Positions 1-64,000 of a stretch of 64,000 nt of DNA are shown piece by piece. Positions within the stretch are counted from its first letter, which is position 1, and each line of letters starts with the position of its first letter. Made by a program: the position numbers and the translations under genes. The notes below the pieces were generated by a model. The model was not told the DNA's origin. It did not search any database and saw nothing but the letters and a program-made list of their open reading frames with translations. Location: contig NC_083227.1 in NCBI RefSeq assembly GCF_032191835.1, forward strand, positions 30,256,001-30,320,000. The letters are read 5' to 3'. Source of the DNA: Heteronotia binoei (taxonomy: Eukaryota).

Positions 1-493
1 TTTCCCTCTGAATTTTCTTCACCCAATCAAACGGACTGCAGGGATCCTGAGAGATGTAAGCCCACCAGCAATTCCAATGTAGGCTTCTCCCTGAATTCTA
101 GGCCATTCTAGGCCTCAGACTCATGACAGCTTCAAATAAGAAAACGGAGTGAAGTCACAGCCTACCTTGCTTTGACATCTTGTGCTAGCAGAAAGGTACA
201 CTTCAGAAAGAAGGGGGGACTCAAGCCATTCCTTTCTCCTTTCCATGACCTAATTCTTACGCAGAACGGATGTTTCTGCTCCTTTGGAAAGTGGCAATGA
301 TCAACAGCCCCCGAGAAATATCTTTTCTGCTGTAAGCAGGACAAAAGAAGTAGGAAAGTTACCTACTTACAATCACATTTTCCCATTTCAATTCCCTTTT
401 CTGATCTGAGGAACAGAATGCTGCAGGGCAGCTGCTTACACAATCACCTTGCAAATATGTCCCCAAAAGATACTGGTTCATGTGAGGTCTTAC

Positions 494-954
494 CAGGCCC
501 GTAGCTATGGGCAGTGGGGGGAAGGCAGCTCCATTCAACCCCCCTTCTCTCTGTAGGGCCCCTCTATTGGAGAGCCTCGTATACGAATTTGGCAGCAGGA
601 CCCGAAGATGAGGGAGGGGAGCAAGCTCAAGAAAAACCAACAAGAGAGAGAGAGAGAGCGACAGCCAGGGGGAAAGAGAGAGAGAGAGAGAAAACAAAAG
701 AGTATGTGAGAGAACAAGGGGGACAGTGAGAGAGAGGAACAGCGAGGGGAAGAGCGAGTAAGCGACAGCGAGATAGAGAGCGAGCACAAGAGAGAGTGAG
801 AGAGCAACAGCGAGAAGAGAGCGGGAGAGAGAGCTGGGGCCGGGCGGGCTGGCTGGTGGAGGGAAGAAGCAGCCAAGACCCACGCACACACCCCCCAAAA
901 AATGTTTTTAACCTTCTGGGCCCCTCCACCCAAAATTTTCTGGCTATGGGTCTG
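494..954. mobile_element. Non-autonomous hAT element (MITE) with internal GA-rich microsatellite
   Basis: TIRs CAGGCCCGTAGCTA (494) and TGGCTATGGGTCTG (941-954); perfect 8-bp TSD GGTCTTAC at 486-493 and 955-962. The low-complexity ORFs here are microsatellite artefacts. Confidence 0.85.
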
Positions 955-1779
955 GGTCTTACAGCAGTCAAAGCTTTCAAGAGCTCCGTAAAACTTGGTA
1001 TTTTAGCAAACCTGGCATGAGAATCTGCACCTGTTCAAATACTTCCCTGCATTGCATTGAACTAGATCTCAGGTTGGATCTTTGCCTGGCTATGATATTC
1101 ACTTGGTGACCTTGACCAAGTCACTTTAATTAAAAAGGCATGGGAGGTATAAGCAATGAGCTGTTATTACTGTTGTTATTAGAGTAAAAACATAATATTA
1201 AAAGGTAACTTAGAAAGTGCAGGTTTCATATATTTTTGTATTTCCTCTTCTTACTTTTCAGCACCCAAAACAGCTGCATACCTGCCACATTTTCCCCCTC
1301 TCCTTTATTTTACATATTTAAATCCTATTTTCATTTTCTTCCCTAAGCATTTCTGTGGGACGTCCATAATGTCGCCTTTTAAATGTCAAATTATTTTTTA
1401 AAAAAAATTATGACCCACTTTGGGGGAGCATTAGGCAAAGCAGAAAGGTGGCATGCAAATAGTCTATTTTTGTTCATTAAAAGAAATTGACATAAGGCCT
1501 ATTCACGCTGTATTTTGACGACCGACTGTGAAAGGCGCGCAAGCTTTCAAGTTCTCCAGAAAGGTCCATCACGTTGTCCAGACAGACAGACAGACAGACA
1601 GAGGCGCTCTTTCAAGCCACCGTCTCAAATCCCCTGTTCTCTGCTCCTTGGGAAAAATAAACGGCAGGCTAATTCGCCTTCACCCACAGCATTCTGGGAA
1701 GAAGAAGGAAAAAAATGGACGCCCTGCAACTATAAATAAATAGCTTGTGTATCTTCCCTCTGATGCTCGCCAAAATACA

Positions 1780-2400
1780 AAAGGCCCTTAAGAGGCGGAA
1801 AGGAAAGGACCAACTTCCGCAGTCCTGCAAATTCACTGTGCAATCCCAGGCAGAATTCCTGCAGCCTGCCGGTGAGTTTCATCCCGGAGGAATGGAAGGG
1901 ACTAATGGAAGGGGCTAAGGGAAGCGACCCAAGGCAAGGCTGCTTTTTTCTCTTTCCTCCTCCGACCGTCTCAAGCCCGGGGTTCCCAAAGGGAGACAAT
2001 ACATTTCCTGGCGAGCCCCACAGCCACCCGCACAAGTAAAGGGATAAGGGGAGGGGGGCGCTTTACCTTCCGCAACCAGGCGCGCTCAGAAGGAAAGGAG
2101 GGGCGAGACGAGACAAGAAGGAAGCCGGTCAATACATGGAATCCCCGCGGGGAACCCTTTGTACACCGCAGAATGCGCCGAGGACCAACAAGGCAGCAAT
2201 CTGATCAGCTGCCGGCGCGCACCAATGCTGGGGCGGGAGACGCGAGGCTGGGGAGGAGTTCACTTCACCCTTTCCTCTCCCCTTTCTTGTAGGAATGCTG
2301 CTCTTGGATGGAGCCCTGTCGGAAACAGTCACCTGAGCGGATCTTTACTTGGCTTGTGACAACTGACAAGGGCTAGGAGGGCTGGGGGACGCTCGGTAAA
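1780..2400. promoter_or_regulatory. CpG-rich promoter-like region, possibly of a gene running leftward out of the window
   Basis: Local CpG enrichment; CCAAT and GGGCGG motifs near 2220-2240; ETS-like ACTTCCG at about 1815; possible minus-strand donor near 2063-2068. Confidence 0.4.
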
Positions 2401-2643
2401 ACAAAACAAAAAAAGCCATACTGGAAGAAAATCTCTAGTTCAGGTGCGGCCTGGTGATCTCCAGGGCAGAGAACGCCCTGGCTGCGGACAGCCAGATATC
2501 TCTCAAGTCAGGGACCACCAGCAGATGTTGATGACCAGAGCACCAGGAGAGGTGAGCCTGAAGATGTGGGTCCCTCGCCATTAAGAAGAAGACTGTAGAT
2601 TTATACCTCGCTCTTCTCTCTGAATCAAGAGTCTCAGGCTGCG

Positions 2644-2780
2644 ATCCCACACACTAAATAATGCACTTTCAATCCACTTTCAGTGCACTTTCCAACTGGA
2701 TTTTGACAGTTCACACAGTCAAATCCAGTTGGAAAGTGCACTGAAAGTGGCTTGAAAGTACATTATTTAGGGTGTATGAT
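2644..2780. repeat. Near-perfect palindrome (fold-back MITE-like element)
   Basis: About 62-bp arms (CTAAATAATGCACTTTCAATCCACTTTCAGTGCACTTTCCAACTGGATTT and its reverse complement) around a short loop. Confidence 0.8.
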
Positions 2781-3079
2781 CACAGTCTCAGAGCAGATTA
2801 CAAGAAAAAAGAAAGGGCCAGTTTCAGTGGCTCACTGTCCATAGCCGTTGAGGCCCCCATATCAGCATCCGCCTGACTCAGTCATAGAATACTCCATCTT
2901 AGAAGGGTTCAGTCTCAGCTGACTCCACTTTAGGCATCCCATCATGGCTTTCCAATTCCTCAGCCAAATAAGTTGGGACGGTGTCCAGCCCACTGCCCAA
3001 CAAGAGATACAGATGGCTGTTAATCAGCATATTGATGACAACCCAGCCCAAAACTCTGCACCAGCTGGGCAAGGGGATG

Positions 3080-3165
3080 CATGTATAAGCTTTTGTGTGC
3101 AAGCTTTTAAATATACTTTTGAAAGTAGAAGCTTTCATGTGTAAGTTAACTTCTTCAGATACAAA
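3080..3165 (-). mobile_element. Penelope-like pseudo-LTR relics (two partial copies) with degenerate hammerhead core
   Basis: Minus strand 3162-3129 reads GTAT-CTGAAGA-A-(stem II)-GAAAGCTT; a second partial copy GCTTGCACACAAAAGCTTATAC is adjacent. Confidence 0.6.
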
Positions 3166-3799
3166 CAATGCAACAGAAATCTCCTACTTACAGGAAAGAG
3201 GGTGGAGGGGCAGGAAGGGTCAAGATGCATAAGTTGAGCTGAAATTGGAGCAGGTGGCCAATAAGATCACGCCCTGAGAAAACTGCTCGGTTCTCACAAA
3301 GACCACAAACAGGAACGTGGGTGAGGACCATGTGTCTGGCATACCAGCCTGGAGTCCTGCGTTTCCCTATTGTGGCTGAAGAGTCAAAAGGGCACAGGCA
3401 TCTCACATCTCTGTGTTCAACCACATTCTCACTCTTTATGCTGACCCCTTGCAGTATTGACAAATTGATGACTATATTGAATCCTGTAAACAGTATAGAA
3501 ATGGTCTGCTTCCAGCGAACAGATGCTTCCTGTTGTTTGTTTAAGCACTATGTACTGAGCAAATATGTAGCTTCAAGACAGAATGTATAAATAAAGTAAG
3601 GGTTGGCTGAAAAGTCAGATCTCTCTGCTTCCTAAAGATACATGGGTCGAGTGATCATTCCTTCAAAGATCAATGAATGGCAGCAAATTAGCATAAATAC
3701 AAGAGCTAACAAAGAGATGTGAGAGTGAAGTCAGAGTCCAGCTGCACCCTCAAGACAAACCAAGCTCAACCCTAAGTACATGCGAGACTTAGCATGTAC

Positions 3800-4660
3800 A
3801 CACTGCTTCACATACATTGAAACAGTTTGAGTCCAGTGACCGCTTTAAGACCCAAAAAGTTTAATTTCTGGGTATTAGTAAGAACTGGGAGACTTAGTGT
3901 GTAGTGAGATAAGAAGCCTATATCTCTGTTGAGCCCCAGGGGCGCCATTGTCCTGAGTGCTGTAATAACTTGTAATTCAGCAATCTCTCATTCTAGCCTG
4001 TTTCCTGAAATTCCTTTGCAATAAAGCAGCTACTTTGAGGTCTCCTATTGAATGTCCTTGGAGGCTGAAATATTCTACAGGTCTCTCAAGTTTTGTGATT
4101 CTTGATGTTAGATTTGTGTCCATTTTTTCTTTGGCATAGGGTTTGACCTGTTTGTCCTATGTTGAGAACTGAAAGGCATCGTTGGCATTTAATGGCAAGT
4201 ACAATGTTAGAAGATAAGTAGGTGAATAAGCCTGAGACAGTGTAGTTGATATTGAGTTTTAATAAAATCCTGCCCCCCAGAGTTTGTTTAAACAGTTCTT
4301 TGTGAAGCTAATGGATGCTGATCAGTTTGAAGTGGGAGCATTGTTGTGTAGGTGCAGTTCTGTCAAACCTGATGCAAATTGGTGTGGCAGCAAAGTTGGC
4401 ATCTGGGTTTATTGCAAGCGTCCATTTTCAAGTATTGAAGGTTATGGAACAGATGAGGGTCTAGCCTGTGTCAATCATATAGTTATGATGCTGCTTATCT
4501 AATAAGGAGGGATTAAAACTAAATTGTATGGGGGAGCAAGACAATAATTCAAAGCTTCGTATGATGCCAGAAACTGGGGATAAGAACATTAAAGATTTGC
4601 AGAGAGTGGTGCATACGCTAGGTAATGTTAACTTGCAGGCTTGTACGGAAACCAAACTCT
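3800..4660 (-). mobile_element. Penelope-like retroelement fragment, degenerate GIY-YIG endonuclease region
   Basis: Minus-strand translation gives SSNIVLAIKCQRC...NIGQTGQTLCQRKNGHKSNIKNH...YFSLQGHSIGDLKVA, typical of the PLE GIY-YIG domain, with stops and frameshifts. Confidence 0.75.
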
Positions 4661-4664
4661 CAGG

Positions 4665-6925
4665 ATGCATAAAAACGTGGATTCCGATGTCTCTACACTA
4701 ATGCATAGAGTATGGGAAACAGGAGGAACTGGAAGTCCTAATAAAGGAAGGAGACTATGACATAATAGGCCTTACTGAAACATGGTGGGATGACACTCAC
4801 AACTGGAATATTAGGATTCAGGGGTACAACTTATTTAAAAGGGACAGGCAAATGAGAAAGGGCGTAGGCGTAGCAGTATATGTGAAGGAGGTATATACTT
4901 GTGAGGAAATATGTGAATCAGAGCATGGCAGCTCAGTTGAGAGTCTCTGGGTAAAAATAAAAGGAGTAAGAAACAACAGTGATATTATTGTGGGGGTCTG
5001 CTATAGACCACCAAGTCAGGCAGAGGACTTGGATGAGATACTTCTACAGCAGATTGCAAAGTTCTCCAAGAGAAGAGATACCGTGATCATGGTAGATTTC
5101 AATTACCTGGACATCTGTTGGAAGTCCAACTCTGCTAAAAATGAAAAGTCAAATAGATTCCTGACTTGTCTTGCTGACAACTTCCTTTTTCAGGAAGTGA
5201 AGAAGGAAACAAGGGGATCTGCTATCTTGAATATGATTCTCACCAGCAAGGAAGAATTGATTGAAGAAGTGGAAATAGTGGGCACCCCGGGCAGTAGTGA
5301 CCATGTGATTTTGTAATTTACAGTCTTAGGGAAGGGGAAAGCTATACATGGTCAGACTTATAGGCTGGACTTCAGAAAGGCATACGTTGATACTTAGAAC
5401 TATGCTGGGTAAAATCCCATAGTCAGAAATACTTAGGAGGAAGGGGGTTCAGGAGGGGTGGGAGTTTCTTAAAAGCAAAATACTGAAAGTGCAATCACAG
5501 ATGATTCCTATGAGAAGAAAACATGGAAAAAGCCTAAAGAAGCCGAAGTGGCTCCATAAACAGCTCTCTAAAGACTTGAGAAATAAAAAAAGACTCCCTA
5601 AAGGAGGAAGGAGGGCCTTATAACCAAGGATGAATATAAACAAATCACCAGTGCTTGTAGATAAAAAGTTAGGAAAGCTAAAGCTCAGTATGAGTTTAGG
5701 CTAACCAAAGATGCTAAAAATAACAAAAAAGGGATCTTTTCTTATGTTCAGAGTAAAAAAAAGAGCAAGGACACGGTAGGCCCATTGCAAGGACAAGAAA
5801 GTGAAATTGTAACAGGTAATGAAGAGAGGGTGGAACTGCTCAATTCCTATTTTTCCTCAGTCTTCTCTTCTTAGGGAAATGGTGCTCAACATGGCAAAAA
5901 CAGAACGTATAAGGAGGGTATCAAGTTCCAACCTAGGATCAGCATGGGGGTAGTACATAAACACCTAGTTTCTTTAAATGAAACTAAGTCTTCGGGGCCA
6001 GATGAATTGCATACAAGTGTTCTAAAAGAGCTTGCAGATGTAATTTCTAAGCCTCTGGCTATTATTTTTGAGAATTCTTGGAGAACAGGAGAGGTGCTGG
6101 AAGACTGGAGGCAGATGAATGTTGTCCCCATCTTCAAGAAGGGGAAAAAAGACGATCCAGGTAACTACCGACCCATCAGCTTGACATCTATACCTGGAAA
6201 AGTTTTAGAACAAAACAGTCGGTCCTGGAACATTTAGAAAGAATGGATGTAATTACTAAGAGCCAGCATGGTTTTCTCAAGAACAAGTCATGTCAGATTA
6301 ACCTGATCTCATTTTTTGAGAAAGTGACTACCTTGCTAGATCAGGGGAATGCTGTAGACGTCGTTTATCTTGATTTCAGTAAGGCTTCTGATAAAGTTCC
6401 ACGTATTATTCTTGTTGACAAGTTGGTAAAATGTGGTTTGGATCCTGTTACCGTTAGGTGGATCTGTAACTGGTTGACAGATTGCACCCAAAGAGTGCTT
6501 GTGAATGGTTCCTCATCCTCTTGGAGAGAAGTGACAAGTGGAGTGCCTCAACGATCTGTCCTGGGACCTGTTTTGTTCAACATCTTTATCAATGATTTGG
6601 ATGAAGGAATAGAGGGAATGGTTCTAAAATTTGCAGATGATACTAAATTGGGAGGGGTTGCAAAAACAGAAGACGACAGAAACAGGATACAGGATGACTT
6701 TGACAGGCTGGATAACTGGGCTAAAATCAATAAAATGAATTTTAACAGGGATAAATGTAAAGTTCTGCATTTAGGTAGGAAAAATCCAATGCGTGGTTAT
6801 AGGATGGGGGAGGCTTGTCTTAGCAGTAGTATGTGCGAAAAGGATCTAGGGGTCTTAGTGGATCATATGCTGAACATGAGTCAACAGTGTGATGCAGTGG
6901 CTAAAAAGGCAAATGCAATTAAAAA
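4665..6925 (+). mobile_element. CR1 LINE ORF2 (APE endonuclease + reverse transcriptase), degenerate and 3' truncated
   Basis: Motifs FRCLYTNA, VGVCYRPPSQ, NYRPISLTSIPGK, VYLDFSKA, LKFADDTKLGG; several stops/frameshifts; breaks off at KKANAI (about 6925). Confidence 0.95.
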
Positions 6926-7247
6926 GGCAGCGGGGAGGCGCTCGGTTACCCGCGGACGGCGGGCTTCCCCGGCACGTGCTGGGAGCTGACGCCTGCGGCC
7001 TGAGCCTACCCTCCCCGTGCGGCCCCGCCTTCCCTCCGGATGGAAGGGCTCCACATCCTGATGCCCGTGCTCCACGACGCCCTCCCAGGGGTGCCGCGGT
7101 CGGGGTCGGTCCCAACGTCCACCAGCCCTGCCGCCGCTGAGGCGGGGGACTCTGTGGTCCGAGGCGAGTGATCCCCGCGATGGCGCCCGCGATACCGGTA
7201 GCGTGGGGGTGGGCGTGGCCGGCGGTCCCTTCTCTCTGTGGCGGCGT
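6926..7247. other. Very CpG-rich insert between truncated CR1 and a headless SINE
   Basis: Abrupt compositional switch to GC/CpG-rich sequence; origin not identified. Confidence 0.5.
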
Positions 7248-7492
7248 GGGGTTTGATTCCCCACTCTTCCACTTGCAGCTGCTGGAATGGCCTTGGGTCA
7301 GCCATAGCTCTCATAGGAGTTGTCCTTGAAAGGGCAGCTGTTGTATGAGCTCTCTCAGCCCCACCTACGTCACAGGGTGTCTGTTGTGGTGGGGGGGAGG
7401 TAAAGGAGATTGTGACCACTCTGAGATTCTGAGACTCTGAGATTCAGAGTATAGGGTGGGATATAAATCCAATATCATCATCTTCCTCTTCT
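7248..7492 (+). mobile_element. Squam3-type tRNA-derived SINE, 5' truncated
   Basis: Family body GGTTTGATTCCCCACTC...CACAGGGTGTCTGTTGTG...GGGATATAAATCCAATATCATCATCTT, shared with many copies in the window. Confidence 0.8.
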
Positions 7493-7579
7493 ACACATAA
7501 AAGGGTAGTAGAAAAAAGTAACCATTACAGGTCTGTAGCTCACCAAAAGTTTCTGAGTAAGCTTGGGATAAGAGGACAT

Positions 7580-8060
7580 AAATCGATGGTGCGGTCTCAT
7601 TTGGAGTACTGTGTGCAGTTCTGGTCGCCGCACCTCAAAAAGGATATTATAGCATTGGAGAAAGTTCAGAAAAGGGCAACTAAAATGATTAAAGGGCTGG
7701 AACACCTTCCCTATGAAGAAAGGTTGAAACGCTTAGGGCTCTTTAGCTTGGAGAAACGTCGACTGAGGGGTGACATGATAGAAGTTTACAAGATAATGCA
7801 TGGGATGGAGAAAGTAGAGAAAGAAGTACTTTTCTCCCTTTCTCACAATACAAGAACTCGTGGGCATTCGATGAAATTGCTGAGCAGACAGGTTAAAACG
7901 GATAAAAGGAAGTACTTCTTCACCCAAAGGGTGATTAACATGTGGAATTCACTGCCACAGGAGGTGGTGGCGTCCACAAGCATAGCCATCTTCAAGAAGG
8001 GGTTAGATACAAATATGGAACAGAGGTCCATCAGTGGCTATTAGCCACAGTGTGTGTGTG

Positions 8061-8098
<38 letters not shown>

Positions 8099-8183
8099 GC
8101 CGCTGTGTGACACAGAATGTTGGACTGGATGGGCCATTGGCCTGATCTAACATGGCTTCTCTTATGTTCTTATGTTCTTATGA
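7580..8183 (+). mobile_element. CR1 LINE 3' end (intact ORF2 C-terminus, 3' UTR with internal microsatellite, TTCTTATG tail)
   Basis: ORF 7586-8044 LEYCVQFWSP...RRLRGDMIEVYK...WNSLPQEVV; (GT)n(TA)n at 8050-8095; (TTCTTATG)x3 terminus. Confidence 0.92.
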
Positions 8184-8184
8184 C

Positions 8185-9070
8185 AGGGGCTCTTAAGAGA
8201 TTAAAAATTGGTTAAATGTTGGGAAGCAAAGAGTAAGAGTAAATGGACAGTTCTTGCCATGGAGGGAAGTAAATAGTGGAGTCCCATAAGGATTGATATT
8301 GGGGCCAGTGTTATTTAATTAATAAATGGTCAAGAATTAGAGATTATGAGCAATATAGTGACCACATTTGCAGATTACACAATTTTTTTGAGTATGATGA
8401 AAACTAAGGCCAACTAATTTATTTATTATTTATTTATTTCTGTAAACTTATAGTCCACCCTTTCCCATAATGGGCTCAGGGCGGATTCCAACATGTTAGA
8501 ACAACTAAAAACCAACAATACAACAATCAATAAATAAACAATACAACAGTCGAAAAATTAAAACAAATTAAGAAATTAAAACAGTTAAGCCATTAGCTCA
8601 GAATTAGGCTCCCCAGGAAGATCTTTGCAAATTAAGTGACTAGGTACCTGTGTGTCAAATGAAGTTCAGTATAGGTAAGTATAAAGTGATACAAACTAGA
8701 ACAAAAAATCCCATCTTCAAGTTTATGCTAATAGGTTCTGTAGCTGCTGACCCTGAAATGGAAAGGGAACTTGGAGTCATAGCAGTGTGCTTAATGAAAC
8801 TATGAACTGAGCGTGCCCCTGAAATGAAAAAGGCAAACTCTGAGCTGGGAGTTATTAGGAAAGGGACTGAAAATAAAACATTCCATATTACGATGACCCT
8901 GTACAGATCAATGGTGCATTAGACTACTGTGTGTACTTCTGATTACTCAAAATCTCAAAAACGATATTGCAGAGCTGGGGAAAGTATAGAAGCAGCCAAC
9001 CATGATGATAAAGGAGTTGAAGCACATTTCCTTTGAGGAAAGGCTGAAGAGTTTGGGAGTTTTCAGTTTA
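8185..9070 (+). mobile_element. Older degenerate CR1 RT fragment
   Basis: Recognisable KQRVRVNGQF..WREVNSGVP, TTFADYT and LRIKELKHISFEERLKSLG-like motifs with many stops. Confidence 0.65.
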
Positions 9071-9197
9071 GAAAAGAGTTGGCCCACAACAGCTTCAATG
9101 TGCACAGTTGCTGTAGATTGCAAATACACTTGCTTGTAGGAGTAGACCAAGAGGCACAACGGCTTGGTGGATCCTTTAAACACCCATGCAAGTAGTG

Positions 9198-9476
9198 GAA
9201 GAAGAAGAATTGCAGATTTATACCCTGCCCTTCTCTTTGAATCAGAGACTCAGAGCAGCTTACCATCTCCCATATCTTCTCCCCCCACAACAGACACCCT
9301 GTGAGGTGGGTGGGGCTGAGAGAGCTCTCCCAGAAGCTGCCCTTTCAAGGATAACTCTGGGAGAGCTATGGCTAACCCAAGGCCATTCCAGCAGGTGCAA
9401 GTGGAGGAGTGGGGAATCAAACCCGGTTCTCCCAGATAAGAGTCTGCACACTTAACCACTACACCAAACTGACTCT
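9198..9476 (-). mobile_element. Squam3-type SINE
   Basis: Full-length family match on the minus strand, with tRNA-like head and (CTT)n tail. Confidence 0.85.
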
Positions 9477-9499
9477 CAGTTTGTACAGAGCAGGAGACG

Positions 9500-10830
9500 T
9501 TCTCAGAGCTAAAGGCAGCTGGTGCTACTTAGTTGTAGATTTTTTGCACCCTTGTGGAGTGAGGGGAAGGGGGCAGCATCATGAAGCAGAGAGTTAGGAT
9601 GGCTGCAGGGTTCTTCCGACCCCCCCGGGGCGAAGCAGAAGAGTAGAGAAGTGCTTGCAAGACTGTTTGCAAACTCTTATCAGAATTATTTTGAGTTTTC
9701 TGCCTATGCTGTTTTAGATGTCTCCCCTTCCTCTTCAGCTTCGTAATAAAAGTGCCAGGTTGTACCTCAAAGGTGCAGGAGGCTGAAGAAGGCAAGCACG
9801 GCGATGGCTTCCAGGGGCTTCTCATTCCAGACTCCTTGTACTTCTTCAACAAAGGTGTCGGTTAGGATCTTAAAATCCCTGAGGGCATTCTGGAATGCAG
9901 TGGGGTCCATGGATCTTTGCAGGTGGACCATTTTAACTGAGTCCTTTCTGCGGAAGAAGAAGAAGACTGCAGATTTATACCCCGCCCTTCTCTCTAAATC
10001 AGAGACTCAGAGCAGCTCACAGTCTCCTATATCTTCTCCCCCCACAACAGACACCCTGTGAGGTGAATGGGCCTGAGAGAGTGTTCACAGAAGCTGCCCT
10101 TTCAAGGACTACTCCTGTGATAGCTATGGCTGACCGAAGGCCATTTTCAGCAGCTGCAAGTGGAAGAGTGGAGAATCTAACTCAGTTCTCCCAGATAAGA
10201 GTTTGTGCACTTAACCACTACACCAGACTGGCTCTACACCAGACTGGAGGGGTTGTGCCACATTTACTATGCTTTTGAAGGTGGTAATCAGATCGTGGCA
10301 CAGGTTGAACCAGTGCTTCTCTGCCAAAGAGTGCAAAGAATTGCATCTAAGCTATGTCAATATGCATAGCACCCATCACAACCTGAGATAGGCCCATGGT
10401 GGCCCAAAAGACCACAACATGCTGAGCAGGCCTAAAGGTGTCATTTGTGTCCATATTCATATCACCCAGATACAATATGGGTATCTGTGGCACCAAGCTG
10501 TATATTTCAACCACCAGGTCAGACACGGTTTCCAATGCAGAGGTAGGTAGCCAGCAAAAGAAATAGTATGCCCAGTCCTGGCATGAACAAAGAATCAATA
10601 CAAGGAATCTGCAAAAGGGAAGAATCGCACAAGATGATAGCTACTCCTCCCCGTGTCTTTCAGTGCAGGGCTAATGACCAGGCAGAATTTACGGAGATAC
10701 AACGAATCCTTTTCTTCTAGACAGGTCTCAGTAATGCAGGACAGATCAGTTTTCCCCTCCTGCGATATCCCAGTTTTCCTCCTCCCTGTCCGGTGTTGCA
10801 TAACATTAGCGAAGTAACAAGAGGGAGCGT
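9500..10830 (-). mobile_element. L2-clade LINE ORF2 5' part (APE endonuclease and linker), degenerate, interrupted by a SINE
   Basis: Minus-strand fragments DLSCITETCL, ILYLGDMN, ATMGLSQVV, MDPTAFQNAL, KLKRKGRHL resemble L2 ORF2. Confidence 0.7.
9953..10235 (-). mobile_element. Squam3-type SINE nested in L2
   Basis: Family match on the minus strand; L2 sequence resumes on both sides. Confidence 0.85.
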
Positions 10831-11028
10831 GAGCTCACCACTGCATTCGTAAAATGTTAAGATACAGCTTGCATGCTCTGTTGAACAGTGATGAGGGACC
10901 CAGTAACCCTCAGTGGCATGTAAAGATGCACAGATAGTTCTTCCAGAGCATCTTCAGGGTGGGAGACAGTGCTAAGCAAACCATCTGAGTGGCTGAGTAT
11001 TAATCTGGTAAACCAGTGTCATCCCAAC

Positions 11029-11230
11029 CAGTGTTCCCTCTAAACTGAGTTACAGGTAGTTTGAGCCAGCTCACAGATTTTTAGCCTCCAGCTCACACCT
11101 TTTTGTCTTAGCTCAGGAAAAATGGCCCCAGAGCAAACTGATTTATGCAGCAGCTCACAAGTTTAATGCCAGTAGCCCACACAAAGGAGAATTTTTGCTC
11201 ACAAGACTCTGCAGCTTAGAGGGAACATTG
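11029..11230. mobile_element. hAT MITE
   Basis: TIR CAGTGTTCCCTCTAA / TTAGAGGGAACATTG; TSD ATCCCAAC / TTCCCAAC (7 of 8). Confidence 0.8.
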
Positions 11231-11419
11231 TTCCCAACAGGATGATGTTAGCTCCAGGTTCATGCCGGAACTGATGAAGCCTTTTCTTCTAGCCAGATTG
11301 GTAAGAAAAAAACAACAACAACCCTGTGCTAAGAAGCAGGGTCAAACAGTTTTACCTGTTAGTGAATTCACAAATGCCAACATAAACCAGTTACTTTGGA
11401 ATCCAGTAGCACCTTATAG

Positions 11420-11677
11420 ACCAGGTGAGGCCAAACTTGGCTCAGGAGCCACATGTGGCTCTTTCGCACATATTGTGTGGCTCTTGAACCCTCCACTGCC
11501 CCATTGGCCAGCTTGGAGAAGGCATTTCTCTCTTTAGATCACTCCTCCAAGCCAAGCCAGCTAGCGGCTTGGAAAATGCATTTAAAGTTGCTTTCTTTCC
11601 ACCTCACCCCCCATCTATTTGCCTTCCTGTCTTCCCTGTCTTGTGGCTCTCAAACATCTGACATTTATTCTATGTGT
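11420..11677 (+). mobile_element. hAT-type MITE fragment (same family as 14029-14359)
   Basis: Shared body GGCCAAACT-GGCTC...GCAGCTTGGAGAA...CAAACATCTGACATTTATTC; cut by a SINE. Confidence 0.7.
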
Positions 11678-11927
11678 GAGCCAGTTTGGTGTAATGGTTA
11701 AGTGTGCAGACTCTTATCTGGGAGAACCGGGTTTGATTCCCCACTCCTCCACTTGCACCTGCTGGAATGGCCTTGGGTCCGCCATAGCTCTGGCAGAGGT
11801 TGTCCTTGAGAGGGCAGCTGCTGTGAGAGCCCTCTCCAGCCCCACCCACCTCACAGGGTGTCTGTTGTGGGGGAGAAAGGTAAAGGAGATTGTGAGCCGC
11901 TCTGAGACTCTTCGGAGTGGAGGGTGG
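11678..11927 (+). mobile_element. Squam3-type SINE running into the gap
   Basis: GAGCCAGTTTGGTGTAATGGTTAAG head with A/B-box-like motifs. Confidence 0.85.
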
Positions 11928-12186
11928 NNNNNNNNNNNNNNNNNNNNNNNNNNNNNNNNNNNNNNNNNNNNNNNNNNNNNNNNNNNNNNNNNNNNNNNNN
12001 NNNNNNNNNNNNNNNNNNNNNNNNNNNNNNNNNNNNNNNNNNNNNNNNNNNNNNNNNNNNNNNNNNNNNNNNNNNNNNNNNNNNNNNNNNNNNNNNNNNN
12101 NNNNNNNNNNNNNNNNNNNNNNNNNNNNNNNNNNNNNNNNNNNNNNNNNNNNNNNNNNNNNNNNNNNNNNNNNNNNNNNNNNNNNG
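11928..12186. other. Assembly gap (259 N)
   Basis: Run of N; ORFs spanning it are artefacts. Confidence 1.
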
Positions 12187-12279
12187 CCATCTTGTTATAT
12201 AGACCAACAAGGTTTTTGGGGCGGGGGATAAGCCCTCCAGAATCAAAGCTAGCTTCCTAACCTAAACCAGCGCAGGAGA

Positions 12280-13200
12280 CCCATATCAGGAGAATTCCCT
12301 AGAGTGGTCAGACGGGGGCGACCATGACTCCACTGAGATACAGAAATGAACGCTGCTGATCACTTGTCTTCAATCACAAAGAGAGATGCTAGGATCCTGC
12401 AGCTGCTTTCCGCGGCCATCCGAGGAGGTGGGTTCGGGGTGGGGTGTGCACGGTAGTCCTCAGCCAGCCATGTGCTCCAGCAGCAACTGGGTAGGGCTTC
12501 TTTTGCTATGTCTCCTGCTGTGCTTCAGTCACAAGACAGGAAGTGAACAACAAAGGTAACTCCACCGGAAGAAAGACTAAAGAGGTGGAGGGGGCTGAGT
12601 TCGTCTGTAATCCTTACGTTTCGGAAAGACATTTATTTCGAGGTAGGTGACCTTTGCGTTGATATTCTGTTGCACCTGCTTTGAGACTGATGGATTTCTG
12701 GGATGAATATTCTCTTCTCCTTCCCCTGGACCTCTAAAAATAAATTAACAAACAATGCACGATCCTGGATTAATCCGGTTTAAATACTCCGAGTAAGGAA
12801 ACCGGGGCATGTTTTTCTGTTTTGGATTTAACCTTTGGGGCATTTTTGACGTGGAAAGTGAAGAAGGGGGTGGGGGGTTGGGGAGATCTTTGGAAGCTGC
12901 GGGAAGAGAAAGGGGAGCAAGACCGGGCGTGGTCTCTTCGGCAGGGGGACAAACTGCTGGCACGGTGAGAGAGGCGGAGCCTAGGTCGGGTTTTCTTCTT
13001 GGGGCTTGCAGAATAGGTCCGAACCCAACACACGCCCCCAGCGGAATCGTGAAGCAAACCTCTTTCATTTCTGAGAAAGAAATGCCCTCATTTTGGCCCA
13101 GGCTTATGACAATAGAGCGATTAGCAGACATTCTCACATTTTGACATGTTACTGTTTTTATTCGGTTCTCGCGCTCACGCTACCCAGATCAAAGGTTCGC
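12280..13200 (+). promoter_or_regulatory. CpG-rich region, probable promoter/first non-coding exon of the KRAB-ZNF gene
   Basis: CpG enrichment; ETS motifs CAGGAAGTG (about 12537) and CCGGAAG (about 12565); donor-like GAG|GTAGGT near 12642; lies 4-5 kb upstream of the first coding exon. Confidence 0.45.
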
Positions 13201-13299
13201 TCAATTTATTAATTTTACTATTCTGTCATTGGATTTTAAATCTGCACCATTTTGCATTGTAAACCACTGCCTACCAGCTATATGTAGCTCTGCTCACTG

Positions 13300-13452
13300 T
13301 ACCTGATTCCTCGGCTGAAGAAGTGTGCATGCACACACGAAATAAAGCTTGCATGCACACACTGAATAAAACTTTGTGGGTCTTAAAGGGGCAACTTGAC
13401 TCTTACTTTGTTCTACTGCTTCAGACCAACATGGTTGCCTGCTTGGATCTAT
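13300..13452 (+). mobile_element. Penelope-like pseudo-LTR relic with disrupted hammerhead core
   Basis: CTGAAGA-A-GTGTGCATGCACACAC-GAAA at 13315-13342, followed by the family tail AATAAAACTTTG..GGTCTTAAAG...GGATCTA. Confidence 0.65.
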
Positions 13453-14028
13453 CTACAAGCCTCTTTCAGTGTTAGGTAGTCTGATGTGGACTCACTGCCA
13501 CGGGATGTAGTGCTCTCTGCAAGCTTAGGTGGCTTTAAAAGGGGACTATGTGCTTTCATGGAGAAAAGAGCTCTTAAGAGCTCTTAGCAGGGGGTGGCTA
13601 AATCGAGTTTCCAAGTTCAGAGGCAGTGCACCCATTAATATCACTTGGAGTTGGGGGAGGAGCGCTTGTGAACCTTCCGTTAAGTCATCTGATTGGCTAC
13701 TGCAGGGAATGGGATGCTGGATCAATTATGACCTTGGTCATCGCCAAAATGGGCCATTAGCCTGGCGCATGCCATTCCAATTAACACACACAAGCAAGGC
13801 ACTCATATTGGAAATAAATCATTCCAGGAATAAGGCAAATCAAACTCCACCCTTTCTGCTCCCATTTGACTGGCACTGGGGCGGGCTTAACAATGTTTGG
13901 CAGTCACCTGTATTGTCCCTTCTTGATAGGGTTGCCAGATCTGTGTTGGAAAATACCTGGAGAATTTGGGGGTGGATCCAGGAGAGGGTGGAGTTTGGGG
14001 AGGGAAGAGGCCTCAGCATGGTACAATG

Positions 14029-14359
14029 CAGGGGTGGCCAAACTGTGGCTCTTTCACACATATTGTGTGGCTCTTGAAGCCCCCACTGCCCTGTTGGCCA
14101 GCTTAGAGAAGGTATTTGTCTCTTTAAATCAGTTCGCCAAGCCAGCTGGCAGCTTGGAGAATGCATGTAAAGTTGAAGTTGCTTTCTTTCCACCTCTCCC
14201 TCCCTCCTATTTGCTTTCCTCCCTCCCTGTCTTGAGACTCTCAAACATCTGATGGCCATGTCTTGCAGCTCTCAGACATCTAATTTTCATGTCTTGCGGC
14301 TCTCAGACATCTGACATTTGTTGTGTGGCTCCTAAGTTAAGCAAGTTTGGCCACCCCTG
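14029..14359 (+). mobile_element. hAT MITE inserted into another MITE (13927-14482)
   Basis: TIR CAGGGGTGGCCAAACT / AGTTTGGCCACCCCTG; perfect 8-bp TSD GTACAATG at 14021-14028 and 14360-14367. Confidence 0.9.
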
Positions 14360-16519
14360 GTACAATGCCATAGAGCTCACCTTCAAAGCAGCCATTTTCT
14401 CCAGGAGAGCTGATCCCTCTCAGCTGGAGATCAGTTCTAAAAGCAGGAAATCACCAGGCCCCACCTGGAGGCTGGCATCCCTACTTCCTGAAGGTGAGAA
14501 TGAGAGGGTGGGTGTAACCTTCAGTTCCGCCTTCCAGGCATGACAGCAAATCCCTGCTTGCAGGGAGTGGGTGGGGTGGGGTGGGGAGGATATGGTAATT
14601 CCCAGTGGCATCAAGCAATGGGAGGCTGTGGAGCCTCTGAGACGGGAAAAGGAGAAGAGGAATTTTGGAGGGAGAGAAAAGCTGTTATTGCCTCATACAG
14701 GCCTTGGCAAGTAAAGAGATAGAGAGATGGAGCTTAACAGGAAAAGGAAAGGTCTAGGTTTCCTGGATTAAATGGGGTAGACTATCTCAGGGAGATATGA
14801 AATTAGGCTTTAGGTAGTGGATCAGGGTAGGATCCAGAAATAAGATTACTTGATCTCCAGGACTAAGTCCTGAGGTGAATAGGTTCGTAGAAGTGCGAGG
14901 AGTGAACAGAGACAGAGCACACCTCTGGCATTCATCTCTTGGGTTAAAAGTGGCTGTGAGAGGAACAGATTTTATTGTGCCTTAAAAGCAAATTCCTCTC
15001 TCACCAGGACAAAGCAGGCTGTTATTTGGGTGCATGTCAGAGAGAGCATGTTGTGATGCTGTAGTGCTCTAAAAGAAACTGCCATTCCACTTAGCTGTAA
15101 ATATTCGGGGCATGTTTGAGTTATAATATTTGACAACTAAACCAAACTTATAATTTTCTTCAGAAGTGACAGTTATCTTGTGTTTTTTGAAACTTATGAT
15201 ATCTGTAGGGGGGGAGGGAGAATAATTTACCTCAGGAACCTGGATTTCCTCTCCTCGATCTACAGTTTACCTTAGCACAGTATATAATCAGCAGCATATA
15301 GAACTGACCATTTGCACATTGATAGTTTATTGTACACTAGTGTTTTCATAAATTTTGGGGAGGAAAAGGCCCCTCTAAGTGGCCTGGGCATCTCTTGTGG
15401 CAAATGTGTTTATTTGAATCCTATCGTTTCAGAGGATAGCTGTACTGGTTTGCAGTACAACAGCTAGATTGGCATCCATTGGCACCTTAGACCAAAAGAT
15501 TGGGGGGAGGAGTATAAGCTTTAAAAAGTCAAAACTCTCTGATGAATCCTATAGTGAAATCGGGTGTAGGTTTAGCCAGCATTCTAAATAGCTGATTGGA
15601 GGGTATCAGATTAAATCCAGGTAGGATTTAGTGCTTTGGTGCAATTGTACAGATTGGCGTTTAAAGAATATGGGTGGATTATCATCAAGGATAAAAAGCC
15701 TGACTCACTGGCAAAAGATTTTGCTGTGTATTGAGATGGAAATGGGCCACCATAGTTTTGCCTCAGGAACTAAGTAAAAACAAATATGTAAAAGCTGGGA
15801 GCATACCATCCCTCAGAAAATATGAGTGCATAGAGTTAAATGGAAGGATCTGATTGTTTGTAGGGACTGGGGTGGGGAATTACTTCGGCCAAGCCAGAAT
15901 CAATTTAGCCCATTCCAATTATCCCTGATAAATGAATCATTTTTAAGGAAATAGGTGGTGCAGTGTTTTAGGTGAAGGCTGCCAGAATTTCTGCTAGCTG
16001 TAAGAACTTGAAAGCAGAGTCAGAAGTGAGAGTCTGTCCTGACATTCCATCCTCTGTACTTCTAGGAGAATGGCGTGTATTAAGAAGTTCATCACATAAA
16101 TATTGTCACCAGTAGCTAAGGTGAAGTAAATGCAGCAAAAGTTCCAAATTTGGAGAGAGAGAAAAAAGGGGGCCAGACCTAGGAGCCGAGCAGGAAGAAT
16201 ACATTGGAGTCAGCAAAGGACAGGTACCTAGTAGCAACCACATCTTTCCAGCTCAGGCATGCTTTGGAAGCTGATGAGAGCCCAGTAGACGGATGAAATT
16301 ACTGGAGCCTGTGTTTGAACAAGCATTGGGAAGAGGCTAGTCCACAACAACTGGTCTGCTTTATTAATAAGCAGTAAAGGCTGAAGTATCAAGATACTGG
16401 GATGGGAAGAGAAGTGAACCGCTGGTAATACCGTCACTATACCAAAACCAGCTTTTTCACCTAGCCCTATGTGAGGCACTGATAGCTTTCTGTGCCTCCA
16501 AAATGCTTAGCTTCTCATG

Positions 16520-16730
16520 AATACATGAAATTGCCTTATTCTGAATCAGACCCTTGATCCATCAAAGTTACTATTGTCTACTCAGACTGGCAGTTGCTTT
16601 CCACTATCTCAGACAGAGGTCTTTCCCATCACCTATTGCCGGATCTTTTAACTGGAGTTACCAGGGATTGAAGCTGAGGCCTTCTGCATGCCAAGCAGAT
16701 GCTCTACTGCTGAGCCACAGCCCCTCCCCT
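16520..16730 (-). mobile_element. Squam2-type tRNA-derived SINE
   Basis: Reverse complement of the family sequence at 16755-16968. Confidence 0.75.
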
Positions 16731-16754
16731 CTTGAGGTTCCACAGCCTCACATT

Positions 16755-16968
16755 AGGAGGGATGGTGGCTCAGTGGAAGAGCATTTGCTTGGTAAGCAGA
16801 AGAGTCCAGGTTCAATCCCCAGCATTTCCAACTAAAAAGGGTCCAGGTAAATAGGTGTGAAAAATCTCAGCTTGAGACCCTGGAGTGCTGCTGCCAGTCT
16901 GAGTAGACAATACTGACTTGGATGGACCGAGGGTCTGATTCAGTATAAGGCAGCTTCATATGTTCATA
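16755..16968 (+). mobile_element. Squam2-type tRNA-derived SINE
   Basis: Head GGTGGCTCAGTGG...GGTTCAATCCCC (A/B box); tail CTGATTCAGTATAAGGCAGCTTCATATGTTCAT. Confidence 0.75.
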
Positions 16969-17570
16969 GTTGCTGTCACTGGGAATTAGCATACCTGCCC
17001 TGTAGGCAGGGATTTGCTGTGACACCTGGAAAGTGGAACTGAAGGCTGTCACATCCCACCCAACCCAACAGCAAAACACCTGTTGGCACTCAGAGAATCC
17101 CAGATTCAAGGGGCAGTCTCTCCAATGAAGACAGGATCTTGGATATGAGGGATGAGAGAAGGCAAGACTGTCAAGATCCTGAAAAACTGGTGCTGCTCAG
17201 GTTGTGCAGTACCAGCCTTGGTGGATCAATGCTGTGCTTTGCTACAGATCAGCTGTCTTTATTTAGGGGTGTTCAGATTATTGGTTTTATATTGTTGTTG
17301 GATAGTACCTCAATAAACACTTTAAGAACATGGGCTAATAATTATTAGAACTTTTGAGGATGATGAAGAAGTATGGTTTGCTTGGTGACTCCCTGATTTG
17401 TATTTGGTCTCTCAAATGCTAGCTCTCTCTGTCACGTCTGCCGTAAAATGACCAGATACTAAGGAAGATTTAGGTGAAGTGGCTCATTCCACAAAGGAGC
17501 CATAAGAAATGCTGAATGCCAATCTGTGAATCTGAGATTTGGTTTTTACCAGCTGGAAAATCTCATCAAC

Positions 17571-22005
<4,435 letters not shown>

Positions 22006-22689
22006 TGCTTGGAGAGTGGGAAAGACTTCCTTTATAGCCAAAGCCTTATTTCCCACAAAAAAATTCACCCGGGGTAGATGCCGAATAAATGGCCCTAGTG
22101 CCAATCACAGAAGAGTCACCTCTGCCATCCTCTCTGACATTGCTACATCAGAAAAGCTCTATAAATTCTCTGATTGTGAGAAAGATTGGAGGCTGCTTAG
22201 ACACACGGGGACACAGTTAGAGACTGTGGGAGAAATTTGGACAGAAGTGATAGTGAGGAGGTGAACAAATGTTTGAAGAAATGTTTGAATTTTGGCAAGA
22301 GGAGAGGCTTGCCAAAAACAAAATGAATCCTTTGGACCAAGGTCATTACCGTTGTTGATTTGGCTCCTCCATGAGTATGCTTTTTGTACCATTGGAAGGA
22401 GTAATAATAACTAAAGTACACCTGATATATATACAAAACGGCTTTGTTTGTAAAGCTTCCAACCACTCTGTGGATGTCTCATGATCTATATTGTCTTAGC
22501 TGACTATTTTGTATCATTGGAGCTGGTATTTGCCAGCACATTTGCTTTCTATCTTAGCTGTGGATTACCGTCGGTGCCTGGATGAACTGAACTATGACTG
22601 ATAAAATTGTCCATGATTAACAGAATTCTTTAGAACAGATGTCTAATCACCAGATGGTTGGAGTTTATGATGGCTTAGAACAGGCTTGG

Positions 22690-23008
22690 GAGTCACATGT
22701 GGCTCTTTCACACACATTGTGTGGTTCTCAAAGCCCCCACTGCCCCATTGGCTGACTTGAAGAAGGCATTTCTCTCTTTAAATCACTGCTCCAAGCCAAA
22801 CCAGCCAGCTGCTTGGAGAATGCATTTAAAGTTACATTTGTTTTCTTTCCACCACTCCCTGCCTCCCCCCATCTGTCTGTCTGTCTATCATCTTCCTTCC
22901 TTCCTTGTCTTGCGGCTGTCAGATATCTGACATTCCTGCCTTGCAGCTCTCAGACATCTAATGTTTATTCTATGTGGCTCTTACGTTAAATAAGTTTGGC
23001 CACCCCTG
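22690..23008 (+). mobile_element. hAT MITE (family of 14029-14359), 5' end degraded
   Basis: Family body and right TIR AGTTTGGCCACCCCTG. Confidence 0.7.
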
Positions 23009-23699
23009 GTTTAGAAACTAGTGTCAATTCCTTTGTTATGTGTTTATTGTATAATGTATGTTTAGTAGTGTTTGTTTAGCATTTTTACTTTATACAAATT
23101 ACCACATTTTTCTATTTCATACAGTATACTTTATTATATCGTTTTAGCGTATATCCCATGGATTTAGTTTGTTGGTTTAGCTTCTTTTTCAATGGTCCTC
23201 TATTATTTTTCCCCAGTTAGAAATTGGCATCCCAGGTGTCAAACATGCACCCTGTGGAACAGATCTGGTCCTTGCAGGGCTCAAATCCAGCCTGCAAACA
23301 ACTTCCTTCTCCTGCTTCCTTTTCCAGGACTGCTGCTGCAGCTACATCATAGCCTGAATTTTCCCTGACCCCGTCAATGGCTCTTTGCTTCCGGCTTTCT
23401 TTGTCTTGCCTCCCTCCTCCCCTATTGCTCTCTCTCTCTTTCTCTCTCTCACATACAGCACACAGGGAGCTCATAGCTACATCCTGCTTCATGTAGGAGA
23501 GATACGAATACAAGCCTCTGTCTCTCTCTCTCACACACACATAGAGGTTCTGCTTCCTTCTTTGAGGCTGCTTTTCCACTTTTGGGGAGGAGTGAGAGAG
23601 AAAGCAAAGTTGGAGTCCATGGCAGATTTAAAACCAACTATGCTTTATTCCAGGTATAAGCTTTTGTGTGCAAGCACACGTCTTTGGAGGGAGGGAGGG

Positions 23700-23995
23700 T
23701 AAGTGGATGGATGAATGGATAGAAAAATGAACTGATTTGTGAATTCTGTGAAGAAAGAGGGGGGAATAGTTAACAGAAAAAAGAGAGCCTTAGTTTTTGT
23801 ACTTTTAGTAAGTGTTTGCAAATTTGCTTGTATTTGTCATGGAGAAAATTGTAAGCTGCTTCTTTATATTTCTTTATTTCCTTCTTATATTTCTCTTCCC
23901 CTCCCCCCCTAATTTCTTTCTTTATTAGTTCTTGCTAGTTTTTTATCTTTTGTTATTTAAAAATTTCTCAATAAAAATTATTACAAAAAAAAATC
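23700..23995 (+). mobile_element. Probable L1-type LINE 3' end
   Basis: T-rich UTR ending AATAAAAATTATTAC plus a poly(A) run; no ORF-level confirmation. Confidence 0.4.
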
Positions 23996-24391
23996 TCTCT
24001 TCATTTGTTGAGCTTTGTGTCTGAGGACAATTTGAATCTAGGTACCCCCAACCATAGCCCAACTTCTCTGGTGTTTCACTATGAAAACACTATGTGTGCT
24101 TTATTTCTCTGTTTTAATGGGGAGTTTTAAATTATGTTGCTGTGCTTTAATATGCAGGCCTATAGAGTAAGAACGAGGGTGGCTGGATGGGAGGTTGAAG
24201 TGTGTTACAACTGGATGGGTCCGAGGGGCTTTGTATGAGAGAGACAGTTCAGTGGGGTGCATGTGAAGGAAAGAGGTTCTGTACAGCATGAGATAAATCT
24301 GAATTCAAGAGAGAAAAATAAGGCTGTGTGGAAGTATTTGGCCTGGGTGGGAAGTAAGAAAATAAGCCTGTCTGGCTAGATCTATTTAATA

Positions 24392-24642
24392 AGAAGATGA
24401 TGAAGATATTGGATTTATATCCCGCCCTCCACTCCGAGTCTCACAGTGGCTCACAATCTCCTATACTTTCCTCCCCCACCAACAGACACCCTGTAAGGTG
24501 GGTGGGGCTGGAGAGGGCTCTCACAGCAGCTGCCCTTTCAAGGACAACCTCTGCCAGAGCTATGCTGACCCAAGGCCATGCTAGTAGGTGCAAGTGGTTC
24601 TCCCAGATAAGAGTTCGCACACTTAACCACTACACCAAACTG
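24392..24642 (-). mobile_element. Squam3-type SINE
   Basis: Family match on the minus strand. Confidence 0.85.
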
Positions 24643-26726
24643 TTACACTTCTGTGCCCAAAGGAAACCATTATGCTTATGACAGTATTCTGTAATCATTA
24701 CACTGTTATCTTAAATAAAGAGAAAAGGTTTTATTTAAAGGATCCCCTTTTACCTCAGCCACACCCCCGCCATTGACCATTCTGTCATTTTTACCAGGGC
24801 TTATTTTGGACTGGAAGATATACACTGTCATGCCCCCCCAAAATCATGCCTTTAAAGTAAGACTTTTTCTGGTCCCCACCCCCCATCACCCAGAACCATG
24901 TCTTCTCCTATTGAAACTTGCTTGAAATGAATTTCTGCTGCAGCAATATATCACTATAACAACATTCATCACTGTTACAGAGAGACAGGGAGTTGCACTA
25001 GTATGTGTGAGAGACAGGTTGTAATCCCCACTCTGCCATGGAAAATGTGTAGTTTATCTTGGGCAGTAAAGCTCTCTCAAAACTCTGGGTTGTTTTGAGG
25101 ATCAGATGGCAGAAACGAATGAGGTGAGCCGGTTTGCATCCATGGTGGGGAGAAATGTGGGCTAGATCATTTGTTATAAGTTGAATTGGGCCTAAATAAA
25201 TTAAATGCATACATACATTCTAAGCATGCTTGAAAGGTCATGGACAAAAAGGGAATGGTGGTCCCATGGCTAAGACTATCATAGGGCTAGCACCTGGGCG
25301 GGGTGAGGGTTCTCCTGCTTTGGCAGTCCCCAACCCACTGGCTCATAGTGGACTGGCAGGGGGATCCCCTCCCGACATTGCCAGCGTGATGACGTCACTC
25401 AAAATGGTATCATAGAGTTTTCCTCCCAGATTGCTAGAGTGTCTGGGAAAACCATGGAGTTTTCCCAGAAGCTCCTAGAGCGGCGAGCTCATGGCGTCAC
25501 CAGCATGATGATGTCACTTGTGAGTGACGTGCCACGTGCACATAGCGCATGCAAAAAAAGTCCTTCGCCGGAGGTCGTGAGGGACTTGGCAACCCTAGAC
25601 TATCATGCTTGGCCACCTTATGAAAAGTTAAGAGTCATTGTAAAATGCAGTACTGTTAGGAAAAGGTGAAGGCAGTGGGAAAAGACAAAGACCCAACATG
25701 AGATGAAATTACTCAGTTGAGGAGGTAGGTCATGGCCTTCCGTTTGTAAGACCTAAGCAAGCCTGTTAAATATAAGTTTTGGGGGACAATGCTTCATAGG
25801 GTTGACGTTGGAAGCAACCTGATGGCACTTTATACATACACAGTCCCATGGGGACGGCCCTGAAGATATACGTCTGTTGAAGATTACAGTAAAATATAAG
25901 CTTCTTAGTTTTTTCAGGCACCATGTTGAATTTTTCTAGAAAGCAGGGAAATGTGATAATAACCATCCCAGTTCAGCAAGAAACTGGGAAGGGCCTTTTG
26001 GAGCTTCCAAGGGAAGGGGAAAAAGATTCCCCCCTTTCCCCCCAACAACTGGACATGTCCTCATAATGCCAATCACTTTTTATTGATCGATTTTGCAGTA
26101 TTGCCATGATGCATGGCTAGAGTATAGGAAGACAGGTTCCTTCCCTGAGAAGATTAGTCTAAAACTTTACAGTAAGGGTGGGGAGATGTAAGAAAGCAAA
26201 AAGAATAGGCAGTCATTCCAAATTATATTAGAAAATGGGAGTAGGGGGTCGTGCAGAAGAAGAAAATACCAATTCCCAGCAAGTACTGTTCAGCCAACAC
26301 CAGGCCCCATGTAACTCTATCATGAAAAGGGCTAGAGTTACTTTAATAAGTGAAATGTGGGAAAGAGTACATTGTTACAATAGACAGTTGGAATGTTATA
26401 ACACCAATGGACATAGCGCTGAATAATAACAAAATCGATATACATCTTAGACCTTCTACAGACTATAAATTATGTATTTATGGTTTTATTGGATTTTTTA
26501 AAAAAATCTATGTTATTTTTACCTGTTCTTAGCCGCCTTGAGCCCATCGGGAGGGTGGGATATAAATGTGATTGAATAAATAAATAAATAAACAGTAGCA
26601 TGTCATAATATTTTATTAGAGTTAGACACCTTAAAAGAAGGAAGCAGCCCAGGCCTTCCTGGACTTTTTGAGAGGGTCTGGAATGGACCTTTTTGTGAAG
26701 GAAAACGACCAGAAAACATGCTTTAG

Positions 26727-26999
26727 CAGGGGTGGCCATACTTACTTCATGCAAGAGCCACATAGAATAAATGTCAGATGTTTGAGGGCCACAAGACAGA
26801 GAGGGAGAGAGGGAGAGGTAGAAAGAAAGCAACTTTAATTTTAAATGCATTCTCCAAGCCACCGGCTTGCTTAAGCGAAGTGATTTAGAGAGAGAAATGC
26901 CTTCTCCAAGCTGGCTAATTGGGTGGTGGATGCTTCAAGAGCCACATAACTTGTGAAATTGCCACATGTGGCTCCTGAGCTACAGTTTGGCCACCCCCG
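26727..26999 (-). mobile_element. hAT MITE
   Basis: TIRs CAGGGGTGGCCA / TGGCCACCCCCG; TSD TGCTTTAG / TGCTTTAA (7 of 8). Confidence 0.8.
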
Positions 27000-27399
27000 T
27001 GCTTTAACAAGTGGAGAGGAAACAGGTTGGTCTGGTTTCCTTCCTTAAAGGCTATTTTTCTGCATGCAAGGAGTTTTAGCTTCAGGAAAGTTATCCTAAA
27101 GCAACTGGCTTCCACAGAGACTAAAATGGTACAGTCCAGGAAAAGCTCTTCTTACACTGTCGAACTGAGTCTTTTTCTTGTCTACTAAAGAGGACAGCAA
27201 GACCAGGCAGGGTGAAGTCTATCTCAACGATCAATAAAGACTGGTCCCTACTTTGGCATAGCTTTTCCTGCTTCTTCTTCTCCTCCTCGAAGACCTGACC
27301 CTTTGAGACCTTCTCGGTTTGTATGAGTACAATAGGAAGCCTGGACTGTACCACCTGAACACTTTGCGGGGAGGGAATCTTGCAAATAGAGAACTCGCA

Positions 27400-27731
27400 C
27401 CTCAGGGAGGACGTGTCTTTCTTCGCCAGGTTGCTTCTCTGTTTCCGGGCAGTTTTCTTTAGGACAGGCGGCCTTTCAGACGCGTGACTCTCCGTTCTCT
27501 GTGCCCGGAGCGGGTGTCCTGCGCTTGTTGGAGCGGCTCAGAGCAACGAGGGAAGGGAGGAATCCCAACTGTTGGGTCTTCTGTCCTTCCAGCCAGCTTC
27601 CTCGGGAAACTGGAGAGTTTCTGAAAACCCCCAGCGGGTTTGTGTGAGTGTGAGGCCAAATCTGCACCTGGCTAGGGGTTTTGGAACGGGACGAAGAACC
27701 GCCTGTAAGCCTCATTTCCCACCCCCACCTG
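27400..27731 (+). promoter_or_regulatory. CpG-rich segment, candidate non-coding first exon of TRIM paralog A
   Basis: CpG enrichment ending at donor CTG|GTAAGT (27731/27732); a matching acceptor TTTCCTGTAG lies just before the paralog A ATG. Confidence 0.4.
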
Positions 27732-27753
27732 GTAAGTGCCTAGTCTTCCCCTA

Positions 27754-28440
27754 GGGCTGCCAATTCTCCAGGTGGGGGCAGGGGATCCCCCGGTTGGGAG
27801 GCCCTCCCCACGCTTCAAGGTCATCAGAAAGCGGAGGTGGGGGAGGGAAATGTCTGCTGGGCTCTCCACTGTTCCTTATGGAGACCGATTCCCATAGGGT
27901 ATAATCGGCTTCTTTTGTAGAAAAGGCCCAGCAGGAACTCATTAGCATATTAGGCCACACCCCTGACATCACACAGGGCTTTTTGTAGAAAAAGCCCAGC
28001 AGGAGCTCATTTTCATATTAGGTTACACACCTGACACCAAGCCAGCCAGAACTGCGTTCCTGTGAGTTCCTGCTCAAAAAAAGCCCTGGGTATAATGGAG
28101 AATTGATCCGTGGGTATCTGGGGCTCTGAGGGGGGCTGTTTTTTAAGGTAGAGGCACCAAATTTGCCGCATAGCATCCAGTGCCTCTCCTCAAAATACCC
28201 TCCAAATTTCAAAAAGATTTAAACAGGGGGGTCCAATTCTATGAACCCTCAAAGAAGGTGCCCCATCCTTCATTTTTTCCAGTGGAGGGAAGGCATTTAA
28301 AAGGTGTGTGGTACCTTTAAATGTGATGGCCAGAACTCTTTGAAGTTCAATTATATTTGTTATAATCTTGCTCCTGGCTCCACCCCCAATGTCTCCTGGC
28401 TCCACCCCCAAATTCCCCAGATAACTCTTGAATTGGACCC
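27754..28440. mobile_element. Nested MITE cluster (TAGGGYTGCCAA family with inserted AGGGCTTTTTGTAG-family units)
   Basis: Same families as 13927-14482 and 18669-18785; tandem partial copies at 27905-28090. Confidence 0.55.
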
Positions 28441-28742
28441 TATCTTCCCCTGCTGCCCTTCAACTCTACAGTGTCCAGTTTGCCTCTGCCTCAGCAGCAC
28501 ACAGGAGGCGCATACTGACAGAGGTTTCCCAGGTGGGTGAGCACTGTCCTCCCCACACCTGCCAGTCGCAGACCCTGGGGAAGCATTTTGCGCCTTCTCA
28601 GGGATGCCATCCCATTTTGCAAACCCCTAAGATGCCGAGGAGGGAAATGTGTTCCTTCCAGGAGAGGCGCTTGCAAATGAGGGGCCAAAGGAGACTTTTC
28701 CATCCCAAATTCTGCCTTCTGCCCCAGGCCCTTTCTCTAGAG

Positions 28743-29508
28743 CAGGGGGTGTCAAACACATTTCTTATGAGGGCCGGATCTGACATAAATGAGACCTTGT
28801 CAGCCAGGGCCATGTCAGGCTGGGCCATGTATTTACCTATTTAAGATTAGTAAGCAGAGATAAAAACTTCATAAAGGACACAAACAAACACAATTAAAGT
28901 TTTTTTTTAAAAAAAAACTTAAAACATGCAAACATTAGTGCTCGTTGGTCTTAAGATGATATTGGATTTTTATCCCACCCTATACTCTGAATCTCAGAGT
29001 GGTCACAATCTCCTCTACCTTCCCCCCCACCACAACAGACACCCTGTGAGTTAGATGGGGATGAGAGAGATTCTTACAGCAGCTGTCCTTTCAAGGACAA
29101 CTCCTGTGAAAGCTGTGGCTGACCCAAGGCCATTTCAGCAGGTGCAAGTGGGGAATCAAACCCGGTTCTCCCAGATAAGATTCCGTGCACTGTTAACCAC
29201 TATACCAAACTGGTTCTTTCTTTGTATTTCTCCTATGGGATCCAGGGAACTGGCCAAAGGAAGCTGTGGCTCTTTCTTTCCTTCCCCAGGGGACCAGGAG
29301 GGGGAAGAGCTTCAGCCAATAGAAGTAAGAGAGGCTTGGGCTTAGTAGCTCTGCTGTGCACTTGAGAGAGCCTGGCAAAGTAAGCTGTGAAGCAGAAGGA
29401 AGCAAGAGAGAGGGAGAAGGAAGCAGATGACAGTCAGTTGCTCGGGGGCCTGATAGGAGCCCTCTGGGGGCCTGATTTGGCCCCAGGGCCTCATGTTTGA
29501 CATCTCTG
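28743..29508. mobile_element. hAT-like MITE carrying a nested Squam3-type SINE (28954-29216, minus)
   Basis: CAGGGGGTGTCAAAC / GTTTGACATCTCTG ends; TSD not recovered. Confidence 0.6.
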
Positions 29509-30189
29509 AGTGTTTTTGTTGTTGCAGCTCCAACACTGGGCAGTTGATTCTTCATCCTGTAAGAGTCAATTTGCAAGAAGGGAAACACCCCCTCACTGCT
29601 TGGGAAAGCAGGGAAACAGGCTGTTCATCTCTCCCTCCCTTTCCTGTAGGCAGCCATGGCTGCTGAGGGTCCCGTGCAGGAGCTCCGGGAGGAAGCCTCT
29701 TGTTCCATCTGCCTGGAGTTATTCAGGGACCTGGTTACCATCGCCGAGTGCGGCCACAACCTCTGTCGAGCCTGCCTGACCTGCAGCTGGGGGGAGGTGG
29801 GGGACCAGCCTTCCTGCCCTCGATGCAGAAGAAAAGCTCGGACCTGGACCTCTTCTGCAAGGAGTCCCTGGACCTCTTCTGCAAGGAGTCCCTGGACCTC
29901 TTCTGCAAGGAGGAAGAAGCTCCCCTATGTGCAATCTGTGCCGTATCCCAGGAGCACAAAGGTCATGAGGTGGTTCCTCTCGAGGAGGTTTTCTGAGAAA
30001 ATAGGGTAAGAAATCTCTGGAGACTCTTTTGCGTCCTTGTGTGTGGGTCAAAACTTTCAATTTGGTACAAAGTTCTCTCAAGCTTAATGTCCTTGCCACT
30101 TGTGGCTGGTAACTTTTAATTAATGTGATATCAAATATAATACATAAAATAATTATAATATATCCTGTAATACTGAGATATATTTAAAA

Positions 30190-30479
30190 AAAGGTAAAGG
30201 TGTGCAAGCAGCAGTCGTTTCCGACTCTGGGGTGACGTTGCTTTCACAACGTTTTCACTGCAGACTTTTTACGAGGTGGTTTGCCATTGCCTTCCCCAGT
30301 CATCTACACTTTTCCCCCAGCAAGCTGGGTACTCATTTTACCGACCTCGGAAGGATGGAAGGCTGAGTCAACCTCGAGCCGGCTACCTGAACCCAGCTTC
30401 TGCTGAGATCGAACTCAGGTCATGAGCAGAGCTTAGGACTGCAGTACTGCAGCTTTACCACTCTGTGCCATGGGGCTCT
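30190..30479 (-). mobile_element. Sauria SINE (Squam1)
   Basis: GGGGAAGGCAATGGCAAACCACC and (ACCTTT)n BovB-like tail on the minus strand. Confidence 0.85.
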
Positions 30480-30591
30480 TAATATTGAGATATAAGAATA
30501 TAATATAATTTCCCTTCCCCTCCACCTCCATCATCTGCTACTAAAAGCAGCAGCTAGTAATAAATGGATTGAAAAAGGTGTTTGAGGAGAA

Positions 30592-30869
30592 AGCCAGTTT
30601 GGTGTAGTGGTTAAGTGTACACTTATCTGGGAGAATGGGGTTTGATTCCCCACTCCTCCACTTGCACCTATTGGAATGGCCTTGGGTTAGCCATAGCTCT
30701 CATAGGAGTTGTCCTTGAAAGGGCAGCTTCTGGGAAAGCTCTCTCAGCCCCACTCACCTCACAGGGTGTCTGTTGTGGGTGAAGGAGATAAAGGAGATTG
30801 TATGCTGCTCTGAGTCTCTGATGCAGAGAGAAGGATGGAGTATAAATCTGCAGTCGTCGTCTTCTTCTT
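30592..30869 (+). mobile_element. Squam3-type SINE
   Basis: Full family match. Confidence 0.85.
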
Positions 30870-30924
30870 TCATCAAAAGGAGGGGTTGGCTACCACCTGT
30901 CTTCTTCCTCACCCTGTCCTGGAA

Positions 30925-31430
30925 GAATATGAGAAGCCATGTTGGATCTGGCCAGTGGCCCATCTAGTCCAACACTCAGTATCACACAGTGACCAAAACC
31001 CAGGGGTCATCAGGAGGTCCACCAGCAGGTGCAGATCTCCAGAAGCCCTCCCACTGTCTCCCCACCCCAGCACTAAGAGTACAGAGCATCACTGCCCCAG
31101 ACAGAGTGTTCCCTTTATACTTTATGGCCAATAGCCACTTAAGGACCTTTGCTCTATGTTTATCCAATCCCCCCTTGAAGCTGTCTGCTTATAGGTGCCA
31201 CCACTTCCTGAAGCAGTGAATTCCACATTTTAAATACCCTTTGGGTGAACAAGCACTTCCTTTTATCTGTTCTTTACCTCTGCCTCCACCTCTCTCATGG
31301 CAAAAGCTATAGATTTCTGCTTCATATATTTATCCAACTCCTTCTTGAAGCTATCTATGCTTGTAGCCACCACAACTTCTTGTGGCAGTGAATTCCACAA
31401 TGTTAATTACTTTTTGGGTGAAGAAGAACT
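30925..31430 (-). mobile_element. CR1 3' end fragments
   Basis: GAGAAGCCATGTTGGATC tail plus WNSLP-type coding remnants on the minus strand. Confidence 0.7.
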
Positions 31431-32199
31431 TCCTTGTATCCCACCAGGAGATCACCCTTTGCTGGCAGCCCACTCAGCATTAGTGCTTCACCCAGCCTTT
31501 CAGGAACTGGTGCCATTGAATCCCATTTCTCCCCACTTAGGATGTGATCTTTCCATTATTTTCAGTGGCCGTCCCCTTGGCCCTCCCATACTGAGCTGTG
31601 TACCCAGTCCAAGAGGTTTTGCTGCCCAAGGAAGCCTCTGCCCAGCCCCCCCCCCCCCGCCCCATTCTGATGAAGTGGAGTTTCCAACATTGAGGATCTG
31701 TCATTGTGAATATAAAGGGAGAAGCAGAAGGCAAGAAGATTCTCCATCTTGTTCCTAGAAACCAAGCGCTACACAACTGGCAATGCTGGCTGAGTTAGGG
31801 CTAACTTAGTGCCAAGTGTCAGAGTTGGGACCCAAAAGCTGTTCTCAGTACCAGACTGAAGGCTGATGTCCTTAAACAGAACCTGAGGGCATTCTCCTAT
31901 GAGCAAGATAGCCAGAACTAAGAGCAAGATGGTGACTGTAGATTTGTTGGCTGAAAAGTTTCCATGAGAGTTAAGGGCCTTGCAGGAGATTGGCGGGGGG
32001 TGGGGTTGGGCTTTTTAATCTTCATTCTGAGAATTTAGAAAGGGGGGTTGAAGGGTTTCCAGGTGAAAATGGATCCAGGATGTGAAGGATTTGGTTTGCC
32101 TGGGCTGTCCAGATCAGGGCACAGATGACCCATCACCTCGCAATTCATTGGTGTGCATCAAACCTGGATTTCAACCAAGGCTTGTTGTTGTTGTTTTTT

Positions 32200-32530
32200 T
32201 TAAATATTATTTTATTCGATTTTTTAGCCTGCCCTTCCCATAGAACAGGCTCAGGGTGGGTTACATCATAAAAACAATAAACAGTAAAAAACCAATTTAA
32301 AATATATAAAATCTAAAATTACAAAGTAACAGTAGATACTAAAATGGCAAATTCTGCCTTACAAACATGTCCAGGTCCAGCTGGTCTTATAGCACTAGGG
32401 TGGAATAAAGGGGGGAGGCCAGTAACAAGTGATGTCCACTACATCAGCTGAAAGCCTGGCGAGAGAGCTCTGCTTTACAGGCCCTGCGGAACTGAAGTAG
32501 ATCCCACAGGGCCCAGATCTCCAGAGGCTC
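32200..32530 (-). mobile_element. L2 LINE 3' end
   Basis: Minus strand LLQFRRACKAELSRQAF followed by the L2 tail (CCCTGAGCC...GGGCAGG). Confidence 0.7.
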
Positions 32531-34009
32531 ATGGCTTGTTGTGGCATCGGAATTCACAGATTTTTCAAGCACACTGACCATAGAGATGGCAGATAGGGAC
32601 AATCTCCATCCTAGGGGTAGATGGGAGGGGAGGTAAGAAACAGACAAACGAGGGTTGATACACTAATTGGGATTTTATTACTTGCATTTGGAAAGCTCAC
32701 TAGAGTTTGGTAAGCTAGCTAGAAAGACAAGGGGTAATCATTGCTAGGGAGGAATGTTGCTAATGATGTCATAATTTGTTCCAGAATGTAATACCCAAGT
32801 GCTGGAACATAAGGAAAATTGTTGGTGGGAAAATATAAGCAAGCAGACATCAGTGGATCACTAGAAGGATTCGAATAGATCCCTAGAAGGATCTGAAGGG
32901 AAATGTTCCCAGGGCCCTGAAATGCAAAAGATGCCTGAAATTCAGCTGGGCACAAAAGGTTATTTACTGCAATATATATAATCCATGCTGTGTTATGTTC
33001 ATCTTTATACCAATACAGTCATAAAATAGAATTTTTATATTTTTGTATGGAGGAAGGTGGCAGAGCCCACGAAGGCCCTAGGGCCCACAGAAGTCATAAT
33101 GCAGGCCTGCTCAGAACTCCCTTTCTTCTTCTTCAGTACACCTCTTACAGTTCCCTCACACAGACAGAATAAACCCATAGTGGTACACTTGCTTACATCT
33201 AGCTTTGTGTGTGTGTATAAATTTTAAACTGAACAAGGCAGTAATTATATCCAGTCATTACAAGGAGATGTACAGTTCTAGAACATGGGGAATGAATCCT
33301 GTTTCTTTGTTTTGGGCATCAGGGTGGGAGCTGGAAAAGGAAGAGTTTGCCAGAGCCCCTGAAGCTCTTCTGCAAGAACGATGAATCTTTCATCTGTGTG
33401 GTCTGTGACCGATCTAAGGAGCACAGAGACCACAACACCCTTCCTCTTGAGGAGGTCTCCCAAGAGTACAAAGTAGGAAGTCAACAACACGGAGGATGGT
33501 GAGGAAGAGCTGTGGATCCTCCCCTTCTTCTTTCTCTCTTTGCTGCCTCCTTCCTGGTTTTGTAGCTCCCATTGGCATTGCTTCCTTCCCCCCTTGCTGA
33601 GGCTAAAGTAGGGTGATATGGGGGAATGGATTCCCTTCCTCTCTGGCTGTGTTAAGATCTGGCCAGCCTATGGCATGGCTGAGCTAGGAGGGGGCAGCCA
33701 CCTAACTCCTAGTTTTAACACACACACACCAACACATACTGCTTTTACAATTTCAATTGCTGTTCTTGAGTGTGTTTGCCTCAGGGCGGGGCGGGGGGGG
33801 GGAGAATGTGTTCAGGTTCCTCTCCCACCCCTGCACACAATGAGGTAGCAGTTTTACATCAGAATTACAGCATGGGTCTAATCTTTTATTTGTGGCCAAA
33901 AGTGTCATAGAAAAACACTTGGAAAAACCAGTTGAGCCCACAAATTGACATAAAAACTGTGGAATTTATACATTATGGCAAAAATCACAACTAACTTTTT
34001 TTGTTCCAG

Positions 34010-34870
34010 CTTGGCTTCCTATATTGGAATACTCAAGTACCCCTGGAGCCATTTTGACAATGGAGGCCCAGGTGGTGATCACTGTCAGATCAGCCTTTGA
34101 CCATCTTAGGCGGATAAGGCAGTTGGTTCCCTTCCTTGAATGCAGCAACTTGGCAACTGTGTTCCACGCTACGATCAGTTCCAGACTAGACTACTGTAAC
34201 ATCCTCTACATGGGGCTGCCCTTGTCTCAAATCCAGAAGCTGCAACTGGTGTGGAACGCAGCAGCCAGGTTGTTATTAGAGCTACCTACACGGGAGCATA
34301 TTCAACCTGTGCTGAAAGCACTGCATTGTCTGCCTGTGACATTCTGGATTTGTTTCAAGGTGCTAGTGCTGACCTTTAAAGCCCTATATGACCTGAGATC
34401 TGCCTATCTTCAGGACCGTCTTTCCCCATATGTGCCCCAGAGAGTACTGCGTTCAGGGACCCAAAATCTGGCGATCCCCATGCCAAAGGAGGCCCAGCTA
34501 AGCACCGCCAGGGCTTTCTCCATGGCATCTCCTGCATGGTGGAATGCACTTCCAGACAACATCGGAGCCCTGCGGGATCTCCCGCAGTTCCGCAGGGCTT
34601 GCAAGACAGAATTATTTCACCTTGCGTTCAGCGAATAATGTGGGAGACAGGCAGCTGTCAAGTTGGCAAAGAACTCTGCTTCAGCACTATCTGATGAGAT
34701 CTCTGGATTGCATTGGTGAAGTTATTGCTTATTGATTATGTAATTTTAACTTATTATTTATTCTATAGTAATTTTGATGATTATGTTTCATGTTTTGATG
34801 TTCTTATGGTTTTAATGGCTGTTAGCCACCCTGAGCCCTCCTATAGGGAGGGCAGGATATAAATCCAATA
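34010..34870 (+). mobile_element. L2 LINE ORF2 C-terminus and 3' tail
   Basis: ORF 34024-34638 with SRLDYCN, LHCLPV, FKVLVLTFKAL, WNALP, FRRACKTELF; tail GCCACCCTGAGCCC...GGATATAAAT. Confidence 0.92.
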
Positions 34871-35059
34871 AAGAAAAAGAAAGAAGAGATACCTGATGTG
34901 ATAGAAGAACTTTGTTTATGGTAGAAAACTAGGATGTATTGATCGTCAACCTACGTTACCAACTTCTATATTTAATATGTTATTTTGTGACTTGTTGTAT
35001 TCTGTTTAATTATATAATCAAGTGTTTTTGGGGAAAAAGAATTACAGCATGGGAGGCAG

Positions 35060-35255
35060 GAGAGCTATGCATAAAATTGCCTTATTCTGACCTGTCCGGG
35101 TCCACTCTGACTGGCAGGGGCTCTCCAGGGACTCAGGTGGAGGTCTTTCACATGAACTGCTACTTATTCATTTCAGCTGGAAATGCCAGGCATTGAACTC
35201 AGGACCTTCTGTTGGCCAAGTAGGTGATCTATCACAACCATGGCCCTTCCACTGC
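35060..35255 (-). mobile_element. Squam2-type SINE
   Basis: Degenerate family match on the minus strand. Confidence 0.65.
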
Positions 35256-37015
35256 ACTATGGAAGGAAGGAATCCCCTCCTTCCCACAGCTGCGGTTGCT
35301 TCCGCACAGAGCTTCCCCTTCTTTCATCTGCTCTTTCTTGGAAGATCATCAAAGAGGGTTTGGGAAAGTGTGGACCAAAAAGTATGCATGTCCACCCTCT
35401 ACCACCCCCAATCCAATGCCATTTACCCTCCCGCCTGGCATTCTCCTTCACTCCCCAGTGAACTTTTTGCTGTTTTCTTTTTTATAATTGGCACTAGTCG
35501 ATATATTTTTGTAGTGTTAACACAACATAGTGTTATACCGACCATGTATAATATTTTTAATGCAAAAAACCTCCAAACCCTCCTGTGGTGGGGGTGGAAT
35601 GGTGGGGAAAGCATGGAGTGAATCTCCCCCGAGGAAGCAGTGTGACCTCTGGGAGTATTTCTGCATTGAAGATGGGCACTATTCCCTCGATAAAGTTTGC
35701 TGCATTTAGCATGTCGGAAATGTTGAAGGTCCCGTTATGCATATGGGGCAGATAGATCTAGTTTGGCCCTTAATGACAGTTTCACTTTTTGTATGTTTTA
35801 TAGTAGACTTCAGAAATAGGAAAAAACCCTCAGTTTTGGTCCTTCCCCTGTTCCCCCAGGATCAATTCTGCCGCAGTCTGAAGATTTTGAAAAAGAGAGA
35901 AAAAATTGTGGCACCTAGAGAAGATGTAGAGAAGAAAAGCCAAGAGCTCCTTGTAAGTGTCCCTGTGGCTGGGAAGTGGAGATTCTGAAACTAGTATAGG
36001 GGGTAAACAAAGTCCAAATAGCAGAAAAACCAATCCACACAAGAGCCTCATCCCTTCCAATTTGGACAAACCTTCAAAGATGGTTAATATTCAGGCCCCC
36101 AAAGGTAAACGTAACATTGCAGTTCTAAGCAGAGTTATACTGGGTTAGCTCTTTTCTCCCCTGTGGTATTTCTACTCAGCCATTGTACCTCATCCCCCAT
36201 TGGGAAGTTTGGAGGTTGGCTTGTGAAGAGTGTTTTAGTGGGGGGGGGGGGAATGGACTGAAGAAGACTCTTCTACTCTCTGGGCCTTCTGCTTCAGTCT
36301 GAATCTTCTGTGGCTGAAATAACCCCTCCAGGAGTTTCAGTGAGATCCATGTGAACTTTGGGCCTTAAGGATGGGTCATTGGGAATACTTTCTCTTTCCT
36401 AACTTCACTGTGTTGTGTGTGAGAGGCCACAGTGTCCTTCCAATAGGGGTCTTCTAATGTGCCTCTTCCCACCTCAGAGACCAGCTGTGTTCCTGACACT
36501 GGCCTGCTTTTCTATTCTCCCCATCTTAGAAGCAAACCATAGGAGAGAAGCAAAAGTCATTAGCCAAGTTCAGACAACTGCACATGTTTCTGGAGGAACA
36601 AGAGAAACACTTGCTGGCCTAGATGGAAGAGGTGGAGAAGGAGGTAGCAAGGAACAGGGACCAGCACTTGGCTAGACTTTCTGAGGAACTTTCCTCTCTG
36701 GAAAGCCTCATGCAGGAGATAGTGGAGAAGAGTCAGCAGCCGGCTGGTGATCTCTTGCAGGTGAGAGTGTGGCAAGAACAGGTAGACTGTCTTGGGGAGA
36801 GAGCTTCTGCTGTTCTTCAGAATCCTCATTCTTCAGAGTCCTCATTTGCTCAAGCTGAGAATCAAGAGGCTATGATTCATACTGTTGGTGGTGTGGAAAG
36901 GATGCAGTTCACTGATGCTTCTGTTCTGAGAAGGCATTGATGTACCCTTTGCTAGTGCATTCCTCGTTCATTCAGGAATGTAACACCATATTAAACAGTG
37001 CCTGACCAAAGGGAG

Positions 37016-37086
37016 AACATAAGAGAAGCCATGTTGGATCAGGCCAATGGCCCATCCAGTCCAACACTCTGTGTCACACTGGCCAA

Positions 37087-37121
<35 letters not shown>

Positions 37122-37190
37122 TACACACACACTGTGGCTAATAGCCACTGATGGACCTCTGCTCCATATTTTTATCTAACCCCCTCTTGA
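37016..37190 (-). mobile_element. CR1 3' end with internal (AT)n(AC)n microsatellite
   Basis: Reverse complement of 8000-8170, including the microsatellite at the same internal position. Confidence 0.85.
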
Positions 37191-38703
37191 GCCAGTTTGT
37201 TGTAGTGGTTAAGAGTAGCAGACTTTAACCTGAAAAACAGGGTTTGATTCCTCACTCCTCCACTTGAAGCCAGCTGGGTGACCTTGAATCAGTCACAGTT
37301 CTCTCAGCGAGAATACCCCCCAGCCCTAGCTTGCCACAAAAAAGAATGAGAGTTTCAGGCTGCCAGATTATCTTTGGATCTCCTGGCTATACTATACCCA
37401 TACGATATTTATTATTACTGACCAAAGACCCAGTGGATGCTGTGGGATGACCCTATTGGAGAAGAAGGGATGGCTGTTAGTTGAGTGGTTAGGGAGCTAC
37501 AGGAGATAGATGGAGGAATCTCTGAGGTTTGTGTATGTTTTGAGCAACAAAAAGCAAATCCTTACAAGATTCATAGACAGCCCTTTAAAACAGCCAGAAA
37601 TGAGGGCACTATGCAAGATCTGTAGCAGATCATGCAGCTCTTCTCTGAAATGGCTTCACTTTGCCTGCTGATGTCATTCCCTCATGAAGAGGGTCTCCCA
37701 TTTTATGAAGATCCAGCCCCATCCTTGAGTAGGACATACAAGAAAAGGATTTAAAATGTATTGCTCTCCAGGATATATATGTTTGTGGGGGGGAGTGTCT
37801 TCCCAATTTGGCCCATGGCAATTGTTAGCTTTTCTTTCTTTTCCCTTCTTTAGGATGTCCAAAGCACCTTGCAGAGGTAGGTAGCTCCTTCTCTCTCATT
37901 GCCTTCCTGATGCTGGGATAGATCTGGGTGGTGTGTGAATAAAATGGCCCTTCAGGCTCAGGACCACAACAGACGTGGCTAGGATACAGTTGTAAATGGC
38001 AAACTGCCAATGAACACAGTCCCAAGGACAGAAAATCATGCCCCCAAACTGCAAGGGGGGATGTCGGGGTTAAGACTTGGACATGCACTTCTAGAAGGTT
38101 CTGGTAGTATTCTGATGCTACATCAGGAGGTGGTCTCATTTATCAGAGAAGCCACTCCACCTTTGGACATGCACAGATTGAGTTCAGTCATCTCAGCTCT
38201 TTCAGTTCCACAAAATGGCAGGAGGTAAATGTTATGGTTTCAACTGGTGTCTTGGTTGGCATCTGGGCTACTTAGAGGGCCACTTGAACATCAAGCTCTG
38301 TGATGAAAGCTCTGCCCAGTCTAGGGTGTGCCATGTGTGAGGGAGGCTACTCATGAGGGAGCAGAAGCTTGTGCAATGAGCATTCCCGCCACCACTCAGC
38401 ACTTAAAGGTATTTTCTTGCTCAGACTAAACTAGAGGATTTCCAGGCTGCTGATTGGCCTCTTAGCTGTAACTTTGCCTCTTTGCTGTAACTTTTCCCTA
38501 TTTTTAGAGGAAGGAGCATGCTGTGACATTATTGGGCTTTAAGCTTTCATGCCTCACACAAGCTGCAGGCTATTAAAAGGAGTAGAAGAAAGGAAGCTTT
38601 TGAATGCCATGTAATGTGCTGCAGGGCCGAGAGGGGAAATGAGCTTGGACCCAGTCCTGGCCCAGCTTTCTAACCACTACACCACAGCAGCTTCTCTATC
38701 TAT

Positions 38704-38977
38704 GAAGAAGATATTGGATTTATATCCCGTCCTCTACTCCAAAGAGTCTCAGAGCGGTTCACAATCTCCTTTACCTTCCTCCCCCACAACAGACACCCTG
38801 TGAGGTGGGTGGCGCTGGAGAGGCTCTCACTGCAGCTGCCCTTTCAAGGACAACCTCTGCCAGAGCTATGACTGACCCAAGGCCATGCTAACAGGTGCAA
38901 GTGGAGGAGTGGGGAATCAAACCTGGTTCTCCCAGATAAGAGTCCGCACACTTAACCATGACACCAAACTGGCTCTC
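38704..38977 (-). mobile_element. Squam3-type SINE
   Basis: Full family match. Confidence 0.85.
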
Positions 38978-39119
38978 TGCAATACTGCTTATAGTGCTGT
39001 TGCCTTAAGGAGAAGTTAGAATAAAAAATGATTTTAAAAGACCTTACACAGTATTATCTCTCTTGTATTTGATTATTGCATCTATGAATTTTGCCACTGA
39101 GAGTGAACATATATATGAA

Positions 39120-39370
39120 CACATGAAGCTGTGAGTGAGAGTGAACATATATATGAACACATGAAGCTGCCTCATACTGAATCAGACCCACAGTCCATCA
39201 AAGTTAATATTGTCTACTCAAACTGGCAGTGGCTCTCCAGGGTCTTAAGCTGAGGTTTTTCACACCCAGTTGCCTGGACCCTTTGTAGTTGGAGATGCCA
39301 GGGATTGAACCTGGGAGTGGACCTTCTGCTTACCAAGCAGATGCTCTATCACTGTGCCATCGTCCCTCCC
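39120..39370 (-). mobile_element. Squam2-type SINE
   Basis: Family match; tail partly duplicated at 39105-39170. Confidence 0.7.
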
Positions 39371-41653
39371 ACGATCATTAGTATCTGACAGCAACCATAT
39401 GGCTTGCACACTCAGCAATTCCATATTTTTAAGTAAAGAGGTGACAAAATTAGCCCTCAACTCGTTAAATATAGGGCACTCCATAATCATATGTTTGATA
39501 GTTTCACAGTAGCTTGCTTCTTTCCCTAGACAGATGTGAGGCAAGACTGAAGGGCTGCTGCTGTTAGGCAAAAAAATCCGTTCCTTTTGATGTTTGATTT
39601 AGCCTTAAGATACATGGCTTTGGGGTCTCAAGAGTAACTGCAAAGAAGTAGACTCTCTTCTCTCCAAAGGGCCTCCCCTCTTTCTCTGCTGTTAGCCACA
39701 CAACCATCGTCTCTAGGCCTTTTGTGTATTCCTGCATTTCTTTGCTCTGCTTATGGGAATTCTGGATTGGATAGATGGTGGCTTAACATGGTTTGTCTCC
39801 AGGTATGAAGAAAAGGAGATCTCTGAGAATCCAGTGACTTTTCCTCTTGCATTGAAATGGAGGATCTTGGACTTCTGTGACATCAATCACTTGCTGGAAG
39901 GTGTCATGAAGCAGATGAAAGGTAATAGAGAAAAGCTTTAGAGATTTCATTAGGTGAGTTCAGGTATGAGTGTGGAACCTTGCCGATCACTTTGTGTCAC
40001 TCACCGGGCCATTTGGACAGGGGATTCATATGCCAATTCTGAAAGTCATTTTAGTTCTCCATGGAATGTTTTCTGATCAAAATTCCTCCAGTGGCTTTAG
40101 CACACTTCTGTATTCTCTTGATTTTTTTACAGTGCTAATTCCCACTACTCCCCCACCTTTCATGTTTTCCCAGGCTCAGAGCATTTTATATTTCTTTAGT
40201 TTCTGTGATCCTTGTGCTTTTTCTTTGTTTTAGTTCCAGTTCCAGTAACGTTTAATGGCATACCAGTTTTATTTTAAAAATTGCATTGCTGAATCCCACT
40301 ATTCCCCCACCTTTCCATTATTAACAAAATGCCGCAAGAGTTTTAAGCATGTTTGTATTTTTAGTTAAGACATTATATTTTAATTGTGTTTGCCTTTGTC
40401 CTTTATAAAGTTTATATCTCTGCTACCTCACATTACAGTTTATGTCACACATGGCCTGGCCCCACAACGTCCCATTTGTGTCACATCTGGCCCTTCTCAC
40501 GAATGACTTTGACACCTCTGGCCTTAGCATACTTTCTGTGAAGCATGTCTAAAGTAACTCAAAGCAGATAACTTCTAGATAACCTTGTTCAGGATCACTG
40601 TTGGGTCTCCATTAGTAGTAAAGTGTCAGGTTGCCAAATGTGACCAATTTTTCCTTTGTGGTCTCAGTCAAGCTTCAGCCTTAATTAGGAACCGAGAAAA
40701 AATTCATATTAAGTGTAAACAAATGTAAATATCTGCACACCAGTAAAAATTTGGAGAGACTTCATCCTTGAAGTGGCTGCTCCTTAATCCTTCAGCTAAA
40801 ACAGACAAAATGTTGCTAACTGATCATCTGCTTATTTTCTGTTCCATTCACTTCCTTAGACAATCTGGATTCTGGACTTCATTTGCAAAAAGGTACACTT
40901 TGTGCACAAATCAATTATTTCTTAACTAAAAAGCTTCTCCTCACAAACTGTGTTGTTTTACTTGGTGTTTCTCCAGTGACAAGATTCCCTGGACACGCTT
41001 GTTTTGTCCCTCCAAACCTCTGAATGTGGAGGTTCCTTTCAATGATCATGGCTAGTAGCCCTTGGCAGGCATCTCCTCCATGAATCTGTCTAATCATTCT
41101 TTTAAAGCCATCACTATTCCTCTGGAGCAAGTTCCATGGTTTTTTTCACTGGTTGAGGAAAGAATTGCTTCCTTTTGTCCTATCAATTGTAGCATGGTCC
41201 TGGTTCTCTCTAGAAGTCACAGGTATCTGGTTCACACCCAGAATGCAGAATTTTATTAGTAAACTACTAAAAAAAAATAGAAGTCACAGGTATCTGCTTC
41301 ACACACGGAGTTTCAACAGAATATAGATCTCGCTCTTCTTCCATTCCCCAAGTTTCCTGGACTGTGAAGCAGAGAAACTATTATGGGAGTGTTTTTGGTT
41401 TTGTTTTAGGTTTTGTTTTAAGGGGGACAGCTGAAATGACAGGCAAGCAAGGATATATACCTATTAAAACAAATAATTACACGTTTGGAGGATATTTTTG
41501 TAAGTCCTCCGCTAACCTTTAGCTGAGATTTCAGACCCATTCCAATCAGAGATAGAGAAATTCTGGCCAAAGGAGGAAAACCTCCAAATCCTGAATGAAA
41601 TCCTAATGATCTGAGCAAGAATCTAATTCTTGGGATACATCTAGGATCAGGAC

Positions 41654-41846
41654 CAATGCTCCCTCTAAGCTGCAGAGTCTTGTGAGTAAAAATTCGACTT
41701 TGTGAACTACTGGCATTAAAGTTGTGAGCTCCTGCATAAATTATTGTGCTCTGGGGTCATCCGTCCTGAGTGAAGACAAAAATGTGTGAGCTGGAAGCTA
41801 AAAATCTGTGAGCTAGCTCATACTAACTAGCTTATAGGGAACACTG
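41654..41846. mobile_element. hAT MITE specific to paralog A intron 7
   Basis: Perfect TSD ATCAGGAC at 41646-41653 and 41847-41854; the homologous site in paralog B (about 57250) is empty. Confidence 0.88.
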
Positions 41847-43009
41847 ATCAGGACTAGATCCACTTTGCATGTTTAATCCATTCTTTCATCAGTTCATTTT
41901 CATGTGATCAAGTTGTTTGTGTAAATGCTCTCCCACATGTGATTTTTGCTTTTGTCTAAGCAACCAACCAGGTCAGGGAGAGCCATGGGGAACAGACACA
42001 CCTGGGATACTAATAATAGATTCAGGTGTGTGTGGGAAACAACTCTGCCATTTGTCTCTCAGATGAACCGGCTTCACTTCTGTTTTCTTCTCCTCCCAAC
42101 AGCAAATGTGACTCTGGATCCTGACACAGCCCATCTCAAACGCATCCTCACTGAGGATCGGAAAAGTGTAAGAAAAGGAGAAAAGGCTCAACCTCTACCC
42201 AACAATCCTCAAGAGATTTGATGAATATTCCTATGTACTGGGCCGTGAGGGATTCAGAGCAGGCCACCATTTCTGGGAAGTCCTTGTGGGAAGTGAGGAA
42301 GAATGGGATGTGGGGGTGACCAGAATGTCTGCGAGGAGGAAGGGAGTGTTCCTCTTTGGTCCTGAGGAAGGATTCTGGGAGGTGGGGAAATATGAGGGCC
42401 ACTTTAGGGCTGCAGTAGAAGATAGTAACCTGACCCTGAATGGAGAGCTCAAGAGGATCCGAGTGTGCCTGAACTACCTTGGGGGGCGAGTGGCTTTTTT
42501 TGATGCTGACCGAGCAGCCCTAATCTATGAGTTCTCTGGAGTCACCTTCACTGGAGAGACCCTCTTGGCCTCCTTTAGGGTGCATTTGAAAGGCCACCTC
42601 CAACTTTGTTAAGACAGTCATTTTGTACCAGGGCCATTAACAAAACAATTCGGACATTTATTTACACTTATGCCAATGTTTATGTAAGATTATTTTCTGT
42701 TACGTAATTATGTTCTGTTATGTATAATTATTTTCTTTCATAGAAATATTATAATTTTTTTCTGTTTGTAAAAATTACACAAATTATATTTTTAAAAAGA
42801 CTCCTGTTTTGTAGTTCTGCAAAAGGTCTTCTCCAGGGTCTCGATCAGCAAAACTGATAAATAAAATTGAGTCTCTACAAGTTAAGGGGAAAGAAGGCAT
42901 CAGTGTCTGTTCCAGCAGACAAGGTAACAGTTCCTCAGACCAAGACAGCTGCTGTTTTCCTCTGGGAAGGGTGTTGGCTGCACATTTTTCCTTTTAAAAA
43001 TGAAAGTCA

Positions 43010-43190
43010 ACAAATAGTACTTTCTAAGACAATCTATTCTGAACTTCACCTGCAGAAAGGTACATTTCATGCACAAATCAATTATTTCTTAACTAAAAAG
43101 CTTCCCCTCAAGATCTAAGTTCCTCTACTTGATGTTTCTCCAGTGATAAGATTCGCTGGACATGCCTGTTTTGCCCCTCCAAGCTTTGGA
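43010..43190 (+). pseudogene. Orphan copy of TRIM exon 7 with flanking intron
   Basis: AG|ACAATCTATTCTGAACTTCACCTGCAGAAAG|GT (43029-43059, 31 nt); downstream intron is homologous to 40893-41020 and 56519-56650. Confidence 0.8.
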
Positions 43191-43564
43191 GGGTGGGCTC
43201 TGTGACACTGTACCCCACTGAGGTCCCTGGGCTCCCCAGACTCCATCTTAAAATCTCCAGGAGTGTCAACCCTCCCTCCCCCATCCTTTGCCAGTAGCCA
43301 GGAGGGACGTGGCAACCCTTGCATTGATACGCACCTGCTGTCTGAAACCTGCCTGCTGGGTCTTGCTTGGAAAGGGGCAGGCGGAGGTGGGTGCCTGTTA
43401 CTCCCTCCTGCTGTTCTGAGCAGGACAGAAAGGCAGGGTCTAATATAAAAACGAATAAATAAATGCCTGGCCCCTCCCCGTTGCCATTTGGCTCTGCTGC
43501 TCCCGTCTGCAGCCACTTCCTCCGAACTTTTCCTGAGCAATTCCCCTTTTGGGGACCTCCACTA

Positions 43565-43842
43565 GCCCTGTGGCGCAGAGTGGTAAAGCTGCAGTACTGC
43601 AGTCTGAACTCTCCGCTCATGAATTGTTTGATCGTGGTGGAAGCTGGGTTCAGGTAGCCAGCTCCAGGTTGACTCAGCCTTCCAGCCCTCCAAGGTTGGT
43701 AAAATGAGTCCGCAGCTTGCTGGGGGGAAATTGTAGATGACTGGGGAAGGCAATGGCAAACCACCCAGTAAAAAAGTCTGCCATGAAACGTCACCCCGGA
43801 ATCGAAAACGACTGGTGCTTGCACAGGGGACTACCTTTACCG
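43565..43842 (+). mobile_element. Sauria SINE (Squam1)
   Basis: GTGGCGCAGAGTGGTAAAGC head; GGGGAAGGCAATGGCAAACCACC; ACCTTTACC tail. Confidence 0.85.
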
Positions 43843-44204
43843 GCTCCTTTCTCTTCAGTCCGGGAGGGAGGGGGGGAGGCATCCAGCGGCAGACTGGTGA
43901 TCTGTTACCCCGCCTAGAGACAGCCTCCTTGCAAACGCCTGGGATGCAAAGGAGGAAGAATCTCCATCCCAAGGCGCTTTCTCCAATCTAGGCTCTGTGG
44001 CTCCAGCATCCAGGGCTTGAGTTCAGTTGCCGGAAGCGGAAATTCTCCGTCGCTGCTTAGTGAGAAAAAGAAAGTATTACTTTCCCTTCTCTTTCTCGAG
44101 GAAGGGATTTAGCGTCATCCCGGAGTCATTTGCCTGAAGTGGAAATTCTCCGTCGCTGCTTAGTGAGCAAACGAGAGCAAGTGTTTCGCTTTCTCTTCCG
44201 TGAT

Positions 44205-44285
44205 GGAGCTTTGCGAGGAAGCTGCCTGGACTTTTGCAGGGACCCGTGGGTGACCATTGCCGAGTGCGCCCACAACTTCTGCTGA
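44205..44285 (+). pseudogene. RING-domain fragment of a lost TRIM exon 1
   Basis: GAGCTTTGCGAGGAAGC / TGCCTGGACTT..GACCCG.GGTGACCATTGCCGAGTGCGCCCACAACTTCTGCTGA aligns to 45667-45753 with internal deletions. Confidence 0.75.
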
Positions 44286-44380
44286 CAACACCACAGGACT
44301 CCGGGGGTTCAAATACTACCAACGAACAGCTACCCCCATAAATAACCAAACAGTTAAACAATGTAAACGTTCTAATTAAT

Positions 44381-44785
44381 AGATCCAAGTGGCAGCCGTG
44401 TTGCTCTGAAGCAGTAGAACAAAGCAGGAGTCAAGTGCACCTTTAAGACTAAGAAAGTTTTATTCAGAATGTAAGCTTTCGTATGCATGAAAACTAGGTG
44501 GACAAGAACTAGGAAATGCATGTCCTTTTGTTTTACCTAGACTTTCAGCACCAGCAATTAACAGGTACCTTTTATTGCTATTCAGACCAAATGGTCTTCC
44601 AGTTTATTATACTATTTGCATTTGATCCTTGGTATCAGTTTAAACTTTTAACCCACCAGCTACATGTATTTCAACCCACTGTCCTTTATCCCCTCATCTG
44701 AAGAAGTACGCATGCATACGAAAGCTTACATTCTGAATAAAACTTTCTTAGTCTTAAAGCTGCCACTTGACTCCTGCTTTGTTCT
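44381..44785 (+). mobile_element. Penelope-like pseudo-LTR with inverted partial copy and hammerhead core
   Basis: Arms 44416-44489 (minus) and 44711-44785 (plus) differ at 2 positions; core CTGAAGA-A-GTACGCATGCATAC-GAAAGCTT at 44698-44727. Confidence 0.75.
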
Positions 44786-45597
44786 GATTCATACAAATTG
44801 TAACACTGAATATGCAAAAGTTATACAAATGATATATCAACAATTTAAGTACATATAAGCATTCATACACTCCATCCAAAAATTTGCTCTCATCAATCTT
44901 GAAAACCATATGTAACTGCAACTGGTAACTTCATAAAGAAGCGCTACTACTGAGAGGAATTAGAGCACTCCGATCCATCTGACCGGTGTTCAATACAATT
45001 CTGGTTTCATACGTCTTGGTCTCCGGCTGCGAGGTTCAACGGAGCCATATCCTCTGAAAACAGTGATTTTTCTTCCAAACGAGGAAAAACAATTCAAAAC
45101 GGGACGCCCAAGCCTCTAGATCAAGATAGTTTCATTTATTAAAATATTTATACATCAGCAATGTACTAGTTCCCAGATTTCATTTTATTTAAATAACTTT
45201 GCAGTCCTTTTTTTTCCCTTCCAGACTTATAGAGCCCCGCCCACCTCACACGGTGCCTGTTGTAGGGCAGGAAAGTAAAGGAGATTGTAAACCGCCCTGA
45301 GAGTCAGAGTGAAGGGCGGGGTATAAATCCAATTTCTTCTTTGGGAGGGAGGAGCTGCTGGAAACAGAGAAGCCTCTCCTTAGTCCCAAAAGCAGCCCAG
45401 CTGCTAGTCCCCAGGAAGGCAAAGGGAAGGGTCTCCACTCTCCGAGGCGTTGGGAAGCGTTTTCCTCTTCCTCCTCCCCTCCTTTTTCTAGCTGTTTCTT
45501 CTTCGGGCAGCTCTTTCTTCCCGAGTCTTTGACTGGGCGCTAGCAGAGAGACCTTGTTTCCAGGGCGGGAAACGCCCTCTTGCTGCTGGGAGAGCGG

Positions 45598-45615
45598 GAA
45601 AGAGAAACGGAAAGT
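45598..45615 (+). promoter_or_regulatory. Triple GAAA IRF/ISRE-type element upstream of TRIM B
   Basis: GAAA-GA-GAAA-CG-GAAA-GT ends 27 nt before the ATG at 45643 and matches GAAANNGAAA twice. Confidence 0.55.
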
Positions 45616-45642
45616 AACTCATTTCTCCTTCTGGAGGCGACC

Positions 45643-48600
45643 ATGGCAGCTGAGGATCCCGTGCAGGAGCTCCGGGAGGAAGCCTCTTGCTCCATCTGCC
45701 TGGACTTCTTCAGCGACCCGGTGACCATCGCCGAGTGCGGCCACAATTTCTGCCAAGCCTGCTTGACCCGCAGCTGGGGGGAGGCGGGGGCCCAGCCTTC
45801 CTGCCCCCAATGCAGAGGAAGGGCTCAGAAGAGGAAGCTCCGGCCGAACCAGCTGCTGGCCAACTTTGTGGAGATCATTAAGAAACTCCGTTCTTCGAAA
45901 GAGACGGGGAGAGTCTGCGAGAAGCACCAGGAGCCCTTGGAGTATTTCTGCAAGGAAGACGAAGCCCCCCTTTGCCTGATCTGCGGGGTATCCCAGGCGC
46001 ACAAAGATCACCAGGTACTTCCTCTGGAGGAGGCGATCAAAGAAAACACGGTGAGAAATCTCTGGAGGAAGGCTCCTTTCTCCCAATGTGCGGCTCAAAA
46101 CTTCACTTGGGTGCAGTGGTCTCTCAAGCTTAGGGTTCTTTGCTGCATATTGGCTTGTAACGTTTAATAAAAGAAGAATTGCAGATTTATACCCCGCCTT
46201 TCTCTCTGAATCAGAGACTCGGACCTGCTTACAATCTCCTCTGTCTTATTCCTCCCACAACTGATACCCTGTGAGGTGGGTGGGGCTGAGAGGGCTATCA
46301 CAGCAGCTGGCCTTTCGAGGATAACTCCTGCAAAAGCTATGGCTGACCCAAGGCCATTCCAGCAGCTGTAAGTGGAGGAGTAGGGAATCAAACCGGGTTC
46401 TCCCAGATAAGAGTCCGCACACTTAACCACTACACCAAATTAATGTGATATTAATATATTATTTCTTCCCCTGTCAGCCACAAAATGGCTTGCAATGCAG
46501 CAACTAGTAATAAAGGGATCAAAAAGGTGTTTGAGGGGAGGGTTTTCATCGTGATTGTAGGGGCTGACTGCCTCCTCTCTTCCTCACCCCATCCCACCAG
46601 AAGATCACCCTTTGTTCATAGCCCTCTCCAAACTGGTGCCCCACCCAGCCTTCGCTGAGAAGTGGCCATTAGGTGCGGAACCTGTGCCACAGAATCCCAT
46701 TTCTCCCCACTTAGGGTGTGGCCTTTCCATTCTTTTCAGTGGCCCTCCCCTGGGCCCTCCCATACTGAGACTGAGGTGTGTGGCCAGTCCAAGAGGCTTT
46801 GCTGCCCAAAGAGATCTCTGTAAAAGGCCTCCAAATGTTGGTCTTTGATGAAGTGGGATTTCCAACATTGTGGATCTGTGATTGTTAATATGAAGGAAGA
46901 AGCAGAAGGCAAGAAGAGTCTATCTTGTTTCCAGAAACCAAGCACTACATAGCTGGCATGGTCAGGGCTAACTTTGTGCCAAGTCTCATAGTGAGGACTC
47001 AGAGCCTGTTCTCAGAGCCAGGTTGAAGGCAGAAGTCCTTAAATAGAGAATTTGGAAAGGGGAGCTAAGAGTTCTCCACAAGGAACCCACAGGTGCCCTC
47101 CATACTGAATCCTTCTGGATCCAGGATGTGAAGGAATGTCTTGTTTTGTTGTATTTTAAAATACAGAAGATTTAAGATCCAAGGAAGACAAAATTCCAAA
47201 GCAAACACGATGAGCCGATACTCATCCTGAAGTGAGTTAACTTAACTCACTTAACTTAAAAATGAATCCTGTGTCTTTGTTTTGGGCATCAAACTTAACT
47301 CACTTCAGGATTGGTATCGGCTCGTCGTGGCTGTATCAAAATCCAGAATTGTCATGCATTTGTCTGGAGGGCCACCTAGGAGATGTTGTCTGTGAGGGAC
47401 AGGACATTCTGGTTGGGATTTAAATCTAAAATTTGTCTTAAAAACCTATCAGAGTCCATCACGTTCATGCAGTTCCAGCTTCACTACCTAACAGATTTGG
47501 ATCCACTTTTGGAGGCTTGTCGTCATAGGCTCCCAGGAATGTGAAAGAAATGAATAGTGTGGTATATGGAAGTTCCTCTGGCACAATGCAAATGGCAGCT
47601 CAAAGCACGTGCAGGGAGAATGTGGTTTACTAGGAAAAGGGAGTTCTGATTTGTTCATTGACCTCCAAAAGAATTGGAGGTTTTATATAAGTTCTGTAAT
47701 CCTGTTTCTCCCAACATCCCCAGCTGAGGGAGGACCTGAGTTTGTTAATGAAAAGAGGGATTACAAAAAGAGAAGGCAGTAGTGTCTGCAGCCCACTGGT
47801 CTCCACTTTCTAAGAGGTAGGATGGCTAGCAGGCAAAAAATGAACACTTAAAAAAACAGCTCTCAGACCCGTCAGTCACTGGCAACCATTTATAAGTAGA
47901 ACTTAAAATACAAGTAGAGTTTAGTCCAAAATGGAAGGGTGAGGAATGAAAGCAAGACACATGTATAGCAAACTCCATTGTAGGCAATGCAACTGAAAGT
48001 GTGAACCCAAGAGGGGATGAGAATCTTTCCCAAGTCTCTCACTCTTTGTCTGCTACGGCTTGGATGACTGTAGTGCTGCTGCTCCTCTTGGGGCTTTTGG
48101 TACAGCTGCAGATCTTCAGAGACTGCAGCTCTCTTGAGGCTTCCCTGTTCCCTGCACCACAGCCTAGATGGCTTCTCCTTCCTTTCCCTCAGAACTCTCT
48201 TCTTCAGTACCTCTCCTACAGCTCACTCACACAGATCAAATAACTCCCTCCTCCAGCTCCAACAGAGCGCAAACCCAGAGGGGTACACTTGGTTACAACC
48301 AGTACAGTTCTGTGAGGAAAAATGAATCCTGTGTCTTTGTTTTGGGCATCAGGCAGTGGTGGTAGCCAGAAAAGGGAGAGTTTGCCAGAAGCACCAGGAG
48401 CCCCTGAAGCTCTTCTGCAAGGACGATGAAGCCCTCATCTGTGTGGTCTGTGACCGATCCAAGGAGCATAGAGATCACGAAACCCTTCCGCTTGAGGAGG
48501 CCTCCCAAGAGTACAAGGTAGGAAATCAATATGGAGGATGGTGAGGAAGAGCCATGAACCCTTTCCCTCTTCTTGGTCTCTTTGCTGCCTCCTTCCTGGC

Positions 48601-51600
48601 TAGGTGGCTCCCTCAGGTATTGTCTCGTTCCCACCTGCTGAGGCTAAAGCAGTGTGATAGAGGAAGATGGAATTCCTTCTTCTCTGGCTGGGTTAACATC
48701 TGACCAGTAGATGTCTAAAATGGGGAGGAGATGGAATCTCAGGTGTGATGTTCCTCCTTCCCCCCCCCCCATGGGAAAATGTTTTTGAGGGTCTTGTTGC
48801 AGACATGGGGCAGTTCTACCTAATTTGGCCCTTGATAGTCTTGTTTCTCATATGTTTTATAGTAAACGTCTAAAATGGGAAAAAAACCTCAGTCCCCCGT
48901 CCCCCCCACTTTCTGTTCCCCCAGGATCAGTTCTGCAGCTGTCTGGAGATTCTGAAGAAGAAGAGAGAGAGAATTGCAGGATATAGAGATTCTGCAGAGA
49001 AGGAAAGCCAGGACCTGCTTGTAAGTGTCACCATGGGTGAGAAGTGAAGAGTCTTTGGAACTAGTATGGGGGGGCGGGGTGACAAAGTTCATAAGGGCAG
49101 AAAAATAAACCCACACAAAACCCTCACCCCTTCCAAATTGGACATTGATTCACAGGTGATCAGTATTTAGCAGATCTCCTTCCCATGTTCATTGTGATCT
49201 CTTTAAAAGGCTAAAATGCCCTTCCGATAGGGGTCTCCTAATGAGCCTCTTCCTACTGCAGAGACCAGCTGTTCCTGATGCTGGCCTGATTGTCTTCTTT
49301 TCCCATCTCAGAAGCAAACCACAGAAGAGAAGCAAAAAACATTAGCCAAGTTCAGGCAGCTGCATGTGTTTCTGGAGGAACAAGAGAAGCACCTGCTGAC
49401 CCAGATGGAAGAGGTGGAGAAGGAGATAGCAAGAAACAGGGACCAGCAACTTGCAAGACTCTCTGAGGAACTCTCCTCTCTTGAAAGCCTCATGCAGGAG
49501 ATGGAGGAGAAGAGTCAGCAGCCATCAACTGATCTCCTGCAGGTGAGAATGTGGCAGGAACAGACAAGCTCCCCTTGGGAGAAGGTTGACTCCAAATCCT
49601 TTTCCAGCTTCTGCTGTTCTCTTGTGCCGTCCTTTGCTCAGGCTGAGAATCAAGAGGCCATGACTCATAATGTTGGTGGTAGGGGGGAGGGTTGAGTTTG
49701 CTAATGCCTGTGTTCCAGAAAGACATCAAAGTACCTTATTTGGTGTGACCCTCATTCAATAGGAAAAGTGGCACCATTTTAGTCACTTGGTGAGTGACTG
49801 AAGGTCTAGAGCAGGGGTGGGAAACCTCTGTCCCGAGGGCCGTATACGGCCCTCGAGGTCACTTGGTGCGGCCCTTGGGGATTGCTGGGCCGAACTGAGC
49901 TATGTGGCAGCCTTCCTGGGGCCTGGCTGGCCGACCAGAATTGCTGCAGGACCTAGAAAAGTTACTGTCACAGTTCAGTTTGCACTTGATTTCCCAGATG
50001 GTGTCGCCTAATATGCTAATGAGTGTGTAACCTAATATGCTAATATTAGGGGATGTGGTCTAATATGTTACTGAGTTCCTGCTGGGCTTTTTCTACAAAA
50101 AAGCCCTGGACCTATCATTTGCCTAGGGCGGTGGGCCGTGTGTGTGTGCCAGATTAGGCTCTTCCCTCATGACTTAAAATAGAAAAACAATTACTTGCAT
50201 TAATTTTGCTGGCCTGAATTATTCTCCCTTGGCAGAGCACTGTTTTTTAAATTGATAATTTTTATGGCCTGCAAATTATGTTATAAATATCCATATGGCC
50301 CTTGGCAGAAAAAAGGTTCCCCACCCCTGGTCTAGAGGAAGTTCTTGGATGATTCAAGCGGAGAAGGAGGGATGGCTGTTATTTGAGTGGTCAACTACAG
50401 GATGGAGGAATTTTTGAAGTGTTTGTATTTGTATGTGTATGTTTTTGTGATTCATGGGTAACTCTTCAGGACAACCAGAAATTGTGCAAGATATTCTGTA
50501 GCCTTCTTCGTCAGACACTTCTTTAATGGCGTTACATTGTTTGCTCATGTTCTTCCCTCATGAAGTTCTCCCATTTTATCAAGATCCAGCTCCCATCCTT
50601 GAGTTGGGCATACAATTAAAGTTCGAATGTATTGTCCTCCAGGATCTGGGCGGGGGGAGGAGTCTTCCCAATTTGGCCCAAGTCAGTGACTGGCTTTTCC
50701 TTCTTTTCCCTTCTTTAGGATATCCAAAGCACCATGCAGAGGTAAGTGGGTCCCTCTCTCTCATTACTCTCCAGATGGTGGGATGGATCTGGGTAGCAAG
50801 TAAAGAAAGTGTCCCTTCTGGCTCAGGACCACAACACATGATTATGATCACAGATTTCCATCTGTTTGTAAATGGAAAACTATAGATAAACCCAAACCCA
50901 TGGACAGAAAACCATGCCCCCAAACAGCAGGGGTGGTGGTTGTCAGTGTTACGACCTGGCTGTGTATCTCTAGAAAGTTCTGGCAGAATTCTGGTGCTGA
51001 AGCAGAGCTGGTTTTACTTGCCAAACAAGCCTGTATGGGTTGAGATCAGTCACCTCAGCTCTTTCAGTTTCACAAAATGGCAGGTGGTCAGTGTTATTGG
51101 ACTCAGCTGGTGTTTTGGTTGGCATCTGGGCTGCTTAGAGGGCCATTTGAGTGTCAAGCTCTGTGATGAAAACTGCCCAATCTAGGGTGTGCTGTGTGGG
51201 AGGGAGGCTACTCATGAGGAAACAGAAGCTGAGGCTTGTGCCATCAGCATTCCTGCTGCCTCATAGTACTTAACAGGTGCTGCTCTTTCTTAGACTAGAG
51301 GCTGTCATGGCTGATGATTGGAAACTTTGCCTCTCTGCTGTACATTTCCCCAGACATTTTTACAGGAAGGAGCATGTGACATTATTGGGCTTGAAGTTTC
51401 CATGCCCCACAGAGGTTGCAGGTGATTTAAAGAAGCAGAATCATAAAGTTGGAAGGGTCCTTCAGGGTCATATAGTCCAGTGTCCTGCAGAATGCAGGAA
51501 ATTCACAAATGCCTCCCCTACACACTCACCTCCAGTGACCCCTGCTTCATTCCCAGAAGACAGCAAAAAAAAACCCTTCTAGGATCCCTGGCTAAACTGG

Positions 51601-54600
51601 CCTGGAGAAAAATTGCTGCCTGACCCCAAAGTGTTGAACAGCATTTAACTAGGCATGTAAAAATAGGGTCATGAAAACTAAGCACTGATGCAACCCTTCC
51701 TTCCCTCCTCCTTATAAGTTCACAGAATCACCATTGTTGTCAGATGGTCATCTAGCCTCTGTTTAAAAGCCTCCAAGGAAGGAGAGTTCACCATCTCCTG
51801 AGGAAGCCTGTTCCACTGAGGGACTACTCTGACTGTCAGGAAGTTCTTCCTAATGTTTAGCAGAAAACTCATTTGATATAATTTCAACCTTTGGGTTCTG
51901 GTCCGCCCTTCTGGGGCAACAGAAAAAAGCTCTGTGCCATCCTCTATATTAGCGTTTCCCATTTGCAGGGTCATGACCCAGTACCGGGCCATGGAAGGTC
52001 ACAAGAAAAGCCAAAGCTAGCCCCGTCCCCAGCAAAGCATGAGCTCTGTTCTGCTTTCTTTCTTCCCCCGTCTCTGTGTTGTGCAGAGAAAAGCTAGCCT
52101 TGAAGACTGACACAGGCTGCAAAGCCTAAGCTCTGTTTGGCTTCCTTCTTTCTCCCTGTGTTGTGCAGAGAGGAGCTGGGCTGCCTCTCCTTCCTTCTCC
52201 TCCCCTCCCAGTGTTTGAGAAAAAAGCTGGAGGCCACTGGCACTTTAGATCCGTGCAGTGTTCTTCAAGCTTTCATGTGTCTTGCAGTATGTTCTTTTGA
52301 AGAGATTTCCCCAGGAGGTCTGGGTGGCAAAGAAGAGGGAGATCTTTTTTCAGTCGCGAGGGGAGTGGGCATTCCAGTAGCTATTTTTTTATATACCAAA
52401 CAACCCCTGGGCAGAATTGTTGCTGGCTGGGGTCATCTGATGGTAAGGCTTTTTTTTTCTTTTGTGGGAGGGCTTCTAGTACCCTGGTCCCACTGGTGGA
52501 CATTCTGGTGCTTTTGGGTCTTTCTTTCTTTTTTTTCTTTTTTCCCTTTCTTTCTCGCTCTGTCTGTCGCTCTCGCTCTGTCTCTCTCTCTCCCTCTCTC
52601 CCTCCCTTTTTACTGAATGAAACTTTTCTGTTCAGCATACTGTTTTTGCAGACATAGGAGCTCTGCCAATGAAAAGTTGGCATCCCCAGTTGTAGCCAGA
52701 TGGCCTTTCTATGAGATTTCTGTGTGAGTGAGAGTCAGAGGTGTGGGGCAGAAAGAGATTACTGGAGATTACTGCTGTATATCTCAACAGCACTGGAAGT
52801 GATGGTACTATGAACTTGGCACCATTTTACTGGTCCTGTAGATGTTAAAAAGGATGAAAGATGTTCACTGGCTAAATATCTGCACAACAGGTTGCTTTTA
52901 AAGACATGGGAAACACAGCCAGTAGAAAGCTGCAAGCCCCTCATAAATATCCTTTCTGGGATAACGGCAGAAAAGCTTGTATGGACTTCATATAACTTGA
53001 AATTAATTCATTAATTGTAGTACAATTCTCTGCTGCCTTTCATAGCAATTTCCCAGTGTTTCAGCCAAGGAAAAGTATGAAAAATATCTGTCAAAAGATT
53101 TTCTTGAAACCAAACAACCTTGGTTGTAGCTTGAGGCAGGGTTCCAGTAATAGCAGCTGAAGGAAGGGCCTACTAAATGTGTCAGCATATTTTGAGGTAG
53201 AGCAGCTGCCAGAGCACAGTGTGGGTGGTACACAGTGCTGGCATTCCTGATGGCAATGGCAACAGCTCTCCCAACTGCATACACTGGCCAGTGCTATTGA
53301 GGAAGGGGTGTGTAGGTGGTGCAGGCAATTGAACATGGGCATTAGGAGTGCTTGCAAGCTGGAGAAGAACGCACAGATAGGTCCATGCAGGTGTGGGGGT
53401 GGAAACAGAGGACCCTGGGAATGTATGAAAAAGTTGCAAATCACCCACTTTCCACCACCATTTTGGCTCAGTATGAGTTTCAGAGAGATTTTTCTGGAAA
53501 CAAAGTTACTTCAGAAGAAGAGACAGGTTTAGGAGAGTGCCCTAGAAGTGACATCACAGGAAAAGGTGGAGTTTTGGTTCAGTGTGCTGCAGAAGTGACA
53601 TCACTCGACCCTTGACCTGAAAGTGACACCACAGGAAATGACATGATTCCCGACTCCTGGCTCCACCCCCAAATTTTAGTGGGCCATGAAGGAGAAATGT
53701 AAAAATAACCAGGAAAGAAAAGTTTGGGAAACCCTGCTCTATATGACAGCCCATCATTTACTTGAAGATGGTGATCATATCACCTCTCAGTCATCTCCTG
53801 ATACTTTTGGGTGCAGTGATGTCATGTGTTGTGCTTCTGGGATTAATAGGGAAGCGAACCTGGGCCCAGTCCTGGTCCTGCTGTCTAATCACTGTACCAC
53901 ATTAGCAGGTACATGTTAAGAAGCAGGGTTGAAGGATTGCTGCTGTTAGACTAAAAATCCCTGTTCCTCTTGATGTCTGATTTGGCCTTAAGGTCTTTGG
54001 CTTTGGGATCTCAAGAGTAACTGCAAAGAGTGTAAACTCTCTTCTTTCCAAAGGACTATAAACAACATGTTCCTTTGCAGAGTTTTGCTTAATGCAAAAA
54101 TTCCTGGTTCAGGCTTGAGGCCTATGTATTCTTTCCCAGAGAGATACTTGAAACAGCAGACACAGTGACCTTCAAGCTAAATTTTTTACATCTGGCTGAG
54201 GCGTAGCAGTCTTGGCAAACACCAACTGAGAATATGGCCTTGCACCTGGGAACAGAGATGAGCTGGTTTCATTTCTTCTCCCTTTTGTGAATCACTTGTC
54301 TCAGTAACAAGAGAGTTATAATCACCTCTCAGGTTTTGATTGGCCCATTCAGGCCTGGGGCCCATCGGAATCCTTTCTGTAAAGTTAGTTAGCTTTTGCC
54401 TTGCTCTAGTTTGGTGACCATTTTGGCGGGAATTATGTCAGCTGTTGCCCAGCTCAGCCTTCCTTGGTGTCTATCTTGCATTGCTGTTTGTGGGCTAAGG
54501 CCCTTTCTGGTCTTTGAAGAGCAGAGCCTCTTGATGCTGAACTTGTCAGCTTTGGATTACAAGTGGTAACTATGAACTTTGCTTACTTTGTTAGTTAACC

Positions 54601-57600
54601 TGGATATGCTTAGGTCATTTTAATTTCCTTCATGGTCTTTTCTCTTAATATTTTTGCACTTTAATAAATCATATTTTTAAACTTTGTTTGGATTCTTATC
54701 TCCTGTAAGCTCAAAGGCCTAAATCCAGAAGCCCAGGACCAGACCACCTCCTGGGTAACGTTTTAGTTTTAGAAACTCAGGCTGCAGTCCTACCTTGCAT
54801 GGCTGACTTTCTTGTTAATTCTCTGAGAGGCCAAGAAGCTTGTCTTTTCACACCTGTGTTGTGGGCATAGTCAGAAAAGACTGATAAAAGATACCTAGTC
54901 TAGAGTGAGAATTAGTCTCTTTCTGGTATTTTGTAACTTGCTTTGCCTTTCTTACCTTACCAAGGTCTTCTCATCCTAGGCTTGGGGTGAGCAAGACCTT
55001 GACAGGGACTTTCCCTCTTTCTCTGCTATCAGCATTATTAGTGTCTCTAGGCCCTTTGTGCATTTCTGCCTTCATTTCTTTGCTCTACTGGTGGGAACTC
55101 TGGATTGGATAGAGGGTGGTTTAGCATTGTTTCTCTCCAGGTATGAAGAAAAGGAGAGGTCTGAGAAACCAGTGACTTTTCCTCTTGCATTGAAGTGGAG
55201 GATCTGGGACTTCCGTAACATCAATCACTTGCTGGAAAGGGTCCGGAAGCAGCTGCAAGGTAATAAAGAAAAGCTTCAGAGATATCATTGTGTGAGGCCA
55301 TATATAAGTGTGGAACTTTCCAGGTCACGTGTATGACTAGCAGGGCCAGGTGGACAGGGAATTTGTATGCCAGTTCCAAAAGTTCATGGAAAGTTTTCTG
55401 ATCAAAATTCCTCCTGTGGCTTTAGCACACTACTTCATTATCTGGATTTTTTCACAGCGGGTTTGCATTTTGATCATTTGGTCATTCCTGCTGTGCCCAT
55501 TCATTGCTGAACTGCGATGTTAGGGCAGAACAGGCCTAATACAAATTAACAGTATAAAATGTTTCCATTATTTATATTTGTCATTTTTTTAAATGATTCA
55601 TTGCCAGATATAAGAAGAAATGTGTAGCCTGACCCTTCAAGAATTCTACTAATTCCAGCACAGTAGCATTATAATGAACTGCTGAAAGAGGGAAAGAACT
55701 GCTGACATGATTTTTTCAAATAAAAAGTCTCTAGCCCTTTTCATGGCAGGGAAATAAGAGATTCACCTTCCTTTTTGCATTTCAGCAACAAAAGAGTTTA
55801 GACACTCTTTAAAGTAAATAAAAGTTGGGAATTCAGAGGAACTACTAGTAGTATAGAAAGTAGTGTGTGTGAGAAGGGGAAATAACAGCCACTGGGAAGA
55901 AGGAGGCAAGTTAAAAGTGGGACATTGAGAAATGCAACCTTCTTTCAGCATAGCATAAAAAAATGCCTTTTGGCTGCAATCATTCCAAAAAGATTGTATC
56001 AAACAGAGTTTGGGAATGTGCAGAGGAGAAATCTCAGGAAGTGGAGGATTTGGTGACAACATTGTGTGGGTCTTCCCGAAAGCCCACTGCAGTTTGGATG
56101 CAAAACTTCTGTGTGGAAACATCCTAAGCGTCTCTGGATTGGATTTCTGGGCTGCAGTCATTAACATACTTTCTGCGAAGCAAGTCTGAAGTCATTCAAA
56201 GCAGTTAACCCCTGGATAACCACGTTCAGGATCACTTTTTTCTCCTTTAATGGTTAAGTGTCAGTTTGCCAAATGTGTTCCGTTTTTCCTTTATGGTCTC
56301 AGTTCAACAGCCATAATTAGGAACAGAGAGCAAACTCATATTAAGTGTAAGCAAATTTGAATATTTGCACATCAGTAAAATTTGGGGGAGATTCATCAGT
56401 GAAGTGGCTGCTGCTTAACCCATCAGCTAAAGCTGAGAAGAAATGTTAACTGATTGCTTGTTTTCTGTTCCATTCATTTCCTCAGACAATCTGGATTCTG
56501 GACTTCACCTGCAGAAAGGTACATTTTGTGCATAAATTTAATTATTTCTGAGCTTAAAAGCTTGCCCTCACAATCTGTGTTCTTCTACTTGAGTGTTTCT
56601 TCAGTAATAAGATTCTGTAAACACTCTTGTTTGTCCCTCAAAACCAGTGGATGTGGAGGGTCCCTTTAGTCTCCAGGGCTCGTGGCCACTGACAGACATC
56701 TTCTCCATGAATCTGTCTAATCCCCCTTTTAAAGCCATCTATGCCCATGGCCATCACTATATCCTCTGGCAGCAAATTCCATGTTTTATTCACTAGTAGA
56801 TTAAAGAAATATTTCCTTTTGTCCAGTCAATTGTAGCATGGTCCTGAAGCCCCTGTTTCTCTCTAAAAGTCACAGGCATCTTGTGCATACACAAAGTTTC
56901 AAAGGAATGTAAATCCCACTCTCCTTCCATCCCCCAAGTTTCCCCTGCTGTGAAGCAGAGAAACAATTATGGGAGTGTTTTCAGCTATGTTTTAAGAGAG
57001 ACACCTGGAATGATAGGAAAGGAGGAATTTATAAATTTTAAAGCAAAAAAATGACAGGTTGGTTTAGGGTCTGGAGGAGGATTTTTGTAAGCCCTTGGTC
57101 AATCTGTTGCTAGCTTTAGCTGAGATTTCAGACCCATTCTAATCAGAGAAGGAGAAATTCTGACCAAAGGAGAAAACATCCGAATCCCGAATGCATCTTT
57201 GGAAATGTTAAAGATGTGAGTAGAAGTGTCATTCTTGGGATACATGTAGGGTTAGGACTAGATCCATTTTGCAAGTTCAACCTTTCATTGGCTCATTTTC
57301 ACTTGATCAGCAGTTTTGTTCATAATGGCAGAGGAGATACACAATGATCCGTGTTTCCCTCTCAAGGTGCCTCTTTGATAAAGGATTAGAGGGACAGGCT
57401 TTGTTCACCTGGGTTCTTACTTTCTCTCCAGGCCCAGGAAGCCTGTTCTTCCTTCCATAAAATTAAAAAGAAGAAAAGTGAAACAGAAAAAGCCACAGTA
57501 GGAGAAATGTCTAAACAACCAACCAGATCAGGGAAATCCATAGAGAACAAATATACCTGGGACACTAACAACTAACAACAACATTGCCAGTTGTCTCCCT

Positions 57601-58148
57601 GCTGAACCTGTTTCCTTCTGCCCTCAACAGCAGCAAATGTGACTCTGGATCCAGACACAGCCCATCCCCAACTCATCCTGTCTGAGGACTGGAAAAGTGT
57701 GAGAGAAGGAGAAAAGGCTCAAGTTCTGCCCAAGAATTCTAAGAGATTTGACCATTTTTGTTGTGTTCTGGGCAATGAGGGATTCAGAGCTGGCCACCAT
57801 TTCTGGGAAGTCCTTGTGGGAAGTGTGGAAGAATGGATGGTGGGGGTGGCCAAGAAGTTTGTGAGGAGGAAGGGAACGTTGTCCTTTAGCCCTGAGGAAG
57901 GGTTCTGGCTGGTGGGGAGATGGGGGGGCCATTACAGAGCTTCCATAAAAGGCTGCTATTCTCCCCTGACCCTAAGCAGAGAGCTCAAGAGGATCCGGGT
58001 GTGTCTGAACTACACTGGGGGACGAGTGGCCTTTTTTGATGCTGAAAGAGCAGCCCTTCTCTATGAGTTCTCTGGTGTCTCCTTCTCTGGAGAGACCCTC
58101 CTGCCCTTCTTTTGGGTGCATTTGAAAGGCCACCTCCAACTTTGTTAA
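45643..58148 (+). CDS. Intact TRIM E3 ligase (TRIM39/TRIM27-like class), RING-Bbox2-Bbox2-coiled coil-PRY/SPRY, 529 aa
   Basis: Exons 45643-46050, 48353-48517, 48925-49020 (96 nt), 49312-49542 (231 nt), 50719-50741 (23 nt), 55141-55259, 56486-56518, 57634-58148. All introns are GT-AG; 1590 nt open; C3HC4 RING; [11 protein letters not shown] and SPRY WEVLV motifs; AATAAA at 58175-58180. Confidence 0.92.
46172..46439 (-). mobile_element. Squam3-type SINE
   Basis: Full family match. Confidence 0.85.
47206..47329. repeat. Palindrome with a templated insertion in its loop
   Basis: 35-bp arms 47206-47240 and 47295-47329 (3 mismatches); 47258-47291 is identical to 48318-48351. Confidence 0.85.
49812..50329. 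mobile_element. hAT (Charlie-like) MITE
   Basis: TIR CAGGGGTGGGAAACC / GGTTCCCCACCCCTG; perfect TSD GTCTAGAG at 49804-49811 and 50330-50337. Confidence 0.9.
51430..53800 (-). mobile_element. CR1 3' fragment split by a hAT insertion (pieces 51430-51949 and 53737-53800)
   Basis: Minus-strand reading GCHIE|[15 protein letters not shown] is continuous across the insertion. Confidence 0.8.
51950..53736. mobile_element. 1.79-kb non-autonomous hAT element with internal cargo, copy 1
   Basis: Ends TAGCGTTTCCCA / TGGGAAACCCTG; perfect TSD CTCTATAT at 51942-51949 and 53737-53744; no transposase motif recognised. Confidence 0.85.
54056..55010. mobile_element. About 0.95-kb insertion specific to paralog B intron 5, solo-LTR-like
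   Basis: Absent at the homologous site of paralog A (about 39670); GGACT at both junctions; AATAAA near 54663; ends in TGACA. Confidence 0.45.
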
Positions 58149-59341
58149 GACAGTCATTTTGCACCAGGGCCATTAATAAAAATACTACTTAAGAGTCCTG
58201 TTTTATAGCTCTGCAAAGGTCTTCTCCAGAGTCCCAATCAGCAAAGCTGATGGATAAAATGGAGTCTGTTTTTCCCTCAGTTTCCTAGCATTCCCTCTTA
58301 CTTTTGTAGCTGATTTCAGATTGTGACAGTGCCCCATTTCATATTAAATAAATGTTAAATAAACTGGTCTGGACTAAAAAAAAGAGGTATAAACAGACCA
58401 GCCGGCTTCTGCTAACTCCCATAACCCTTAATCTTGCCTTCACCCCATTTTTTCTCACCCTCTCACCCCAATCTCTGCCAGTTGTGGACAGGAAGAGGTG
58501 CCCCTCCCCGTTCATTCATTACTTCTAGAGGAAGAGCTAGATAAGGTGTTTGGAAATCATTTGTCAGCTATCTCTCACACTTTCAAGTTTCGTTCAGCCC
58601 AGCTGTGGGGCAGATGTAGGATGGGGGGAAGGAGCAGTGTTTAACGCTTCCCTCATCCCTTTTTTGTGATGTAGAATTTCCTCCTTACCTCCACTGTACG
58701 TTGCATGTGCATGGGGGAAGACTGTTTTCAATGTGTTGAGATGCCTGTTCGTATTAAAGGTTTATCTTACCGTTATGAGTTTCATTGAAAAAAGTTCTTG
58801 TGCGAGGGAGTCCTGAGAAGACGGGAATATGGGCAGATCCATCATTACAAGTGACACAAATTAATGGGAAAGAAGGCATTTGTGGAGGGCAGTTCCTCCA
58901 TCTAAGACAGTTCTTTTCCTCTGGGCAAATCCTTTCTTCCCCCTCCTTTAGTCCAGAGCTAGACTGTAGCAAGCAGCTGTCTTCAGTGCTTGTCCTTGGA
59001 GCCCTTCACACCTGGACTGAGGCTTCTCCTGCTGCCTGTGACAGTCTCTTTCTTCACCTCTGCCACCCACCTTGGGTATCTGGCTCTTGCCCTGGACCCC
59101 ATTCTGCTGGAAGCCTTCCTGCCCAGTGATTGGTGAAGCAGCAAGTAGAAGCTGGGGAGGGAAGTGATGTCATGGCATTCTGTGATGTCACTCCTGGTTC
59201 TGTAGCCAACTCTCTCCCTGCCCCTACCCTACTATAGGAAGCTGCAAGCTCTCTTTGCAGCCTCACACTTGACTGGTTCTGTGCTCCTGTGAAAAAGCCA
59301 AGGGGGTGACTCTGGGCTGTTGCTGGGCAGGTTGTGACAAC

Positions 59342-59514
59342 CAGCGTTCTCTCTCAGCTGAGTTAGTATGAGCTAGCTCACAGTTTTTTAGCCTCCAGCT
59401 CACACATTTTTGTCTTAGCTCAGGAAAAATGGTTTCTGAGCAAAGTAATTTATGACAGTAGCTCATGAAGTAGAATTTTTGCTCACAGGACTCCACAGCT
59501 TAGAGGGAGCATTG
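59342..59514. mobile_element. hAT MITE (family of 11029-11230)
   Basis: Perfect TSD GTGACAAC at 59334-59341 and 59515-59522. Confidence 0.88.
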
Positions 59515-59999
59515 GTGACAACACTTTCTAGCCACACAGGCACCTCTTGATTATCTTCTTTGGTCATGTCTTTGCTGAAGGGTATGCTGTTACATTTCAT
59601 CCTCACAGCAACCCTCTGAGATAATTTAGGCCAAATGTTCCAGTGTGAATGTGGGCACTGGCTCCCAGCAGCATTAAGCAACTTCCTTCTCTCCTGCCCA
59701 GAGCTGGGGGGTCCTGTTCAGTAGTGTTCTGCCACTTCAGTGGATTAGAGGCTATTGTGATGAGGAAGACTCCAAAATTGCCTGATACAAATTGCATGGT
59801 TTATTGACACATGGTATATGTGGCAAAGATATTAACAAGCCCCTCCCCAAAAAAGATATACATGATTGTATTAAATATGGGATTGCCTGAGCAGGAAATA
59901 CATCAACAGGTAATCGATGGATCTAGATCAGAGCTTTAACACCAAAAAGAAAAGAAACTTTAACGCCTGCCCTTCAGAGGAGAGAATGAACGGGGAGAT

Positions 60000-60240
60000 A
60001 TTTGTGAGTTTCCTGCATTGTGCAGGGGGTTGGAATAGATGTCCCTGAAGGTCCCTTCCAACTCTGATTCTGTGAAAAGGCACAGGTTAATTTCCCCATG
60101 TTTGGTTTTCATAAGAACAAAAGAAGTCATGTTGGATCAGATCACTGGTCCATCCAGTCAAACGCTGTGTCTCATAGCGTCCAAAAAACCAGGTGCCACC
60201 AGGAGTGGGGCCAGGACACTAGAAGCCCTCTCTGGCAGCG
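60000..60240. mobile_element. Two short CR1 3' ends in opposite orientation
   Basis: GGTCCCTTCCAACTCTGATTCTGTGA tail (plus, 60003-60075); CATAAGAAC..GTCATGTTGGATCAG tail (minus, 60110-60240). Confidence 0.65.
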
Positions 60241-60992
60241 AGACATACAAACATGGATTTAATTTTTTTTGTGGCTATTATTTCTCTATGACATATAACC
60301 TATTAGTCTCTGGAGTTTTATACAGGAATGATGAGCCACACTAACCCCATTTTGATTTTGCAGCTTCCATAAGCCCTCTGATTCCAGGAGGAAGGGTCAA
60401 AGTCTTGTTACATCATCTGTGATCCTGCCTGGCAAAGGAGTTCATCAACAGTTGGCATACTTTCACATTGGATATCCTTGTTTTTCCAGTTGGTGGAACT
60501 CCCTTTAGGCTTTCTGGTGTTCCAGCACATGGCTTTGCATTTACAGGATGCTTAGAGAAATCCCCAAGGTGACCATGGTTAGATGGGGCTTTGTGAAGGA
60601 GTCCAAGCCTGAACCCCATGGGTTCACAGGGCTAGTGTGCACAAGAAACCAGACCTTTATTTTTTAAAATGAAGTTTATTTAAATACTTTCTGAAAGTGT
60701 TTTCCTAGGCAACACAACAATCTAAAGTCCTTGCATCAAAACAAAACAAGAAAAGCTAACTTTCCTAACATGTTTGTACTTTGTGTTAGATAGAACAATC
60801 TTAAGCCATGTCCTTTGACTTTTTGGGACTCTTAAGTATTCTCTACATAGTCATCTGTCACAACATGAGTCCTGGACTTAATCTATGAGAATCTCAAAGC
60901 CCCCTTTTCTCTCAGGTTCTTAGCTCAATTATAGTCTTGATCCAGATGGTGACAATCCAATCAGGACACCTTTCCACTGGAATCCTCTAGAA

Positions 60993-62980
60993 CACTGTTT
61001 CCCATTTGCAGGGTTGGGACCCGGTACCGGGCCATGGAAGCCTCACTACCGGGTCACAAGAAAAGCCAAAGCTAGCCCCACCCCTAGCAAAGCATGACTT
61101 CTGCTCTGCTTCCTTCCTTCCACCGTGTCTCTGTTGCGCAGAGAAAAGCTAGCCTTGAAGACTGACACAGGCTGCAAAGCCTGAGCTTCATTTGGCTTCC
61201 TTCCTTCCCCCATCTCTATGTTGCGCAGAGAAAAGCTAGCCTTGAAGACTGACACAGGCTGCAAAGCCTGAGCTCTGTTTGGCTTCCTTCCCCCGTCTCT
61301 GTGTTGTGCAGAGAGGAGCTGGACTGCCTCTCCTTCCATCTACCCCTCTCCCAGTGTTTGAGAGAAAAGCTGGCATCCACTGGCACTTTAGATCCATGAA
61401 GTGTTCTTCAAGGTATGAGCTTTCATGTGCCTTGCAGTATGTTCTTTTGGGGAGATTTCCCTGGGAGGCCTGGGCAGAAAAGAAGGGGTGTGTGTTTTTT
61501 TCAGCCAGGAGGGGTGAGGAATGGGCATTCCAGTAGCTATTTTTTTTACCAAATGACCCTGGGCAGAATTGTTGCTGGCTGGGGTAGTCTGATGGTGAGT
61601 AAGGCGTTTTTCCCCTTTGTACCCCCCTCTTTCTTTTCCCTTCTGCAAGGGCTCTGTCTGTATTCTTGGTGCTGGGGGTGGAGGGAAGCAACATTGGGAG
61701 GGCTTCTAGTGCCCTGGCCCCACTGGTGGACATTCTGGTGCTTTTTGGGCATTGCATGAGAGAATTTTGGACTGGATGGTCCACTGGTCTGATCCAACAT
61801 GGCTTCTCTTATGTTCTTTCTTTCCATGTCTTTTCCTTTCCTTCCATTTTGATTGGATGAAACTTTTCTGTTCATCATACTGTTGCAGACATAGGAGCTC
61901 TGTCAATGAAAAATTGGCACCCCCAGTTGTAGCCAGCTGGCCTTTCTATGAGATTTCTGTGTGAATGAGTGAGAGTTAGAGGTGTGGGCAATAAAGAGAT
62001 TTTTGGAGATTACTGCTGTATATCTCAACAGCACTGGAAGTGATTGTACTATGAACTTGGCACCATTTTACTGGTCCTGCTTTTAACAGCTGTCTGACAC
62101 CAAAATTAAACTCCTGTAGATATTAAAAAGGATGAAAGAAGTTCACTGGCTAAATATCTGCACAACAGGTTGCTTTTAAAGACATGGGAAACACAGCCAG
62201 TAAAAAGCTGCAAGACCCTAATAAATATCCTTTCTGGGATAACTGCAGAAAAGCTTGTATGGACTTCATATAACTCGAAATTAATTCATTAATTGCAGTA
62301 CAATTCTCTGCTGCCTTTCACAGCAATTTCCCAGTGTTTCAGTCAAGCAAAAGTATGAAAAACAGCTGTCAAAAGATTTTCTTGAAACCAAGCAAGCTTG
62401 GTTGTAGCTTGAGGCAGGGTTCCGGTAGTAGCAGCTGAAGGAAGGGCCTACTAAATGTGCCAGCATATTTTGAGTTGCAACGGCTGCCAGAGCCCAGTGT
62501 GGGTGGTACACAGTACTGGCATTCCTGATAATGGCAACAGCATTTCCAACTGCATACACTGCCCAGTGCTGTTGAGGAAGGGGTGTGTAAGTGGTGCAGG
62601 CAATTGAACATGGGCATTAGGAGTGCTTACAAGCTGGAGAAGAACACACAAACAGATGGGTGCTTGCAGGTGTGAGGGTGGAAAGAGGACCCTGGGAATG
62701 TATGAAAAAGTTGCAGACCACTCACTTTCCACTCCCATTTTGGCTCAGCATGAGTTTTAGAGAGATTTTTCTGAAAACGAAGTTACTTCATAAGAAGAGG
62801 CAAGTTTGGGGGAGTGCCCTGGAAGTGACATCCCAGGAAAAGGCGGAGTGTTGGTTCAGTGTGCCCTGGAAGTGACATCACTTGGCCCTTGACCTGGAAG
62901 TGACACCACAGGAAATTACATAATTCCTATCTCCCGGCTCCACCCAACCCCCAAATTTTAGTGGGCCACAAAGGAGAAGG
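60993..62980. mobile_element. Copy 2 of the cargo-carrying hAT element, right TIR missing
   Basis: Collinear with 51950-53695 from CACTGTTTCCCATTTGCAGGG to GTGGGCCA.AAGGAGAA; has an internal 87-bp tandem duplication and a longer CR1 tail. Confidence 0.85.
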
Positions 62981-63539
62981 TTATATCATCACTCCTACTT
63001 TCCCCCTCCCATCCTGTGTGCCACAGGTTTGCATGAAGAGCCACTTGCCACATTCCTAACTCCGGCCTTGAAGATGATAAGGGCCATGTAAGCAGAGAGG
63101 CCCCTTTACTAACACCTGCAAGATGGAACAGCCCCCTTAGTGTTCACATTAACCCTTGGGTGGAATTGGGGTGATGTGCCTCACAGGCTTCAAGAAAGTG
63201 TACCCTCCATATGTTTGGGACACAGTTTCATGCAATCAGGTAGCAGGCAACATTGACCGGCAAACATCAAGATCACAGGAGCTTCTGTCTATGAACTAAA
63301 GCATTTCAGAACTACAGGAAGGTGCCTGGATTCATTCCTTTTAAAAACACCCCTCTCTCAGAACAAAAGCCTTAGTGATAAACTTCTTCAGCAAGCTGTG
63401 AGTTTCCTTCCACAATCATTCTCCTTGTAGGCTTCAGTTGGCACACAATTACCTCAGTTGCTGCCCAGGAAGTGTGATCTTTAGGTCGTTGCTGGGCTCA
63501 CACCCCTCGAAAGCAAGGAAATGCCTACATAAACATTCT

Positions 63540-64000
63540 AAGACACCCACGGCAAGGTAATTGAGAAAGTAGCTGAGCAGCTCCAGGGCTTCCCGGAGGA
63601 CACATCAGTGCTCGACCTATTTCAGTCAGGTTTCCACCCTGGCCACAGGACTGAGACTGTCCTGGTTGCTCTAACAGACGACCTCTGAATGCAGCTGGAC
63701 CGGGGTGGGTGGGCACTGCTATTACTATTAGATCTCACAGCAGTATTTGACACAGTTGACTACGATCTGTTGCCTCACCGCTTTGCCAACGTGAGAATAT
63801 GTGGGTTAGCCTTACAATGGCTCTTCTCTTTTTCTCCACGGATGGGGATAGAGGGTGGTGCAAGGAGAGGATGTGTTCGCAAAACACCCCCTGGTTTGTG
63901 GGGTTCCTCAAGGGGCACTCCTTTCCCAGGTGTTGTTTAACATCTGCATGCGCCCCCTTGCCCAGCTGGTACGGAGTTTTGGGCTAGGGTGTCATCAATA
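63540..64000 (+). mobile_element. L2 LINE reverse transcriptase fragment (runs off the window)
   Basis: FQSGFHPGHRTETVLVALTDDL*...LLLLLDLTAVFDTVDYDLL. Confidence 0.88.

Follow-up and report, generated by a model that had tools for sequence, protein, structure and literature searches.

A tandem B-box2 variant of class IV TRIM proteins in geckos

TRIM proteins with two consecutive type-2 B-boxes (B2-B2) are a real, ancient and gecko-wide variant of class IV TRIMs. By the general rule, TRIMs carry either a B1 followed by a B2 or a B2 alone; in TRIM nomenclature, B1 is placed before B2 and a single box is a B2. The variant was characterized from a gene of Heteronotia binoei, here paralog B, that is located in a genomic stretch of 64,000 nt (contig NC_083227.1, hereafter the window). 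This gene is very probably one member of a large subfamily found across geckos, in which the domain order is RING, B-box2a, B-box2b, coiled coil and PRY/SPRY.

Gene structure and domain composition

The exons of paralog B and the remnants of a second copy, paralog A, are listed in Table 1. Exon 1 of paralog B codes for a RING and a complete B-box2 (box a, CEKH-x7-CKED-x4-CLIC-x5-HKDH, at 45916-46011). A second complete B-box2 (box b, CQKH-x7-CKDD-x4-CVVC-x5-HRDH, at 48383-48478) is located in an extra exon of 165 nt that is of phase 0-0, is flanked by AG and GT and ends with the residues EEASQEYK. Both motifs and the extra exon had been described in the first-pass annotation and were found in the sequence exactly as stated, as were the 96-, 231- and 23-nt exons behind them. 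The translation of exon 1 is identical to residues 1-136 of the RefSeq protein XP_060094069.1 (P0170). An assembly gap is present elsewhere in the window as a run of N (11928-12185).

Table 1 Features of paralogs B and A in the H. binoei window (positions in the window)
Feature	Position	Strand	Description
Exon 1	45643..46050	+	Start codon, C3HC4 RING (45688-45813), linker, box a, 12-residue tail; donor GT at 46051
Alternative in-frame donor	46015..46016	+	CAG/GT after codon 124; used in RefSeq isoform X3 (P0265), in contrast to P0170
Exon 2 (extra)	48353..48517	+	10 residues, B-box2 b, 13 residues; coiled-coil-proximal canonical B-box
Exon 3	48925..49020	+	96 nt; coiled coil begins
Exon 4	49312..49542	+	231 nt, coiled coil; 100% identical to P0170 residues 224-300
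Exon 5	50719..50741	+	23 nt
Exon 6	55141..55259	+	119 nt
Exon 7	56486..56518	+	33 nt
Last exon	57634..58148	+	PRY/SPRY, stop codon at end; 57634-58145 identical to P0170
Paralog A exon 1	29656..30009	+	Pseudogene remnant; RING intact; frameshift and TGA before the donor
Paralog A B-box exon	33324..33472	+	Pseudogene remnant; 10-nt deletion
Paralog A remainder	35788..42609	+	96-nt exon open; in-frame stop in 231-nt exon; frameshift in PRY/SPRY exon

The RING was recognized by a C3HC4 regular expression and by the Pfam profile zf-C3HC4_2 (46.8 bits, cut-off 27). The zf-B_box profile scores 46.6 bits in exon 1 and 53.9 bits in the extra exon (cut-off 24.1). For the full-length comparison, P0170 was used, with which the translated exons of the window agree one after another without a difference; here, Pfam gives the RING, two zf-B_box stretches, PRY (83.6 bits) and SPRY (54.3 bits). 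The gene is assigned to class IV because it combines a RING, a B-box2 in front of the coiled coil and a C-terminal PRY/SPRY. It is very probably a functional class IV TRIM gene of H. binoei, with predicted E3-ligase activity.

Box a fits the full B-box2 ligand pattern that was tested (C-x2-H-x7-9-C-x2-[CDHE]-x4-C-x2-C-x3-6-H-x2-4-[CH]), and its best matches among solved structures are the B-box2 domains of TRIM41, TRIM39 and TRIM21. Over both boxes, the nearest solved structures are of type 2, namely the same three, the TRIM5 B-box2 and the B2 half of MID1. A reading of box a as a type-1 box, suggested by its position, was rejected: its first ligand pair is CxxH and not CxxC, its spacing is that of a B2, it aligns to residues 59-101 of 2jun (the B2 half), and it is a duplicate of box b at the DNA level. 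Ligand patterns, Pfam scores and solved-structure matches all agree with the two tandem type-2 B-boxes proposed at first pass.

An AlphaFold2 model of residues 1-305 shows the same strand-strand-helix-strand topology in both boxes, at a pLDDT near 76 (box a) and near 87 (box b), and a short helix that connects them. In this monomer model, box b passes directly into a helix of 109 residues (183-291, pLDDT 93-97). The pTM of 0.33 means that the two boxes are not placed confidently relative to each other.

Distribution across geckos and beyond

At least 69 database proteins carry two boxes that are 40-70 residues apart. Of these 69, 65 were assigned to seven gecko species, three are skink isoforms and one is unassigned. 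The gecko proteins represent three families and share the architecture RING-B2-B2-CC-PRY/SPRY. In an exhaustive search, two matched stretches were found in each of the 12 top matches. Sphaerodactylus (L001 2988-3152) and Eublepharis (L002 3681-3845) each have the same 165-nt AG...GT exon, placed after exon 1 and before the 96-nt exon, and its length, phase and boundary residues are alike in these two genera and Heteronotia. The layout predates the duplication of paralogs A and B, as proposed at first pass, and is even older than the split of the three gecko families.

Outside the geckos, most two-stretch proteins proved to be fusions of gene models, with either two RINGs or boxes that lie far apart. 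Three further candidates for a tandem B2-B2 were rejected: the low-quality Pogona model P0189 and the fish protein P0109 represent different internal duplications, and the two-box model of the skink Tiliqua is a read-through. In tandem arrays of these genes, exon 1 and the gene body may be recombined or mis-joined, as in Paroedura P0230, which has another type of exon 1, and in the three-box protein P0152.

The layout of paralog B recurs in paralog A (29656-42609), as the first-pass annotation had it; this copy is, however, a decayed pseudogene and not an intact gene. In its exon 1, a tandem repeat (2.9 copies of 24 nt, 29843-29912) has taken the place of the deleted linker and of the first half of box a, which is deleted as well. 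The deletion in its B-box exon causes a frameshift and takes out the first ligand pair, CxxH.

The gene is already present in RefSeq as 'TRIM7-like' (XP_060094068/69/71), and the gecko two-box proteins are named TRIM7-like, TRIM39-like, TRIM11-like or TRIM52-like. Since domain scanners count 'two zf-B_box' and the names follow these single-box relatives, the architecture is invisible in the current annotation. The first-pass annotation had considered that it might prove common and already described in reptile TRIMs: it is common, and RefSeq models it, but no paper on B2-B2 TRIMs or on gecko TRIM architecture was found. This absence is weak evidence, as most subscription journals lay outside the search. 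In PMC5533445, the phrase 'two B-box2' denotes a pair of dimer structures and not a B2-B2 TRIM.

Selection on the two boxes and origin of the extra exon

Purifying selection acts on both boxes, of which box b is conserved and box a evolves faster. In comparisons with Sphaerodactylus and Eublepharis, the dN/dS of exon 2 lies at 0.03-0.16 and that of box a at 0.28-0.49, values that come from short segments (138-165 nt) of genes that may be paralogs rather than orthologs. A full set of zinc ligands is present in box b of 66 of the 69 proteins and in box a of 55 of the 69.

Box a and box b are true duplicates. Their DNA (45907-46072 versus 48374-48541) is 75% identical, and the homology extends about 22 nt beyond both donors. 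In one-box gecko paralogs, the sequence '..LQEGKE-AVVAARKGGVCQKH...EEASQEYK' is found within exon 1 and is collinear with exon 2. The Gnomon model of Tiliqua shows a related arrangement, in which the 'second box exon' is the 3' part of an intact exon 1 that belongs to the next paralog and is entered at an internal ..cttcag/G. This locus looks like an intermediate state of exon capture.

The 165-nt exon would accordingly derive from an exon 1 that ancestrally held a single box, of which it would be the 3' end including the donor, and the captured segment would comprise the linker 'AVVAARKG..' and the B-box up to 'EEASQEYK'. In a tandem pair, exon 1 of the upstream copy would have begun to splice into an AG within exon 1 of the downstream copy, which would have created a free-standing exon; the RING-coding part of the downstream copy would have decayed afterwards. 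Box b would then be the original B2, still leading straight into the coiled-coil helix and strongly constrained. Box a would be the added module at the position of the B-box1 of two-box TRIMs, evolving several-fold faster and usually retaining its eight zinc ligands. As part of the overall explanation, this origin by splice capture is put forward with good confidence.

Alternative explanations

In a tree of the B-boxes, 45 of 50 box-a sequences fall into one group that contains all gecko genera (SH-aLRT 87), and box b sequences are intermixed with the single boxes of one-box gecko paralogs. Support for a single origin is moderate, because the tree was built on just 50 columns and most of its forks are unresolved. 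It is unlikely that the two-box layout instead arose many times or is continually remade by gene conversion. Such a history would agree with the two skink boxes, which are mutual closest relatives (SH-aLRT 95) and belong to an exon still placed within an intact exon 1, with box a of P0006 and P0153, which groups with lacertid single boxes, with the different exon-1 type of P0230 and with the unrelated internal B-box duplications of fish P0109 and the Pogona model P0189. The 45 grouped gecko sequences, however, cover all three families, and a 165-nt exon with identical phase and boundary residues in Heteronotia, Sphaerodactylus and Eublepharis is likewise at odds with repeated origins.

Two further explanations concern the transcript itself. 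The first-pass annotation had expected one-box and two-box isoforms from variable inclusion of the 165-nt exon. Skipping this exon of phase 0-0 would indeed keep the frame, joining '..EEAIKENT' to 'DQFCSC..', and RefSeq does contain alternative splicing at the same junction (alternative donor, 46014). The isoforms, however, give no support: all three RefSeq isoforms (X1-X3) contain both boxes and retain the extra exon, and none of the three annotated isoforms skips exon 2. They differ in the exon-1 donor, whose alternative use in X3 drops the 12-residue linker that separates box a and box b, and in a NAGNAG acceptor of the last exon (57631 in X1, 57634 in X2). Exon 2 is moreover the most constrained N-terminal part by both dN/dS and ligand completeness, and without it the protein would lose the canonical box next to the coiled coil and keep the faster-evolving copy alone. 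A cassette exon is rated slightly below recurrent origin, as improbable; the RefSeq models, together with the strong purifying selection on exon 2, argue that this exon would be constitutive. Least probable is that the two-box protein exists as a model only, with exon 1 being a separate truncated gene and exons 2-8 a RING-less one. Read-through models are known in such arrays: the Tiliqua model fuses three genes, Euleptes P0001 is a low-quality fusion, and two H. binoei isoforms, P0152 and P0192, combine a common exon 1 with different gene bodies. In the window, however, neither a start codon or ATG-initiated frame nor a RING-like coding remnant nor an alternative first exon was found upstream of exon 2 (intron 1, 46051-48352). 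Exon 2 opens at a proper polypyrimidine-AG acceptor, the distance from exon 1 to the box exon is 1.5-2.3 kb in three gecko families with both frames open, and even the decayed paralog A keeps the same layout.

Putative functions and implications

On the reading preferred here, a fixed two-box protein that arose by splice capture, box b would keep the canonical B2 roles, namely self-association, regulation of the RING and packing at either end of the dimeric coiled coil. Box a may be a B1-like spacer or a second interaction module, and it would shift the RING about 55 residues farther from the coiled coil. Like its PRY/SPRY relatives, the protein may act as a pathogen-facing ligase. That the added B2 in the B1 position has gained a separate function is a tentative suggestion, more doubtful than not; such a function could be that of a second surface for self-association, or of a module that regulates the RING and alters higher-order assembly or activation. 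In that case, the family would be a natural experiment on how the number and type of B-boxes relate to the lattice geometry and avidity of TRIMs. Unless box a has a new function, the view of how TRIMs work stays unchanged.

A lizard clade with dozens of intact B2-B2 genes, kept for approximately the age of crown geckos, stands against the textbook rule. For structural biologists, the two copies offer the same fold in two positions under different constraint, with one copy conserved and the other free. The origin is instructive as well, as the first exon of one tandem copy would have come to splice into that of the next, a process in which the skink seems to be caught midway.

Comparison with known TRIM proteins

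Among the closest known systems are the single-box class IV TRIMs (TRIM7, TRIM39, TRIM27 (RFP), TRIM11 and TRIM41). Like the gecko gene, they encode a RING, a B-box2, a coiled coil and a PRY/SPRY, the exon that codes for their B-box likewise ends with 'EEA.QEYK', and the coiled-coil exons of 96, 231 and 23 nt are shared as well. Their one B-box2, in contrast, is located within exon 1, whereas the gecko gene has an extra B2 in front and the canonical box on its own 165-nt exon.

Among squamates, harbiTRIMs have been described as antiviral class IV TRIMs, of which leopard-gecko members were tested (PMC12262214). Similar to the gecko subfamily, they are lineage-expanded RING-B-box-CC-PRY/SPRY proteins that occur in tandem arrays and show signs of gene conversion; they are, however, drawn with one B-box, and a doubled box is unmentioned (PMC12262214).

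In Tiliqua scincoides (XP_066471509-11, 'TRIM10-like'), a RING-B2 exon 1 is spliced to a separate B2 exon as in the geckos. Here, in contrast, the second exon lies inside an intact exon 1 with its own Met and RING, so that the skink form appears chimeric or intermediate and not fixed.

The B-box2 of TRIM5alpha drives higher-order assembly on capsids. It is also the best solved sequence match to box b (5k3q, 5eiu, 5f7t and 5iea, E 1.4e-11); assembly is established for TRIM5alpha, whereas the likeness of the gecko protein is one of sequence.

In MID1/TRIM18 (tandem structure 2jun), two zinc-binding B-boxes are located between the RING and the coiled coil, as in the gecko gene. Box a of the geckos thereby takes the B1 position but with the type-2 ligands CxxH...CxxD...CxxC...HxxH.

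Gene structure of paralog B

B-box2 and RING patterns were scanned in all six frames, and 45400-48800 was read. In exact agreement with the first-pass annotation, paralog B, the TRIM gene starting at 45643, encodes two complete type-2 B-boxes, the second of them (box b) on a separate 165-nt exon. In the coding part of exon 1, a linker joins the RING to the first box (box a), which is followed by a tail of 12 residues and a GT donor at 46051. Intron 1 spans 2.3 kb and ends with a polypyrimidine-AG acceptor; exon 2 encodes 10 residues, box b and a further 13 residues. Pfam zf-B_box scores are 46.6 bits for exon 1 and 53.9 bits for exon 2 (cut-off 24.1).

Features of paralog B (window coordinates)
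Feature	Position	Remark
Exon 1 start	45643	ATG, + strand
RING (C3HC4)	45688-45813	exon 1, pattern scan
Box a	45916-46011	exon 1, pattern scan; CEKH-x7-CKED-x4-CLIC-x5-HKDH
Exon 2	48353-48517	165 nt, ends at GT donor
Box b	48383-48478	exon 2; CQKH-x7-CKDD-x4-CVVC-x5-HRDH
96-nt exon	48925-49020	GT-AG borders
231-nt exon	49312-49542	GT-AG borders
23-nt exon	50719-50741	GT-AG borders
119-nt exon	55141-55259	GT-AG borders
33-nt exon	56486-56518	GT-AG borders
PRY/SPRY exon	57634-58148	GT-AG borders

The CxxH first ligand pair and the B2 spacing are found in both boxes. The solved structures closest in sequence to each are type-2 boxes (TRIM41, TRIM39, TRIM21 B-box2, TRIM5 B-box2), and of the MID1 tandem (2jun), only the B2 half aligns with either box. 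Judged by its sequence, the predicted protein has all the features that mark a class IV TRIM ligase, and a B2 in addition.

The layout had also been attributed to paralog A, the related TRIM copy upstream (29656-42609). This holds for the exon order, which is the same at 72-87% DNA identity, but paralog A is a dead gene. In its exon 1, a perfect 24-nt tandem repeat (29843-29912, 2.9 copies) has taken the place of the first half of box a and of the linker before it, so that the reading frame shifts; a TGA occurs ahead of the donor. A 10-nt deletion in the box exon takes away the first CxxH ligand pair, the 231-nt exon is interrupted by an in-frame stop, and the PRY/SPRY exon is frameshifted.

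Elsewhere in the window, a C2H2 zinc-finger array lies in a 613-aa open frame (20164-22005, + strand), so that a zinc-finger gene is located upstream of the TRIM pair. Several open frames with reverse-transcriptase-like sequence (4852-8044, + strand) are consistent with LINE-type retrotransposon fragments, and 258 N at 11928-12185 mark an assembly gap. An interspersed repeat of ~260 nt (76-83% identity) occurs at four places, in intron 1 of paralog B (46171-46439) and in or around paralog A (28953-29209, 38705-38968 and, on the minus strand, 30598-30852).

RefSeq model and isoforms

An exhaustive profile-free search with the exon-2 translation (55 residues) returned 1515 proteins. Each of the best 12 has two matched stretches, and those of the 12 looked up by name are gecko proteins. 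The two-box region of a full-length leopard-gecko member, used as the query of a word search, retrieved P0170 (XP_060094069.1, 'E3 ubiquitin-protein ligase TRIM7-like isoform X2 [Heteronotia binoei]'), the database protein used for full-length comparisons. Its 23-residue inter-box linker matches exactly the junction of exons 1 and 2 in the window. The translation of every paralog B exon is found unchanged within P0170, so RefSeq already contains the two-box model.

Three RefSeq isoforms, X1-X3, fall in the 90% cluster of the paralog B protein. A NAGNAG acceptor at the last exon (57631 or 57634) accounts for the single alanine that distinguishes X1 from X2, and X3 uses an alternative in-frame donor (46014/46015) that drops the 12-residue linker between the boxes. 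Skipping of exon 2 to give one-box and two-box isoforms, as had been proposed, is not borne out by the annotation: all three isoforms retain exon 2, and no annotated isoform has exon 1 spliced directly to the 96-nt exon.

Two-box proteins in geckos

An HMM made from B-box segments was run over all fetched proteins, with two boxes 40-70 residues apart as the criterion. At least 69 two-box proteins were found, isoforms counted; this and the following counts are lower bounds from the best 120 to 150 matches per search. The suggested look for RING-B2-B2-SPRY in squamates thus turned up seven gecko species from Gekkonidae, Sphaerodactylidae and Eublepharidae, with at least 65 of the at least 69 proteins: Heteronotia binoei (at least 13), Gekko japonicus (12), Sphaerodactylus townsendi (11), Euleptes europaea (10), Gekko kuhli (8), Eublepharis macularius (7) and Paroedura picta (4). 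The skink Tiliqua scincoides has at least three two-box isoforms, and P0017 is the remaining one of the 69. In one gene each of Sphaerodactylus (locus L001, 2988-3152) and Eublepharis (locus L002, 3681-3845), the same free-standing exon of 165 nt, with AG and GT borders, lies between exon 1 and the 96-nt one.

The sequence and gene model of paralog B are already public. The architecture occurs commonly among annotated gecko proteins, where names such as TRIM7-like, TRIM39-like, TRIM11-like and TRIM52-like conceal it, but no published account of a B2-B2 TRIM or of gecko TRIM architecture was found in the literature searched, with most subscription journals outside its scope.

One H. binoei protein encoded outside the window, P0152 (XP_060094968.1), has three tandem B-box2 units (three Pfam stretches), and its exon 1 is common to two-box isoforms with slightly different downstream exons. 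Either an exon was duplicated once more, or the model connects parts of different tandem copies. In P0230 and P0237 (Paroedura picta), a gecko-type B-box exon and gene body follow an exon 1 of another TRIM type (RING with a 24-residue distinguishing stretch; box CSRHEHELSFFC..), which suggests exon-1 swapping within arrays.

Origin of exon 2

The segments 45907-46072 and 48374-48541 share 75% DNA identity. As the alignment runs ~22 nt into the introns beyond both donors, the duplicated unit was the 3' end of an exon 1 together with its donor. One-box gecko paralogs carry, inside exon 1, a 61-residue stretch that is residue-for-residue collinear with exon 2 of the window. Exon 2 therefore corresponds to the last 165 nt of an exon 1 that ancestrally encoded a single box, which makes box b the original B2. 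In a 50-column tree, 45 of the 50 gecko box-a sequences form one group with all genera (SH-aLRT 87); box b sequences are mixed among the single boxes of gecko one-box paralogs.

A free-standing box exon could arise by splicing of an upstream exon 1 into a downstream tandem exon 1, as the skink locus may illustrate. In the Tiliqua Gnomon model (L003 501-923, 8771-8938), the 'second box exon' is entered at an internal ..cttcag/G, in frame behind the intact Met-RING-linker of the next tandem paralog, and the model continues into a third gene. This predicted junction resembles a state from which the gecko architecture could have started. The gecko arrangement is fixed, since no RING-like sequence or start codon is left upstream of exon 2 in the window.

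At the tip of a palindrome in intron 1 (47206-47329), 31-34 nt repeat the sequence that directly precedes exon 2 (48321-48353), and this stretch also matches paralog A (33291-33321, 97% identity); the palindrome copy ends ..catcaaac and hence lacks the AG acceptor. A degenerate RING-coding fragment (..CLDFCRDPWVTIAECAHNFC) at 44196-44282, 1.4 kb upstream of exon 1, matches 45696-45753 at 85% DNA identity; it is probably what remains of a further exon 1 that lay between paralogs A and B.

Constraint and predicted structure of the two boxes

All eight zinc-ligand positions are filled in 55 of 69 box a and 66 of 69 box b sequences. Among Heteronotia, Sphaerodactylus and Eublepharis, dN/dS (Nei-Gojobori) is 0.28-0.49 for box a (exon 1) and 0.03-0.16 for box b (exon 2, dS 0.46-0.86), values from short segments of genes that are possibly not strict orthologs. 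Exon 2 of Heteronotia and Sphaerodactylus differs by 12 synonymous and 2 non-synonymous changes. The direction of these ratios is nevertheless consistent with the tree, in which branches are very short for box b and long for box a. Because exon 2 is open, keeps its ligands and has a low dN/dS across three families, it is presumably translated; this combination is the main argument for its use besides RefSeq. Constraint on box a is relaxed but real, in keeping with a module that is required but can diverge freely.

Residues 1-305 of P0170 were modelled with AlphaFold2 from an alignment of 46 two-box gecko proteins (mean pLDDT 81). The same strand-strand-helix-strand topology is predicted for box a (pLDDT ~76) and box b (~87). 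A short helix (128-142) follows box a, with confidence falling at 135-143, and box b runs directly into a 109-residue helix. With a pTM of 0.33, the model does not predict how the RING and the two boxes are placed with respect to one another.

By analogy with what is established for TRIM5alpha, TRIM21 and MID1 (in part from PMC5533445), box b would keep the usual function of a B2 where the antiparallel coiled-coil dimer ends. By the same analogy, box a would be an additional zinc module, placed where B1 normally sits, that lengthens the RING tether by ~55 residues and may add or modulate a surface for self-association or RING contact.
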